NCBI RefSeq assembly: GCF_024521635.1
Contig: NW_026250413.1
Coordinates: 682,001-746,000, forward strand
DNA from: Tricharina praecox
Lineage: Eukaryota
Reading direction: 5' to 3'
Length of the DNA: 64,000 nucleotides
The notes below the pieces were generated by a model. That model saw nothing but the letters and a program-made list of their open reading frames with translations, did not search any database and was not told the origin of the DNA. A program made the translations under genes and the position numbers. This document shows, one piece after another, positions 1-64,000 of this stretch (position 1 is its first letter; every line of letters begins with the position of its first letter).

Positions 1-361
1 GATGCTGATACAGGATTGTGCAGGAACGCCCCAATGTTTAGATCGAGGACGGTTCGTGGACGAGGTGTGGGTTTGGCCAGAGGAAGAGCTACGGTGAATA
101 GGGCGAGGGGTCAGAGGGCTGGTCGTGCGTAGTTGTGTGCTTTGTCGTTTTGGTGATTGCTCAATGCAATTGCGCTCTCAGCGGATCAGGTATGATTGGG
201 GCTGTAATATTAGGTGCGAATATTGAGCTCATTCTTCACATAGGCGAGTGATTGCTTGTGCAGAAACCAGACTTCTCGTTCATTCGCGATCGTACATAAG
301 AGCAATTGAAAATTTGATCCTCCTTCTTGAAATCCCCTGTCTTCCCTTTGAGACGGACCTT

Positions 362-1146
362 TCACGTATACATGTTCAGCGTAATCCCGCTCTGAGGATC
401 CGTCAATTCTGGGCAGACGTTAGTATATGCATGGCCAATCACCCATTCACTTCGTCCGGAAAACGTGATACTCACCGAACCAGTGGAAAAACGCCAACCC
501 TGGGCGACTCGCTGCCACCTCAAAGTCCATACGCTGACCACCCTTGCACGGGATTGTAGCACCCACAACCATTGCATCTCCACCCTCCAGCGGTTGCTAT
601 GCCCTATCAGCCCCCCGTTTCCCTACCATTTCGTTTCACGGGGTACTCACCGTTATGACGAACTGCGGCTTAACCGTCGTCCTCGCGGGCTTATTATTCC
701 ACGACGTGCCACCATTAATGATGATACTCTTGAGGCTCCAGACATCCAGCTTCCCGCTGCCGACAACAACCCACTCATAGCCTCCCACGTCGTCTTCCTT
801 CATGGGCAGGCGGAACTTGATCGAGCAGCGCGTGCCGACATTCGCGGGAACGTCGAAGCCCACGAGAAGCCGCCATTCGTTGCCGGCGCTGGGGCCGTTG
901 TAGGAGACGTCGCCTGTGTATTGCGTGGGGAAGGTAGTGTCGGGGTCGTCTTGGAGGATTGGGACTGGGGATCGTTAGTGAAGGGACGACTGGGGGGAGG
1001 GGGGGGGGGGGACCGAGGTAGTTGGGGAAGACAACTCTCTTGAGGGAGGCGGCGGATACGTCCTCTGCGCCTTCTTCGGCGATGGGGGCGCTGAGAGTGC
1101 TGGTGAGCGTCAGGAAGAGGGTCAGGAGGGTGCCGATGAACTTCAT
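362..1146 (-). CDS. Small secreted protein with But2 (ubiquitin-3 binding protein C-terminal)-like domain, 4 exons
   Basis: ATG at 1146 with signal peptide MKFIGTLLTLFLTLTSTLSAP. Introns at 1013-965 (GTCCCC..CTAAC..CAG), starting 650 (GTGAGT) and starting ~475 (GTGAGT..CTAAC..CAG) join the frames into ...GFDVPANVGTRCSIKFRLP...TSWNNKP...CKGGQRMDFEV...HWFELTDPQSGITLNMYT*, which resembles fungal But2-domain secreted proteins. Confidence 0.7.
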
Positions 1147-2919
1147 GTTTGCGGTGAGGAGACGATAGATATGCTGGACGATGAGGGTGAATTTATACAC
1201 CGATGGCTCCTACGGAAATAACGGCATGATCTTCCTCGTATGCCGTCTGATCAGATGCTCATATCAAGGTTTGGTTCTGTGGACCGTGGAAAGGATTGAT
1301 ATGAAGTAGCCTGATGCCGTGAACTATCAGCTATCACTGTTACCCACGTGTATACAGGACCCTCCTTCGTGGACCGATATTTCCGCTCACTTCCGCCAGC
1401 TTTACGAACCGTTGCTACTAGCATGTAAGGTACAGCAGGTAGTGCTCTGGTAATACGAAGAAACCGTTGATATATCGTAATTTTAGGGACGTAAACATCC
1501 TACAGGGCCACAGACCGTGGTATCCGGGAGTTCCGATTCAAATATAGAGTGGAAACCGTGGAAAAGAGCGCCGGAGATGGTATCATATTCCGCAGCTGGC
1601 CAAGCACCCGTGCGTGCTCGTGCTTCCATGTGGCTGTTTCGCTTGAATAGTGTAATGTAGAACTGAAGCTGTATCTGCAGGTGTCCGTACCGGCTAGGTA
1701 GTCGAGGACCACGGACTGTGTTGTGCGCCTGTGTACCTTGAGATGTTTTTGCAGATGATACCGATAGAACCGTTTCTGTTCACGTGCAAAAGGTCTAGAG
1801 TGTAGCAGACTCGTCGGACGTACTGTACGTGTAGGGAGGATGAACTTCATCCGTGTGTGTGGACTCAATTGCGGGCATACTGAACGGACTGACCTTTGCT
1901 TCCGATTATAGCCCTGGCCTGTCCCCATGCCGATCAGTTCAAGCTCCCTGGCTGGTCCCGTGCCGTCTCGGCAGGCAGGCAGGAGACCACCCCGTCTCGC
2001 CACTTTCCTCCGGTCCGCTCCGGTCCGCTAAGTTCCCGTAACGTAATAATCGTGCATACCACAACCACCCGGGGAAACGATCTCCAGCTGCAAACGTACT
2101 ACCGACCTAACGCCCGGTTTCGGCCCTGGACCCGGCTCCGGACCCGGGGTCGGACGGTAGCATAGGCGGAGATGCACCTACCCCTTCGTATTTGTCGTCT
2201 ATAGACCTAGCGGCGAAGTCGGATGCCGGCTTGGACTTGGAAATCTCGTGGTAAACATGCCACTGCTCGAAGGCACCGGCGGTGAGGGGGTGCTGCAAGC
2301 TTCCGTACTATGAACCTAGGTCAGGTCCTGAGATACTTGAACTTAGAGGGTAAACGGTACCGTTGTAGGAACACACCCGTGGGCTCAGCGTTTTCACATG
2401 GGCGATTGAGATGGCTGGACAGCACGGGTGAAGTGGTAGCAGCAGGACGGCAAATGGCTCCAGCACAAAAGAGCGCGCGGCATGGATACTCACTTGCATT
2501 TGGTTCGATGGATTCGGGTTTTCACTTCACTCCACTTCACTGAAATCAAACGAAACGAAAGGTGTGTAAAGACAGTTGATTGCAAATAAGATAACTTCAT
2601 GAAGTTTTGCAGTGGGAACAAGAGCAGCAGTAACGAGTAATATCAGTCGTAGCTAAAGGCGGTAGTATGTACTCCCCTCTCCCGCATTGTCATGGAACTC
2701 CTCCCAGCCCAAATCCCCTTCTCCACGACTCAACCTAGTAAAAAAGCGAACCAGCGAAAGAAATGAAACAAGAAAAAAAAAGGAAGATGCGAATGCAAGT
2801 AACGCCCGTGCGAAAAGATAAGAGAATCAACCCAGTCATTACTCCCTCAAGATTTTTGTTTCCCACTTCGATCCATATAGGCTGTCGTGACATCTACAAT
2901 CGTAGGTGCAAGTGAAAGC

Positions 2920-5378
2920 CTAAGCAGACTCACATTTGACCTTGACTTTTCTCTCGGCCTCGTCGTCCTATGATGTCTCATCAGTACTGCTTAAAGAACA
3001 AGGGGATGGATAGGAGGAGAAACCCACCTCGGCCTTGCGTTTAACACCCACACTCTCGGGTGTACCCCCTCTACTTCCCGGGGCAGCCGCACCAGCACGG
3101 TCTTTACTAGCTTCTGCATGACAGCTGGCGTGGTAGATCCTATTTCCGACCTGCTTGGCGTCCATCCAGACAAACTCGTCGGTCTCGTCGTGCCAGACGT
3201 ACTTGAGCTCCTCCTGACAGATGGGACACACCCTGTGCGTCTCGGTTGCATCGGGGACGACAACGTATTGGCGTCGGAGCTCTTCGGCAGCGGCTTGCTG
3301 GGTCTCCTGTTTTGGTGCGGAGGAAGCGGCCTCGGCGTCGGCAGTCATAATGTCTTCTGCTTCATCCGGAGTCTTGATCCATTCCTGCAAAAGGATTAGC
3401 TTCTCCACGGCCGTGATTTGGTGATGGGGGGGACACATACCTCTTCGTCAACATACCAACTCCTGTTCTGACCACGCTTGACACTCTCGGCCATGCGCTG
3501 GTGCACACGGAAGTGCCAATCAAGATGCGCCCTCTTCTCCGCGCGGCCTTTCTCCGAATCTTCAAAGCGTCTGGCGCAGGAGCTGCACTTGTTCGGGAGA
3601 GTCTCATTCAGTCTGGGGATGAGGTGCGGACGAGGCCTACAAGGAAAGCCCGAGAACGGTCCAAAATCAGCATATGTACAATCTCGGTGCGACAATTCGT
3701 GTTTTCCTTCAAGTTTTGTGGAACAAGTGGGCAAGGCCACAGATATGGGAGAAATGAATGAAAGGTGAGTGGGAGCACACTACATTTTCAAAGAGAGCGA
3801 TTTCATTTCTACATCGATTGAACGCCAGTCCCTTGCTCTGTTACCTGTGTTCGACTGATTCTGCTGACGGTGGTTCGCCGGCTGTGGCTGCTGGGACATC
3901 ACATTCCTCGGATGCAGTAATGGAAGAGGAAACGAGAGAGGCTGTCCAACTGGAGGGGGAGGGGGGGGGAGGGGGGAGGTTTGGTAGCAGTCCAGCTTTT
4001 TGTAGGGAAGCGAACAAAGCCGCTGGATCCATGTTACCAAAGTTGGGCATTGCTGGCGGTGGCGGAGGTGGTGGCTGGATGGGCGGCGGGACCATCATCG
4101 GAGCCGGAGGTAGTGAAAAGGAGGCCGGCATACCCATTGGCGGCTGAGAACCTGGAGGAGGGAGGGGAACCGTGGCCAGGAGAGAGGCCAAATCCTGAGT
4201 GCTCAACATCGGCAATGGCGGCGGCATCTGAGGGGCGGGTGGCTGTGGCGGCGGTGGAGTCGGAGCCATCACCGGCGGCGGTGGAGTCGGGTTGGCCAGA
4301 GCCCGGACCTGATCTCGGATGAGTACAAGCTGGGCTTCGGGCAGCTGTTGAGTCTTCAGGATGTTCCGGAGGTCAACCAAGGCCTGTAGTCGCTTCTGCA
4401 ACTCGTGATTCTGTGGCTCGCGTTTAACGGCCGTTTGACACGAATCAATGAGGCGGAAGATATCACTTTGCAACGTGTCTACATTTCCACCAGCTTGTGG
4501 CGGTGGGCCCCCCTGAAGGGGAAGCTGCTGCAATCCCCCAGAAGCCGAAGCGTTGCCCATGGCCGACTGAGAAGACATAGATGTATAAGCCTGCGTCCCC
4601 CCCAAATGGTTCTTATGCCCACCCACCGCAGTACCGTTTTGCTGTGCCTGGGGTGTTCCAGTAGCACTTCTGTGATAATCCTCGTATCCATGGCCATTAG
4701 GATGTGGTGGCGGAGTATTTCTGAACTGTTGCGGGGGCGGGGTCCTGCCGACCGCTCTGTCCAGACCGAGGGCCTGGCTCTGTCGCATCTGTTTCTGCTG
4801 AAAATGCAGCGCCGCGGTCCGAGCCTTGATCAGAGCATTGTCGATTTTGCGTGTGACCTCCTGTCCAAAGACCGGCGCTGACGAGGTCGAACCTGGAACT
4901 GCCTGCTTCCATGTCTGGAGCATCTCCTCGAGTTTCCGTCGCACCGGTTGTTCAACCACTATGTATGCATCCATGAAGGTCTGGTACAAGTTCCGCTGGA
5001 AGAATAGGGTGTAGGGAGTGCCGACATTTTTGGCGATAGAGTCGAGAAGGTACAGTGCGGGGAGTTTTCGCGACGGTGCGGTCTGGAGAAGTCGTTAGCT
5101 CTCCTGTTGTCACGGTAACTTTGTCATCATATATTGGGGGGAGGGTGGTTTATATAGAACCTGACTCAACCTGACGACGGGTACCTACACCGGGGGAGAG
5201 TGTATGAACCTACATTATGGATGTGCTGCTCTAGTGTCCTGGCAATCGCTTGAGCTGCATGGATATTCTCCCTTGCGATGACAGTGAGATTGCTAATTTC
5301 GTACCTAGAGTTGAAAGACAAATCTTCAAGCGAGGCCTTGTAATCCTCCGCCAACTCATCAGAAGACAAACCTGACAT
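2920..5378 (-). CDS. PCF11: mRNA cleavage/polyadenylation factor Pcf11 (CID domain, Pro-rich middle, C-terminal zinc fingers), multi-exon
   Basis: N-terminal CID-like DYKASLEDLSFNSRYEISNLTVIARE; CSSCARRF..HLDWHF..NRSWY and CPICQE..WHDETDEFVWMDA..YHASC zinc-binding motifs. The 3' end at 2920 is approximate (last small exon DDEAERKVKVKCESA*). Confidence 0.9.
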
Positions 5379-6542
5379 TGCCTTGTTGTTGAACTGTGTG
5401 TATGTTGAATATTGTGTGTATAAACGCGAGCCTGAGGAAAGAAGTCGTGTGTCGGAGGGTGTTCGGGCGAGGATGCCGGGAGTTGGTGGTGTTAGTGTTG
5501 AAGTTGAAGTGAGTAGGTGAACAAAGAGTGCGCAGACAGACAGGCAGTTGGAGGCACAATTGTAATCGCGACAACAGCTTTTTCTTCTTTTCTTCTTCTC
5601 CTTCTCTTGAACTTCTCCGTTCTCTTCTCCGTCGTCCTGACACTAAACGGTTGCAACCTAACTACGCAAAGCGAGAAAGAAAAAAGCAAGATAGATTTGG
5701 TATCGGCCAGGAAAAAGAATCACACAATGTCCAAATGTCGCGATTCTTGATCCTTCAGACCCTGCGTTCCCTTCTATTCCTCTTGCTTTTGCTTCTGCTC
5801 TTGCTGTGCCCGGATGAAGGAACTTCTGCCACAGACACACACGCGTGCTTCTCTCTGTCCCTATGAACTACACGCGAAACGGAGCGAGGGGGGTGGTTAG
5901 ACCAAGACTGTGCGGGAAGTTGTCGCGCCGGGAAGACTCGGTGGAAGAGCACTGTCGGTGGAAGAGTCGACCGGCTTTGTGATTTGCGTACGGACGAAGG
6001 TGGCTGTGGAGACGTGGAGGTGGTGATGAAGAGAGGTGGAGTCAGTGATATTGAAGGTTGAAGTCGGAGATGAGGTTAGGGAACGACGAATGCATGTTGA
6101 CCGGCCTCTGTCGACGCTGACTCATGCTTTGCCAAGCCACATTGCCCACAAACCGATGATTCACAGACAAAGAAAACTACAGCGACAAAGCTTGCAGATT
6201 CATATGAAGAACAAATAACCGCCAAGTTTAGCATGTATTGAAACATTTGGGCGACGTGGTGTGGACTATCGGTCTTTTTCGTCGTGCGTGGGCCCGGGGA
6301 AAGGAACAAGCCGGGGGCGGGGGTTCAAAGCCCGTGCAGATTTTAGCTCGCGTTGCAACTTTTTTTTCTCGCTTCCTCTGCTTATCACTCGCCGTGTTTT
6401 ATACATCGTTGATACGTCCCTCAGTCCTCTCCTCCTTCTACTCCTCCTCCTTCGTCTTGCGCTCCACGAACTCCTCAGATTCTCACAATCACACGAGCCC
6501 TCTCCTCTCCTCCCACCTCCTACTACGCAAACCTCGTCCACC

Positions 6543-7603
6543 ATGTCTCCCATAGCAGCATCCTCTTCGTCGGCGAAGTCGGTTAAGAAGGAGTCGACTC
6601 TAGCTCGTCTCCTCGGTTCTGGTACGTTCAGCTCGTGGTGGAATTGAAGGATTACACACGCAATCACCGCCTCTGCCCCTCAATGGCCATTGCTAACACT
6701 CCCCAGGCTCCGCCGGTATCGCCGAGTTGGCCATCTTCCACCCCGTGGACACAATCGCCAAGCGTCTGATGTCCAACCAGGGCAAGATTTCCTCCAGCAA
6801 CACTCTCCGTACAGTGATCTTCAAGGAGTACGCCTCTGCCACCGTCGGGCGCAAGTTCCTCTCGCTCTTCCCCGGTCTCGGATACGCCGCCGGCTACAAA
6901 GTTCTGCAGCGCATCTACAAATACGGTGGACAGCCTTTCGTCCGCGACTACCTCGGAACCCACCACGGCGACAAGTTCGACCGCACCTTCGGCAAGGGTA
7001 CCGGAAAGGCGATCATGCACGCCACCGCCGGTTCCATCATCGGTATCGGAGAGATCGTGCTCCTGCCCCTTGACGTCCTGAAGATCAAGCGCCAGACGAA
7101 CCCCGAGGCGTTCCGCGGCCGTGGTCTGTTCAAGATCATTTCCGACGAGGGTTTCGGACTCTACCGTGGATGGGGCTGGACCGCCGCCCGTAACGCTCCC
7201 GGATCGTTTGCGCTCTTCGGAGGTTCCGCATTCGCCAAGGAGGCCCTCGGCATTGCCGACTACAACAAGGCTACCTGGAGCCAGAACTTCATCGCGTCGA
7301 TTGCTGGTGCTACCGCATCCCTAGTTGTCTCAGCTCCCCTCGACGTCATCAAGACCCGTATTCAGAACCGCAACTTCGAGAACCCCGAGAGCGGCTTCAA
7401 GATCATTACCAAAATGATGAAGAATGAGGGTGCCACTTCGTTCTTCAAGGGTCTTACTCCTAAGCTGTTGATGACCGGACCTAAGCTCGTGTTCTCTTTC
7501 TGGCTGGGTAAGATCTCCCGTTTCCCCACATCCACTTCCCCGAAGTACGGCTGACCATATGATAGCACAAACTTTGATCCCCGCGTTCGACAAGATTTTG
7601 TAA
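6543..7603 (+). CDS. GGC1: Mitochondrial GTP/GDP carrier (SLC25 family), 3 exons
   Basis: ARLLGSG+AGIAELAIFHPVDTIAKRLMSN, YKVLQRIYKYGGQP, PLDVLKIKRQTNPE, PLDVIKTRIQN, GLTPKLLMTGPKLVFSF give three PxD/ExxK/R carrier motifs typical of Ggc1/Yhm1. Confidence 0.93.
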
Positions 7604-9009
7604 ACACCTCCTTCCTCCCTCCTTCCCAATCCCGCTCCACCCTACTCACCGATTTATACCCCCTGACGACTCGGAGCAAACGGGACGGAAAACTTGCAAT
7701 TTACTACGGCGTACCAAAAAAAAAACTGATTTGGTGGAATTGGATGGATGGATGCACATGCATGTGTATTGTATTATTAGGGTAGACTTCGGAATTGCGT
7801 TTTTTTGTTTTTTTTGCTTATGGGATTCGGACAACTGTTGGTTTGTTTTTTGCATACCTTTGATGAAAGAAAGTTAGTGATGAGACCGGCGTAAAGCATG
7901 GATTTTATTTATTCTCCGCTCTAGAGAGATGGGTGTATTTGTATGTACGTACATAGAGAGAGAGAGGTATACCTGGGTAGATTGGATGGTGATATGATAT
8001 CCACGCTTCGAGTTCAGATCGGCTCCTCCCTTCCACCTATTTCTCAGCTCGTGATATCGATTAGAACTCGTCTAGGTACTCTCTCGCCTAGGAAGAAAAA
8101 GTAACGATTTCAAAGGAGGGTGTCGAGCTATTAGTATTGGCCGTCATTCACTGGCCACTCCCTTGTCTGACGATCATGGAATTCCCCAGCCTACGACAAC
8201 CGGCAGCTACCGTAGATAGTCTCCCCATTCCAGTCCAACTGCCTGCAGTTATGCCAAACAGATTATTCGGATGACCCTATGTACACAGCTCCGTGGCTGT
8301 GGCTGTGGATCCGAGTCCGAGTCTGAGTCCGAGCCTCCGAGGGTTTCCCAATTACTCCAATGCAGGAACTCAATCCTCAATCGCAGCCACCGCCATAAAC
8401 ACCATCCATACAAACCAGCCCATACCCCGTCCATATCGTGACTTCTCAGACATCCATATGTAGATGCTCCGTACATCATACGGAGTCCAACATTCTTCGG
8501 AAAATCTTTGTTCCGGTCACGTGCTGTACTCAGAACCTAGACGCGCTAAACGCGTACCTGTTCCATGATGGCCTCGCGCTACGACGTCGTGCTGTGGGAT
8601 GGGATGGGACAGACGCCGGTCAACCACTTGGCAGTTGGCACCGGTTCGAGCATCGCCTTGTGGGCACTAGAAGATCAAACGCGTGAGCCTATCCACCTCA
8701 TAGTCAACTTCGGTCTTCATGCTAGTTTGGCTGGCTGGTGCAGTGTACCTACTACCGACTGGAGATTTGAGGGTGATCAACGGAACGGGACGTTACGGGA
8801 GGGGGTGAAGCTTCAAGTAGTTCTATGAATGCAGAAACCCGACGACCAGCCTCCTCTTATCTTGCATCCAGCCGTCACTTTGGTCATTACTTCTCGCTGC
8901 TTCATAATGTAGATTCATGGCAATACATAAATACGCGCGTGCCCCGGCCCCTGGGCCGCCAGTCAGTACTCTAGATCCTCTAGTAGTGGTTAACCAGCTT
9001 CCCCACACG

Positions 9010-12000
9010 ATGCATCTTCACGAAATAACAATCCCCACCTTCTTGATAATGCAGCTGCCACTCCTATCAGCGTTGCGCATATTAGCGTCGGTATCCTCAC
9101 CAATACCAACACAATCGTGCCCACGCGCCGTAAATATTTCCACTAGCTGGGATCTTCTGGGGCCGTTCCAGCTAGGTACACGCGGTAAGCCAGCCAGCTA
9201 AGCCAGCTAAGCCAGCCAAGCACCTAGCCGCGTAACCACCACCAACTAACAATGGTGTGCCTCTCCAGAAGCCGAATGGACCGGCGACCCAGTCTCGCGA
9301 TACGGCGGGTTCGGAGCATTGAGCTTCTCCTCTAACGGGAGCTTTCCGAGTGCCCTGGCCCCGAACGGGACCGCGGGCTGGTCGGCAGCTACAGCCTCTG
9401 GCGGAAACGTCCTGGTCTCCTTCCCGGAGGTGGACTGGGACGCCCTCCGGTCCGTGTACGGCTGGTCGGCGTTGCAGTTCCAAGCTTGGGCGCGCGGCGA
9501 GGTGGTGTTGTGCTCCGAGGCGACGGTGGCGCTGTATATCTCTGGCGCGGCTGCGGAGTTCAGTATTGCGGGGAGACGACATGTAGGCGGGGATTATTAC
9601 GAGTTCCGCCGCGCCCCGTTGGTGGTCAGGCTGCCTGCCGGAAGGCATGCTATTGATGTTAGGGTAACGCATGATATTAGAGCGTTTGGGGGCGTAGATA
9701 GTGTCAAGTTTAGGGTTGAGGCAGTGGTTGTGGAGGGTGGAATGAGCGTGGGAGAGGGCGTGGTGGTGCCTGATGTGGTTGAAGGAAGATTGGTGGGTGA
9801 GTGGGTGAGTGTTCCGGTCCGGAATGATGGCGTGGACTGGATCCAGGTGGTGGGTGTACGCGGAAAGAGAGTAAGTGGATACTCCCCCACTATCAGTGGA
9901 AATTTCTAACCGGAAGTTTCTGAAGAATTCCACCAGAGTGGCGGGGTTCGAGTCGGTAAGATTGGCACCCGGACAGTCCAGGCCGATCAAATTTCGGGTT
10001 ACAGACGTCCCTGCCAACACGACGACCTTGGAAATGGTGTTGAGATATCGGCGAGAGGGCGGGATCGAGGATCACGAAGTGCCGGTCACCAAGTATTTAA
10101 ATCTCATCGAACACTGGTATCAGCCACAGAAATACACGTAAGTGCAACCCATATTCTCTGATTGGCCTATTACCAACAAGTCAGATTTCTGCACCCATCC
10201 GGTATAGTTTCGTATGCTGTACTTAGACCGCCGTCTCCAAACGCTCCATGCAAGGCGGTACTGGAGAAAAAACTGCCTATCTTCCTGTCTCTGCACGGGG
10301 CTGGCGTGGAAGCAGATAACCCACAATCCAAAGAGTCTTATGACGGGCTTCCTGATCTCTGTGCATGGCTCGTACTCCCTAGCGGAGGAACCACCTGGAG
10401 TGGTGATGACTGGCGTGCGTTTCCAGTCACCCTATACGCCTTCCCTTCCGAAGATGCTGATTGATTCACAGATAGGTGGGGATTCCCCGATGTCGAAGCT
10501 GCGATTGCGGCGATACCTCGATGGATGAAGAAGGTGAACTGGACACGGCAAGGCGTACACCTTGATAGATGGGTTGTCAGTGGCCATTCAAACGGCGGGC
10601 AAGGGACTTGGTATGCGCTCACGCATAGGTAATCCGATATCAAAACGCTTCAAGGTGGAAATCCCCAAGATTAATGGCCTGTAGGAGTGACAATATCATC
10701 GCCGCAGCACCACTTTCGGGATACCTTTCCATTCCCGTGTATGTGCCATACCACATGTGGCATGAATCCGATCCTCGAAAGAATGCGATAGTCCTCGCAT
10801 CGTTGAACAGCTATAAGCACGAGCTCCTGGCTCCGAATGTGCGAGGCACGCCTGTATTGCAACAGCATGGAAGAGACGACGATAACGTTCCGGTCTATCA
10901 TTCCAGACGAATGCATCAGCTTATCGCAGAAGAAGATTGGTTGACTGAGTATTGGGAGATTCCGCACAAGGGACATTGGTGGGAGGGGGTCATGACCGAC
11001 AGTAGACTGCCCGAATTCCTGAGACACCATCTGAACGACAAGCCAGTGGTTCCAGAGTTGCCTGATAAATTCTCGCTAGTTGTGGCAAATCCTGCAGATA
11101 TGGGCTCAAGAGGTGGTATCATTGTGGACCAACTTGAAGAACCGGATAGGTATGTACATACCGATTCCACACCGTGCCCCGTGACGGCCTTTCTGACTTG
11201 CCATCCCAGAATCGGCCGTATAGACGTCGAGGTGCAAGGCAGCACCTGGTCCCTGACGACTTCGAACATCCGCAGATGGCATTTTGCGGGACTGAGGTCA
11301 TATACCAGCGAATATCCGGAGCGAGTGATTGTCGACGAGCAAGCCGTCGTTTTCCCGGCTGTCTGGAATCCTTCGTCGACGGTTTTGCTTTCGAATAGCG
11401 GTTCTTGGATGGTATGGTCATGGGACTAGAATTTCGCCGATGGTTGGCATGGCTAACGATGCGTTGTAGGTTACGGAAGATGCGGACTGGCGAGAGGGCG
11501 AGAGGGCTAGACGGCAGTGTGGTGCATTGGACGCCTTCCTTGCTTCCCGCGGACCGTTCCGCATAATGGTTCCCACAGGAGCAACTGCCTTTGAGCGGGC
11601 TGCAGCACTAGACGTATCGAGGAACCTCTATCAGTTCTTCGCAGCAGACACCGAGATTACCAGCCAGCTCGAAGATACCAGCGCCGATGGCAACGCAGTC
11701 ATTTTTGGCCGACCATCGCCAGATCTCGCATGTGCCACCGATAGCTTTCCCATCACCATCTCGGACAAGGCCGTTGAGATCACCGATGCGATGGGCAAGA
11801 CAAAGCGGCTAAAAATTGAAAGCGGAATGGGCGCAATATACATCTGCCCTCTCCCCCGGGGACGGTTGATGCTCGTGCTGTGGGGAGCAGACGAGGCCGG
11901 CCTGCTTGCCGCTACTCGCCTCTTGCCGCTCAGGACCGGAGTGGGCCAGCCCGACTTTGTTGTGATCGGGAGAGACTCGAGCTGGGCAGGGGTGGGCGGA

Positions 12001-12060
12001 GCAAAAGCACTTGGAATGTTTGACTCCACATGGCGAGTCTCAAGGGCTTCGTATGTATGA
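9010..12060 (+). CDS. Putative secreted alpha/beta-hydrolase (peptidase S9-like), multi-exon
   Basis: Hydrophobic N-terminus, WDLLGPFQLGTRE, LHGAGVEAD, nucleophile elbow GHSNGGQG (~10581-10605), QHGRDDDNVP and KGHWW as candidate Asp/His, and C-terminal LRTGVGQPDF. Exons are joined by canonical GT-AG introns. Confidence 0.75.
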
Positions 12061-12799
12061 GCCTCGCTGTTGTCTTTCATCCAAACAGACAGCCGAGGCA
12101 TGATCAAGACGGCACGAATTCCAGCAATGCACGTATGCACAAATGCATGCAGACACATACAGAATACCATCACGTGCCTGCTTGATACTGTTGTACTATT
12201 GCATCTGTGCCGTAGACCTCTCCTGCGCTGCTGTTCTGTTTGCCGAAGGGTGTTGCATGCATCTTGCATCCTTGTATTTAATACATTCATACATTCAGAT
12301 CGTGGTTCACATCTTCGACATAGAGACAATCATTCAACCAAAACAAACACTCTTCTTCTCGTTTCTGTGCACAGCAACAACACAACCTGCCCTACTAACA
12401 AGCAACTCACAAAATTTCCTCATTTGGACACAAATTTGGCCGACTCCAAATTAATTGAATTCCCATAAAAAACCCACGATTCAACCCTCTTCTTCCTTTC
12501 CCCTTCCTCCTCCCTTCTTCTCTCCTCCTCCCTTTCTCCCCTAACTCCCTTCAAATCTTCTAAATCCCTACCACCTTTCTACAGGCTTCTCTGGTGCTGT
12601 CCTCACCAAACCTACTGTTCCTACTCAACGTCCCAGCCCTCTCTCTCTAACATCTATCCCTCCTGAACTTCAGGAATCCTTCTACTTCCATCCTCAATTC
12701 TCTCCTCTTCTCCTCCTTCCTTTGCAGACCAGGTTTGCAGACCAGGCCCATTTCAAGCATCAATCCATCATCAAGGAATACATCTACTGCTACAGCAGA

Positions 12800-15700
12800 A
12801 TGTCCCTTGAGATGGAGCAGCGTCGCTCAATGGAACAGGATAAGAACCTCTTCATCCATGAAGATTCTCCTGATGGGTCCATGAAGGCCATCAACCCCTC
12901 CCAGGTATGTCTTCACAACTTATTACCCTCTACATCTTTCATTCCACTTTTCTCTATTTGCTGCAATTGTTGTGCTTTTTCCATTTCATCTCCATCCCCC
13001 CTCACGTCTCCCTGTTTACTTCCACTCCATATCATCATTTCTATCTTTCCTTCCTACATTAGCTACAATTGATATCCTTGCTATTCACATCTTCACCTTC
13101 ATCCCATCTTCCAATATTCATCGCTCATAACATCTCCTACACACTCACAATTGATACCCTTGCTATTCACATCTTCATCTTCATCCCATCTTCCAATGTT
13201 CATCGCTCATAACATCTCTTACACACTCTCATCTCTTTGGATTCTTCTTGTAATCACTACCTTCTGCATCTTCACTTCTTACTATTAATATTATGATTAT
13301 TATGTTCTGCTTTTTTCATTTTCTTTCCAACATCTACCACAATGACCAATCTTGCTTCTGCCTGTTTCAGCCTGTGTGATGATGCTGACACTGCACCAGT
13401 CTGCAGGAGAGGTGAACACGACGGATGGTGCTGGAGTCGAGGAATTCGTCCCACTTATGACTTCTAAGATGGCCAACATTGGCCATGGTCACATGATGGT
13501 ACCTTCCCATCCTATTTGAGTTTAAACTGACATCATAGTTTTTTGTTTGTTCTTGCATTTTTATTTTATTTTTTTAACCGTCTGCTGACTCGTTATTCTT
13601 ACACAGGATTCGAGCTTCATGAAGCACAACCATGCCGCCCGAGATACGACCAAGTCCGAGAACGCCGATGTTCGTGATCTCCTCGCGAAGCTTCAAGAGC
13701 AGCAGCGCCTTATCGATCAGCAGCGGGACGCCCTCGAGAGGAAGGACCGTGAGCTAGGCAAGGTTAGGTTCGATCCTCCGTCTGGCCGCAACAGCTACAA
13801 TACATCGCCAGCCCATGGACCAGGAGAGTCTACTGCTGGAACGATGAGATCTATGTCTCCGGGTACGAGGTATCCCGCCGGACTCGTCGTTCAGGACATT
13901 AAGGACGTCAACCGTCTCCAGTCGGAACTCATGGCCGCCAAGTCTCAGATCAATGTCATGAACGAGGAACTTGCCCAGACTAGGATCACCAAGCACACTC
14001 TGGAACAGGCTATGAGTCACTCTGGCGATGATCACGTTGGTCTTGAAGATGTTTCGGAGCACACTTTGGCCACCTTGCAATCCAAGTTCGCCCAGCTGCC
14101 CCGACCGGGTGCGGAGAGAGCCGATACGTGGCCTTCTGCTGGATATGACGAATCAAGCTCATCGTCGATGGAGTTCCGTGAGCCTCATTCCATCTCTGCC
14201 GGCCCCTTTGCCGGGGCGTCCGGAATCTGGGGATCGTCTGGAAAGAATGGCCTATCCCAGCTGCCCTCGATGCCGCTGGCCAACCCAGTCGATCTACAGT
14301 TCCCGGGAGCTCCTGGTCGGCGTTCGTCCGGCATGGAGCCGAGTGAGATTTACGGTGCAGGAAACCGTGTTTGGAATACCCAGGGACACCGCTCCTTTGC
14401 CTCCCAGTCGTTGGCGGGCCCGCCACCTATCAGCACCGATCCGCGTTACTTCAATAGTCGTCGAGCATCATACAACCCAGGTGCCATGCCCTTTACCGCC
14501 TCGGTCGATAGACTGTCGCCATCGGCGCAGTTCAATCCCAGTCCTATCGGAACACCGTTGGCCACACCTACTGGCAACGACTTTAGTGCAGCTTCTGCTG
14601 CGGCGATCTGGGGTTCAGGAGTTCAGGTATATATCTCTCTTTCTTTTTTGCTTCATACATATACTTAAGCACTTTCCAGGTACCGGGCTCTGCGCCCCCA
14701 GGTCCCGGACAGACTTATGTCTCTACAATTGAGCCTCTCAACTACCGTCGGCTCTTGGAGCGTAGTGTCAACTGCAATTGGAAGTACATTGTCGACAAGA
14801 TTGTTTGCAATAACGATCAGCAAGCTTCAATCTTCCTTCAGCAGAAGCTGAAGATTGGCACGGCCGAGCAAAAGCACGCAATCGTGGATGCCATCGTCGC
14901 ACAGGCTTACCAGCTGATGATCAACCGCTTCGGAAACTTCTTGGTTCAGCGTTGTTTTGAGCATGGTACGCAGGACCAGATTCAGGGAATCGCTAACGCT
15001 ATCCGTGGAAACACGGTGGCGTTGAGCATGGACGCTTTCGGCTGCCACGTTATCCAGAAGGCTTTCGACTGTGTCCCGGAGGAGTTCAAGGCCACGATGG
15101 TGAGCGAATTGCTTCGCCGCATCCCGGAGACGGTCATCCATAGATGTGAGGTCCTCTTCCCCCCGTCCTTTCTCTCCTCTCTAACTTTCTCAGATGCCTG
15201 TCATGTCTGGCAGAAGCTTTTTGAGCTTCGCTGGGCCGGATCGCCCCCACAAATCATGAAGTATGTCAACGAAGCCCTGCGCGGAATGTGGCACGAGGTT
15301 GCCCTCGGCGAAACTGGATCTCTAGTTGTGCAGAACATCTTTGAGAATTGCCTGGAGGGGGACAAGGTTGGTTGATTTATCCCACCGAGAGGTTCAATAA
15401 CTGATGACTGGAATAGCGTCCATGCATTACCGAGGTGCTTGAATACATCGATCTCATTGCCCGTGGTCAGTTCGGAAACTGGTGCATCCAGCACATCTGG
15501 TATGGTGACTTCCCTCCTAACCTGTAGCACCCTTTGCTCATGTACGCCGCCATACAGCGAGCATGGAGCTCCACACGATCGCAGTCGTGCCATTGATGTG
15601 GTGATTCAGAATGCCCCGGAGTACAGCATGGACCAGTACGCTTCGAAGGTCGTCGAGAAGTGCCTCAAGGTCGGCGGCAATGAATTCTTGGATAGATATC

Positions 15701-16034
15701 TGGACCGTGTCTGTGAGGGCCGTCCGGATCGGCCCCGTATTCCGTTGATTGATAGTATGCTCCCTACACTGCATCCCGTGGAGTGCTCATTCTGACATCC
15801 CTTGCAGTTGCTAGCGATCAGTACGGCAACTACTTAGTGCAGTGGATTCTTCAGCATGCTTCCATGCAGCACCGTGAGCAGGTTGCCTCTCATATCCGCA
15901 AGCACATGGTCTCCCTTAGGGGTAGCAAGTTCGGATCTCGAGTCGGGATGTTGTGTTGCAACCCCATCTACAACCGTCAGACTCCTGGCCCGCCATCTCC
16001 CACGGCGCGCTTCAATAGGTTCGGATTTCGCTAG
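12800..16034 (+). CDS. Pumilio/PUF-family RNA-binding protein (Mpf1/Puf8-like), multi-exon
   Basis: PUF repeats DQQASIFLQQ, NRFGNFLVQR, DAFGCHVIQK, HRYACHVWQK, GETGSLVVQN, GQFGNWCIQH, DQYASKVVEK, DQYGNYLVQW. Inferred 5' exons 12800-12904 and 13400-13498 splice in frame to the exon starting 13608. Confidence 0.9.
13065..13228. repeat. 82-bp tandem duplication (2 copies) in intron 1 of the PUF gene
   Basis: 13065-13146 and 13147-13228 align with 4 substitutions, all transitions. Confidence 0.9.
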
Positions 16035-17574
16035 TCAAACTTCTTGATCAGAGCGTTAATTCCACACTTAGACCAACCTAATGGCTGATTGGGACCTTCG
16101 TTATCAACGACGTTCCTTTCTTTGGATTTCTTTTCTTAAATGATTTTACTTAGGGTTTCTTTTCTTTTCTTTTTCCTTTTTTTTCCTGCTTACGTTTCCA
16201 AGTTTGCACACACAGGATGAGAAGAGGACCCAAGGAGGCAGCAGGTATCATTTTTCGTTGGCGTTCACAACGCACAAGTCTCCTCGAGGGATTTGACGTT
16301 TTTTCTATATTTTTTTTTGCCTTCTTACCTTGCGATCCATAGATCGCAACATAGCGACGATACCTTTTCTTTCTGCGTTTCCGTTCTGTTCATTCTGTTC
16401 CTATTGTGCAGCAGTATCATCTTAATTCCCGAAATCTGCGGGGTCGTTTGGTTAGCAAAAAAAAAACTCAAGAGCTGGGACAGAGCCGATGTGGATGGAT
16501 GAGGGATTGAAGGACCGAGAAAGGGAGCTGTTAACGACTTTGCACTGTTTTTTTTTCGGGTTGTTTTTTGTTCTTGTACACTACATTACTTAGTCGAACA
16601 CAGTCCGTGGAGCTGTCATTCGAAATCAACACGATGGGGTGTTTTGCTTATACTTCAGCTTCGTTCTCGACTATTTGTTGTGATGAATTCTTTTAAGAAA
16701 CTATTATCCATGGCAGAGCTGCTTGGGGTTACTTTCAATCATAGATATCAGTACTGGAGCGAGAAATGGACACCGGTATGTACCTCCACCGTGGAGGAAT
16801 TTCTGCTAGACATTTACTACACCCCTCATACACTATGGTATGTACAGCAGTAGACACCAGCTACAAAACTACCGCCGTCTTCATCGACATCACCTTCAGC
16901 GGCCATTTTCCGAGCAGAAACAGAACAGTCCTTAACCTCGCAACAGTCACCGCAGCACTCCCAATCCCTACTATCCCCTGTGGACACCCCCGCATCGTTA
17001 TCGTCCACCTCGCATCTAGAATAGTGGTATGGAGAACGATTGGGGCTCGAGAGGACGCATAAAGGAGCTGAGGAAGGGACGGATGGAAGGGAGGGATGGA
17101 AGCAGTGGGGGAGTGAGAGCAGCATGAGAGCAGCATCATGGCCCATGGGCATACACGCAGGTATGTACTGCTTTCCGCTCAGTGGACTTCCTGCCTGCTG
17201 GGCAATGACTACATACGCTCCCCCTGGGTTTCTGACACTGCATTGCGATGAGTACACAGGCATTCTACCAGACAACTACCGCTACATACTTCTATGACCA
17301 TTGACACCTTCTTCCCTTTGAGACTCCGAGAGCGATGACACCCCTTCCTCATCCTCCCGCCTCTGAGAGCAGCAACTGGCAGAAGCAGAAACGGAAACGG
17401 AAACGGAAACGGAACGGACGGGCCGCGGAATGCCGTACATACCAGACACGACGCCGTTCCAGTAACGATTATCGGCGAGATGGAAACAAGGCCGGCCTAT
17501 GTTACCCGCGGCACCTACATCAACCCAGAATTGGCTACGATAGGAAGGGAAGGGGACGGAAGCAACGGGAGGAT

Positions 17575-17820
17575 GGGGAGAGGATTCTACGGGGACGGGA
17601 TTCTGCGGGGGCTGGATTTTGCGGGGACAGGATTGTGCGGGGACGGGATTCTGCGGGGACGGGATTCTGCGGGGACGGGATTCTGCGGGGACGGGATTCT
17701 GTGGGGATAGGATTCGGCGGGGATAGGATTGTGCGGGGATAGGATTCTACGGGGATGGGATTTGGCGGGGACTGGATTCTGCGGGGATAGGATTCTAAGG
17801 GGACGGGATTCGGCGGGGAC
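17575..17820. repeat. G-rich minisatellite, 16-bp unit GGGGACGGGATTCTGC, 15 full copies plus a partial
   Basis: Strict 16-nt period read directly; GGGG and GGATT are conserved in all copies and the other positions vary. Confidence 0.95.
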
Positions 17821-18557
17821 ATGGGCACGCCCATATATCACGAGTACCTACATCCTTTACCTCGAGAACATCCCACTGGGCATATCCCTATCTAGATGCA
17901 TTGCTGACGAGAATTAAATATTTAAACAGGTACTCATCCCAAAGCTGCTCCCACTACACGCATATATGCCACCTTCCGAGCCTTCCGAGTCCAGACGAAT
18001 CCCGAGTGAAACCCGACGGCTCCTTAGACACCATACCTACCTGTCAGCGAAGCACTCCGTACCTACTACGTCTACACCAACTCTACAACGATGACTTGTG
18101 AGGGTCTGTGAACGTCGAGATTCCACAGGTGTGGGTAAACTACTTATATCGGTGTGCCGAGAACGTCGGTGGTGATGGTGGTTGGCCCAGATATGAGATC
18201 CAACTCTAGGACTACCCAGACACATACCGGTATTGCATCCCAAGGAAAATCTATAGCTGTCCTGTCATGTAGGCTTAGTCTTCTACTGAGAGTTCAGTAG
18301 CCCAGTGCAAAGTTAATACTTTTGTTATGTAGGGCACCACGACACACTGGCAGAAGCCATTTCAGTATTAAATATACTCCGTAGCCACCGTTGGGGAGAT
18401 TTACTAAAAGTAAACCCGCCCCAAACGGTGGTTACTGCTAGAACTGGTTTTTTTTCTACATAGCGATACAACTGAGGCGGCTGGTGTTTCTCGCCTGTTC
18501 CTCCTGCTCTTCCTCCGCTTTCTCATCCTTGTCCGCCTCCTGCTGCTCCTACTGCTC

Positions 18558-19018
18558 CTACTGCTCCTTCTCCAGCTGCGCCTCCGCCTCCGCCTCCGTT
18601 TGGCGCTCCACCTCCTCCTCCTCCTCCCCGCGGATCTCCTCAACATCCATCTTCTGGGGCCACTCGCCGCCCTCAACGCTAGCGGGGACGGAGATCTTCA
18701 TGACCACCACGCCGCGTGGGGCGCGCTTCGAGCCGCCAGACAGGTGGTGGAAGCGCACACCCTCGACGAGCGTGGTGTCCTTGGTGACCTCCATCTCCGC
18801 GAGGCGCGCCATCGTGCTCGGCTTGACCGTGTAGATGTAGGTCTTGGAGATTCCGCCGCTAGCGGTAGCCTTGGATTTCTACGGCCGCGGTGTCAGATGC
18901 ATTGCGATAGGATTCGGGTCATGATTTGAATAGTTACCTTGCTGGCCTTACGGCATGGCGGCGTGGCGGCAGAGGGCTTGGAGATCCGCTTACGCAGATT
19001 GTATCTGTTGCTAGACAT
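18558..19018 (-). CDS. Orphan protein with basic N-terminus and acidic C-terminus, 2 exons
   Basis: ATG at 19018 (MSSNRYNLRKRISKPS...); intron 18937-18879 (GTAACT..CTGAC..TAG) joins in frame to KSKATASGGISKTYIYTVKPSTMARLAEMEV...EKEQ*. GC3-rich codons; no family recognised. Confidence 0.55.
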
Positions 19019-20860
19019 CTCTGGTAGGTACTTATTCGAGTTAGTATTCGTTATTTGTGAGTGAGTTTGTGTGATAAGACGGATCTACCTACTGACTTGA
19101 GATTTTTGGTGGACTCGGAAATAGTTCGATATTCAAATTTAGGATTGAATTCGGATTAGAGAGTTGTTTAAGCGTGGGATGTGTGTGGTGAATAGAAGAG
19201 AAGAAGAGAAGAGAAGAGAAGAGAAGAGGGTGGGCGTAGGCGTGGGGGTTTTGTGGGCGTGTTTGTGCCCCAGGCTTGAGGATAAGCTTCAATAGGTATC
19301 TGAAGCTGGCGAGATTCAATCGTAGATGGTGAGAGATGGTGAGAGAAGGTCTAGTGATGGCCTCGCGGGGCTATTAAATCTCACCGAGTAGCGATACTAA
19401 TCAGATCTTCCCACAGATTGCATAGGACTAGAGGGCCTCCGCCGTCGTATGTGTGGATATTGCCATAGGTAGTCGTCAGTGTATAAAATAGCCACCGAGA
19501 ATAGTTCTCGTCGTCGTGGGAGGGCTCTACGCCGTACTAGAAGCTGTCGGATGGGGCCTGCACATATCATTAGCATATGATATATCATGGGACCAAACAA
19601 TAGAGGAAAGGAGAACAGACGTTCCCAGGGCTGCATAGCCTTCGAGTCCGTCCTGATCGACACAATCGTAGTGCAGGGTCATAGTTCGACCCAAAAATTT
19701 CAGCAAGTAGCAGTTTGTCAGTCGACTGCAGTCCGTCCAGTCCACGCCTCCAGCTGGACTGAACCTCTCAGTCCAGTCCGATTTTTGCCGAAAGACGGGC
19801 TAGACTGGACTATCGGAGGCACAGTGTGCGGATGGGCCGGGCGGAGAGCAATAGGGAACCCGCATCGAGCTCGCGGCCAGCGGTCGGAGACAATGGAGTG
19901 GAACCGGACGTGTGTACAGCCATGATCTGATAAGGTCGAATGCTATGATGATCAAGCAGAACAAAACAGTTATGAAAGGTGAAACCGTGCTATTTATCCC
20001 ATTATCTACATAGTTTGCATATCTGTCGGCTTTTGCGATGGTGGCTGGTGAATTCTATGGATAGAGAAGCTGGAAAACAGGCTGGAGGCTTGTTCATGCG
20101 TAAATATGCACCTTTTCCCCATGCATCAGCCCCCAGTGGGTGCTTACTTAAGTATATACATGATCATACGTCGTCACCAGCGTCGGATCGCCGGGCCATG
20201 CATGGGCTAGAGACTGGCATCACTTGCTCCGACCATTACTCCAAAACAAAGTCATCGTCCTGAGGATTCTCGTCTTCATCCAGATCACGCCATAGGGTTA
20301 TCTGAGACATTGCGAACTGCACGGTGCTCACTGGTGACTGCATGCTGCATCAGCAATGCCACCTTCTGTCGTCGCCTCACCGCCTCCTTTCCCCATTGCG
20401 GGTGAATCGATACCCCGGAATATGTGCGCAGATGTGCCAGCAAAAAACAATCGGTGACGATCCGGGTCGCTTGGTTGGCGTGTTGCACAGCCGGCGTGGA
20501 TATGCTTCCTTCCCCAAAGCCATGGATTGAGCCGAACTCAATGGCCCTGTATCACCACCACCAACAAGGCTGCTGCTGCAATAGCGACACAGCCCCATTC
20601 CGTGTGCTGTATCGATGTGTCTTTTCTTCATGCGCGCAATAACGCACACACACCGAGCACAGCATGGCGAAGACGACGACGGGAACTGGCGGAGTCGTGT
20701 GGAACGAGAGCGGGAAACATATAATCAGAGGAATCCGCGGCGGCCATTCGATTCCGTTCCACTGGCTATCATTCCTTCCACCACCACCATCACCATCACC
20801 TCCTCCTCCTCCTCCTCCTCCTCCTCCTTCTTCTTCTTCTACATACGAAATATACAAAAT

Positions 20861-23800
20861 ATGTTGCGGAGGAAATGCACGATCGAAAACGGCAGTGTCG
20901 TGTCCGAACGCGAGGACGATTTCTACGACGAAGGTGATGACCAGTGGGCGCATGTGCCTAGGAAGATATCGTCCGTGGACGAAAGCGCGGATAGGATGGG
21001 GAAGCGGAACGATGATAACTCCAACTATCGGAACCCCTACATCGAAGACTACGCTACGAGCAATGAAGACGAGGGGAGGAATCAGCAGGAAGAGGACGAT
21101 ACAGATGCGGAGGAGGTGCCGCAGTACCAAAGAAGACCCAGGCCTAGACCGGTGAGACTGCTCGTTTCTTTTCCTGCCGGAGATGAATTAACGAAAGCTA
21201 ACTGACCAACGAAAGGGGGTCAATATATTGATTGAGCACAACAATGACAGATCAGTATATTCAAACGATTTATATTCCGAAACGTCCCAGAGGCAGAAGC
21301 CTCGTAGGCATACAACCGTTAGGTTCAAGGAGCCAGAGGGGTCCGAAGAATACCGGTACGGTGTCGAGCTCAAAGCTCACTTGAAGCGAGTCCAGACGTT
21401 GCTCGCCGAAGCCAAGAGAACGCTGCTAGTCAAGACCGAAAATCCCAAGCAGGAAACGAATGTTGATATGGATGAATTATTCCGCCGATTTTGTGAGCGA
21501 GTCAAATGGGAAGAAGCCAAGAGGGCGGAACTATTGGAGCGGGACAACCGGATGATTGTGGAAGAGGCGAAGATGCTGCAAGAGGCCATGCTCGCCGAAC
21601 ACGCGAAAGAGAAAGAATTCGAGGCGAAGGTTCGGGCATGCGTTGTGAATCTTTTGGGTCCACAATGTCTGGAGTGGTCCTCTCAAGGAGGTCCTCCTCC
21701 TTCTCGCCCTCCCCTTCCTTCACCACCTCAGCAAGCTATTGAGCCCGTGTGTACATGGCTACCAAAAGCCCTGATTTGCAAGGAAGCGATAAAAGAGCTT
21801 GGTGTGAAATATTACGAACGGGTAAGATCATTGGTATTCATTCGTTTTCTTTTACATACTAACAGTTTGCAGGATGAGTACTTTCTGGTGGATCAACACC
21901 TGGAAACTTCTACCCAGGAGGAGCTGGTTGACCGAACCATAGTCTTGAAAGGTTTTCCTATTGCGCCAATATAAATCACAGAACCCGAAACTAATCATCA
22001 ATAGAATATTCCAAGAGATTCCAAGCTGCTTCAGTTGTTGCCGGGCCAAATGGAACCTGGTGCAAACACATCAAACTGCCAGGCGCCCGATATCCTGTGG
22101 TCATTCCAGTCGCTATGGGCCCCCATGAGGAATGGGATGACGACGAAGACAGGCATTACGAGTCGTCGTATACGGCCTCGTCCAGCGACTTATCCCAATC
22201 ATCTTGGGATGCGACTTCTGTTACGTCGAACACTTCCATGGATGTTGCGCCGAGTCCACCCGTTGCGCCGAGCCCGCCCGTTGCGCCGAGCCCGCCCGTT
22301 GCGCCGAGCCCGCCCGTTGCGCCGAGTCGGTCCGCTGAACTTATCTGGCCGATTCCAGCCGGTTGTGAGGACCTCAACGATCTCGAACTTGGGTGCAGCG
22401 AAGACGGTTGTATCGAAAAAAAATTAGTAGCCACTAAGGATATACATGAGACTTCACCAGTGGACGGAACACATGATAGCGCACCAACCCATGATGCACA
22501 TGAGAACTTGCAGACCGAAGCTTCAACACCAGTATCCCCGAAAGACACGGTGCCGAAAGAAAACAAGGCCTTACGAGAACATACTCACGCGAAATCACTC
22601 GTCAAACGGAGCAAAAAGAAGGGACTTGTGAAACCGAAGAGACATGCCCATACTATCAGGACTGGAGCGGAGCCAAATCACTCCATTGATACAAGCTCGA
22701 CAGCGAGTCCATCTTCCAAAATACCTACATCGTCACCCTCAACACGAACCAGACGCAAGGCAAAGTGGAATAAGAGAAGAGTGAGATCGGTACCATCTCG
22801 GAGCCCCGTGGTTAAAAACGACGCACAGGATATGGACTGTGATAATCCATATGCGTGGCCTCCGGGGCTTCCGCCATTGGGCCTCGACGTTCATTCACCT
22901 TCGCCGAAGGGATGGAGGGAGGGAGCAAGGACGCCACAGGGATCACATCCACAACTAGACGAAGCACAACTAAGCCGCCTGTTCATGCCGCCCCCTCTGT
23001 GGGCTTCGAATCGCTTGCAACAAGTCGTGGAAATGGCAGCAACACCAAGCGCTTCCGTCCGTGGAGAGAAGGAGGAATTACCCACCTTTGACGTCGTAGA
23101 CGCAATTCATCCAGATGAATCGCACAAACAGTCGCAGCTTGCTAAGCTCACGGAGCCTACTTCTCGGGATTTACAGCCAATGCTGAGTTCCCAGTTGCTT
23201 CCTGATCTGGCCGATGTGCAACGCTGGATCACAAACACAAGAATCACCTCTAGTTTCCCAGATTCAAACTTCACCAGCCCTCCAAATCTGTCGTCCGACC
23301 CCGCGGTACCCTCACATAAAGCCCCATCGGAATTTACACAGCGGAACCTCACTGGCGACAGATCAGAAGCACGGAGACATAGCGCATCGCATGGTAATGC
23401 ACAAATTTCAGCTCAAGAAGGTCCTCGGGCCGTACTTGAAAGAGATTCTTCGATCTCCCAGTGGATTTCGGATCAGGACCAGGACCCAAAGCTTTCCGAT
23501 GTCCAGACACGGCAGCAATCATCTAATCAGCAAGCTATCTCGCAGCAGGAAAAGGACACCACCTACGACTTTATCGAACAGACGGAGTCTCTCGTTCAAA
23601 CTCTAACCTCTGAGGTATCACGCATGCTAGAGAACGAATTGCGCTCTGTCAAAGAGAGGGCCAAAAACGACAGAGAAAGAAAGCGCCGACAGCGCTCTGT
23701 GCGGATCATTCACCATGTCCATAGCCGTTCGCGTCTTCACCTCATCCCGAATTCTCATTCCCCCAATTTCGAATACAGGGTACCATCGCCACCGCCGCGG

Positions 23801-25664
23801 CCGCCGGCGCCACATCCCTATATCCTTAGAAACGCTTCGTCTTCCTATCCCTATTTATCATATGTGGATACCCGTTATCCCCCCGGTTATCCCCCCGGTT
23901 ATCCCCCAGGTTATCCCCGTGACCCCCGAACTCCGGCCGCCCCCTCGTCAAGTACCGGGGCGGAGGGATCCGAGGGGCAGAATGAGCAGGAATCTACCCG
24001 AACAGCAGTCGTTGAGCAGCAAGATCTTGTGCCGAGACAAATTTGCAGGACTGACTCTGGAATGACAACATCTCTTGAGGTTAACGAAGCACCAGGGTTA
24101 CGCAACCGCCGGGGCGGTGGCGTTTCTAGTGGTGTTGCTGATGGTAATGGGTTGGCCAATATAACCAGATCGAACCCATCGCGAGCAAGGGAACCGGTGC
24201 AAGCCGGAAATCCGAGTTTCGGTGATTCGGAAAGAGGTGTGGAAGCCGCAGAAGCAGGTCCGATATGGGTAAAGGCGTTGTCTTATCCCACAGAGGAGTC
24301 CGTGATGGTCGACACCCGGTCCGGTAACCAGATACCTCCAAGGCCGTACACAATACCGATGCCTTTATTGTGTCCCCCACCCCGGCCTCCTAGCCATCTA
24401 CTCGAAGATCCCCCATCTCAACACTCGTCACATAATTTGGGAGCGGAAGACCGGAGTTTTGTCCTCATCCACGAGCTCGACGATAGCAGTCGGCAGTACA
24501 GGGTTAGCCACCGCCAGCACCACCGAGACCGTGAAACATTAAGTCGGCGAGATGCTACTCGCCACGGCCACCACGGAGACGGGGATAAAGCCATGGTTTT
24601 ATATCGTTCCGAACGTCGAGCGCAGTCTTCTTACAGCCCTGAGCGTCGACCACAATCTACACCTAGCTATAGACACCGATCACGAACGCCATCATCACGC
24701 AGCATCAGGGACACCGACTATGAGCTTCCTGGGCCTGCCTTTGTGGCGTCTGAATTTTCCAATCGACCATCGGAAACTCCTCCGCCCATTGCACGGCAGT
24801 TACCATTAACCATGGTTCATTATCAGCCACCTCCTCTTTGCCCAAAAATCACGAAAGCCAAAGTTGTCGATGTGTATCATCAGTCGCCTTTCAAGTTTGT
24901 CCCTCGCACCAGGGAGGTAGCACCGGATACATTCTTCGTTTCCATCCTCCTATCATCCCAATCATCCGGATCCGAGTATAAAGTATTTCGGATAGAGCTC
25001 GACAAGAGTGAGGTTGATGATCGAGCCCTATTCCAGAAGATAAAGTCAACGTTCCATGATATCCGAGGGTGGCGACGCAGGTTTTCATTCAAGGGAGTAA
25101 CCGACATCAAATTTGCCCAAGTATGTTTCCTCCCTTCAAATCCACTATTCACTGTTGCTAATCCATCCACAGTACGGCCAAGATGGACTCCCATGGCACC
25201 AAAACGCCGACCCCCAATTCCGCCATTTGATCGTCACCCCAATATGGCGTCCCATCGATTACGAAGCCTATGCCGGAAATCAGCTCCTGCGGTACTTCTA
25301 CAGCCCCAGAAAGCTACAACCAGCAAGCCACCAGTGGATAAACGCATTCACCGAGTTGAACGGCGGCAAGCCAGTACCAAAGATCCTCGATCTTCACGGG
25401 AAAAGGATATCGAAGGAGGTCTACGCCCCGCCGCTTGACGAGCCCTCTGGCCAGGGAATAATCTTTACCGAGGGTTGGCTGCCGGATAGGATCATTGCTA
25501 CTGTTGGAGCGATGGTCCTCGCTAGCTTCATAATCTCCTTGATATGGAGCTTTCTCAGGGGCCCGGAACAGGGGATTGCCGCAGGCAGCTATGTTCTCGC
25601 GGCTTGTTCGAGTATTGTGGGAATGGTGTCGCTGGTTAGTGCACTGGATTTTATGGGTTCTTAA
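20861..25664 (+). CDS. Large hypothetical protein (~1500 aa): coiled coil, DUF8035-like segment, long disordered region, two C-terminal TM helices
   Basis: Introns after 21151, 21821, ~21951 and 25120 join ORFs 20615, 21228, 22097 and 25113 in frame. WLPKALICKEAIKELGVKYYER-DEYFLVDQHL resembles a fungal DUF8035-type motif; the C-terminus GIIFTEGWLPDRI followed by two hydrophobic helices is a common fungal tail. The start could be as far upstream as ATG 20630. Confidence 0.6.
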
Positions 25665-26844
25665 GTGGGCTTGTTCTCTTCCTTATTTCTCCCTTTTTTT
25701 CTGAACGGCGGGTGTTTCTTTGGACGTAATTATGTACAGGCTTATGTAGATACCATGATCATGAACGAATATGAATGAAGTTGACGAAACCTAACCACAG
25801 GAATGTGTGATACCCTATGAGTAGGCATATGTAGTAAAGCTCGCTTGCAACATCCGGTGGCATGTGATATGTACTCTAGATAGTCAGGTTTATCCGTAGG
25901 ACCGACTAACCTGGGCCCGAGGAGTTCATCCATACCCATACCCATATGTATCCATGTGGCGCAACGCAGGCACGGAACTTCCGGGATTGAACCGAGACTC
26001 CGGTGGGCGATAACGGCTGCTCGGCGAGGAGATAGACCGGGGGGCCGTGCTTCATCGTCGTCGAAGGAACAGAACAGAACAGGCGGTGAAGCTCGCATTC
26101 GTATGGTATTTGGTCGGAACGGCTTCTTCTCCTCTGCTTGAGGTGCGGCGTCGATGGTGATCTGGACGGAATGGGAGCCCGCAGTTACTAATATTCATTC
26201 AAGTAGGTACTCGCTGGTCTGTCCTGTCCAGAGCCACAAGAGGGATGCACCGTGGTCCTCCTAAGTACCATAGGTACACTATCATTTGCACTGTTGTTGC
26301 TTCGTCCGCAACCAAGCTTAGTTATCAAATGGCAGCTGTCAAGAAAGTCTGTCAGAGTTTATGATAATCTAATCTCATCATCACCACCCCCATCTCCATC
26401 TCCATCTCCGCCCCCACACACGCGCTCATCTAGATCATGTATGTATCGAAACGATGAGATCCCCCAACATCTAAATTTGAATTTTGTTTTTGATTTCCAC
26501 CACTTACTATACTTCTCTCCTTCTCTACATATCGATCGTTCTACTTTTACAAGGCTCGTAACGTAACAAAGAGAAAAGAAAATGAAGGAAGAAAGGGGGG
26601 GTGGGAGGGGGAATTCTGTTCTTTTTCGATGCGATAATTTTTGTTGAATGATATCCCTTCGCTTTACCGGCTCGCATGACCAAAGGAGAAAGAAAAAAAA
26701 GTGATCCCATCCCGTCGTTCGCCGCTGAAAGAAGAGCCCAGACATAAAAAATCACGGAAAGAAGAAAAGAAAAAAAAGGAAAGCGGTGTAAACCCCTCCC
26801 AGCGCTCAACTTTTGCGTACGCTAGAGAGCCGAGTGTGTACAAT

Positions 26845-27949
<1,105 letters not shown>

Positions 27950-29283
27950 GGCGAATTGTGTGATGTGTTGTTTTTGTGGGGAAAGGAAAGCGTTACAGCG
28001 AGATCAAGAAAGAGCGGAGGAAAGAGATGTGGATGTGAGGGGGAGAGGGAGAGTGTATGGTGTTGAGAGCGGCGGTGCGGACGACGATACGGGTGAGTGG
28101 GAGTTTTTGATCGGACACTGGGAAAGTTAACCGGACGTGATCTGGCGGAACGGAGCGCCAAGCCTCTATTCTTTCTATGGCTGCAGGAGTTGCAGGGCCA
28201 GGTTGGTTGAGGTCAACGCATTTGGAGCAAACTTTCCCGCCGCCCGTCACAACGGAAATAGCGTGGACTTAGGAGCGGAGTCCGCTGTAGTCTGTAGATC
28301 TAAAGTCACCCTCCAAACCCGGGGTTGGTGCTGATCACGACTTTGGGCTGGGGAATGATGATGATGGGCCACATCGCCTCACTATAGCATTCATCCAAGG
28401 GTCAAAGTTCGATTTTCCGGTGTCGAGGTTCCGTTGAAGCGGCTGGCCAGGAGACGGATCACGGCTGTCTCCTGAGGGAGAATTCCCAGTGTTGCCTCGC
28501 AAACTCAGGCACGTCTCCTGGTGCTTCCGATATGTATGCTGCTGCGTTGGCGTTGACGGACGAACGGCGTTTTTCTTTCTGCCTCACGGCGATCGCTCTC
28601 AGGCTGTAATGGAAAATCTGTGCTCACTTGACTTGATGATCATGGAAGCGCTGCCAAGGTTGAGCCTCTCAGTGACCTACAGCCAGTTAGCCTATAATTA
28701 CGGCTAGCCGACATAGGTGCTCACTCGGTGGCGCATGTGCAGACCGAGGTCTGAAAAACCCCCACGTCAGCACCGTCAGGGCGCTGGACGCATGCTCGAA
28801 GGCTTTTCAACGCCCAAAATGAAACTTCGGATCCTCCTCTAGCTTCTGATCGGTACCACAAATAATAGCTGGAAATCAAAGCGAGCGATGGGCGATGTTG
28901 AGCGATGGGCAAACCTCCTGAGATCCAGTGCCCTTGGGGATCTGGAGACTCAAACACACCCGTCAGTAGAAACAGTTGCTGTTGAGGACGTAAGTCATGG
29001 CTCGCCTATTAGCACCTAGCTACAAGTGAAATTCGGGGGGGTCTCGTTGGCTCGCGCTTACGTGCGTAGCCGCGACAAGCTCGGAGACCTCTACCGCTAT
29101 AAGCGACATGTACCTTAGTGGCCACTTAGTCATCACGACAGCTATCTAATCAGCCTCACAGGCGGCTCTAGCGGTCACAGGTATTGCTGATAGAGCAACT
29201 CCAGAACCAGCACAACACCTCCACCCATCGTGCATCATCGAAACAGCTCCCATCCATCCGCCCATCCCCTTCAGAATCACACC

Positions 29284-30451
29284 ATGCCTACCACCGTCAG
29301 GGAAGCCGTTCCCTCCGTCACCGTCTCCATCGCCCCCCTCATCCTCCTCAGCGCATGCGATCACTATGGCCGTTCCGCCAAGTTTACACGGAAGCGCGTT
29401 GTCGGAGTGTTGCTAGGACAGAACAGCGGTAACTCAGTGAGGGTCACAAACAGCTTTGCTGGTAGGAGCTTCTCGATGCTTGTTTCGATTAATGGATTTG
29501 GGATGTTGTTGATGGTGGTGGGGGATGAACAGTTCCATTCGAGGAGGACGACAAGGACCCCGCGGTGTGGTTTCTCGATCACAACTACGTCGAGTCGATG
29601 AACGACATGTTCAAGAAGGTCAATGCTAGGGAGAAGCTCATCGGATGGTACCACTCCGGCCCGAAGCTACGAGCGTCGGATCTGCAGATCAACGAGCTGT
29701 TCAAGCGATACACACCGAATCCTTTACTTGTCATCGTGGACGTCGAGCCCAAAGCTATCGGAGTGCCCACGGACGCCTACTTTGCCATCGAGGAGATTAA
29801 AGACGTATGGAGAAGCTTCGCCGCATCACCGTAGGACGCACTGACGTTGTGTGTGACTTGTAGGACGGAACCACCACCACCAAGACGTTTGTGCATACCC
29901 CATCGATAATCGAGGCCGAAGAAGCCGAAGAGATCGGTGTTGAGCACCTCCTCCGAGACATCCGCGACGTCGCCGTCGGCTCCCTTTCCACCCGCATCAA
30001 CAACCAGCTCCAGTCCCTGCAGGGCCTCCACCTCCGCCTGCGCGACATTGGCAACTACCTGCAGAAGGTCAACAACGGCACGCTCCCGGTCAACCATGCG
30101 ATCCTCGGCCTCCTACAAGACGTGTTCAACCTGTTACCGAACCTGTCCACCCCATCCGCCGACGGCGAGGAGAACAACGAGTTGGCGAGGGCCATGGCTG
30201 TCAAGACAAACGACCAGTTGATGAACATCTACCTGTCGTCGCTGATCCGCGCCATCATCGCATTCCACGACTTGATCGACAACAAGATCAAGAACCGACA
30301 GGACCAGGCGGAAGAGCAGGAGAAGGAGGCAGACAAGGAGAAGGAGAAGGACGAGAAGGAGACAGGCAAGAAGTCCGAAAAGGATGGTGAGAAGGGCAAG
30401 AAGGATGACACGGAAAAGAAGGGTGGAATCGACAAGGATTTGGATCTATAG
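29284..30451 (+). CDS. RPN8: 26S proteasome lid subunit Rpn8 (MPN domain), 3 exons
   Basis: [61 protein letters not shown], and a KEKE-rich tail. Confidence 0.96.
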
Positions 30452-30812
30452 ACGACGGACAGTGTCTTGGGGAGGAAGCGGCGGGACACACCGATCGGAA
30501 AGGGACCATATCGTTGTGCTCTTTGGCTGTTTGTAAGATAATAATAGCCACCACACGCATGTCGATCAAGTGAGACAGAGCTGCTCTCGTCAACATCTCG
30601 CCCGGTACACCTTACATACACGATGCCGCTAACCCCGAGCGACGCCCTCGTTATATAGCAATGCCCTCCCGCCCCGCTGAGTAGAGTGCTCGAAATCTAG
30701 ACAAGGGACTATATCCGGCTAGCGCCAAATACACTCCCCCCACTCTGCCCCGCCATCTTCACACTCCCAACGCCTCCACAGCCTCCAAATCTAAATTCCA
30801 CCACACTCACAA

Positions 30813-31821
30813 ATGGCCGCCATAATCGAAGGCGCGAAGCGCCTCGCCGCCTATCGGGCGGTCGACGAACATTTTCCACCCAACGCCCGCTTCGTCGGCA
30901 TCGGCTCCGGCAGCACAGTCGTCTACGTCGTTGAGCGAATAGCGCAGCTACCGCGCGAGCGCACCGACCACGTCGTTTTCGTTCCGACGGGCTTCCAATC
31001 GCGCGAGCTGATTCTTCGCGCCGGGCTAAAGCTCGGAAGCGTCGACATGGCCACCGAGCCTCTCGAGGTCGTCTTCGACGGCGCCGACGAGGTCGACCCC
31101 TACCTCAACTGTATCAAGGGTGGCGGTGCGTGTCTGTTCCAAGAGAAATTGGTCGCCATCAGTGGACGGAAGTTTGTCGTTGTTGCTGGTTGGTCTCTTT
31201 TCTATTCTACTTGCGCTGTCTGCTGGTGGGAGTGGCGCCGCTGACATGTGTGATGCGCGCGCACCACCGGTAGATTTCAGAAAACTCTCTCCAAGCCTGA
31301 GCACACACTACGCGCCAGGCGTTCCGATCGAAGTCGTCCCAATGGCGGCCAACTACGTCCTGTCGCGGTTGTCCGCGCTCGGCAGCACCACGCCCACCAT
31401 CCGCATGGGTGGCGCCGCAAAGGCGGGCCCGTGCATCACCGACAACGGCAATTTCATTATCGACGCGCCGTTCCAGGATGGGTTCATCCCGAGCGCTTCG
31501 TCGTCGATTTCCCCGCCGAGGCCGTTGTCGCCTGCTAGCAGCGCGGTCGCGGTCGATACTGGGTTGAATCCCGATACGGGACACGAGAGGGTTGGCGGGA
31601 GTAATGTGCTCGGTAAGGAAGAGGGTCATCCTGGTGCGGCTGTAGGCATGGGTTTGGGCTCGAACGAGAATGTGGAGGAGATGGCGAGGACGCTGAAGAG
31701 TATCGTTGGTGTCGTAGAGCATGGCATCTTCTGGTCCGGCGACAGGAAGCCAGTCATGGCGTACTTTGGAATGGAGGATGGCAGTGTGGCCGTTAGGGGG
31801 AACATGGGACATCATTCATAG
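30813..31821 (+). CDS. RKI1: Ribose-5-phosphate isomerase A, 2 exons
   Basis: [60 protein letters not shown]. Confidence 0.95.
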
Positions 31822-32006
31822 CACTGTTCCGGGTCCAGAGAGGGGATATGGATGTACAATTATCTGTTGTGCGAATCTAAAAACTGGAATACCTATGACA
31901 ATGATATATAAACTTGAAACCACACCCAAACAAAAACGCAACCTCATCGAGCACTCGTACAATGCAACCAACCAATTCTCGCCCGACATCGACATGAAGA
32001 CACCGC

Positions 32007-33039
32007 TCACTGCCTATTCCCAGCCAACAACGGACTCCTCTCATCCGTCGGCCCGGGCCTAACCGCATCTACCAGCGCATCCACCTGCTTCCTGGCCCTC
32101 CTCTCCTGAATCTCCCACATCACACACATTACCAACAGCGCGCCCTGCAGGGTACCAGTGACCACATACGTCGCCCAACTACTCCACCTAGTGCCCTCCC
32201 TCATAGCCAGCGAGATCGCCCACACAAAGCTCCCGGGGGTCTGGATGCACATCATGGGAATACTCAGACTGCCCACATGCTTCAGTCTCCAGGTAGTATA
32301 CAACTGGGGAATGTACTGGATCGACGCGAGGATGGTGCTCTGCACGCCGAGGAAGTTGGCCCACCACACGAGCGTGTCCGAAGGCTGCGGCGGACGCGAC
32401 GGGTCCGCCGTCGCGGCAGTCGAGTGCAGCAGCGACAGGTAGAACGTCGCCACCGCCATCGCCACGAAGTGCACGATCGACGCGACCGTAATCCCCACTG
32501 CCGTGCGCTTCGTGGGTACGCGCGACCCCGGGATCGCGAGTGCGCTGCTGGACCGCGGGAGGTAGATGAGGAAGAGCGCGAGACTGCCGAGTGCCCTCCG
32601 TTAGCTCGTCTCCACGCAGAAGAGTGAGGAGACATACATAACAGCGAAACAGGCCCACTGCAGTCCCACCTGCGCAACGCCCATCGACGCCGCAAAGCAG
32701 TTAAAGCCGCCGATGCCCTTGCCGCAGCACCCGAGGACGCCCCATGACAGGATCAGGATGTTCAGGAACGCGCAGGTACCCGATGTTACCCCCAGGAGTA
32801 GGAACAGCGGGCTGATACCCTCCGACGTGCCGCGCTGGATAATCCGTATGTGTTGCGGGAGGTACGATATCTACACGAACATTCCCACGCGATTAATTGG
32901 GGGAGGGAGGTGCATTGGCCAACGAAGGACGTACGAGGATTCCAAAGAATATGACGAACGAGAAGACTAAATTCGCTACTGAGGGCGAGAGTAGGCTGGA
33001 GCACTCGGAAGGTATTTTGGCGAACGTGGTGAGCGACAT
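32007..33039 (-). CDS. PQ-loop repeat membrane transporter, 3 exons
   Basis: ATG at 33039; two PQ motifs (ISYLPQHIRII..SEGISP and IQYIPQLYTTW..GSLSIPMMCIQTPG); multiple TM helices; C-terminal dileucine signal DERSPLL. Confidence 0.88.
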
Positions 33040-33605
33040 TGTGGACGAGGACTGTCGTAAGGTGTGGAATTGGAGCTCGAAGCTCGAGGACTGTCCGCTA
33101 TCTAGGTCCTCTACGTAACTTACCTATCATAGAGCTCTACCCATGCAGGGAGGTGGTTGGGCCGTTGGCGTCTTGGCTGCAGCTACTTATCATCGGAGGT
33201 CACTCGACAGGTCTCGCTAATATCATAGCGGTGTTGTTGGAGAACGTGATGTGGCAAGGCCATGCGACAATCAATTGATTCTCTCTCTCTTAAAAACTTA
33301 AAACTCTAATCTCCTCCATAAGCCGATCGCTACGAAGTCTACTATGTTCGGTGGTATGTACAAGCAGAATGTCACAGATGTCCTTGCCTTCACCATCGTC
33401 CCGAGCCGCTCACGCCCGGTTCTCGGCATTACCCATTACCATTAGTTTTTTTTCATCCTCGCCGTGGTGAATGTACACCACAAACATGATCGTCCTGTGA
33501 CACCGAACCGAAGCCAACAGCCTATCACCAAAAAAAAATCAAGATATTCTGGAGGCATTTAGGGAATGAATTGACCAGTTACTGAAGCCGAGCCTCCTGA
33601 ATGAT

Positions 33606-34060
33606 ACTATGTCGTAAGTCGCTCCTACGTATCTATCTTGCGCTAGCATTGTACTGATGATTTTACAGACCTTGCCGATCATATGTGACTTCATCGGGAA
33701 CCGATAGTACTACGATGGTCTGGGATTGTCGTTTCCCGAAGAGGGTTCTCCATACGTTGAAACATGGCGCTCCCCTCATGGCTGAGGACGCCAACGATAC
33801 CGGAGCGAACTGCGCCTTGTGGGCATCCAGCAGTGACCGCTTCTACACTGGGGGCTCTGATGGCGCTGTTAAGATTTGGGACGTCCGACGTGCCGACCCA
33901 TTCATGAAGGACTTGGCTACCCTGGACGGTCAGGTCATGTCTGCAGCCTTCTCGCCGTCCTTCGATTCTCTCATTGTTGGAGTATGCTCAGGCAAGGCGA
34001 CCCTGTTCTCGATGAGGGGCGATGCCAGTGTCCCACCAATCGAATTCAAAGTTGACATTC
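33606..34060 (+). repeat. Left arm of a near-perfect inverted repeat: copy of the last intron and most of the last exon of the WD40 gene
   Basis: Reverse complement of 34555-35008, checked line by line; the only difference is one extra C (~33624) inside the intron copy. Confidence 0.97.
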
Positions 34061-34083
34061 ACTCGCATTTGACCCGGATATGA
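33609..34083 (+). pseudogene. Truncated WD40 gene copy with an intact spliceable ORF (139 aa; pseudogene or micro-protein)
   Basis: ATG at 33609, intron 33614-33668 (GTAAGT..CTGAT..CAG), TGA at 34081-34083. Encodes MSPCRSYVTSSGTDSTTMVWDCRF...KIWDVRR...EFKVDI plus a novel tail HSHLTRI. Confidence 0.55.
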
Positions 34084-34420
34084 GTATGAGTATGAGTAAG
34101 AGGTATATACATGGTCTGAAGAAGTAGTAAAGGTGAAGTATCTAAGTAACAGCAGTATCCCGCGCAAGACAATCAGGTAAGAAACTCCAGAAAGAAACAA
34201 ACAAAGTATCTAGAGCAGGTTGGATTCAAATGCAGCAAATCAGATATTCTAGAAAAAGAAACAAAAAAAGAAACAAAGTATCTAAACATGTTGGATCCAA
34301 ACGCATCAAATGAACCCAAGCCAATCCAACAAATGCACACGCTGTAAACTCCGTCAAACACCATTACCGCCCCCAAGCAAAGCAAACAAACAGAAAAGAG
34401 AGAAAAAGGAAGGACATCAT

Positions 34421-37400
34421 CTAGTAAGTAGCCCATGCAACACCGTTCTCAACCATCATTCTTCCAGAGTTGACGAGCTGGCGCGCGGCTTGCCTGCCAG
34501 CGTTCTCATCGTCGTCGTTTTCGTCGGCAAGATTACCACGTCCCTCCACATCGCGAATGTCAACTTTGAATTCGATTGGTGGGACACTGGCATCGCCCCT
34601 CATCGAGAACAGGGTCGCCTTGCCTGAGCATACTCCAACAATGAGAGAATCGAAGGACGGCGAGAAGGCTGCAGACATGACCTGACCGTCCAGGGTAGCC
34701 AAGTCCTTCATGAATGGGTCGGCACGTCGGACGTCCCAAATCTTAACAGCGCCATCAGAGCCCCCAGTGTAGAAGCGGTCACTGCTGGATGCCCACAAGG
34801 CGCAGTTCGCTCCGGTATCGTTGGCGTCCTCAGCCATGAGGGGAGCGCCATGTTTCAACGTATGGAGAACCCTCTTCGGGAAACGACAATCCCAGACCAT
34901 CGTAGTACTATCGGTTCCCGATGAAGTCACATATGATCGGCAAGGTCTGTAAAATCATCAGTACAATGCTAGCGCAAGATAGATACGTAGAGCGACTTAC
35001 GACATAGTCACCATGTTAATGTCCTCCTGGGGATTATCGAAATCCAGGATTGGACGAGGTCTCCTCCGGTCATGGCCTTGTTCAAAGTCCCAAACCCGGA
35101 CCTGCGTCTTAGCACGTTCGCCCCGACCGTTTACCGCTCCACCAGTAACAAACTGGCCTGATTCATGCACGAACATGTCAAATTGCCGGTTTGAGCCAGG
35201 CACCACACTCCACACCAACTTCATGGCACGGGCATCGAAAATCTCCAGGTCGCCAGTCTTGTTCCCGGACTTATTGTCGTATCCCACTATCAACCAGTCT
35301 GGCCTGACTTGGCCGTGCCAACTCACAGCAACTGCCTCAACGTTTTTCTTGAGAGGGGCGAAGCGATGTCCCTTCCCTCTATAACGACCGTCAGGGCCAA
35401 CGTCAAGAACTATGACATTGCCATCCTTTAGAGCAACAGCGAGTGCCTCCTCATGTACAGGGCTTGTTGCCATGCGAAGCACCTCACTCTTAACATCCAA
35501 CGAGTCGAGACAGGTGCCATCCTCTCCGAGCCAGGTTTTGACTGTCTTATCATAGCTTCCGGAGAACAGAACCCGTCCATTTTTAGAGTGTGCGATTGCA
35601 GACACCGTCGAATGAAGGAACGGATTCAAAGCTGCCGTTGGAGGATCTCGCAGGACTTTGTGCCCATCAAGCATGCGGATCTTGTCTTGTTCCAGTGACC
35701 CCAGCATGAGGTTTCCTGGCCTGTTGTATTCGTCACTGTGCGTACAACCTGCGAGAATGTTAGATCACTGAACAGACAAAAAAACAATCACATGGTCACA
35801 CTTACAACACAGAGCAAACCTGCTGCCGTCTGGCGACCAGCTGATGTCGATGATGTCTGAACTTCCTTCCTTAAAGATTCTCCACGGCTGCATGCCATCT
35901 CTAGCCATTGACTCCATTGCCCGGGTTTGCTCGCGCCTATTGCTGAAACCAAAGACCCCGCTACCCATCTCGCGGAGCAATCGAAGTGATGCCGACCCTG
36001 TTGTGTGGGGGCGCTCAGGCTTCAGAACCATGGTATAACCGGCGAACGGATATGGCAACCCCTTCTTCTTCATCCGGTAGCAGTCTTCAATGAACTTGAA
36101 GACGTCTTCCACTTCTCTTCCTGGTAGGAGCTGCACAGCAGAAACGAGGCAATCACGCCACGGGGACCTTTCAGCGTGGTATCCAATCTCTCGAAAGACA
36201 TCCATGCCGGGCAACGGGCCTTCGTCTTTCGCCAATAAGGAACGAACAATCTCGGCTTCATATATGGTGAAGCCGACATGGAGGGTAGTCGCTTCCCCTA
36301 ATCCCCCTGTCAGTCGTCGACGTTTATTATGAGCGCTCGAGAATTGGAAACTCACCGGGATTGGGCAACTCGGGCATCATCTTCATGCGATCGTAAGAAA
36401 TGTTAAGATAAGGACGCTGCTCGAGTCTCGTCCTCGTGATGAGTGACAATTCCAGGTCTCGCTTAACAGCCTCCTGTATTTCGAGGGTATCCAAGGGCAC
36501 AGGTGCGACTTTCTTCACGGATGGCATTACTCTGCGCGATTCAAATGGCCTTAAATCCATGATGACATGGTCGCTCGGTTCATATATTTCGAAGAAATTA
36601 TAGACGCAGCTCTCCTCGGTGCAATCAGGATTGTCATGCAACTGGCAGCGTCTGCTAAGGACAGTGGTGTTATCTGGTCCATTTGGGGGTGCAGTTGTCG
36701 AGGCCTCTGGCACTGGCTGTGGAGACACAGCAAGCAGTTCCTTCTTCGTTCCATGTTCAGCCTTTTTCTTTCTGTATTCCGCCTTTCTGATGCGTGCATT
36801 ACGGCGTCGTACCTCGTTCTCGGGGCTCTCCAGAGCGTCGGCAACAGACTTGAGACCGTAGCCTCCGCCCTGCGTCATCGACAAAGGCGTGTATAGCCTC
36901 TTGCCCGCAGGTGCCACGACACCCGTCTGCGCAACAGTTGAAGATGAGCCCACCGGGAGAGGGATATTGCCATCGACCTAGGATGTATGTTAGGCGCAAT
37001 TGTAGAAGTAATGAATGATGGAGATATACCTCATTGTCCACTTCCGGAGGTGCCGAAGACTCTCGTTCAGCAATAGCGGGAGGCCTGGGTGGACTGTCAG
37101 CAAAGCGCAAAAGTAACAGGTGAAGGCGCACTTACTCTATCTGAGACCTCTTCCGTTTTCCAGTGGTCTTGTGTGCCATTGCAGTGTGTTTGTGGAAACA
37201 GACAGAACACAACGTACGCAGAGGAGGCTGGTGGGATGCTGTTGATGTCGGTGCAGGGAAGGTTCGACTGCAGTTTTCACAGGACGTTTTAAGAAAGAGA
37301 GACGGCTGTGCTGGTGGCTGTAGGTCGGTATGAATGGCCGGCCGCCGATGTGGGTGTGGGGTTTGCGACGTGCGCGACGCCCGCAGCCCTAAGCCCCGAT

Positions 37401-38556
37401 CCGTGGGGGATTGCGACGTTCGTGGCCGTCGCAATCCCCGCGAGGCTGTATGCCTATGGGATCGGTCGTCTTGCGGGACATCGACAAGCTGAGGTCGATG
37501 CACGTCTGACGGTTTTGGGCCCGGAACAAACGCTGGCTGGGTCCCCAGCAGCCATCGCTGGTGGCCCAATGGAGCCGGCACAACATTTCTCGCAACGCTT
37601 TGTCCGTGCGCCCTGAAGCGCAACGGACCGTCGGGTTCCGGGTGCATCGCGGGCGCCATCCGCGAGTTCTCCTCCACATCTGAGGCTGGTGAACGTCTCC
37701 ACACACTCGTTCTCTCCCCCATGACTGCTTGTCTTCCAGCGGATGCCATCGGTGACATGTTTTCTACGGATGAATCGTACGTTTCCTCGGATTGGGTGAA
37801 TGGCATCAGAGCTGGCTGACACTGTGCGATCGAGAGTGTGCGTTTACTCGGTAGCGTCATCGGTTCGGCGTCGTCGAGTCCGCAGGGTCGAGCCAAGGAG
37901 CCATGGTGCGATCGTGGTACGGAACTTGGAGTAGATGCGGTGCTGCGGACAGCCTTGAATCTCAGCGCAACATCCATGGCTGTGGATAGTGGTGTGCGTT
38001 CACCCGGTAGGTGCTTGACAGCATGCGTGTTTCCTGCGCCGAAGAAGCTCCTCTCTGGACACTGGACGACATCTCTCTCCGCTGTTGGAGTGGTGCTCGC
38101 GAGGGTATGCTCGACTTCGGGAGGGTCGGGACAAAGAGCCGGCGAAGGACTTCTGTGCTTGAAGGGAGCAGGAACTGGTGCCATGACGTCGTCGACGTTG
38201 TCGCTGCCCCGTGGATTGGGTGCGAACGGGCGCGGCGTCTTGAAAGGCGAGCTTATCGACGATTGCCGTGACTGTTGATGGGCAGGAGTTCCGAAGAATT
38301 GGGTGATGGAGGGTTGGCTCCTGCGCGGGGAGGGAGCTGTTGCTTGAACGGACGACAAGAAGGTGTGGGATGTCGAACCTGGAGAGGCGGCTTCAAGCTT
38401 GGGACGGTGTTTTGCAGGAGTAGCAGATGATTGTTTTCGCCGAGAACCCTTCCTCTTGGCTGAACTGCTTTTGCTCGGCGGAGGATACTGCTCGTCGTCA
38501 TCTGAAATCACGATGGGGGCCTGTGGAGAACCCATGGCACGGTTGTTTGGCGACAT
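34421..38556 (-). CDS. raf1: WD40-repeat DDB1-CUL4-associated factor of the Raf1/Dos1/Clr8 (S. pombe CLRC) / DIM-9 (DCAF26, Neurospora DCDC) type, 6 exons
   Basis: Long disordered N-terminus followed by RPY..LHVGF, GSSDIIDISWSPDGSRFA..DEYNRPGNLMLG, LFSGSYDKTVKTW, and two WDxR motifs (VWDCR, IWDVR). The YNRxGNL WD start is recalled from Raf1-family proteins. Introns at 37135-37085, 37029-36978, ~36355-36307, ~35804-35750 and 35000-34947. Confidence 0.75.
34555..35008 (-). repeat. Right arm of the inverted repeat (native gene sequence)
   Basis: Pairs with 33606-34060; spacer 34061-34554 (494 bp). Confidence 0.97.
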
Positions 38557-38809
38557 CTGGACTTGGAGGCACCACCAGGGTGTGTGGGGTTGGAAGGAAG
38601 CGCGTCTATCGATCCCGAGGAAACGCGGTCTGTGACTGTGCGACACAACGGGGATGTTCGATTGGACGCTCCGACGCAGGGATCACGCTATAGTAGCGGT
38701 GGAGACAGAAGCTCTACGCCACGTGCATGGGTAGGGTGGGCAACGTGGTCGCGGGCACTTCGACACCGCCATCTCCCCCGCCTTTCTCCTCGACTGCCAC
38801 TTCAATCCG

Positions 38810-38872
38810 TCAAACGTTCCATCAAACGTCCCATCAAACGTCAAACGTCGCTTCAAACGTCGCTTCAAACGT
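38810..38872. repeat. Six copies of TCAAACGT in the divergent raf1-like/GUK1 intergenic region
   Basis: Copies start at 38810, 38822, 38834, 38841, 38853 and 38865. Confidence 0.85.
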
Positions 38873-38901
38873 CCCGTCCTACACCGTCATCTATAGACAA
38901 C

Positions 38902-39763
38902 ATGGCTCCGAGTGCGTTGATCTCTCCTTCTCCGCAGCAGTGGCCCTCGTGCGCGCAGTAAAAGCGACGGGGCCGACATCTGGCTAATCTTCTACAGTAG
39001 TCGCACCTCCTGTGATTGTCCTTTCAGGCCCCTCCGGCACCGGCAAATCGACTCTGTTGAAGCGACTTTTTGCACAACATCCAGAATCATTCGGTTTCTC
39101 GGTTTCTCGTGTGTTCTCCCTGCGTGCACTCCCGCCATTACCGCTGTTTTACTGACTGGTGGATGAAAGACACGACGCGTAGTCCCAGGGCTGGCGAGAC
39201 GGACGGTGTCGAATATCACTTCACTACTCCCGAAGGGTTCGAAGAATTGATCAACAAGGACGCGTTCATTGAGCATGCGACCTTCGCTGGCCGCAGCTAC
39301 GGAACCTCCTTCGCGGCAGTGAGAGATGTCACTTCCAAGGGCCGCGCTTGCATCCTGGACATCGAGATGGAGGTGTGTTCCCCGCAGCCCTTGCAGTTGG
39401 GCCCACGAGCCCTGCCACGCTATACCGTTGACTACCCTACCGATTACTCGGAAGAGATCACGTGCTCGTATTTCGCATTGTGAAGGTTGATGCTAACAGC
39501 AACAGGGCGTCAAACAAGTCAAGAAGTCCGACCTCAATGCCAAGTTCATTTTTGTGAAGCCTCCTTCGGTTGAGGAGCTCGAGAAGCGTCTGAGAGGACG
39601 GGGCACGGAGTCCGAGGATGCTGTGCAGAAGAGGTTGGATCAGGCCATCAAGGAGCTGGAGTTTGCGGAGCAGCCCGGTATTCATGATAAGGTAATAGTC
39701 AACGACAATTTCGAGAGGGCGTATGTCGAGCTGGACCAGTATATCATGTCGCTTTTGGAGTAG
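38902..39763 (+). CDS. GUK1: Guanylate kinase, 4 exons
   Basis: [78 protein letters not shown]. Confidence 0.95.
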
Positions 39764-40387
39764 GGTTAGCGATTTTGGGACATTTAGAAAGTTCTTCAAT
39801 GCATACGATATCCCAATTCCAGAGCACCATTGTGTAGTTGCACGATGATCAAGGCCACAAACCCCGGGTAGGTACCTCAAACCCCCATCTGATTGCTTGT
39901 CCGCAATCGGATATATCTCCCTGGGTCCGTTTCTCCAGGCATAGATGGTGAACCCGAGTACTTCGCATGGAATGGCTTGTGGCAGGCGAGTCATGGACTA
40001 TGAAGTGACCACGCCCGTCAACATCTCAAAAATGCATAAGAATCTCTTATGCAGCCCCGCTTTACGCTAAGATATCTTATAAATTCCACATATACTGATA
40101 TCGGGGGGCATTGATGCATACAGGTTGTTCCAGAAAGATGGCATCCTTCTATGAGTAATAGTGCGTAACATTGCCCCCCCCGCGAGACTCGGTCTTCCGA
40201 GATCTCTCTTCCAAACCTGACCTTCGTGGTCTTGCTACCCGGGGAGCATTCCCGCCACCGTCTTCGCTTCCCACCAGACAGTTCAAATAGACACCGCTTT
40301 TCTTTCTTCTTTTGTTCGTCGGTCCGAGTTCCAACCCTCCGCCATCACGCATACTATCCTACCACCCACCGCTCTCCCCGAGAGACC

Positions 40388-42719
40388 ATGTCGTCTAGCA
40401 CCGCGTCCACCCCGAACATCCCGGGAAAGCCTGGAGGTAGCAGCGCTGGTGCGCCGTCACCACAACCAGCACCGCAACCTCCGAGCAATGTGGCCGGAGG
40501 CGAGCCCTCGAGGCGCGCCGGCGGAGGGAGCGGGACAAATTCTGGAGCTGGCTCGAACGCTCGCAACGGCACGCCGCGCAACAACCAATCATCGCGTAAA
40601 GGTCACCGGAATCACCGCAAGCCCGATTCTGTTGCTTCGGAGGAGAATAGTTACATTGGCTACGATGAGGTATGCACTTCTCCCGGTTCTCTTTTATGTT
40701 TCTTTGCATCCGCTGCCCCTTCCATCAATGTGCGGAGCTGACAAACAGCCGGTGGCGATCAGGTGGTGACGTCGCCTGCGACCAATCGTAAAGGAACTTC
40801 TATCGCGATCAATTGGGACTACTCGACCCCGCACCCACGTGCCTACGGCGAATTCCGTCCACGGACTCAACGGAGAGCTCCAGCTTGGGGGTTGGGCTCT
40901 GGTTACCATGCTGTCGACAAAGCTCGGTAAGCGAATTCGGGGTTATCTGCTCAATAGGTCCCTGCAGGTACTAATATCATGCAGCTATGTGAACGCCAAT
41001 TACCGTTTCATTGTCAATCCTCATGGCGACTACAGAGCTCAATGCATCGATTCGGACGTCCATTTACCCTGGGACCATATCCTTCAGATCCTCGCGTCGG
41101 CCTTGACCCAATGTCCGAACTGTCCCATCTGCCTTTCGACGCCCGTGGCTCCTCGAATGGCGAAATGCGGTCATATATTCTGTCTGCCTTGTCTAGACAG
41201 ATACATGGCTTCCGCCGATGGCAACAAACCAGTAGTAAATAAGCCACGCTACAAGAAGTGTGTGATCTGTACGGATAGCGTGTACATGACCGACATTCGC
41301 CCGGTGCGTTTCTTCACTGGGCGACAGACTGACCCTCCCAAGGAGGGAGATGATGTTGTGCTTCGGTTGGTCATGAGGATGCCCGGGAGTACTCTCGCCT
41401 TGCCTAGGGATGGCGCTGATCCACCGTCTGCGCTGGACGAGATTCCGTGGTATTTTGCAGAGGATGTCATGGACTATGCCAGAATCATGAAAGGATCGGA
41501 GGATTACATGATGAAACAGTTCAACCGCGAAATTGTGGAGCTTCAGGAGATGCAGCTAGAGGATGAGGTGATGTTCGGAGAGGACGGAATATGGGCGAGA
41601 AAGGCAATCGAAACGATTCGGATGCATATGGAAGCGCTAATCGGCATTGGCAACCCACCGCCGTCGATCGTCCCGCAGCGGGAGAAGGAGAAGCAAAAAG
41701 AAAAACGGCCGCCGATAGTGTTCTCGGAGAACACTGACGACGTACCTCTGATGTACCATGTGATGCACGAGGCTCGCTCCGGTCACTCGTCCTCTTCCCA
41801 CACGCCGAAACCTGGGCCCCCGGATGCCGACGACTCGATTTCTGCTGTCGAACTGTCTTTGTCGCTGATCGAATACGAAGAACCACGTCAGCGGACCGCG
41901 GGCGCAGGTGCATCTAGTGATTCGCCATATCTCTTCTACCAAGCCTTGCTGCACCACTACCTCTCGCCTCTCGATATCCGAATCTTGAAGGTGACGTTCG
42001 GCTCCTTCGCCAATTTCCCCTCAACGGTCTTGCCTCGGGTTGAAAACGTCAGCACTGGTCACACGGTAGACGACGACCTCCGTAAGCGCGCCAGATATCT
42101 CGCGCATCTTCCATACGGCTGCGAGGTCACCTTCCTCGAGTGCGATTGGACCGACATAGTGCCACTGGAGACTCTGGAGAAGTTCAAGAGTGATATCGAA
42201 CGGCGTAGGAAGAGGAAGCGGGACAAGGAGACTAAGGAGGAGCGCGATAGGGTTCGGGCCGAGAAAATTGAGGAAGACGAGAAATGGTCTACGCTTAGAT
42301 ATCGTAGGCGAGAGTCTACTGGCTTCCTCAAAGAAAAGTTCAAAGACGAGGACTTTGTGGCTTTAGGTCACTCTGAGCTTGTCGATAACGAGGCCGTTGC
42401 AGAAACATCTCCATCCCAGGCTACCGAGTCATCCGCGAATGCCCTGCATCAACGAACTGTCTGGGGCACCCCTGCTATCGCCGGTTCCCAGGAGGAGTCA
42501 GCACATCTTACTGAAAACAACAGCGGATGGTTGCCGGATTGGGAGAGAGAATTATTATTGGACGAGGAAATGATGGCGCAAATAGAGATGGAGGGGTCAA
42601 TGGGCAACGGTGGTGGCAGTGGTTCCGGTGGACGTGCTCCAAGCCACGGAAAGGGTCAGAAGAAGAAGAAGTTCAAGAAGGTCACTCTCATGACCAATGG
42701 CGGTAAACGCGGTGCTTGA
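40388..42719 (+). CDS. MAG2: RING (C3HC4) E3 ubiquitin ligase Mag2/RNF10 homolog, 3 exons
   Basis: YVNANYRFIV, CPICL..PRMAKCGHIFCLPCL, FYQ..YYLSPLDIRIL, RKRARYLAHLPYGCEVTFLE, and C-terminal KKKKFKKVTLMTNGGKRGA. Confidence 0.88.
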
Positions 42720-43231
42720 ACTGTTTGTCTCTCTGCGTGTTATAAGATCTCTGGCCATTTCTCCGTTTGTGCCGTTTACCTCAACCGCATGCAATACTCA
42801 CTTTTTGTAAAATAGAAACTGGATGGCAAAGTTGCTCTCCTGTTGGGGGTGAATACGGTGTTGGGTGGGTTGTTTGTTTAGTTATTTCGAGATGACAGGT
42901 ATCTGCTTTGGCAATATATGCGACTCTGTACTCTTTCTGACTGCGGGTGAAATCGGCCTGATGATAAGTTAGTTACTGAAGTAAACCTCGAGTGAGCTGC
43001 TGTGGAGACACGGGCTAGGGCAAGGCCCTTAGCGCGGTAATTGACAAAGCAGCAGTCCACCCCACATCGCTCCTGTCCCGTGAGCCACACACAATTCGCA
43101 ATTTAGCGCTTTCACTTTACGAGAGAATTTCCCGTTTCGACGACGACTAACGACCGCGACGACTCGACGACAATCCCGCCCAACAATCCTCACGACAACC
43201 ACCGCGGCCACCTAACCCGACAAACTTCAAG

Positions 43232-44630
43232 ATGGTACTACCTCCTTCACCCGCTCTATGGACTCGCGCGGCCGCAGCAACAACATGAACACTACAGCCC
43301 CCTCAGTTCTCAGTCGAAGTCGCTCAATCGAGAAACAAACGGCTAGAAGATCAAGAGGGATGATGGATGATATTCGGGTCGTCACGGACTGTGCGAGAAT
43401 CAAATCGTGATTGATTTGATTTGACGACCACTTTTCGCGATCTTCCTGATTACATCGTGCGCAATCCATGTGTTTGCTTCGGCTACACTGGATGGAAGAT
43501 ACGCACACTACAAATCTACATTCCATTGTACCCCTCCGCAGAAATGTGGGGGCTCTGCATTGTTGTAGTAGGGCTGAAGTCTCATGTGCTGCAATGGCCG
43601 CGAGACTGTAGAGTTGATTTTGTATCTGTTGAAAAGAAACATTTCGCTGATTCAAAATCTCTCAATGACCAATAGCCCGCAAAGAAGAAGGCCGCTCCCG
43701 CCCCTTTCCCCCAGAGCAAGGCTGGTGCTTCTAAGAAGACCAAGGTTAGTGATACCTCCCTACTCCACACTTGACCGTTGGGTTACTGACGTGATGTAAT
43801 ACGACAACAGAACCCACTCATCGAGAAGCGTCCCCGTAACTTCGGTATCGGTCAGGATGTTCAGCCCAAGCGCAACCTCTCGCGTTTCGTGAAGTGGCCC
43901 GAGTATGTCCGTCTTCAGCGCCAGAAGAAGATCCTTCACATGCGTCTGAAGGTTCCTCCGGCGATCGCTCAGTTCTCGAACACTGCCGACAAGAACTTGG
44001 CCACCCAGACCTTCCGCTTGTTGAACAAGTACCGCCCTGAGACCAAGCAGGAGAAGAAGGAGCGTCTCACCAAGGAGGCTGAGGCCATTAAGGACGGAAA
44101 GAAGAAGGAGGATGTGTCCAAGAAGCCCTACACTGTCAAGTACGGTCTCAACCACGTTGTCGGTCTGATCGAGAACAAGAAGGCGTCTCTGGTCCTCATC
44201 CCCAACGACGTTGATCCCATTGAGTTGGTGATCTTCTTGCCCGCTCTTTGTCGCAAGATGGGTGTGCCTTACTGCATCATCAAGGGCAAGGCCCGTCTTG
44301 GAACAGTCGTTCACAAGAAGGTACGCTTCTTACAGTTTCGTTTTCCGGGATTACCACTGACCTGATGTTTCTAGACCGCTGCCGTCCTGGCCCTCACTGA
44401 GGTCCGCTCGGAGGACAAGAACGAGCTCACCAAGCTCATCACCGCCGTCAAGGAGGGATACAACGAGAAGTACGAGGAGCACCGACGACACTGGGGTGGA
44501 GGTATCATGGGCCGCAAGGCCAACGACCGCACTGGTAAGTTTGATTGCTACAATATCATGTTGGATATAGATACTGACTACCGATATAGCCAAGAAGCAG
44601 AAGGCGTTGGACGCTGCGATCAAGATCTAG
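43232..44630 (+). CDS. RPL8: 60S ribosomal protein eL8 (L8/L7a), 5 exons; exon 1 is ATG only
   Basis: [63 protein letters not shown]; strong codon bias. Confidence 0.97.
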
Positions 44631-45161
44631 ATTTTTTCTCGTTCGCAATGATAATATTCAAAAAACGGCTGCGAGTGATGAATCGGTGTTTCATGGTGAA
44701 AATTTTGCTTGGGAATTAAATTTCATCGGCTGGTGTTTTGCATACAATGTGACTTCGCGATTTTCCAGTGATTCAATCCGTCTCTCCATCGGGCTAGCCA
44801 ACCGACCAATTGACCAAAGTTGTGCGCCCACAATGTGAAAGCCGCCCGGGTTTGACTCGTCTTTGAGGGGCAGGATCAGCCCTGTGATTACCTGGCTCAG
44901 CCGCGATTCACCATGGATACATACTGGAAACGCACTTTGTGTATGATAATCGGGTTCATGTATTTCATGGGTATATAGTTGAGCCATCGATCTTAGGCTA
45001 CAAAAAAGCGATAACAACTCCACTCGACGTACACACACATGTAAATAGACCCATAATATCTGCGCTCCATTCTGTACCTTCAAATAATAACGCCGTATAA
45101 GCATGTCCTACAGTTTCCAGTCATATGCGCCCTCGCATATTCCACGTTAACCACTAACTAA

Positions 45162-46437
45162 CTACACCTTCGCCTTGGTCTTCTCCTTCGGCGGCGGTCT
45201 TGGACCCAGAGTCTTCAGCTTTATCGCCGCGATCTCTTCCACCAGCGCCGTATCTGCCAGCGCGTTCATGGCCGCTCGTAATTCCGCGTCTCTGCGATGT
45301 CGGTTAGTCCACGGTCCTCCGTCAGAGGCGGGGGATGTGGGGGATGTGGGGGAGGAGGGCGTACGATTTATTCGCGCCCCAGCCCTTCCCGATGACGCGA
45401 TCCTTGAACCCCCAGCCATTGATAGTGACGGTGATCCAATAGCCGCCATGATTGCCTCCACCGCCGCCGGTCCACGTGTACGTGAGCTGGGCCATACTCC
45501 CGCCTGCGAGGGCATTAAGACTCTGTTTCGCCATCTTATCTACGGGGGAGACCTTCGCTCTCTCGACGGCCATCTCCCTAATCTTCGGCTCAAACAGCCG
45601 CTCGAGCCAGTCGCGCGCAGTCTTGTAGCCGACGTCGGGCCCGCCCTCGGCGTCCAGCACTACCGCGCCAATGTACGCCTCGAAGCAGTCCGCGACGATC
45701 TTGATCTTGTTGCGGTCCTCGCTCATATTCGTGCGCAGGCGCTCGGGGAACCCGTAAGCGCGCGCGAGCTCTGATAGTGGCTTGTTGGAGACCAGGAGCT
45801 GGCGCATCTCCGAGAGCGGGCCTTCGCGGTACTCTGGGAACCGCCGGTAGAGAAGTGCCGACGAGATGGACTGTAGGTAGGCGTCCCCTAGGAACTCGAG
45901 CCGCTCATAGTGCGACTTTTCGACGCCTGGAAGCGACGCGTGCTCCCCCCGGATCGAAGAGATGTGCGTGAAGATCTGCGAGAGAAGGTCTGGGTTGCGG
46001 ATTGGTGGGAGCGGCGGCGGCCACGTCGTGTCAATGTCGGTGGCGGTGTCGGTCGTGGGCAGGAAGGAGAGGTCCCCTGAGGACTTCATCGAGTGCAGGG
46101 CTAGGATGAAGTTGGCTTTTTCGAGCCCGAGGGTCGCCGTGAGGGTTTCGACCGAGACCGAGGGGGAGAGCAGCGTTGACAGCCCTTGGCTGAACGCCGC
46201 GAAGGCGGATTTGATATCTGCCGGTTGCAGGGAGGTGGGAGCGGCTCCTGGGCCATTGGTGGGGATGGTGGGGAGGGTGATCGTGGTGGTGGGGGTGGGT
46301 ATTTCCTGGTGGCATGTCAGCGAAGTTCGTAAATTGAAGTGCTTTCCGACGCGGCGTACAGTCTTTGACTTCTTGGATGGATTCCCGCTGTCGCCATCAT
46401 CGCGGGTGCGCCTTTTTTTGGTCTTGTCGCGTGCCAT
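45162..46437 (-). CDS. Ribonuclease III (single RNase III domain plus dsRBD-like tail; Rnt1/Pac1-type), 3 exons
   Basis: RNase III signature YERLEFLGDAYL, ADCFEAYIGAV, and C-terminal GKGWGANKS..AELRAAMNAL dsRBD-like motif; basic N-terminal NLS-like sequence. Confidence 0.88.
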
Positions 46438-47139
46438 GGTGATGGGTGTAGTGGTGATGGGTGATGTGGGATTGAGTGTTGGGTAACGTGTCGTTGGAGG
46501 ACGCGACCATGAAGAAAAGTGGGACAGGGAAAGTTCGGATGGCACGAGCGAACCTCGGAGGCACTTCTACCTTGTGCACTTCTTCTGTTGGACCCACAAC
46601 GAAACCCAATCCAATGGATATCGAGTGTACTAGGTATTTCTATCCTACTCGAGAGCCAGATTTACCCTTTGTATTCGACGCATCCGTGAAGTACAATTAC
46701 GGGCAGATATACATACGGACTCCCGAGGACGTCATCGGTCGGAGCCGAGGGGGTGAGTCTCAATGCTCACGCACGATACAATCCAAAAATGTATTTATAT
46801 TGGCATTTGGAAATTGACTGCTCCATCGAGCGCGGTAACAAGATGGCGATGATGGTGGTGATGCTGCGATTTCGTTCGATTTGTACACACGCACTCGACA
46901 CCCCGCTCCAACACCCCGCACACACACAACCCCGCTGCAACACAATGCAAGATCGCTCCGTCGCACCACTTGCCAACCAACAACCGTCATTCCCATTTTG
47001 CGAGGTCCCCCTACCGGCCTTAAACACAACAACGCCCACCCTCCCCGACCCCTCTCCGACATGATCTATCGTGACAGGTAGAAAACAGAGAAAAAAAATA
47101 ACCGCCCTCCATCGCTTCGATCCGATGGTTTGTTTTCTT

Positions 47140-47726
47140 CTAGTTGTTCTGGACCATACCCGGGCCCTTGTAGTTCTCGGAGGAAACACCGGTGATGGGC
47201 TCGACGTTCTGCTCCTTGAGGTACTCGTTGCTAGCCTCCTGCCACTCCTTGCTCATGGTCTTGGGGCCGGGACGGCCACCGAGACGCATGGCGTAGAAGG
47301 CCACGAACGAAACACCGACACCGATGGCGGTGTACAGGATGACCTTCGAGGTCTCACCAGGAGGGGGGACGGCACGGGGACCGTGAGGCCCGAAAGCGAT
47401 CCAGTAGGCTGTGGGGGTTTCGTCAGCGAGAGGCGGGTACACAAGTAGTTTACAGGCCCGGGGTTGATTCGGGTAAGTGTTTGTGTGAACGTACAAGCCT
47501 TCTTCTCCTGCGCAGTCAATTCGCCCCACGAGCCCTTCATGCGGTCCCGCAGCTGCATCCAGAGCTCGGCCTGCTCGGCCGGCGGCATGGCCTCCCAGCG
47601 CTTCTCGATGTCGGCCAGGGTGACGTTGGAGATGGCGTACGAGCTGTTTCCGCGCGACAGGATCGCGGCAGCTGAGGCCGGGCGAAGACGGGAAGCCCGC
47701 AGGAGGGAGTTGCGCACCATCGACAT
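47140..47726 (-). CDS. COX5: Cytochrome c oxidase subunit 5 (COX IV family), mitochondrial, 2 exons
   Basis: Arg-rich presequence, IEKRWEAMP, LTAQEKKA|AYWIAFGPHGPR, single TM helix, PKTMSKEWQEASNEYL..PITG. Confidence 0.95.
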
Positions 47727-49053
47727 TGTTGGTTGTGGTTGATGAGTTTTGGTTGAGTGGAGATTTTTTTGGTCGGTTGGCTGGGTTTCCGTAGGTTGTG
47801 GGGGGGGAGAAGTGAAAGTGGTGGTTTAGTTAGTTAATGGGTAATGGTTGGTGGAGGTGGCAGTGGTATGATGACTTGGGGGATTCCGGGATGGGGTGGA
47901 TGGATGGATACTTCCGACGAGACGACGTTTCCCTCTCTAGCGATTTTTCCTCTCAACCGCCCAGCGCAGCCCCAGAGGGAAAGCATGGAAACTCACACCA
48001 CCCACCAACTCTATTCCGCGCCCACTGATTGGCCCTAACCCGAACCTTTCCGGGACACACAATGTCATTGTTTGTAACCACCGGCACCGACCAAGAAAGA
48101 AAAAATCCGTCGCACGGATCGCCCAATGTGCCAGCACGGACAGAGGGAAATATCAACAAGCTGTGGGGAATCCATCACGAGAGCGAAGTCTTGTAAGTAC
48201 ATACTACTTACCAATATCATAGCTCTCCGCACCTGGGCGTCACGGTCGCCGGGTGGAGAACCTCTGTACGAAATATCCAACCCGTTCTAGCGCAGGATGG
48301 TACTTAGCCTGCATGCGCACATCACCCCACTACGCACAAGGAAAGCAAAGCACTCTCCCCCCTCTGCGTGAAGTGCCGAGTCAGGCCCTGTGAAGCTGGG
48401 ACGTCATCGTTAGTAGAATGAAATGCGCAAACAGAACACCAGCGGTGATCGAGGGCGGGTAACCGGGGCTGGAATGCGGGAGCTGTCACTGGTAACTATG
48501 GTAGTATGGTGGCTACGTCAGGCTTATGCTACGACTCCGTGAGTGGTATAAAGTCTCGACGGAGCTGGAATCTCGTCGATCCGTCTACATCCGAAACTCT
48601 GCTCCCAGCATCAATCCCTCCTGTGAGTGTTGCCGCCGGGACCGAATAGCTAGCCCCGAAGACTCCCAAAAAAGCATTGTGATAATCGTCAGATATACTA
48701 CCGAGTGCGGCATACCCTTCCCCATGCACCCAGCTCCATCATAGGTACCTCGCTTTGAATCCCCATATCTATGATGGCCGTAGTTGGATACTACTCAGGC
48801 GATTCGTCGCAACACATCGATTCGTCACTAGGGGAAATGCGTGTCTTGTGTCTTATATTACACCTCCGCCCGCACCTCCCATAACCCCCTCGCCATCGCC
48901 GCCGTCCCCATATCTTTGCGCAGAAGACGCTGTGCGCAAAAGAAAAACAGTAAACCCAAACAGAAAAAACATAGACATAGAATATGAAACGAAGAAGGGT
49001 GAAGAAGAAGACAGAAAGGAAATCGAGCCACCGTGTATCTACTCTACCATCTA

Positions 49054-51508
49054 TCACGCAGTAGCCGCGTATGCCGCCTCACCACCAGAAGGATCCGCCT
49101 CGATTCCCTCCTTCTGCATTTTTGCTGCCGAGCACCGGCCCATGGTCGCACTGCTCCTCGAGATCGCATCGGTGAAGTAGAAGTTCTCGATAACCTTGGT
49201 GAGCGGTGCGTTGGTGGGCTTAGAACCCCTGTTAGAGTCCACCAGTTGAACTTTGTTGCCGACGGCGCTCATGGAAGCAGGCTCGACGACATCGTAACGT
49301 GTCAGTGCCGGCGAGATCTCCTCCATCCGGTACCGCACCTGGGCGAGTGTGTCGTAGGGGAGCTGAGCACCCAGGAATTGCGATGCCGCTCGGATGATCT
49401 TCCAGTCCTCACGTGCGACACCGGGAACACTAGTAGCAGCGCGGGTGAGCTGCACTCGACCCTCGGTGTTGACGTAGGTTCCAGACTTCTCGGTGTATGC
49501 CGCACCGGGGAGCACGACGTCCGCGTACTGTGCACCTTGGTCACCATGATGGCCTTGGTAGATGACGAAGGCGCCCTTGGGGATGTCGGCCGGGGTGATC
49601 TCGTCAGCGCCGAGGAGCCAGACCATCTTGGGGGTGGTTTGCGCAGTGGTGGCAGAGGGCGGGACGAAGCCGACATCGTAGGCGGCACCACGTGAAGCGG
49701 CCTACAGAGCACGTTAGCAAAGTTTACATCATATCCATACATCACACATACTCGCTGCAAGACGTTGTATCCGTTCCACTCGGGTGTCAAGAATTTGGCC
49801 GAGTTCCTCTCCAAGAATTGTCCAACCATCTCGTACATGGTCTTGGCATCGGCGTGCTCGGTGACACCGCTACCCATGATGATCATGGGCCGCTTGCCAG
49901 CCAGAAGCTTCTTGCCGAAAGGCCCAGCCAGAGTCTTCTTGAGGGCAGCGGCATCGGCACCGAGGTGCTCGTACTCGAAAGTGCTCTCGAATTGCTCTCC
50001 AACAAGTCCGACTTCCAGGTCCGACCGCAGCCACTGCTTTCGAATTCTCGCGTTCAAGACAGCAGCTTCGTGGCGAGGGTTGGTGCCGACAAGAAGGATA
50101 GCATCCGCCTCCTCGACTCCGTGGATCTTGGAGTTGAAAAGATAGTTGGACCGGACGTCGATACCGTGCGCCGGAGGGGCACTACCGTTGGGCTGGTCGA
50201 GTGCAAGGTTCTCGGATCCGAGCTTGTTCATTAGATCCTTCAGCGCGACCAGCGATTCCGCCTCGACGAGATGTCCAGCGATTGCCTTGAACTCGTTGCC
50301 CTTCGGTGCCAGCTTTTTGTGTGCCGCCGCGATCTCGGACATTGCCTGCTCCCAGGTGGCAGGAGCGAAGCGGTCATCCTTTCGGACGAGCGGAGTCGTC
50401 AATCGCTGCGTCTTCAACCCATCGCATGCAAATCGTGTCTTGTCGTTGATCCATTCCTCGTTGACATCGTCGTTCAACCGGGGAATAACACGCATCACTT
50501 CCAATCCCCTAGCGTCCACCCGGACGTTAGATCCCAGAGCATCGAGAACATCGATAGTCTCCGTCCCCTTGAGCTCCCACGGCCTTGCACGGAAAGCATA
50601 GGGCTTGGAAGTCAAGGCACCGACGGGGCACAGATCGATAACATTGCCGGAAAGTTCCGAATCGAGGTTTCTCTCGAGGTAGGTACCAATCTGTATATCA
50701 TTTCCACGACCCGTAGATCCGAATTCCGGAGCACCGGCAATGTCGTTGGCGAATCGGATGCACCGAGTGCAGTGGATGCAACGGTTCATGGACGTCTTGA
50801 TGAGCGGGCCGATGTTCTTGTCCTCGACCGCACGCTTTCCGGTGATCTCGTGGAAACGGCCGCGGTCGGCTCCGTAGCGCATCGACTGGTCCTGGAGATC
50901 ACATTCACCTCCTTGATCGCAGATGGGGCAATCCAGAGGGTGGTTCGTCAACAAGAACTCCATCACTCCCTCGCGTGCCTTGTGCACCACCGGCGAATTC
51001 GTCTTCACAACCATTCCCGGCTGGACGGGCCTGCGAGACCAGCAGTCAGATCAATGTCGTATGTAGAATCAATGATAGATCGCCCGTTACCATGCGCAGG
51101 ATGCCACCGGCTTAGGCACTCTTTCGACCTCGACCAAGCACATACGGCAGTTGCCGGCAATCATGAGTTTTTCCTACATGCGTGGGTTAGATGGAGGAGG
51201 AGCAAGAATCTGCAACGCAGCCACATTGCAGTGCGCGGGGGCGGGGCGGGGCGGGGCGGGGCGGGGAGTGGCGGGGGGGTGGCGGTAGTGGGTGGACCAC
51301 ATACATGGTAGCAATACCGCGGGACGGTAGCGCCGGCTTTCTCGCAGGCCTGGATGAGCGCCGCTCCCTGCTCAATCTTCACTTTCTTGCCATCAACAGT
51401 GATCTCGACTTCGGCGGCGGTTCGTGGTGTGGAGGTGAAAGTTCTCTTGGCGGTCGAGGCGAAAGTGCGCGCCGGCTTCAAGCCCCGTAATAGCCCTTGC
51501 CGCATCAT
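49054..51508 (-). CDS. nuo78: NADH:ubiquinone oxidoreductase 75/78-kDa Fe-S subunit (NDUFS1/NuoG), 4 exons
   Basis: PRYCYH, AGNCRMCLVE, HPLDCPICDQGGECDLQ, RCIHCTRCIRF, DLCPVGAL, YVNTEGRVQ. Confidence 0.96.
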
Positions 51509-52002
51509 CGTGAACTGAGATCGCGGGGGGTAGACAAAAGGAAAGGACGAAATATGGTTGGGGTCGGGTTGGTGGGAGTGGTGGCGGCGGAGGGAAGGTC
51601 TTGAGTGGAGATTATTTGATGTGGAACGGAAGACTAGAGTTCTTTGATGATGTGAGGCGATTGGAAGCCCCCCGTCATCCGGCGGTTGCTTCGTTGGCGC
51701 AGCCAATCACTGGCGGACCTTAGAAATCCACAACAGCACTTATGTACATATATTGCGGGGTCGACAACTCGAGAACATCAATGAGTAGAATAACTATCCC
51801 CAATGACAAATCACAGGTCACGACAAGACAAGACGCAGCTAATGGACGAGAATAACAGGATGACAGAGCGAGAGCAAATATTCTCAATCGATCGGGAGAG
51901 AATTGGCCACCCAGCACCATCCGAAAAGGAAACCATGAAACCAAAGACCAACGACCACCAAAGATCCAGAACAGTCAACCACAAACAATTAGCCCAAGAA
52001 AC

Positions 52003-53239
52003 TCACAAAAACTCGGAGAGAACACAGAACTTTTCACGGAGGACCCTCCTCTTTCCGATCGGACTGTCAATTCTGGGAGGCGGGATCCACTTCTCACCAT
52101 CCACTTGTTTGGAATGCGTCCATCCGCCATACAACAATTGAAAGGACTTCGGCGAGATCCTGTATAGCACCTCATCCTTACTGAGAGCGGTCGCGGGCCG
52201 CCATCCGCTACCCATCGAGTCCTCGAACATAACACCCGCATAAAACTGGCCGAAATAGCACAACCCTTCCGCATGGAGCGGGTGAAGATCCTCGCCGTCC
52301 GAGCGGACAACGATCACGCTTCCAGCGGGGTTTTCCCATCCTCCTCGTGCCCAGCCCCACCAATCATTCTCCGGATCATCGACCAAGTGGAGGAACGTCA
52401 CGGCTTGATTGCCGCGGTTTTTCCCCTCTCGTCCAACTTGGGCTGGGAGCTTCCTCAGCCCGAGCTGCATACCGACCCGCGTCGATAGTGGCGGAACCGT
52501 GTAGCGATGGTCGTTAATACTGGGGAATGGCACTTCGACAGCTTCATATTTCTCATGTCCGAAATTATCCACGTCGTCTTTGCAGTTGATTCTCACCCCC
52601 TTGACTACCTTCCTCGCAGAGGGTTTCTTCGCCGACGCTTAAAGCCTTATCCGTATTCGAGTCAGATCCGGATTCGGGATCTGCGGGCGAGACGAGGTAA
52701 TCCACCACGTCCCGTAAATCTTCAATGGTGACATCGAAAAACTGCGAGCTAGGTCGGTCACCGCCCACCACAAAAACCGGACCCGCCCAATGGCGAGTAA
52801 CCCTCCCCTTCGTAGCAGCAACAACACCCATGTTCGGTTCGACAGCGTCCAGGAAAGACTGGTTCATATGCCACAGCTTAAGCCCCCTCTTCGACGGTCG
52901 ATTGCGGATCTCATTGTCTGCGATCTCGTGGATGCGCGCTGGACGGACGTGCGCCGACAACTCCGACCGAGTTACCCACAGGAACCTGACCAAAGGCTCG
53001 ATGTTGGTCCCTGAGAAGCAGATGACCCGATGCACGTTCTTTCGGCCGTTCGGCGCGGTCTGGAAGTCTTTGTACTGCGGGCAGAGCAGCTTGTGCGCGC
53101 TCCAGTCTTCCTTCTGACAAGGCTTGCCGCAGTACCACGCTCCGGAGCACCGCGAGCAGCGCAGTGTGGAGGGCTTGTTGCACACGGTGCACTGTCGTTG
53201 TTCGGCCCCGAGCTTGGCCTCGTGTAAGGAGGTCTCCAT
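52003..53239 (-). pseudogene. MYND zinc-finger protein split by an apparent +1 frameshift near 52600-52645
   Basis: CTVC..CSRC..YCGKPCQKEDWSAHKLLC in ORF 52565-53239. The continuation KVVKGVRINCKDD...YEAVEVP...GSVIVVRSDGEDL lies in another frame (ORF 52003-52596), and no convincing intron joins them. Confidence 0.65.
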
Positions 53240-53791
53240 CGTGGTTGGTCTGCGTGGGTTCGGTAAGGTAAGGTGAATCGGTCAGCGGTTCTTGTAACTG
53301 TATCAATCGTCTTCTGGAATCGAGATGGATGGCGTCCTCGAGCAGGCTGGTGTCGAGAAGTGGGGTAGTTCAGCTCTTTCTTCCAGCCTCAGGCAGTGCT
53401 ACCTTCCCGTTTACGGTCCGCCGGTCGTTGGCGATTGCACAATTGCTGCATACGAGCTCCAGAGCCATCGGAGGTGGCAGACAACACCACCGTCAAAACG
53501 AAATATTCTTCTGAACTGACATATGTTTACCACTGCATAATCGAATCGTTCGCAATATTAGACGGTTGAACCTTGATCACGAGCAATAGATGGACGCACC
53601 TTTGCTGCGCTTGCCACTTTGATCCAAATTCTCAATTCTCAATTCACACAAGGGACATATGTGACGGAGTGGAACACATTCATGAAGCACTGTAGATTGA
53701 TAGATGGAAAAGGTGCAACAGAAGGTATCAATACGCCAGCAAATATATGTCAAAACTCCAGTAACCCATACCATCATTACTACACACGTCT

Positions 53792-53866
53792 CTCCTCCTC
53801 CTCCTCCTCCTCCTCCTCCTCCTCCTCCTCCTCCTCCTCCTCCTCCTCCTCCTCCTCCTCCTCCTC
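53792..53866. repeat. (CTC)25 / (GAG)25 microsatellite abutting the WLM gene stop codon
   Basis: 75-nt perfect trinucleotide run. Confidence 0.95.
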
Positions 53867-54535
53867 TTACTTCCCTGCGGCCGCCATCTTCTTCAACCTT
53901 ACCTCCGCCGCCTTAGCCATCATCTCCCTCCTACTCTCAGCACCACCCGCCGGCGCCGCAGTGGGGGTCACAGTCTTCCTCCCACCCCCACCGAGCGTAT
54001 GCGTGCCGCCACTCCAGCTCGCCCCACGATCCTGTTCCACCCTCCTCTCCGGCGGGGGCTCATAAAAAGTCTGATTACTCAGCGCCCTGCCGCCGGTAGT
54101 CCAATCATCCCTCTCGATCTCCTTCTCGAGGCGCCCACACAGCTCCCAAAAGTCCTTATCATGGTCGCCGAAGACGTTATGCGCGAGCTCGTGGGCGATC
54201 GTCTTCCGCACGGTCTTGTAGTCGCGATATCCATCGTACGCATCGGTGCGCAGACGCACCTCGATCAGCGCGCCGCGGTTGTAGTTGCGCCCCAGCGTCC
54301 GCGAGTTCGTGTCCGTGTTGCCGATCGGCTCCATTTCTGCCAGCACCGGGACCGTCCACTTGTACCGCCGCATCACGGATCGCACCCCCGCGTCTGACCG
54401 GATCCGCTCCAGGTATTCCAGCGCCCGGGACGGGTTGGGCAGGTGCGGAAGCGGCCGCAAGGTCGTGAATGTGTACATGTCGTTCGAGGAGGGCCCGGAG
54501 GGCGCGGGTCGCGCGGGTGGTATTGGTGGTGCCAT
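53867..54535 (-). CDS. WLM-domain (Wss1-like) zinc metalloprotease, intronless
   Basis: LAEMEP..TLGRNYNRGALIEVRLRTDAYDGYRDYKTVRKTIAHELAHNVFGDHDKDFW with the HExxH motif; TATAAA about 60 nt upstream of the ATG. Confidence 0.88.
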   Translation of the reverse strand: MAPPIPPARPAPSGPSSNDMYTFTTLRPLPHLPNPSRALEYLERIRSDAGVRSVMRRYKWTVPVLAEMEPIGNTDTNSRTLGRNYNRGALIEVRLRTDAYDGYRDYKTVRKTIAHELAHNVFGDHDKDFWELCGRLEKEIERDDWTTGGRALSNQTFYEPPPERRVEQDRGASWSGGTHTLGGGGRKTVTPTAAPAGGAESRREMMAKAAEVRLKKMAAAGK

Positions 54536-56209
54536 GGTGGTGGTGGGTGATGCGAGCTGGATGGAGGTTGCGACGGAGGATAGACGGGAGGTTTATAGCG
54601 GCCGGTGCCGTGGTCGTGTTGTGGAAGCTGTATTGCGAGGCCTGCGCCACGGGCCTGGGAGCTTCTAGATGTTGGTCATGACGTACATTAGTAATGCGCG
54701 CTTGCGGTTCACCCGCCTTAGATAAGGAGGCAGGGATGTGCAACTTTACGGGCGAGTGATTTTTGCGATAACTGCGCCATTCGTCCTGGGCGGCATTGGC
54801 CCACTCAACCGGGGAGTACATCGCCGTCCTTCACCGCCATATGGGCTGGTGACTACGTCTTTGTCTGGGCTATGAAGATCTAAAAGTGACTGGCGAACTT
54901 TCTCGATCGCGATGAATGCGAATGATATCTTATGCACTTCTCCGGCAAATAAAACCCCACTGTCATTAACCTTCCAGCTTCTCCGGAATCGGCTCCGAAA
55001 CCACATTTCGGAATTGAAGGCAATGTGACCAGTACTTGGTAAGCCTTTATATATCTTTAGGCAGTTCTATCGAGTTTTGGGTGATAGATGACACAGCTTA
55101 GGCGCTGCAACTGATGCTTCGTGGAGTGTCCCATCAGCCGGCCTGACAAAGCAATACGACTGTAGACGATCACTCTGACTCGCTATGTGCATAAATTAAG
55201 TATGCAAGGTACTTTGGAGGGAACAATAACATTCCCGCTTTCCACTCCACTGAATGCTATATAATCCCATCTAGATCATGACCTACAACTCGACCACCGG
55301 GTGATATCTCGTGCACATGACCAACAGCAACCAGCCATCATTCAAGGGTTCGGAATCAACCCAGCGGGACTGGATAACAGACTCAGCAGACCTATCCGAT
55401 GCTGTTATAGGTACCGCCAACAGATCTCAACGTTTTTCTAGGTATTCAAGCTGGAGATCATAATCCGATGCGACACCCATTGCCTATCACTCGGTGGTTC
55501 TACCTACACAAATAAACACTGGGAGTGTGCAAATTGCAGGGTCTGCGGGATGTATGCCATAGGTGAGAAGTTAAAGGTACCGGGGGATAGTATGTATCGC
55601 GATTATACGGGTGGACCAAAATGAGAATCGATAGGTGCTGTTACTGTGCTTTGCATTTAACCCTCGCCACGGCCCACGGAACAGGCGGGAAAACATCCGG
55701 AGAAGCTTTCCGTTGTGGTGTTGACGTCCGAAGCAAAAGATTTCCTCAGAGAGCCTGCCAGAGCCTTCTAGCTTCCCGTGCTACCGCACCCGAGGTCGCG
55801 TTTACGAAATCTAGAACTTCTAGACGCATCTTCGACAAGCGAGTGATTGCTCATGGACCACATTACCCCTGGTCGTTTGGGCTGGCGTCCCGGCGCGCCA
55901 CAAATCCAGATGGCATGTCATACAAGGGTCACACCCGCCGGCCTATCGCCTTTACCCTCATCGCTGGGCCCGTCCACTCTGTCCTCTTGGTCCCAAAATC
56001 ACCAGGTCAGGAACCTCGCTTTCATTTTCTTTGGCTTATAATCGCAACACATCGCATCGCATCTGTCCCCGAGCTCGAGCAAGCATCATCTGCAGCTCGG
56101 CTTGAAGCGTGCACGCACACACTACACTTGGAATCTACCCCCGCATCGCGTGGAACCTACATACGCAATACCTAATACCAAATAAATCCGCACTTGGCGG
56201 CTCAGAAGC

Positions 56210-57942
56210 ATGGCAGGATCGACCAAGGGTAGCTCGACGGGAGCTGGAGCTGGAGCTCCGGAATTCTCAGCAGCAGTGCGCAAGTCAATTCTCACAACTC
56301 TGTTCTTCTCGCTACTGCTCGATCTGGTATGTAACTTCGTTGCGGCGCCTTCCCGGCGGAAGCTTCAAGCTAATGGAACGTGCACCTCTAGCTTTCGTTT
56401 ACTCTGATCCTCCCGCTGTTCCCGCGCCTACTCGACTTCTATCGCTCGCAGCCCAACAACACCCTGCTGGACAGCATCTTTACGTTCCTCAACGCCTTCA
56501 AGCAATCGTTCCACCGCCCGATCAGCTCGCGCTTCGATGTGGTCCTCCTCGGCGGTGCCCTCGGCTCGCTGTTCTCGTTGCTTCAAGCCATCGCCTCTCC
56601 CATCATCGGCGCCCTGAGCGACCGCTACGGACGCCGCACAGCCCTCCTCTACTCGATGGCCGGAAACATCGCGTCAGTGGCGCTGTGGGTTTCGGCGAGC
56701 ACCTTCCCGGTGTTCCTGGCGTCGCGCGTAATCGGCGGCCTGTCGGAGGGCAACGTTCAGCTGGCAATCGCGATCGCAACGGACGTATCGACGACCGAGA
56801 ATCGGGGACACACGCTCGCACTCGTCGGCGTGGCGTTCAGCATCGCCTTCACGCTCGGGCCGATGATGGGCGCGTACATGAGCAGCAAGACGCTGAGCCT
56901 GGAGAATCCGTTCATGACCACTGCGCTGTTCTCGCTGGCGCTGTTGGTGGCCGAGACGTTGTTCCTCTACTTCAAGCTTCCCGAGACGCGCAGGACTCGC
57001 ACCGAGGAACAGAAGGCTTCTGCGAAACCGGTCGATTCGAAGGGACTGGGGCTGCTCAAGTTCACGCACCTCGCCTTCCTGCTGATCTTCTCGGGCATGG
57101 AGTTCTCTCTGCCGTTCATGACGTACGATCTGTTCAACTACAGCTCGGCGCAAAACGGCCGCGTGCTCGGGTTCATTGGTTTGCTGGCATCGCTGCTGCA
57201 GGGCGGGTTCTCGCGTCGTGCGAAAGCGAGCGTCGTCGCAAAGATTGGGCTCGTCAGCTCGGCGCTTAGCTTCTTCCTCCTGGCGAAGACCAACAGCCAG
57301 GGGATGTTGTATCTTGCGGCTGCGTTCTTGGCCGTCACGTCGGCGTGCGTCGTCACGGCGTTGAACACGCTGGCTAGCCTGCGGGTGGGTGAGGAGAATA
57401 GGGGCAGAGGCATGGGCGAGTTCAGGAGTGCCGGTACGGGTTTTCCTTTCTTTCGTTCAATCCTTCTCATTTCCCCTGGCCATTCGATGTATGTTGTTGG
57501 TGGTGGTGGTTGGTTGGGATGAGTCCCAACAACACGTCACACATAACCACAACATTCAGCCATGTAGCTCAGCTCGTGGCACCTGGGGAGATCGGTCTAG
57601 TAGCACCTCGCTAACGACTTTGAATAGGACAAATCGGCCGTGCAATTGGACCCGTACTTTTCTGTAAGTCACACATTTCAGCCCTTCCCCCCCTCTACCC
57701 CACATACTCCGTTACCGGGAAATTGCGACGGGATTGTTGCACTCGGGAGATGATAAGGGAGATTCAGATGGCTAACGAGGCGTCGATCGGTTTCCACAGG
57801 CTCGCTCTATTGGTGGGCTGGCAGGGACGCTGCGTATATCACTGGCGGAGTCGGTATGTCGTTGTTGACGGCGGTGGCGTGGAAGGGGCTGGTCGACCCT
57901 GCGGCGAACGTGGAGGAGATGAAGACGAAGAAGAAGGCGTAA
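56210..57942 (+). CDS. Major facilitator superfamily transporter (MFSD10/tetracycline-efflux-like), 4 exons
   Basis: LLLDL|LSFTLILPLFP, motif A GALSDRYGRR, GLSEGNVQLAIAIATD, FSGMEFSLPFMTYD, FRSAG|QIGRAIGP; TAA at 57940-57942. Confidence 0.9.
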
Positions 57943-60900
57943 AATGGTCGTTCTCCGGTGGAGAGATTGGGTTCAATTCTCTACATAGATGCTCGGCTTG
58001 TGTCGGTGTACTACCTATACAAAACACTATCCACGCGGTCGATGACAGAGCCGAGTGACAACTGTGACAACTGTGAGAACTTTGCCACCCACAAACAGCA
58101 TGATTTCCACAGCCCACGTGTACTATGCACTCTACCGTACATACTTCAGCCCCCATGAGATCGAGATCGAAGTCCCACATATCCTGCACTCGCCCGGAGG
58201 GAGGGGAGGGGGGGAGGGGGAAGGGCACATATTCACGGTGTTTCGCCGACGGGAAACACGAAGCCTCGCACGCCTTTCCCCTCCCTGCTCACACCATCCC
58301 TATCCCCTCGCTCCGGTTCACGGGAATAACTATCATAGTACCGGCAACGTCCGCCGCCAACGACGACGACTCGTCGAGCCTCGCCGCCGCCGGCGGCGTT
58401 TCACCGGGCGGGGTCGGGGGTTGGGGCGGGGGCCGAGTGGCAAACTGCACAGGCGCTTGAGGTTCGAAGTTTGAAGTTTGGACATGGCGAACAGAAATGG
58501 AAATGGAAACAGGAATGGAAACAGGGACGGAAAACGGAGATGGAAACATAAACGGAAACGGAAAACACCGCAGGCTAGAATAGATACGAGTACTCCCAAG
58601 TCCTAAGTACGGTACGGTATCTACGTTCTGCTCTGCTCTGCTGGCAACGTCGCCAGCGGTTGTCGGAACCCGCTGGCCTCGTCGCCCCCCATCCCTCCCC
58701 CCCTCCCCTCCTCCCCCCCCATCCCACCCTCAACTCTCAACTCTACATACTCTACATGCTCGTACCGTAATATTGAAACAACGCCCCCAAAAGCCCGCAG
58801 ACGCAGACGCGGTGCCGTGCGGTGCGGCGTGGTGTACCATGTGGTGCGGTGTGGTGCACCGTACCGCACCGGACGTACCGTGCTGTACTGGTGTGTACTG
58901 AGGGGCGTGTACTCTCCGGTACCTACCAGGTACTCTACATACTTGCCCAGGTACTTGCCTATCGATACCTCGCCGCCCATGCCCATGCCCACGATGCATC
59001 CATCCATCACCGCCAGGCTCCAGCAGACCAGCGCTACCGCCCGCGTCTACACATGCTGCATACAGATACACATGTTACGAGCTCTAGATTACTATCGTCC
59101 CGCACTAGAACCTTCTTCGTTCTTTCTCGCCCCGCAAGGCAAGGCCAGGAAGGAAGGAATCAGCAAAAACCGGAAACCCCAACCACCATCGGGTCGGGAC
59201 TTGGAAGATCCTGCAAGCGTGAATTGTTGAAACTTGAAACACGGGGCTTGTATGTACGAGTGTGTACATGAAGGTACATACGGTACTTTCTTGCTTGTTT
59301 ACGAGGTACATATGGACATGCGGTATGTACCGTATGCATACATGATTTGACGGGGGGGTTTTCTTCTGCTTCTTTTTTTTCTCATGTCCATTTTTTCCAT
59401 GGTTTTTCGTGATTTTTTTTTCATTTTCCGATGCCATGGTTGACTGGTTGACTGATGGGGGAAGGGGACGGGACGGGATGGTGAAACTGAGACTGCTTGA
59501 GACTACCGTACTCGATCGAGTAGCCCGGCGCCGGCTCGGGGATGTTCGCCCACGGCACGCAGGCAGGCAGAAGATTGGTGGGCAAGGCAGGCAGGCTGAT
59601 GCAGCAATGCCGGTGGAGCCGAGGCGAGGCTGCACTGGAGAATACGAGCACCTGCATGTGTGCACTCTACCTACTCAGGTACCGTATGTACTCTTACATC
59701 TGTACATACGCCGTGCAATCTCGAGTTGCAGCCGAGTGCTTACTATTACTATTACCGAATCTACCGAATTTACCACACGCAAGGCTTCCGGGACGAATAC
59801 GGCACATACGTAACAACCCAAGTAGGAACGCAGTGATGTCTGCCTGAAAATTGTCCAAGGGACCAAGGTCAGGACGGAACCGTGGAACTTCACCGCCCCC
59901 CGCATCCGGACGGATGGGTGGATGGGTGGATGGGAAATTCGTCTCGTCACGTCGCCGCCCCCCCCCGTGGGCCATGGATGATGGGGATGGGGATTCTCTT
60001 GCTCCTCATGCGCACGGACGTATATTGGAACATGCCGGTACATATGATGAGGTACTCTATACATTGGCTCTGCCAAGCAGACTGCGCATTTCTGCGCGGG
60101 AGCCTGGGAGTCTGCGAGCCGGGGAGGCGCGGTGGCTGTGTGTGTGTGTGTGTGTGTGTGTGGCTGTGGGTGGGGGCAGGTGTCTCGTCTACCGCTTGCG
60201 AAGTGAAGTTCGAACGGGTGGACTGTGGAGGTGCATACCGTATATAGATGCCTGAATATGTATGATAGGTACATAGAGTACCTATGAGGTGGGTATGGCG
60301 TGAGTATGGGGTACCTATCGGCGTCTCGGTGTCTCGGAATACACGCTGGTACCGTGGTCATGGACTCGTGGTATGGACGGTAACTATTATTACTGGTATA
60401 GGTACTATCGATTGAGGATGAAAATGTCCACGACTCCACGGCACATAATCGGAAGTGACATCAACCGAGCCACTCAATCCTCAACCCTCGGACGGCGACT
60501 GCGAGCGGTCGGCCGAACGACAATACCCAAGTACAATACATAGAGTACCGCCGTTTCCGCCGCACATCATAACCATCTCCCGAGCCTCGAGTCCCGAGTC
60601 CAGAAACAACGGACCCCATAGTCACACCGCAGACTGCAGTCCCACAACTCCGCCGCTTCGCCCACTCCATAAAATACTCTTTCGCCAAACGTCGAACGAT
60701 GCGGCGGTGGACCGTGGGCGGCCTCGCTGCTGAGATAGGTACCAATGCGGGGATAGGTACGTGCCTTGCCTATTAATGGAGTGCTATGTATAGTAGTAGC
60801 TGGGCGGAGATGTCAACGGGCGGACATGTCAAGATTCAACGGGGACACCTACCTATGTCTCATCTACCGCTGGTTCTTTGGAAAATCATCCCTTCGTTGC

Positions 60901-61170
60901 TGCCGGTATTTACATATCGGTACATACAGTACATACCGGTATCTTGCGGATGATCGTGGATAGTTATGCTCATGCTCCCGCGGTGACAGGCCAGCCGGAC
61001 TCCAGACTCCGGCTACCGGACACCGGAATGATGTTGCTGTCCGGTGGAACCTGCGGGCTCCAACTTCCACTTCCGACTTCCGGCGGACGGTGAACGGTGA
61101 ATCTGTAACCGTCAATACCGGTATGTATCTATTGGTATTTGTGCTTCTTGGTAGCGGATTTTCAGGAGTA

Positions 61171-61271
61171 TACATACCGGTACTATCACAGTATGTATAC
61201 CCAAGTACATACCGGTACTATCACAGTATGTATACCCAAGTACATACCGGTGCTATCACAGTATACCCAAG
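61171..61271. repeat. 35-bp tandem repeat, ~3 copies (TACATACCGGTACTATCACAGTATGTATACCCAAG)
   Basis: Two identical copies at 61171-61205 and 61206-61240; the third copy has 1 substitution and a 4-nt deletion. Confidence 0.9.
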
Positions 61272-63228
61272 TCTAGGTATGCCGGTGGTACTCTGTGTAG
61301 GGCTGAATTCGAACAGAAAGGGTATTTTTGGTTTGATCTTTGAAGTTTTGTCTCTCAGGTTTTGTCTCTCAGATTCCAAGTTGCAAGTTGCAAGCTCTAG
61401 GTTTCGACCGCAGGCGTAGCTGGCGCTGTCTCAGACCCTTGGACTCTCAGATTCTCAGACTCTCGGACTCCCAGGAGCTCAGATGCCCAGGAGCTGCACA
61501 TGCCGTAGATACGGTATGTGTGGGATGTGGGATGTGTATAGTGTGTATGGTGTGTGATGTGTATGGTGTGTATGATGTGTATTTACTGGCTATTACCTAT
61601 GATAGGTAGTAGCTATCCCTTTGAAGGATGCTGCAGCCTATTCCTGTGCCTGTTCTTGTGCTGTTCCTGTTCTTGTGCTGTTCCTGTTCCTGTGCTGTTC
61701 CTGTTGCCGTTCCTGTTGCTGTTGCTGTTCCTGCTCGGCATGCTGCTGTGTGGCTCGTCTGCAGGTACGGCATTGTAGCATCGCATAGCACAGCATAAGC
61801 TGCTATTCGTTAGTCAGGTACTGCCGTATCATAGAATACGGTATCAACCAATACCGGGGCCTATCATATGTACCGGGGACCTATCCTATCCTCTGAGCTC
61901 TCAGCCCCCGCGGACACCAGTGGGGGGGCTGAAGCCCGACTCTAACTAGATTCTAGTTATAGATCTGGACTGGAGTCTGGACACAACTGTCAACAGTGAA
62001 CACGAGCCCATCGGGGGGGAACGAAATTGGCGGAGTTAGGCTCCGCTCTGCACTCCGCACACTTCACTCCGCGCTCTTCACGAGTTATTCCTGCAACAGA
62101 TGCGATGGACGGAGATGCGATGGAGAGGTTCTCACGGAAACTGCTTGGAAAACATCGAATGCCCGACCAGGAATGGGACTTTGCGCCGGTTGCCAGTCCA
62201 GGAATGTACTGGTACCTACAACATTTAGGCACCGTAGCTACTGTACTCACCTATTCTTGCGAGAAATAGGGTATTCTCAAGAACAAGCTCAAGCTCGACG
62301 GGGAAGTTGAGTAGAGTTCAACGACACTCACTTCACCCACTCCGCCCCTCAAGCGAGACAAATCATTCCGGCTCCGCTGCGATCCGGGGTTCGATGGATC
62401 ATAGGGGCAGCTTGAGTTGCAGCCACCAGTCTTGGTGTCAGCGAGGCAAGTCTTGTCAAATCTTGTCAAGTCGCATCCAGTCGATCCGCTGCGATCGGCA
62501 GGTGCAACCAGTTGCCAGGCATTTATTTTCTTATTTTTCTCATGTATTTTTCTTATTTTTCCCAGGCATCCTTCCTTCCTGCGGCCTGCGGCCGCACGGA
62601 CAACTGCGGAGGAAGAAAGAAAGAAAGAACGAAGGCGTGCAGGAATGCGAAACGCAGAGTCTCAAATTCCTGCTGTGCTGTTCTGCTGTTCTGCTGTTCT
62701 TTTCTGTCACTCCGTCAGCGAAAAGGGGGGAGAGGCTGAGGGGCGGGGAGGGGAAAAGAAACATGATGGAGGGGGAGGGGAGGAGGAGGAGGAGGAGGAG
62801 GAGGAGGAGGAGGGGGAGGAGATGGAGGAGAGGGAGACGAGACAGTAATTTCCCACCACGTTGCGGCGAGGACGATGACGATGACGATGACGATTACGGT
62901 GACGATGGCGCTGGCGATGATGGCGCTGGTGATGATGCTGCTGCTGCTGATGGTAGTGCTGCTGATGGTAGTGCTGCTGATGGTAGTGCGCGCGCGCGTG
63001 CGGGTTCTCGTGAAGAAGAAGCAGCTGCGTGGAGCTGCGTGACGGCCGACGAATGGACTTTCGGAATCGGAACCGGCCAATCAACGTGTTAAGGTGCGGG
63101 GGACGCAGGTACCGTACATGGAGTACATAGAGTACGAGGCGCGCGGAAATGTCGATAATAATAATACCGTAATGTGTGGCAGGATTTGGATTTTGCCATC
63201 TGCAGACTGCAGACTGCAGGTACGACGA

Positions 63229-63362
63229 TGGAACTCTCAAACTCCAGTTGTGGATGGTGGATGGACTTCCACTCGAAAGTCAGCTTTGCCATGCATCTGC
63301 ATGCCCGGTGGAACTCTCAAACTCCAGTGATGGACATCCACTCGAAAACCAGCATTTGCCAT
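63229..63362. repeat. Diverged direct repeat (TGGAACTCTCAAACTCCAGT...CCACTCGAAA..CAGC..TTGCCAT), 2 copies
   Basis: Copies begin at 63229 and 63309 and share a 20-nt identical head. Confidence 0.8.
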
Positions 63363-64000
63363 CTGCTGCCCCGGCGATGCCCTCACAAGCGAGAGAGGGC
63401 CACTGGACACTCGTTCCTTCCCTCCGGTGGCAACTGTACTCTAGAATACCGCACTCCAATTACCTACCACCGGTACCTATGCCATGTAGAGTACAAAGTC
63501 GGTGATGATGAGGTGTTTCGGTCCTCAACTCGTGCGTATACCTACTCTACCACCAAATATCTACATACTCCACCGACTCGACTGATCCATGGCCTACTAC
63601 TAGTATCTAGTAGTAAGCAAACACCGAGACACAGTCGATTGATCGAGATTGCAAGTCCGCATGCCGTTTCTCGACCGTGATTCAATTTCCCGGTAGAGTA
63701 CCTGGATATGCAGTTAGAGTATCTACATGCTTGTTGGTTCCCGCCCAACTCGCTGCAAGCCATGGCCAACCTCTATGTACCCAGGTAAATGTAAGTACCT
63801 GCTCGATACTCTATGCTCTCCCCAGGTAAACCAACCAACCAACCAACAACTACTCTACCTACCGGTGCACACTCGACATAACTACACGGAATACACAGGA
63901 GGTGAACACCATCCGTCCCAAGTTCCCAACCTGTCGGCGAAGACGTCACGCCTCACGAAGCCCACCCCCCCCCATTCTCCGAATAGCCCGGGTTGCTCAT

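Follow-up and report, generated by a model that had tools for sequence, protein, structure and literature searches.

In the stretch of Tricharina praecox DNA analysed here (64,000 nt, called the window below), a gene for a Raf1/Dos1-like WD40 protein of the DCAF type is followed, a short distance beyond its stop codon, by an inverted copy of its own 3′ segment. The copy is probably the product of a very recent DNA copying accident. On balance we favour the reading that it is a real, very young fold-back inverted duplication, made through an ACT microhomology, and that its potential to form hairpin RNA is latent only. The duplication may be confined to this lineage, or even to this strain. Regulation of the parent gene by the copy, for which the geometry of the locus is the support, is improbable.

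The features of the locus are as follows, in window coordinates.

32007-33039, minus strand: gene for a PQ-loop repeat membrane protein, the downstream neighbour (PF04193, E=6.6e-10 and 3.7e-13)
33606-34060, plus strand: left arm, the inverted copy of the parent 3′ segment (repeat scan, alignment)
33606-33608: ACT trinucleotide, repeated after the arm at 34061-34063 (read from the junctions)
33606-33613, plus strand: copied exon 5 tail in the left arm, 8 nt
33614-33668, plus strand: copied last intron in the left arm, 55 nt (54 nt in the parent, 35000-34947)
33661-34083, plus strand: open frame in the left arm, 140 aa, with a WD40 Pfam match (translation and Pfam)
33669-34060, plus strand: copied last exon in the left arm, 392 nt
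34061-34554, minus strand: spacer (loop), 494 nt
34191-34284: imperfect tandem duplication of ~64 nt in the 3′ flank part of the spacer (repeat scan, families D1 and D2)
34421-37179, minus strand: parent gene, Raf1/Dos1-like WD40 DCAF, short model with six exons, 828 aa (scripted gene model)
37179-37136, 37084-37030, 36977-36356, 36297-35806, 35748-35001 and 34946-34421, minus strand: exons of the parent gene
34555-35008, minus strand: right arm, the original, made up of the 8-nt end of exon 5, intron 5 (35000-34947) and exon 6 as far as 34555
37180-38556, minus strand: probable N-terminal extension of the parent gene (the exon 1 frame runs on upstream without a stop as far as an ATG at 38556)

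In a global alignment, 33606-34060 (455 nt) matches the reverse complement of 34555-35008 (454 nt) without mismatches and with one 1-nt indel. A repeat scan returned the arms as 33625-34060 and 34555-34990, 436 nt that are 100% complementary and lie 494 nt apart; a perfect match of this length excludes a chance origin. The arms differ at one place only, 18 nt inside the outer arm edge, where the left arm has one C more (CC at 33624-33625) than the parent intron, and homology ends at both arm boundaries (alignment and junction inspection). No inverted pair in the window is longer: 43 were found, the longest 25 were inspected, and the remaining 24 of these are CTC/GAG-type simple repeats.

The spacer consists of 360 nt of native parent 3′ flank (34061-34420) followed by the stop codon and the final 131 coding nt (34421-34554); the copied segment ends 134 nt short of the parent stop codon. 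The left arm begins 360 nt beyond that stop codon (34423-34421). Splice sites are intact in the copy, and since the last intron is present, the duplication took place at the DNA level. The right arm encodes both WDxR motifs of the protein (WDCR and WDVR). In all of this (arms, single indel, spacer, distance from the stop codon, copied intron and motifs) the preliminary description was accurate.

Every intron of the six-exon parent model is GT..AG. With the N-terminal extension the model grows to 1287 aa. The extension is of low complexity and has no Pfam match, and it is weakly colinear with the N-terminal parts of the orthologues from Geopyxis (1326 aa, E=0.002) and Sphaerosporella (1052 aa, E=8e-6). 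Orthologues across Pezizomycotina are 760-1400 aa, a size range resembling that of the long model, and the closest named relatives of the gene are from Pezizomycetes.

The top PDB match of the last exon is 4o9d, ‘Rik1-associated factor 1’ (Schizosaccharomyces pombe Raf1), at E=6.4e-24, with the runner-up at 2.8e-10. Exon 5 is colinear with 4o9d residues 51-251 (E=7.5e-11), and generic multi-repeat WD40 proteins score higher there. For the Wilcoxina orthologue P0002, 4o9d is again the top PDB match (E=2.6e-51, residues 21-419 of 428). In the alignment with the 4o9d chain, the parent WDCR and WDVR, both of the WDxR type that is the DCAF signature, are paired with WDSR and WDLR; according to PMC3271066, Rik1 binding and H3K9 methylation depend on the WDxR motifs of Raf1 (aa 515-518 and 573-576). 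These comparisons support assignment of the parent to the Raf1/Dos1-type WD40 DCAFs, a family of CUL4-DDB1 (Rik1) substrate receptors, with a C-terminal seven-bladed propeller that is specifically Raf1-homologous, beyond generic WD40 similarity. It shares with S. pombe Raf1/Dos1/Clr8/Cmc1 (the CLRC DCAF) homology over the whole solved domain and the two aligned WDxR motifs. It differs in that identity is ~30-35% in the aligned part, in that the parent protein is known here from its sequence, and in its long disordered N-terminal region, which has no counterpart in the crystallised Raf1 fragment.

The preliminary description had called the product a Raf1/DIM-9-like DCAF. The Raf1 part of that name stands on the structural match, while the link to DIM-9/DCAF26, of the DCDC complex, comes from the literature, where Table 1 of PMC2944796 gives Neurospora DCAF26 as the Raf1 homologue. 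None of the 54 matches in the homologue search is a Neurospora protein. Databases label the orthologues ‘WD40 repeat-like’ or ‘hypothetical’, and a protein atlas search yielded clusters under generic WD40 names, none of them labelled Raf1 or DIM-9.

Fold-back inverted duplications arising by template switching or microhomology-mediated repair are a general class of structural variant. A fold-back template switch produces the order seen here, in which the original segment is followed by its native flank and then by the copy in reverse. Like other members of the class, the present duplication has a native spacer, a few nucleotides of junction microhomology and no transposon features; it is unlike the class generally in that a chromatin-silencing gene is affected and the copy lies within possible reach of read-through transcripts. 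The likeliest course of events is that a replication template switch, or microhomology-mediated repair, used the ACT to copy a 454-nt piece (the exon 5 tail, intron 5 and the larger part of exon 6) in reverse orientation into the intergenic DNA 360 nt past the stop codon, ahead of the PQ-loop gene. The insertion junction has the 3-nt ACT microhomology, and the empty site would have read ...gaatgat|actcgc...; 3 nt of microhomology would be expected by chance with a probability of a few percent.

The absence of substitutions in 454 nt argues for youth and shows that RIP has left no mutations; gene conversion can also keep inverted arms identical, so identity is not strict proof of youth. The parent coding sequence is unaffected by the duplication. 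With neither an exon ahead of it nor any mark of selection, the copy is most plausibly a structural mutation of neutral or slightly deleterious effect, the case for functionlessness being an argument from absence of evidence.

Whether related genomes carry the same repeat had been raised in the preliminary description, and in 1 of 1 close relatives compared it is absent. The relative locus (L001) is from a different species, encodes a protein 72% identical to the parent and lies on a contig of 1484 nt, ~850 nt of them past its stop codon; these 1484 nt hold no inverted repeat or copy. The other 34 of 35 loci encode distant WD40 proteins and were left out. At 72% identity and on so short a contig, the absence says little about close relatives. 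L001 can be aligned with the window down to 34322, ~100 nt past the parent stop codon; a further weak colinear patch at 34137-34108 (E=0.92) is not significant, and PQ-loop synteny is not visible on the short contig. At the site of the arm indel the L001 intron has the CC state of the copy, which would mean that the parent changed after duplication and that the arms are not one sequence written twice; this weakly suggests two real loci.

Arms that are 100% identical are also what an artefact would yield, and zero arm substitutions signify either a very recent event or such an artefact. In the latter case the left arm would stem from a mis-join or from a fold-back chimera formed, for example, during amplification or library preparation, and the genome would have one copy of the segment. 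Displacement amplification is known to give inverted chimeras with short microhomology, and the repeat occurs once in the window. Its surroundings speak for a physical locus: the repeat lies midway in a gap-free 64-kb stretch (0 N) away from contig ends, and its outer junctions run into unique, sensible sequence, namely the PQ-loop upstream region and the rest of the parent gene. The one-base arm difference, with the relative's state on the copy, falls near the uniquely mappable edge. A 455-nt insertion stemming from rare chimeric reads is rare for consensus assemblers. Base-level quality looks good, because other long frames of the window are uninterrupted, among them a NuoG-like one of 582 aa and one of 1147 aa. 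An artefact is unlikely in our judgement, though a real prospect.

If the fold-back duplication is real, its latent potential lies in transcripts that contain both arms. A Raf1-like transcript not terminated within 360 nt would do so, as would a rightward transcript from the PQ-loop promoter side, and each would form a perfect dsRNA stem of ~454 bp. The preliminary description had expected such a long stem, and folding of the arm-spanning RNA predicts it (MFE -1117 kcal/mol), a result that is trivial given the repeat. In an RNAi-competent fungus the stem could be diced to give siRNAs against the last exon. The PQ-loop gene lies on the minus strand to the left, with its probable ATG at 33039-33037, and its upstream (promoter) region, 33040-33605, adjoins the left arm; this is the promoter from which the preliminary description had envisaged rightward transcription. 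The 360-nt 3′ flank of the parent contains no canonical AATAAA or ATTAAA. Poly(A) signals of fungi are degenerate, and the flank has UAGAUA, UGUAUA and UAUAUA-type words and several U-rich stretches. Judging from this flank, most Raf1-like transcripts may end before the left arm.

A functional version of the hairpin would go further: siRNAs from read-through or rightward transcripts would lower Raf1 mRNA, post-transcriptionally or by H3K9 methylation, and set up negative feedback. What speaks for this self-silencing interpretation, put forward in the preliminary description, is the geometry (arms that converge around a 494-nt loop, with a stem over the WDxR exon), together with precedents in which genes for silencing factors are themselves subject to feedback. 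Heterochromatin is described on clr4+ and rik1+ in mst2 epe1 mutants of S. pombe, with a requirement for the clr4+ 3′ UTR region (PMC4395908); the eri-6/7 locus of Caenorhabditis elegans is described as targeted by siRNAs (PMC7603289); and gene silencing by hairpin transgenes is reported in fungi (PMC3733888). Against it, the sole relative with DNA compared lacks the inverted copy, and arms without divergence have left no time for selection to show. With 360 nt between it and the stop codon, the arm lies farther out than the ~100 nt of 3′ flank that are conserved, and farther out than several U-rich or UAGAUA-type stretches. An RNase III gene 10 kb away was considered as a Dicer and rejected, having a single RNase III domain and Rnt1-type enzymes as its best PDB matches. 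We hold a functional hairpin to be very unlikely.

The repeat could also act as a substrate for RIP or MIP. The linked 454-bp repeat would become methylated when the fungus next passes through its sexual cycle, and transcript elongation across the final exon would be impaired; the outcome would be an epimutation of a heterochromatin gene and not a regulator. For closely positioned repeats, 155 bp of perfect homology is given as sufficient for RIP in Neurospora (PMC4858203), a threshold that 454 nt exceeds; in Ascobolus, a Pezizomycete like the closest named relatives of the parent gene, MIP is described as methylating repeats without mutating them (PMC6709928). There are no C-to-T differences between the arms, and hence RIP has not acted. 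The chance that this describes the locus is slender. Methylation itself would leave the sequence unmarked. A scheme covering both possibilities, in which siRNAs, H3K9me or 5mC from a newborn self-targeting hairpin or a premeiotically methylated repeat would reduce expression of the DCAF on which the silencing itself depends and we would see a natural negative-feedback rheostat at birth, is a similarly remote prospect. More doubtful yet, to the point of being scarcely credible, is a new plus-strand mini-gene. It would start at an ATG at 33609, in frame within the copied exon 5 tail, splice out the retained intron and encode a WD40 fragment of ~139 aa with both WDxR motifs, a possible decoy for the DDB1/Rik1 adaptor. 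In its favour, besides the intact splice sites, 33661-34083 is an uninterrupted frame that gains 7 new codons at its end. It has no upstream exon and meets an in-frame stop codon at 33567-33569, and it offers no conservation, no divergence from the parent and no promoter evidence. A fragment of about two blades, out of the seven in the propeller, is also unlikely to fold by itself.

In plants, as proto-miRNAs, and in Drosophila, as hpRNAs, hairpin loci are born by inverted duplication of the target gene. The young duplication described here resembles such hpRNA and young miRNA loci in being a long, near-perfect inverted repeat that derives from a protein-coding gene and could yield siRNAs against it. 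It is unlike them in that the copy is joined to the parent's own 3′ flank, one arm being the working gene; in that retention in relatives is 0 of 1 (L001); and in that it is described here from DNA geometry. A re-analysis of fungal hairpin RNA (10.1101/2022.09.15.508153) gave no occurrence of ‘inverted’ or ‘duplication’ in a term search. The proposed self-throttling of a silencing component recalls the clr4+ feedback, which involves 3′ sequences and a convergent arrangement; as described, the clr4+ effect differs in being RNAi-independent, confined to mst2 epe1 mutants and without an inverted duplication (PMC4395908).

If physically real, the locus amounts to a naturally occurring hairpin knock-down construct, joined to the substrate-receptor gene of the H3K9 methyltransferase complex in a fungus of the Pezizomycetes, a class in which premeiotic methylation of repeats is known. 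It would then offer a simple setting for asking whether siRNAs or methylation follow directly from a fresh inverted duplication, how these are tolerated on a silencing gene, and in what way hpRNA loci begin. Should it prove an artefact, or transcriptionally silent, it amounts to a small structural variant only, and at present nothing raises it higher.

As a separate observation on the window, 7 of its 64 1-kb bins pass the usual thresholds in a RIP-index scan, and none of the seven is AT-rich (GC 0.50-0.58).

A search of 32000-37000 found a single long inverted pair, with arms 33625-34060 and 34555-34990 that are 436 nt long, 100% complementary and 494 nt apart. Global alignment of the full left arm, 33606-34060 (455 nt), to 34555-35008 (454 nt) in reverse complement left one difference and 0 substitutions: the left arm has one C more. 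These two analyses bear out the inverted repeat of the preliminary description, with its one 1-nt indel and 494-nt spacer. Neither the alignment nor reading of the junctions showed relatedness of the flanks past any of the four arm boundaries, and the arm match cannot have arisen by chance. It is the longest inverted pair in the 64 kb; the other 24 among the longest 25 of 43 pairs in the whole-window scan are CTC/GAG-type simple repeats. Nearly all of those pairs come from long triplet runs, CTC and GAG, which lie 8.9 kb from each other on opposite strands (53788-53873 and 62731-62847) and are probably Glu/Ser-rich coding microsatellites. The parts of the locus are as follows:

37179-37136, 37084-37030, 36977-36356, 36297-35806, 35748-35001 and 34946-34421, minus strand: exons of the Raf1-like parent gene, with GT..AG introns
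34555-35008, minus strand: right arm, with 8 nt from the end of exon 5, the complete last intron (35000-34947) and 392 nt of exon 6
34061-34554, minus strand: spacer, the parent's own end, with the 131 last coding nt and the stop codon (34421-34554), then 360 nt of 3′ flank (34420-34061)
33606-34060, plus strand: left arm, with the same parts reversed (33606-33613; intron, 33614-33668; 33669-34060)
Probable start 33039, minus strand: PQ-loop gene, the left neighbour (PF04193, E=6.6e-10 and 3.7e-13)

The edge of the right arm lies 134 nt before the end of the parent stop codon. Since the minus-strand PQ-loop gene lies to the left, the copy is intergenic, with the end of the Raf1-like gene on one side and the promoter region of the PQ-loop gene on the other, and the gene coordinates agree with the geometry first described. 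The last intron is present in the left arm with its splice signals intact, so the copy was made at the DNA level and is not a retrocopy, as had been claimed. A 140-aa frame is open in the left arm (33661-34083, plus strand) and retains a WD40 score with Pfam; that the arm serves as a mini-gene or decoy is nevertheless extremely improbable.

The six-exon parent model, read from the minus strand between 37260 and 34380, gives a product of 828 aa and is free of internal stops. Upstream, the exon 1 frame continues unbroken as far as an ATG at 38556, giving a 1287-aa alternative with 459 further codons (37180-38556, minus strand). That region is low in complexity and has no Pfam match, and it is weakly similar, in colinear order, to the N-terminal parts of long orthologues (Geopyxis, E=0.002; Sphaerosporella, E=8e-6); the long model may plausibly be the real parent protein. 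The Pfam matches, all of them generic WD40, fall in exons 4-6; exon 3 has none. Against PDB, the top match of the last exon was 4o9d, 'Rik1-associated factor 1' (E=6.4e-24; next chain, 2.8e-10), and the WDCR and WDVR of the parent align with the WDSR and WDLR of Raf1. Exon 5 is colinear with 4o9d residues 51-251 (E=7.5e-11), although generic WD40 proteins with many repeats outscore 4o9d there. The Wilcoxina orthologue matches 4o9d over residues 21-419 of 428 (E=2.6e-51). In Raf1, Rik1 binding and H3K9 methylation depend on both of its WDxR motifs, at aa 515-518 and 573-576 (PMC3271066); Neurospora DCAF26 (NCU01656) is listed as a Raf1/Clr8/Dos1/Cmc1 homologue (PMC2944796), and NCU01656 is dim-9 (PMC2973830). 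The 4o9d matches, the WDxR pairing and this literature support a Raf1-type protein, which is one part of the original identification; the other part, orthology to DIM-9, we infer from PMC2944796 and PMC2973830.

Of 2285 candidates in one homologue search, 14 were related proteins at E<=0.001; another search gave 54 among 8000 scored candidates. The nearest named relatives belong to the Pezizomycetes, with Wilcoxina at 44% and Sphaerosporella at 43% identity to the parent model, and more distant ones to Orbiliomycetes, Eurotiomycetes and Leotiomycetes. None of the relatives found was identical to the protein of the window, whose genome's own proteins seemingly lie outside the searched collection.

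In a metagenome scan, 283 stretches matched the last exon, and 35 of these encode a relative. The comparison rests on the only close one, contig L001 (1484 nt), which over 730 nt has 72% aa and 77% nt identity; the remaining 34, distant WD40 proteins, were left out. L001 aligns with the window only at 35041-34322, plus the left arm as expected. It reaches about 850 nt past the stop codon and contains no inverted repeat, so the structure is not common to it, and the search of related genomes for the same repeat thus gave absence in one close relative. An imperfect tandem duplication of ~64 nt within the spacer (34191-34284) may explain the offset of a weak colinear patch common to the window and L001. 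The last intron of L001 (45-110) has CC, as does the left arm, where the parent has a single C; the left arm thus appears to keep the older state, the parent having lost one base after duplication, unless this is a base-calling error.

The layout, original segment, native flank and reversed copy, is the expected product of a fold-back template switch, which would have copied the parent's 3′ segment in reverse beyond its native flank. The triplet ACT opens the left arm (33606-33608) and recurs just past it (34061-34063). The inferred empty site, reading ...gaatgat before and actcgc... after the insertion point, has 3-nt microhomology with the copied segment, which is weak evidence on its own. 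Repeat scans of 32000-37000 and of the whole 64 kb showed neither transposon-like features nor terminal repeats, and no additional copies. We favour, with fair confidence, a fold-back duplication of very recent origin whose hairpin potential is only latent; structural mutations of this kind are known, as is this route to hairpin loci, and the repeat adds a new case of both.

An assembly or library artefact is unlikely, and we consider the repeat considerably more probably physically real. Some library methods tend to make inverted chimeras, and the perfect identity of the arms would suit such a product, but the repeat lies mid-contig in gap-free sequence (there is no N anywhere in the window), unique, sensible sequence stands on either side, neighbouring long frames show good base-level quality, and the one-base arm difference is close to an edge that can be mapped uniquely. 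In Neurospora, 155 bp is enough for RIP of closely positioned repeats (PMC4858203); this 454-nt repeat is far longer and has 0 substitutions between its arms, so there has been no RIP since duplication. MIP-type methylation, which occurs in the Pezizomycete Ascobolus (PMC6709928), would leave no sequence trace, and a role of the arms as a premeiotic methylation substrate is very improbable.

The self-silencing hairpin, or feedback rheostat, proposed in the preliminary description finds support only in the geometry and is very improbable. It is reasonable in kind, since silencing feedback on own genes has precedents: in S. pombe, H3K9me covers clr4+ and rik1+, depends on the 3′ region of clr4+ and can do without Dicer (PMC4395908), and in C. 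elegans siRNAs fall on a silencing-pathway locus, eri-6/7 (PMC7603289). Against it, the structure is absent in L001. No sign of selection on the copy was seen in its sequence. The predicted fold of a putative 35008-33606 transcript is a perfect stem of ~454 bp (MFE -1117 kcal/mol, without shuffle control), which is trivial given the repeat. Typical fungal 3′ UTRs are shorter than the 360 nt between the parent stop and the left arm, and most parent transcripts therefore probably end before the arm. Those 360 nt contain no AATAAA or ATTAAA; degenerate UAGAUA, UGUAUA and UAUAUA words occur 137-312 nt past the stop. A term search of a fungal hairpin RNA re-analysis (10.1101/2022.09.15.508153) returned no mention of inverted duplications, and a limited literature search, which is not proof of absence, brought up no published account of a Raf1/DIM-9 gene with a repeat of this kind.

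Roughly 10 kb away from the inverted repeat, a 414-aa frame (45325-46566, minus strand) encodes just one RNase III domain (PF00636, E=6.6e-21). In PDB it best matches Rnt1-type RNase III enzymes (7dey, 5t16 and 4oog, E~1e-30), so its product is an Rnt1/Pac1-like dsRNA nuclease; the single domain and these matches led us to reject a Dicer identity. An uninterrupted 1147-aa frame at 21995-25435 (plus strand) matched no Pfam family at E<=1e-5. The window also holds a tandem array of 16-nt period and about 20 units at 17542-17852 (reported as 13 overlapping 119-nt copies), and two tandem copies of an 82-nt unit, with 95% identity, at 13065-13228, within a region of lower GC (0.46) and strongly negative GC skew (12001-14000).
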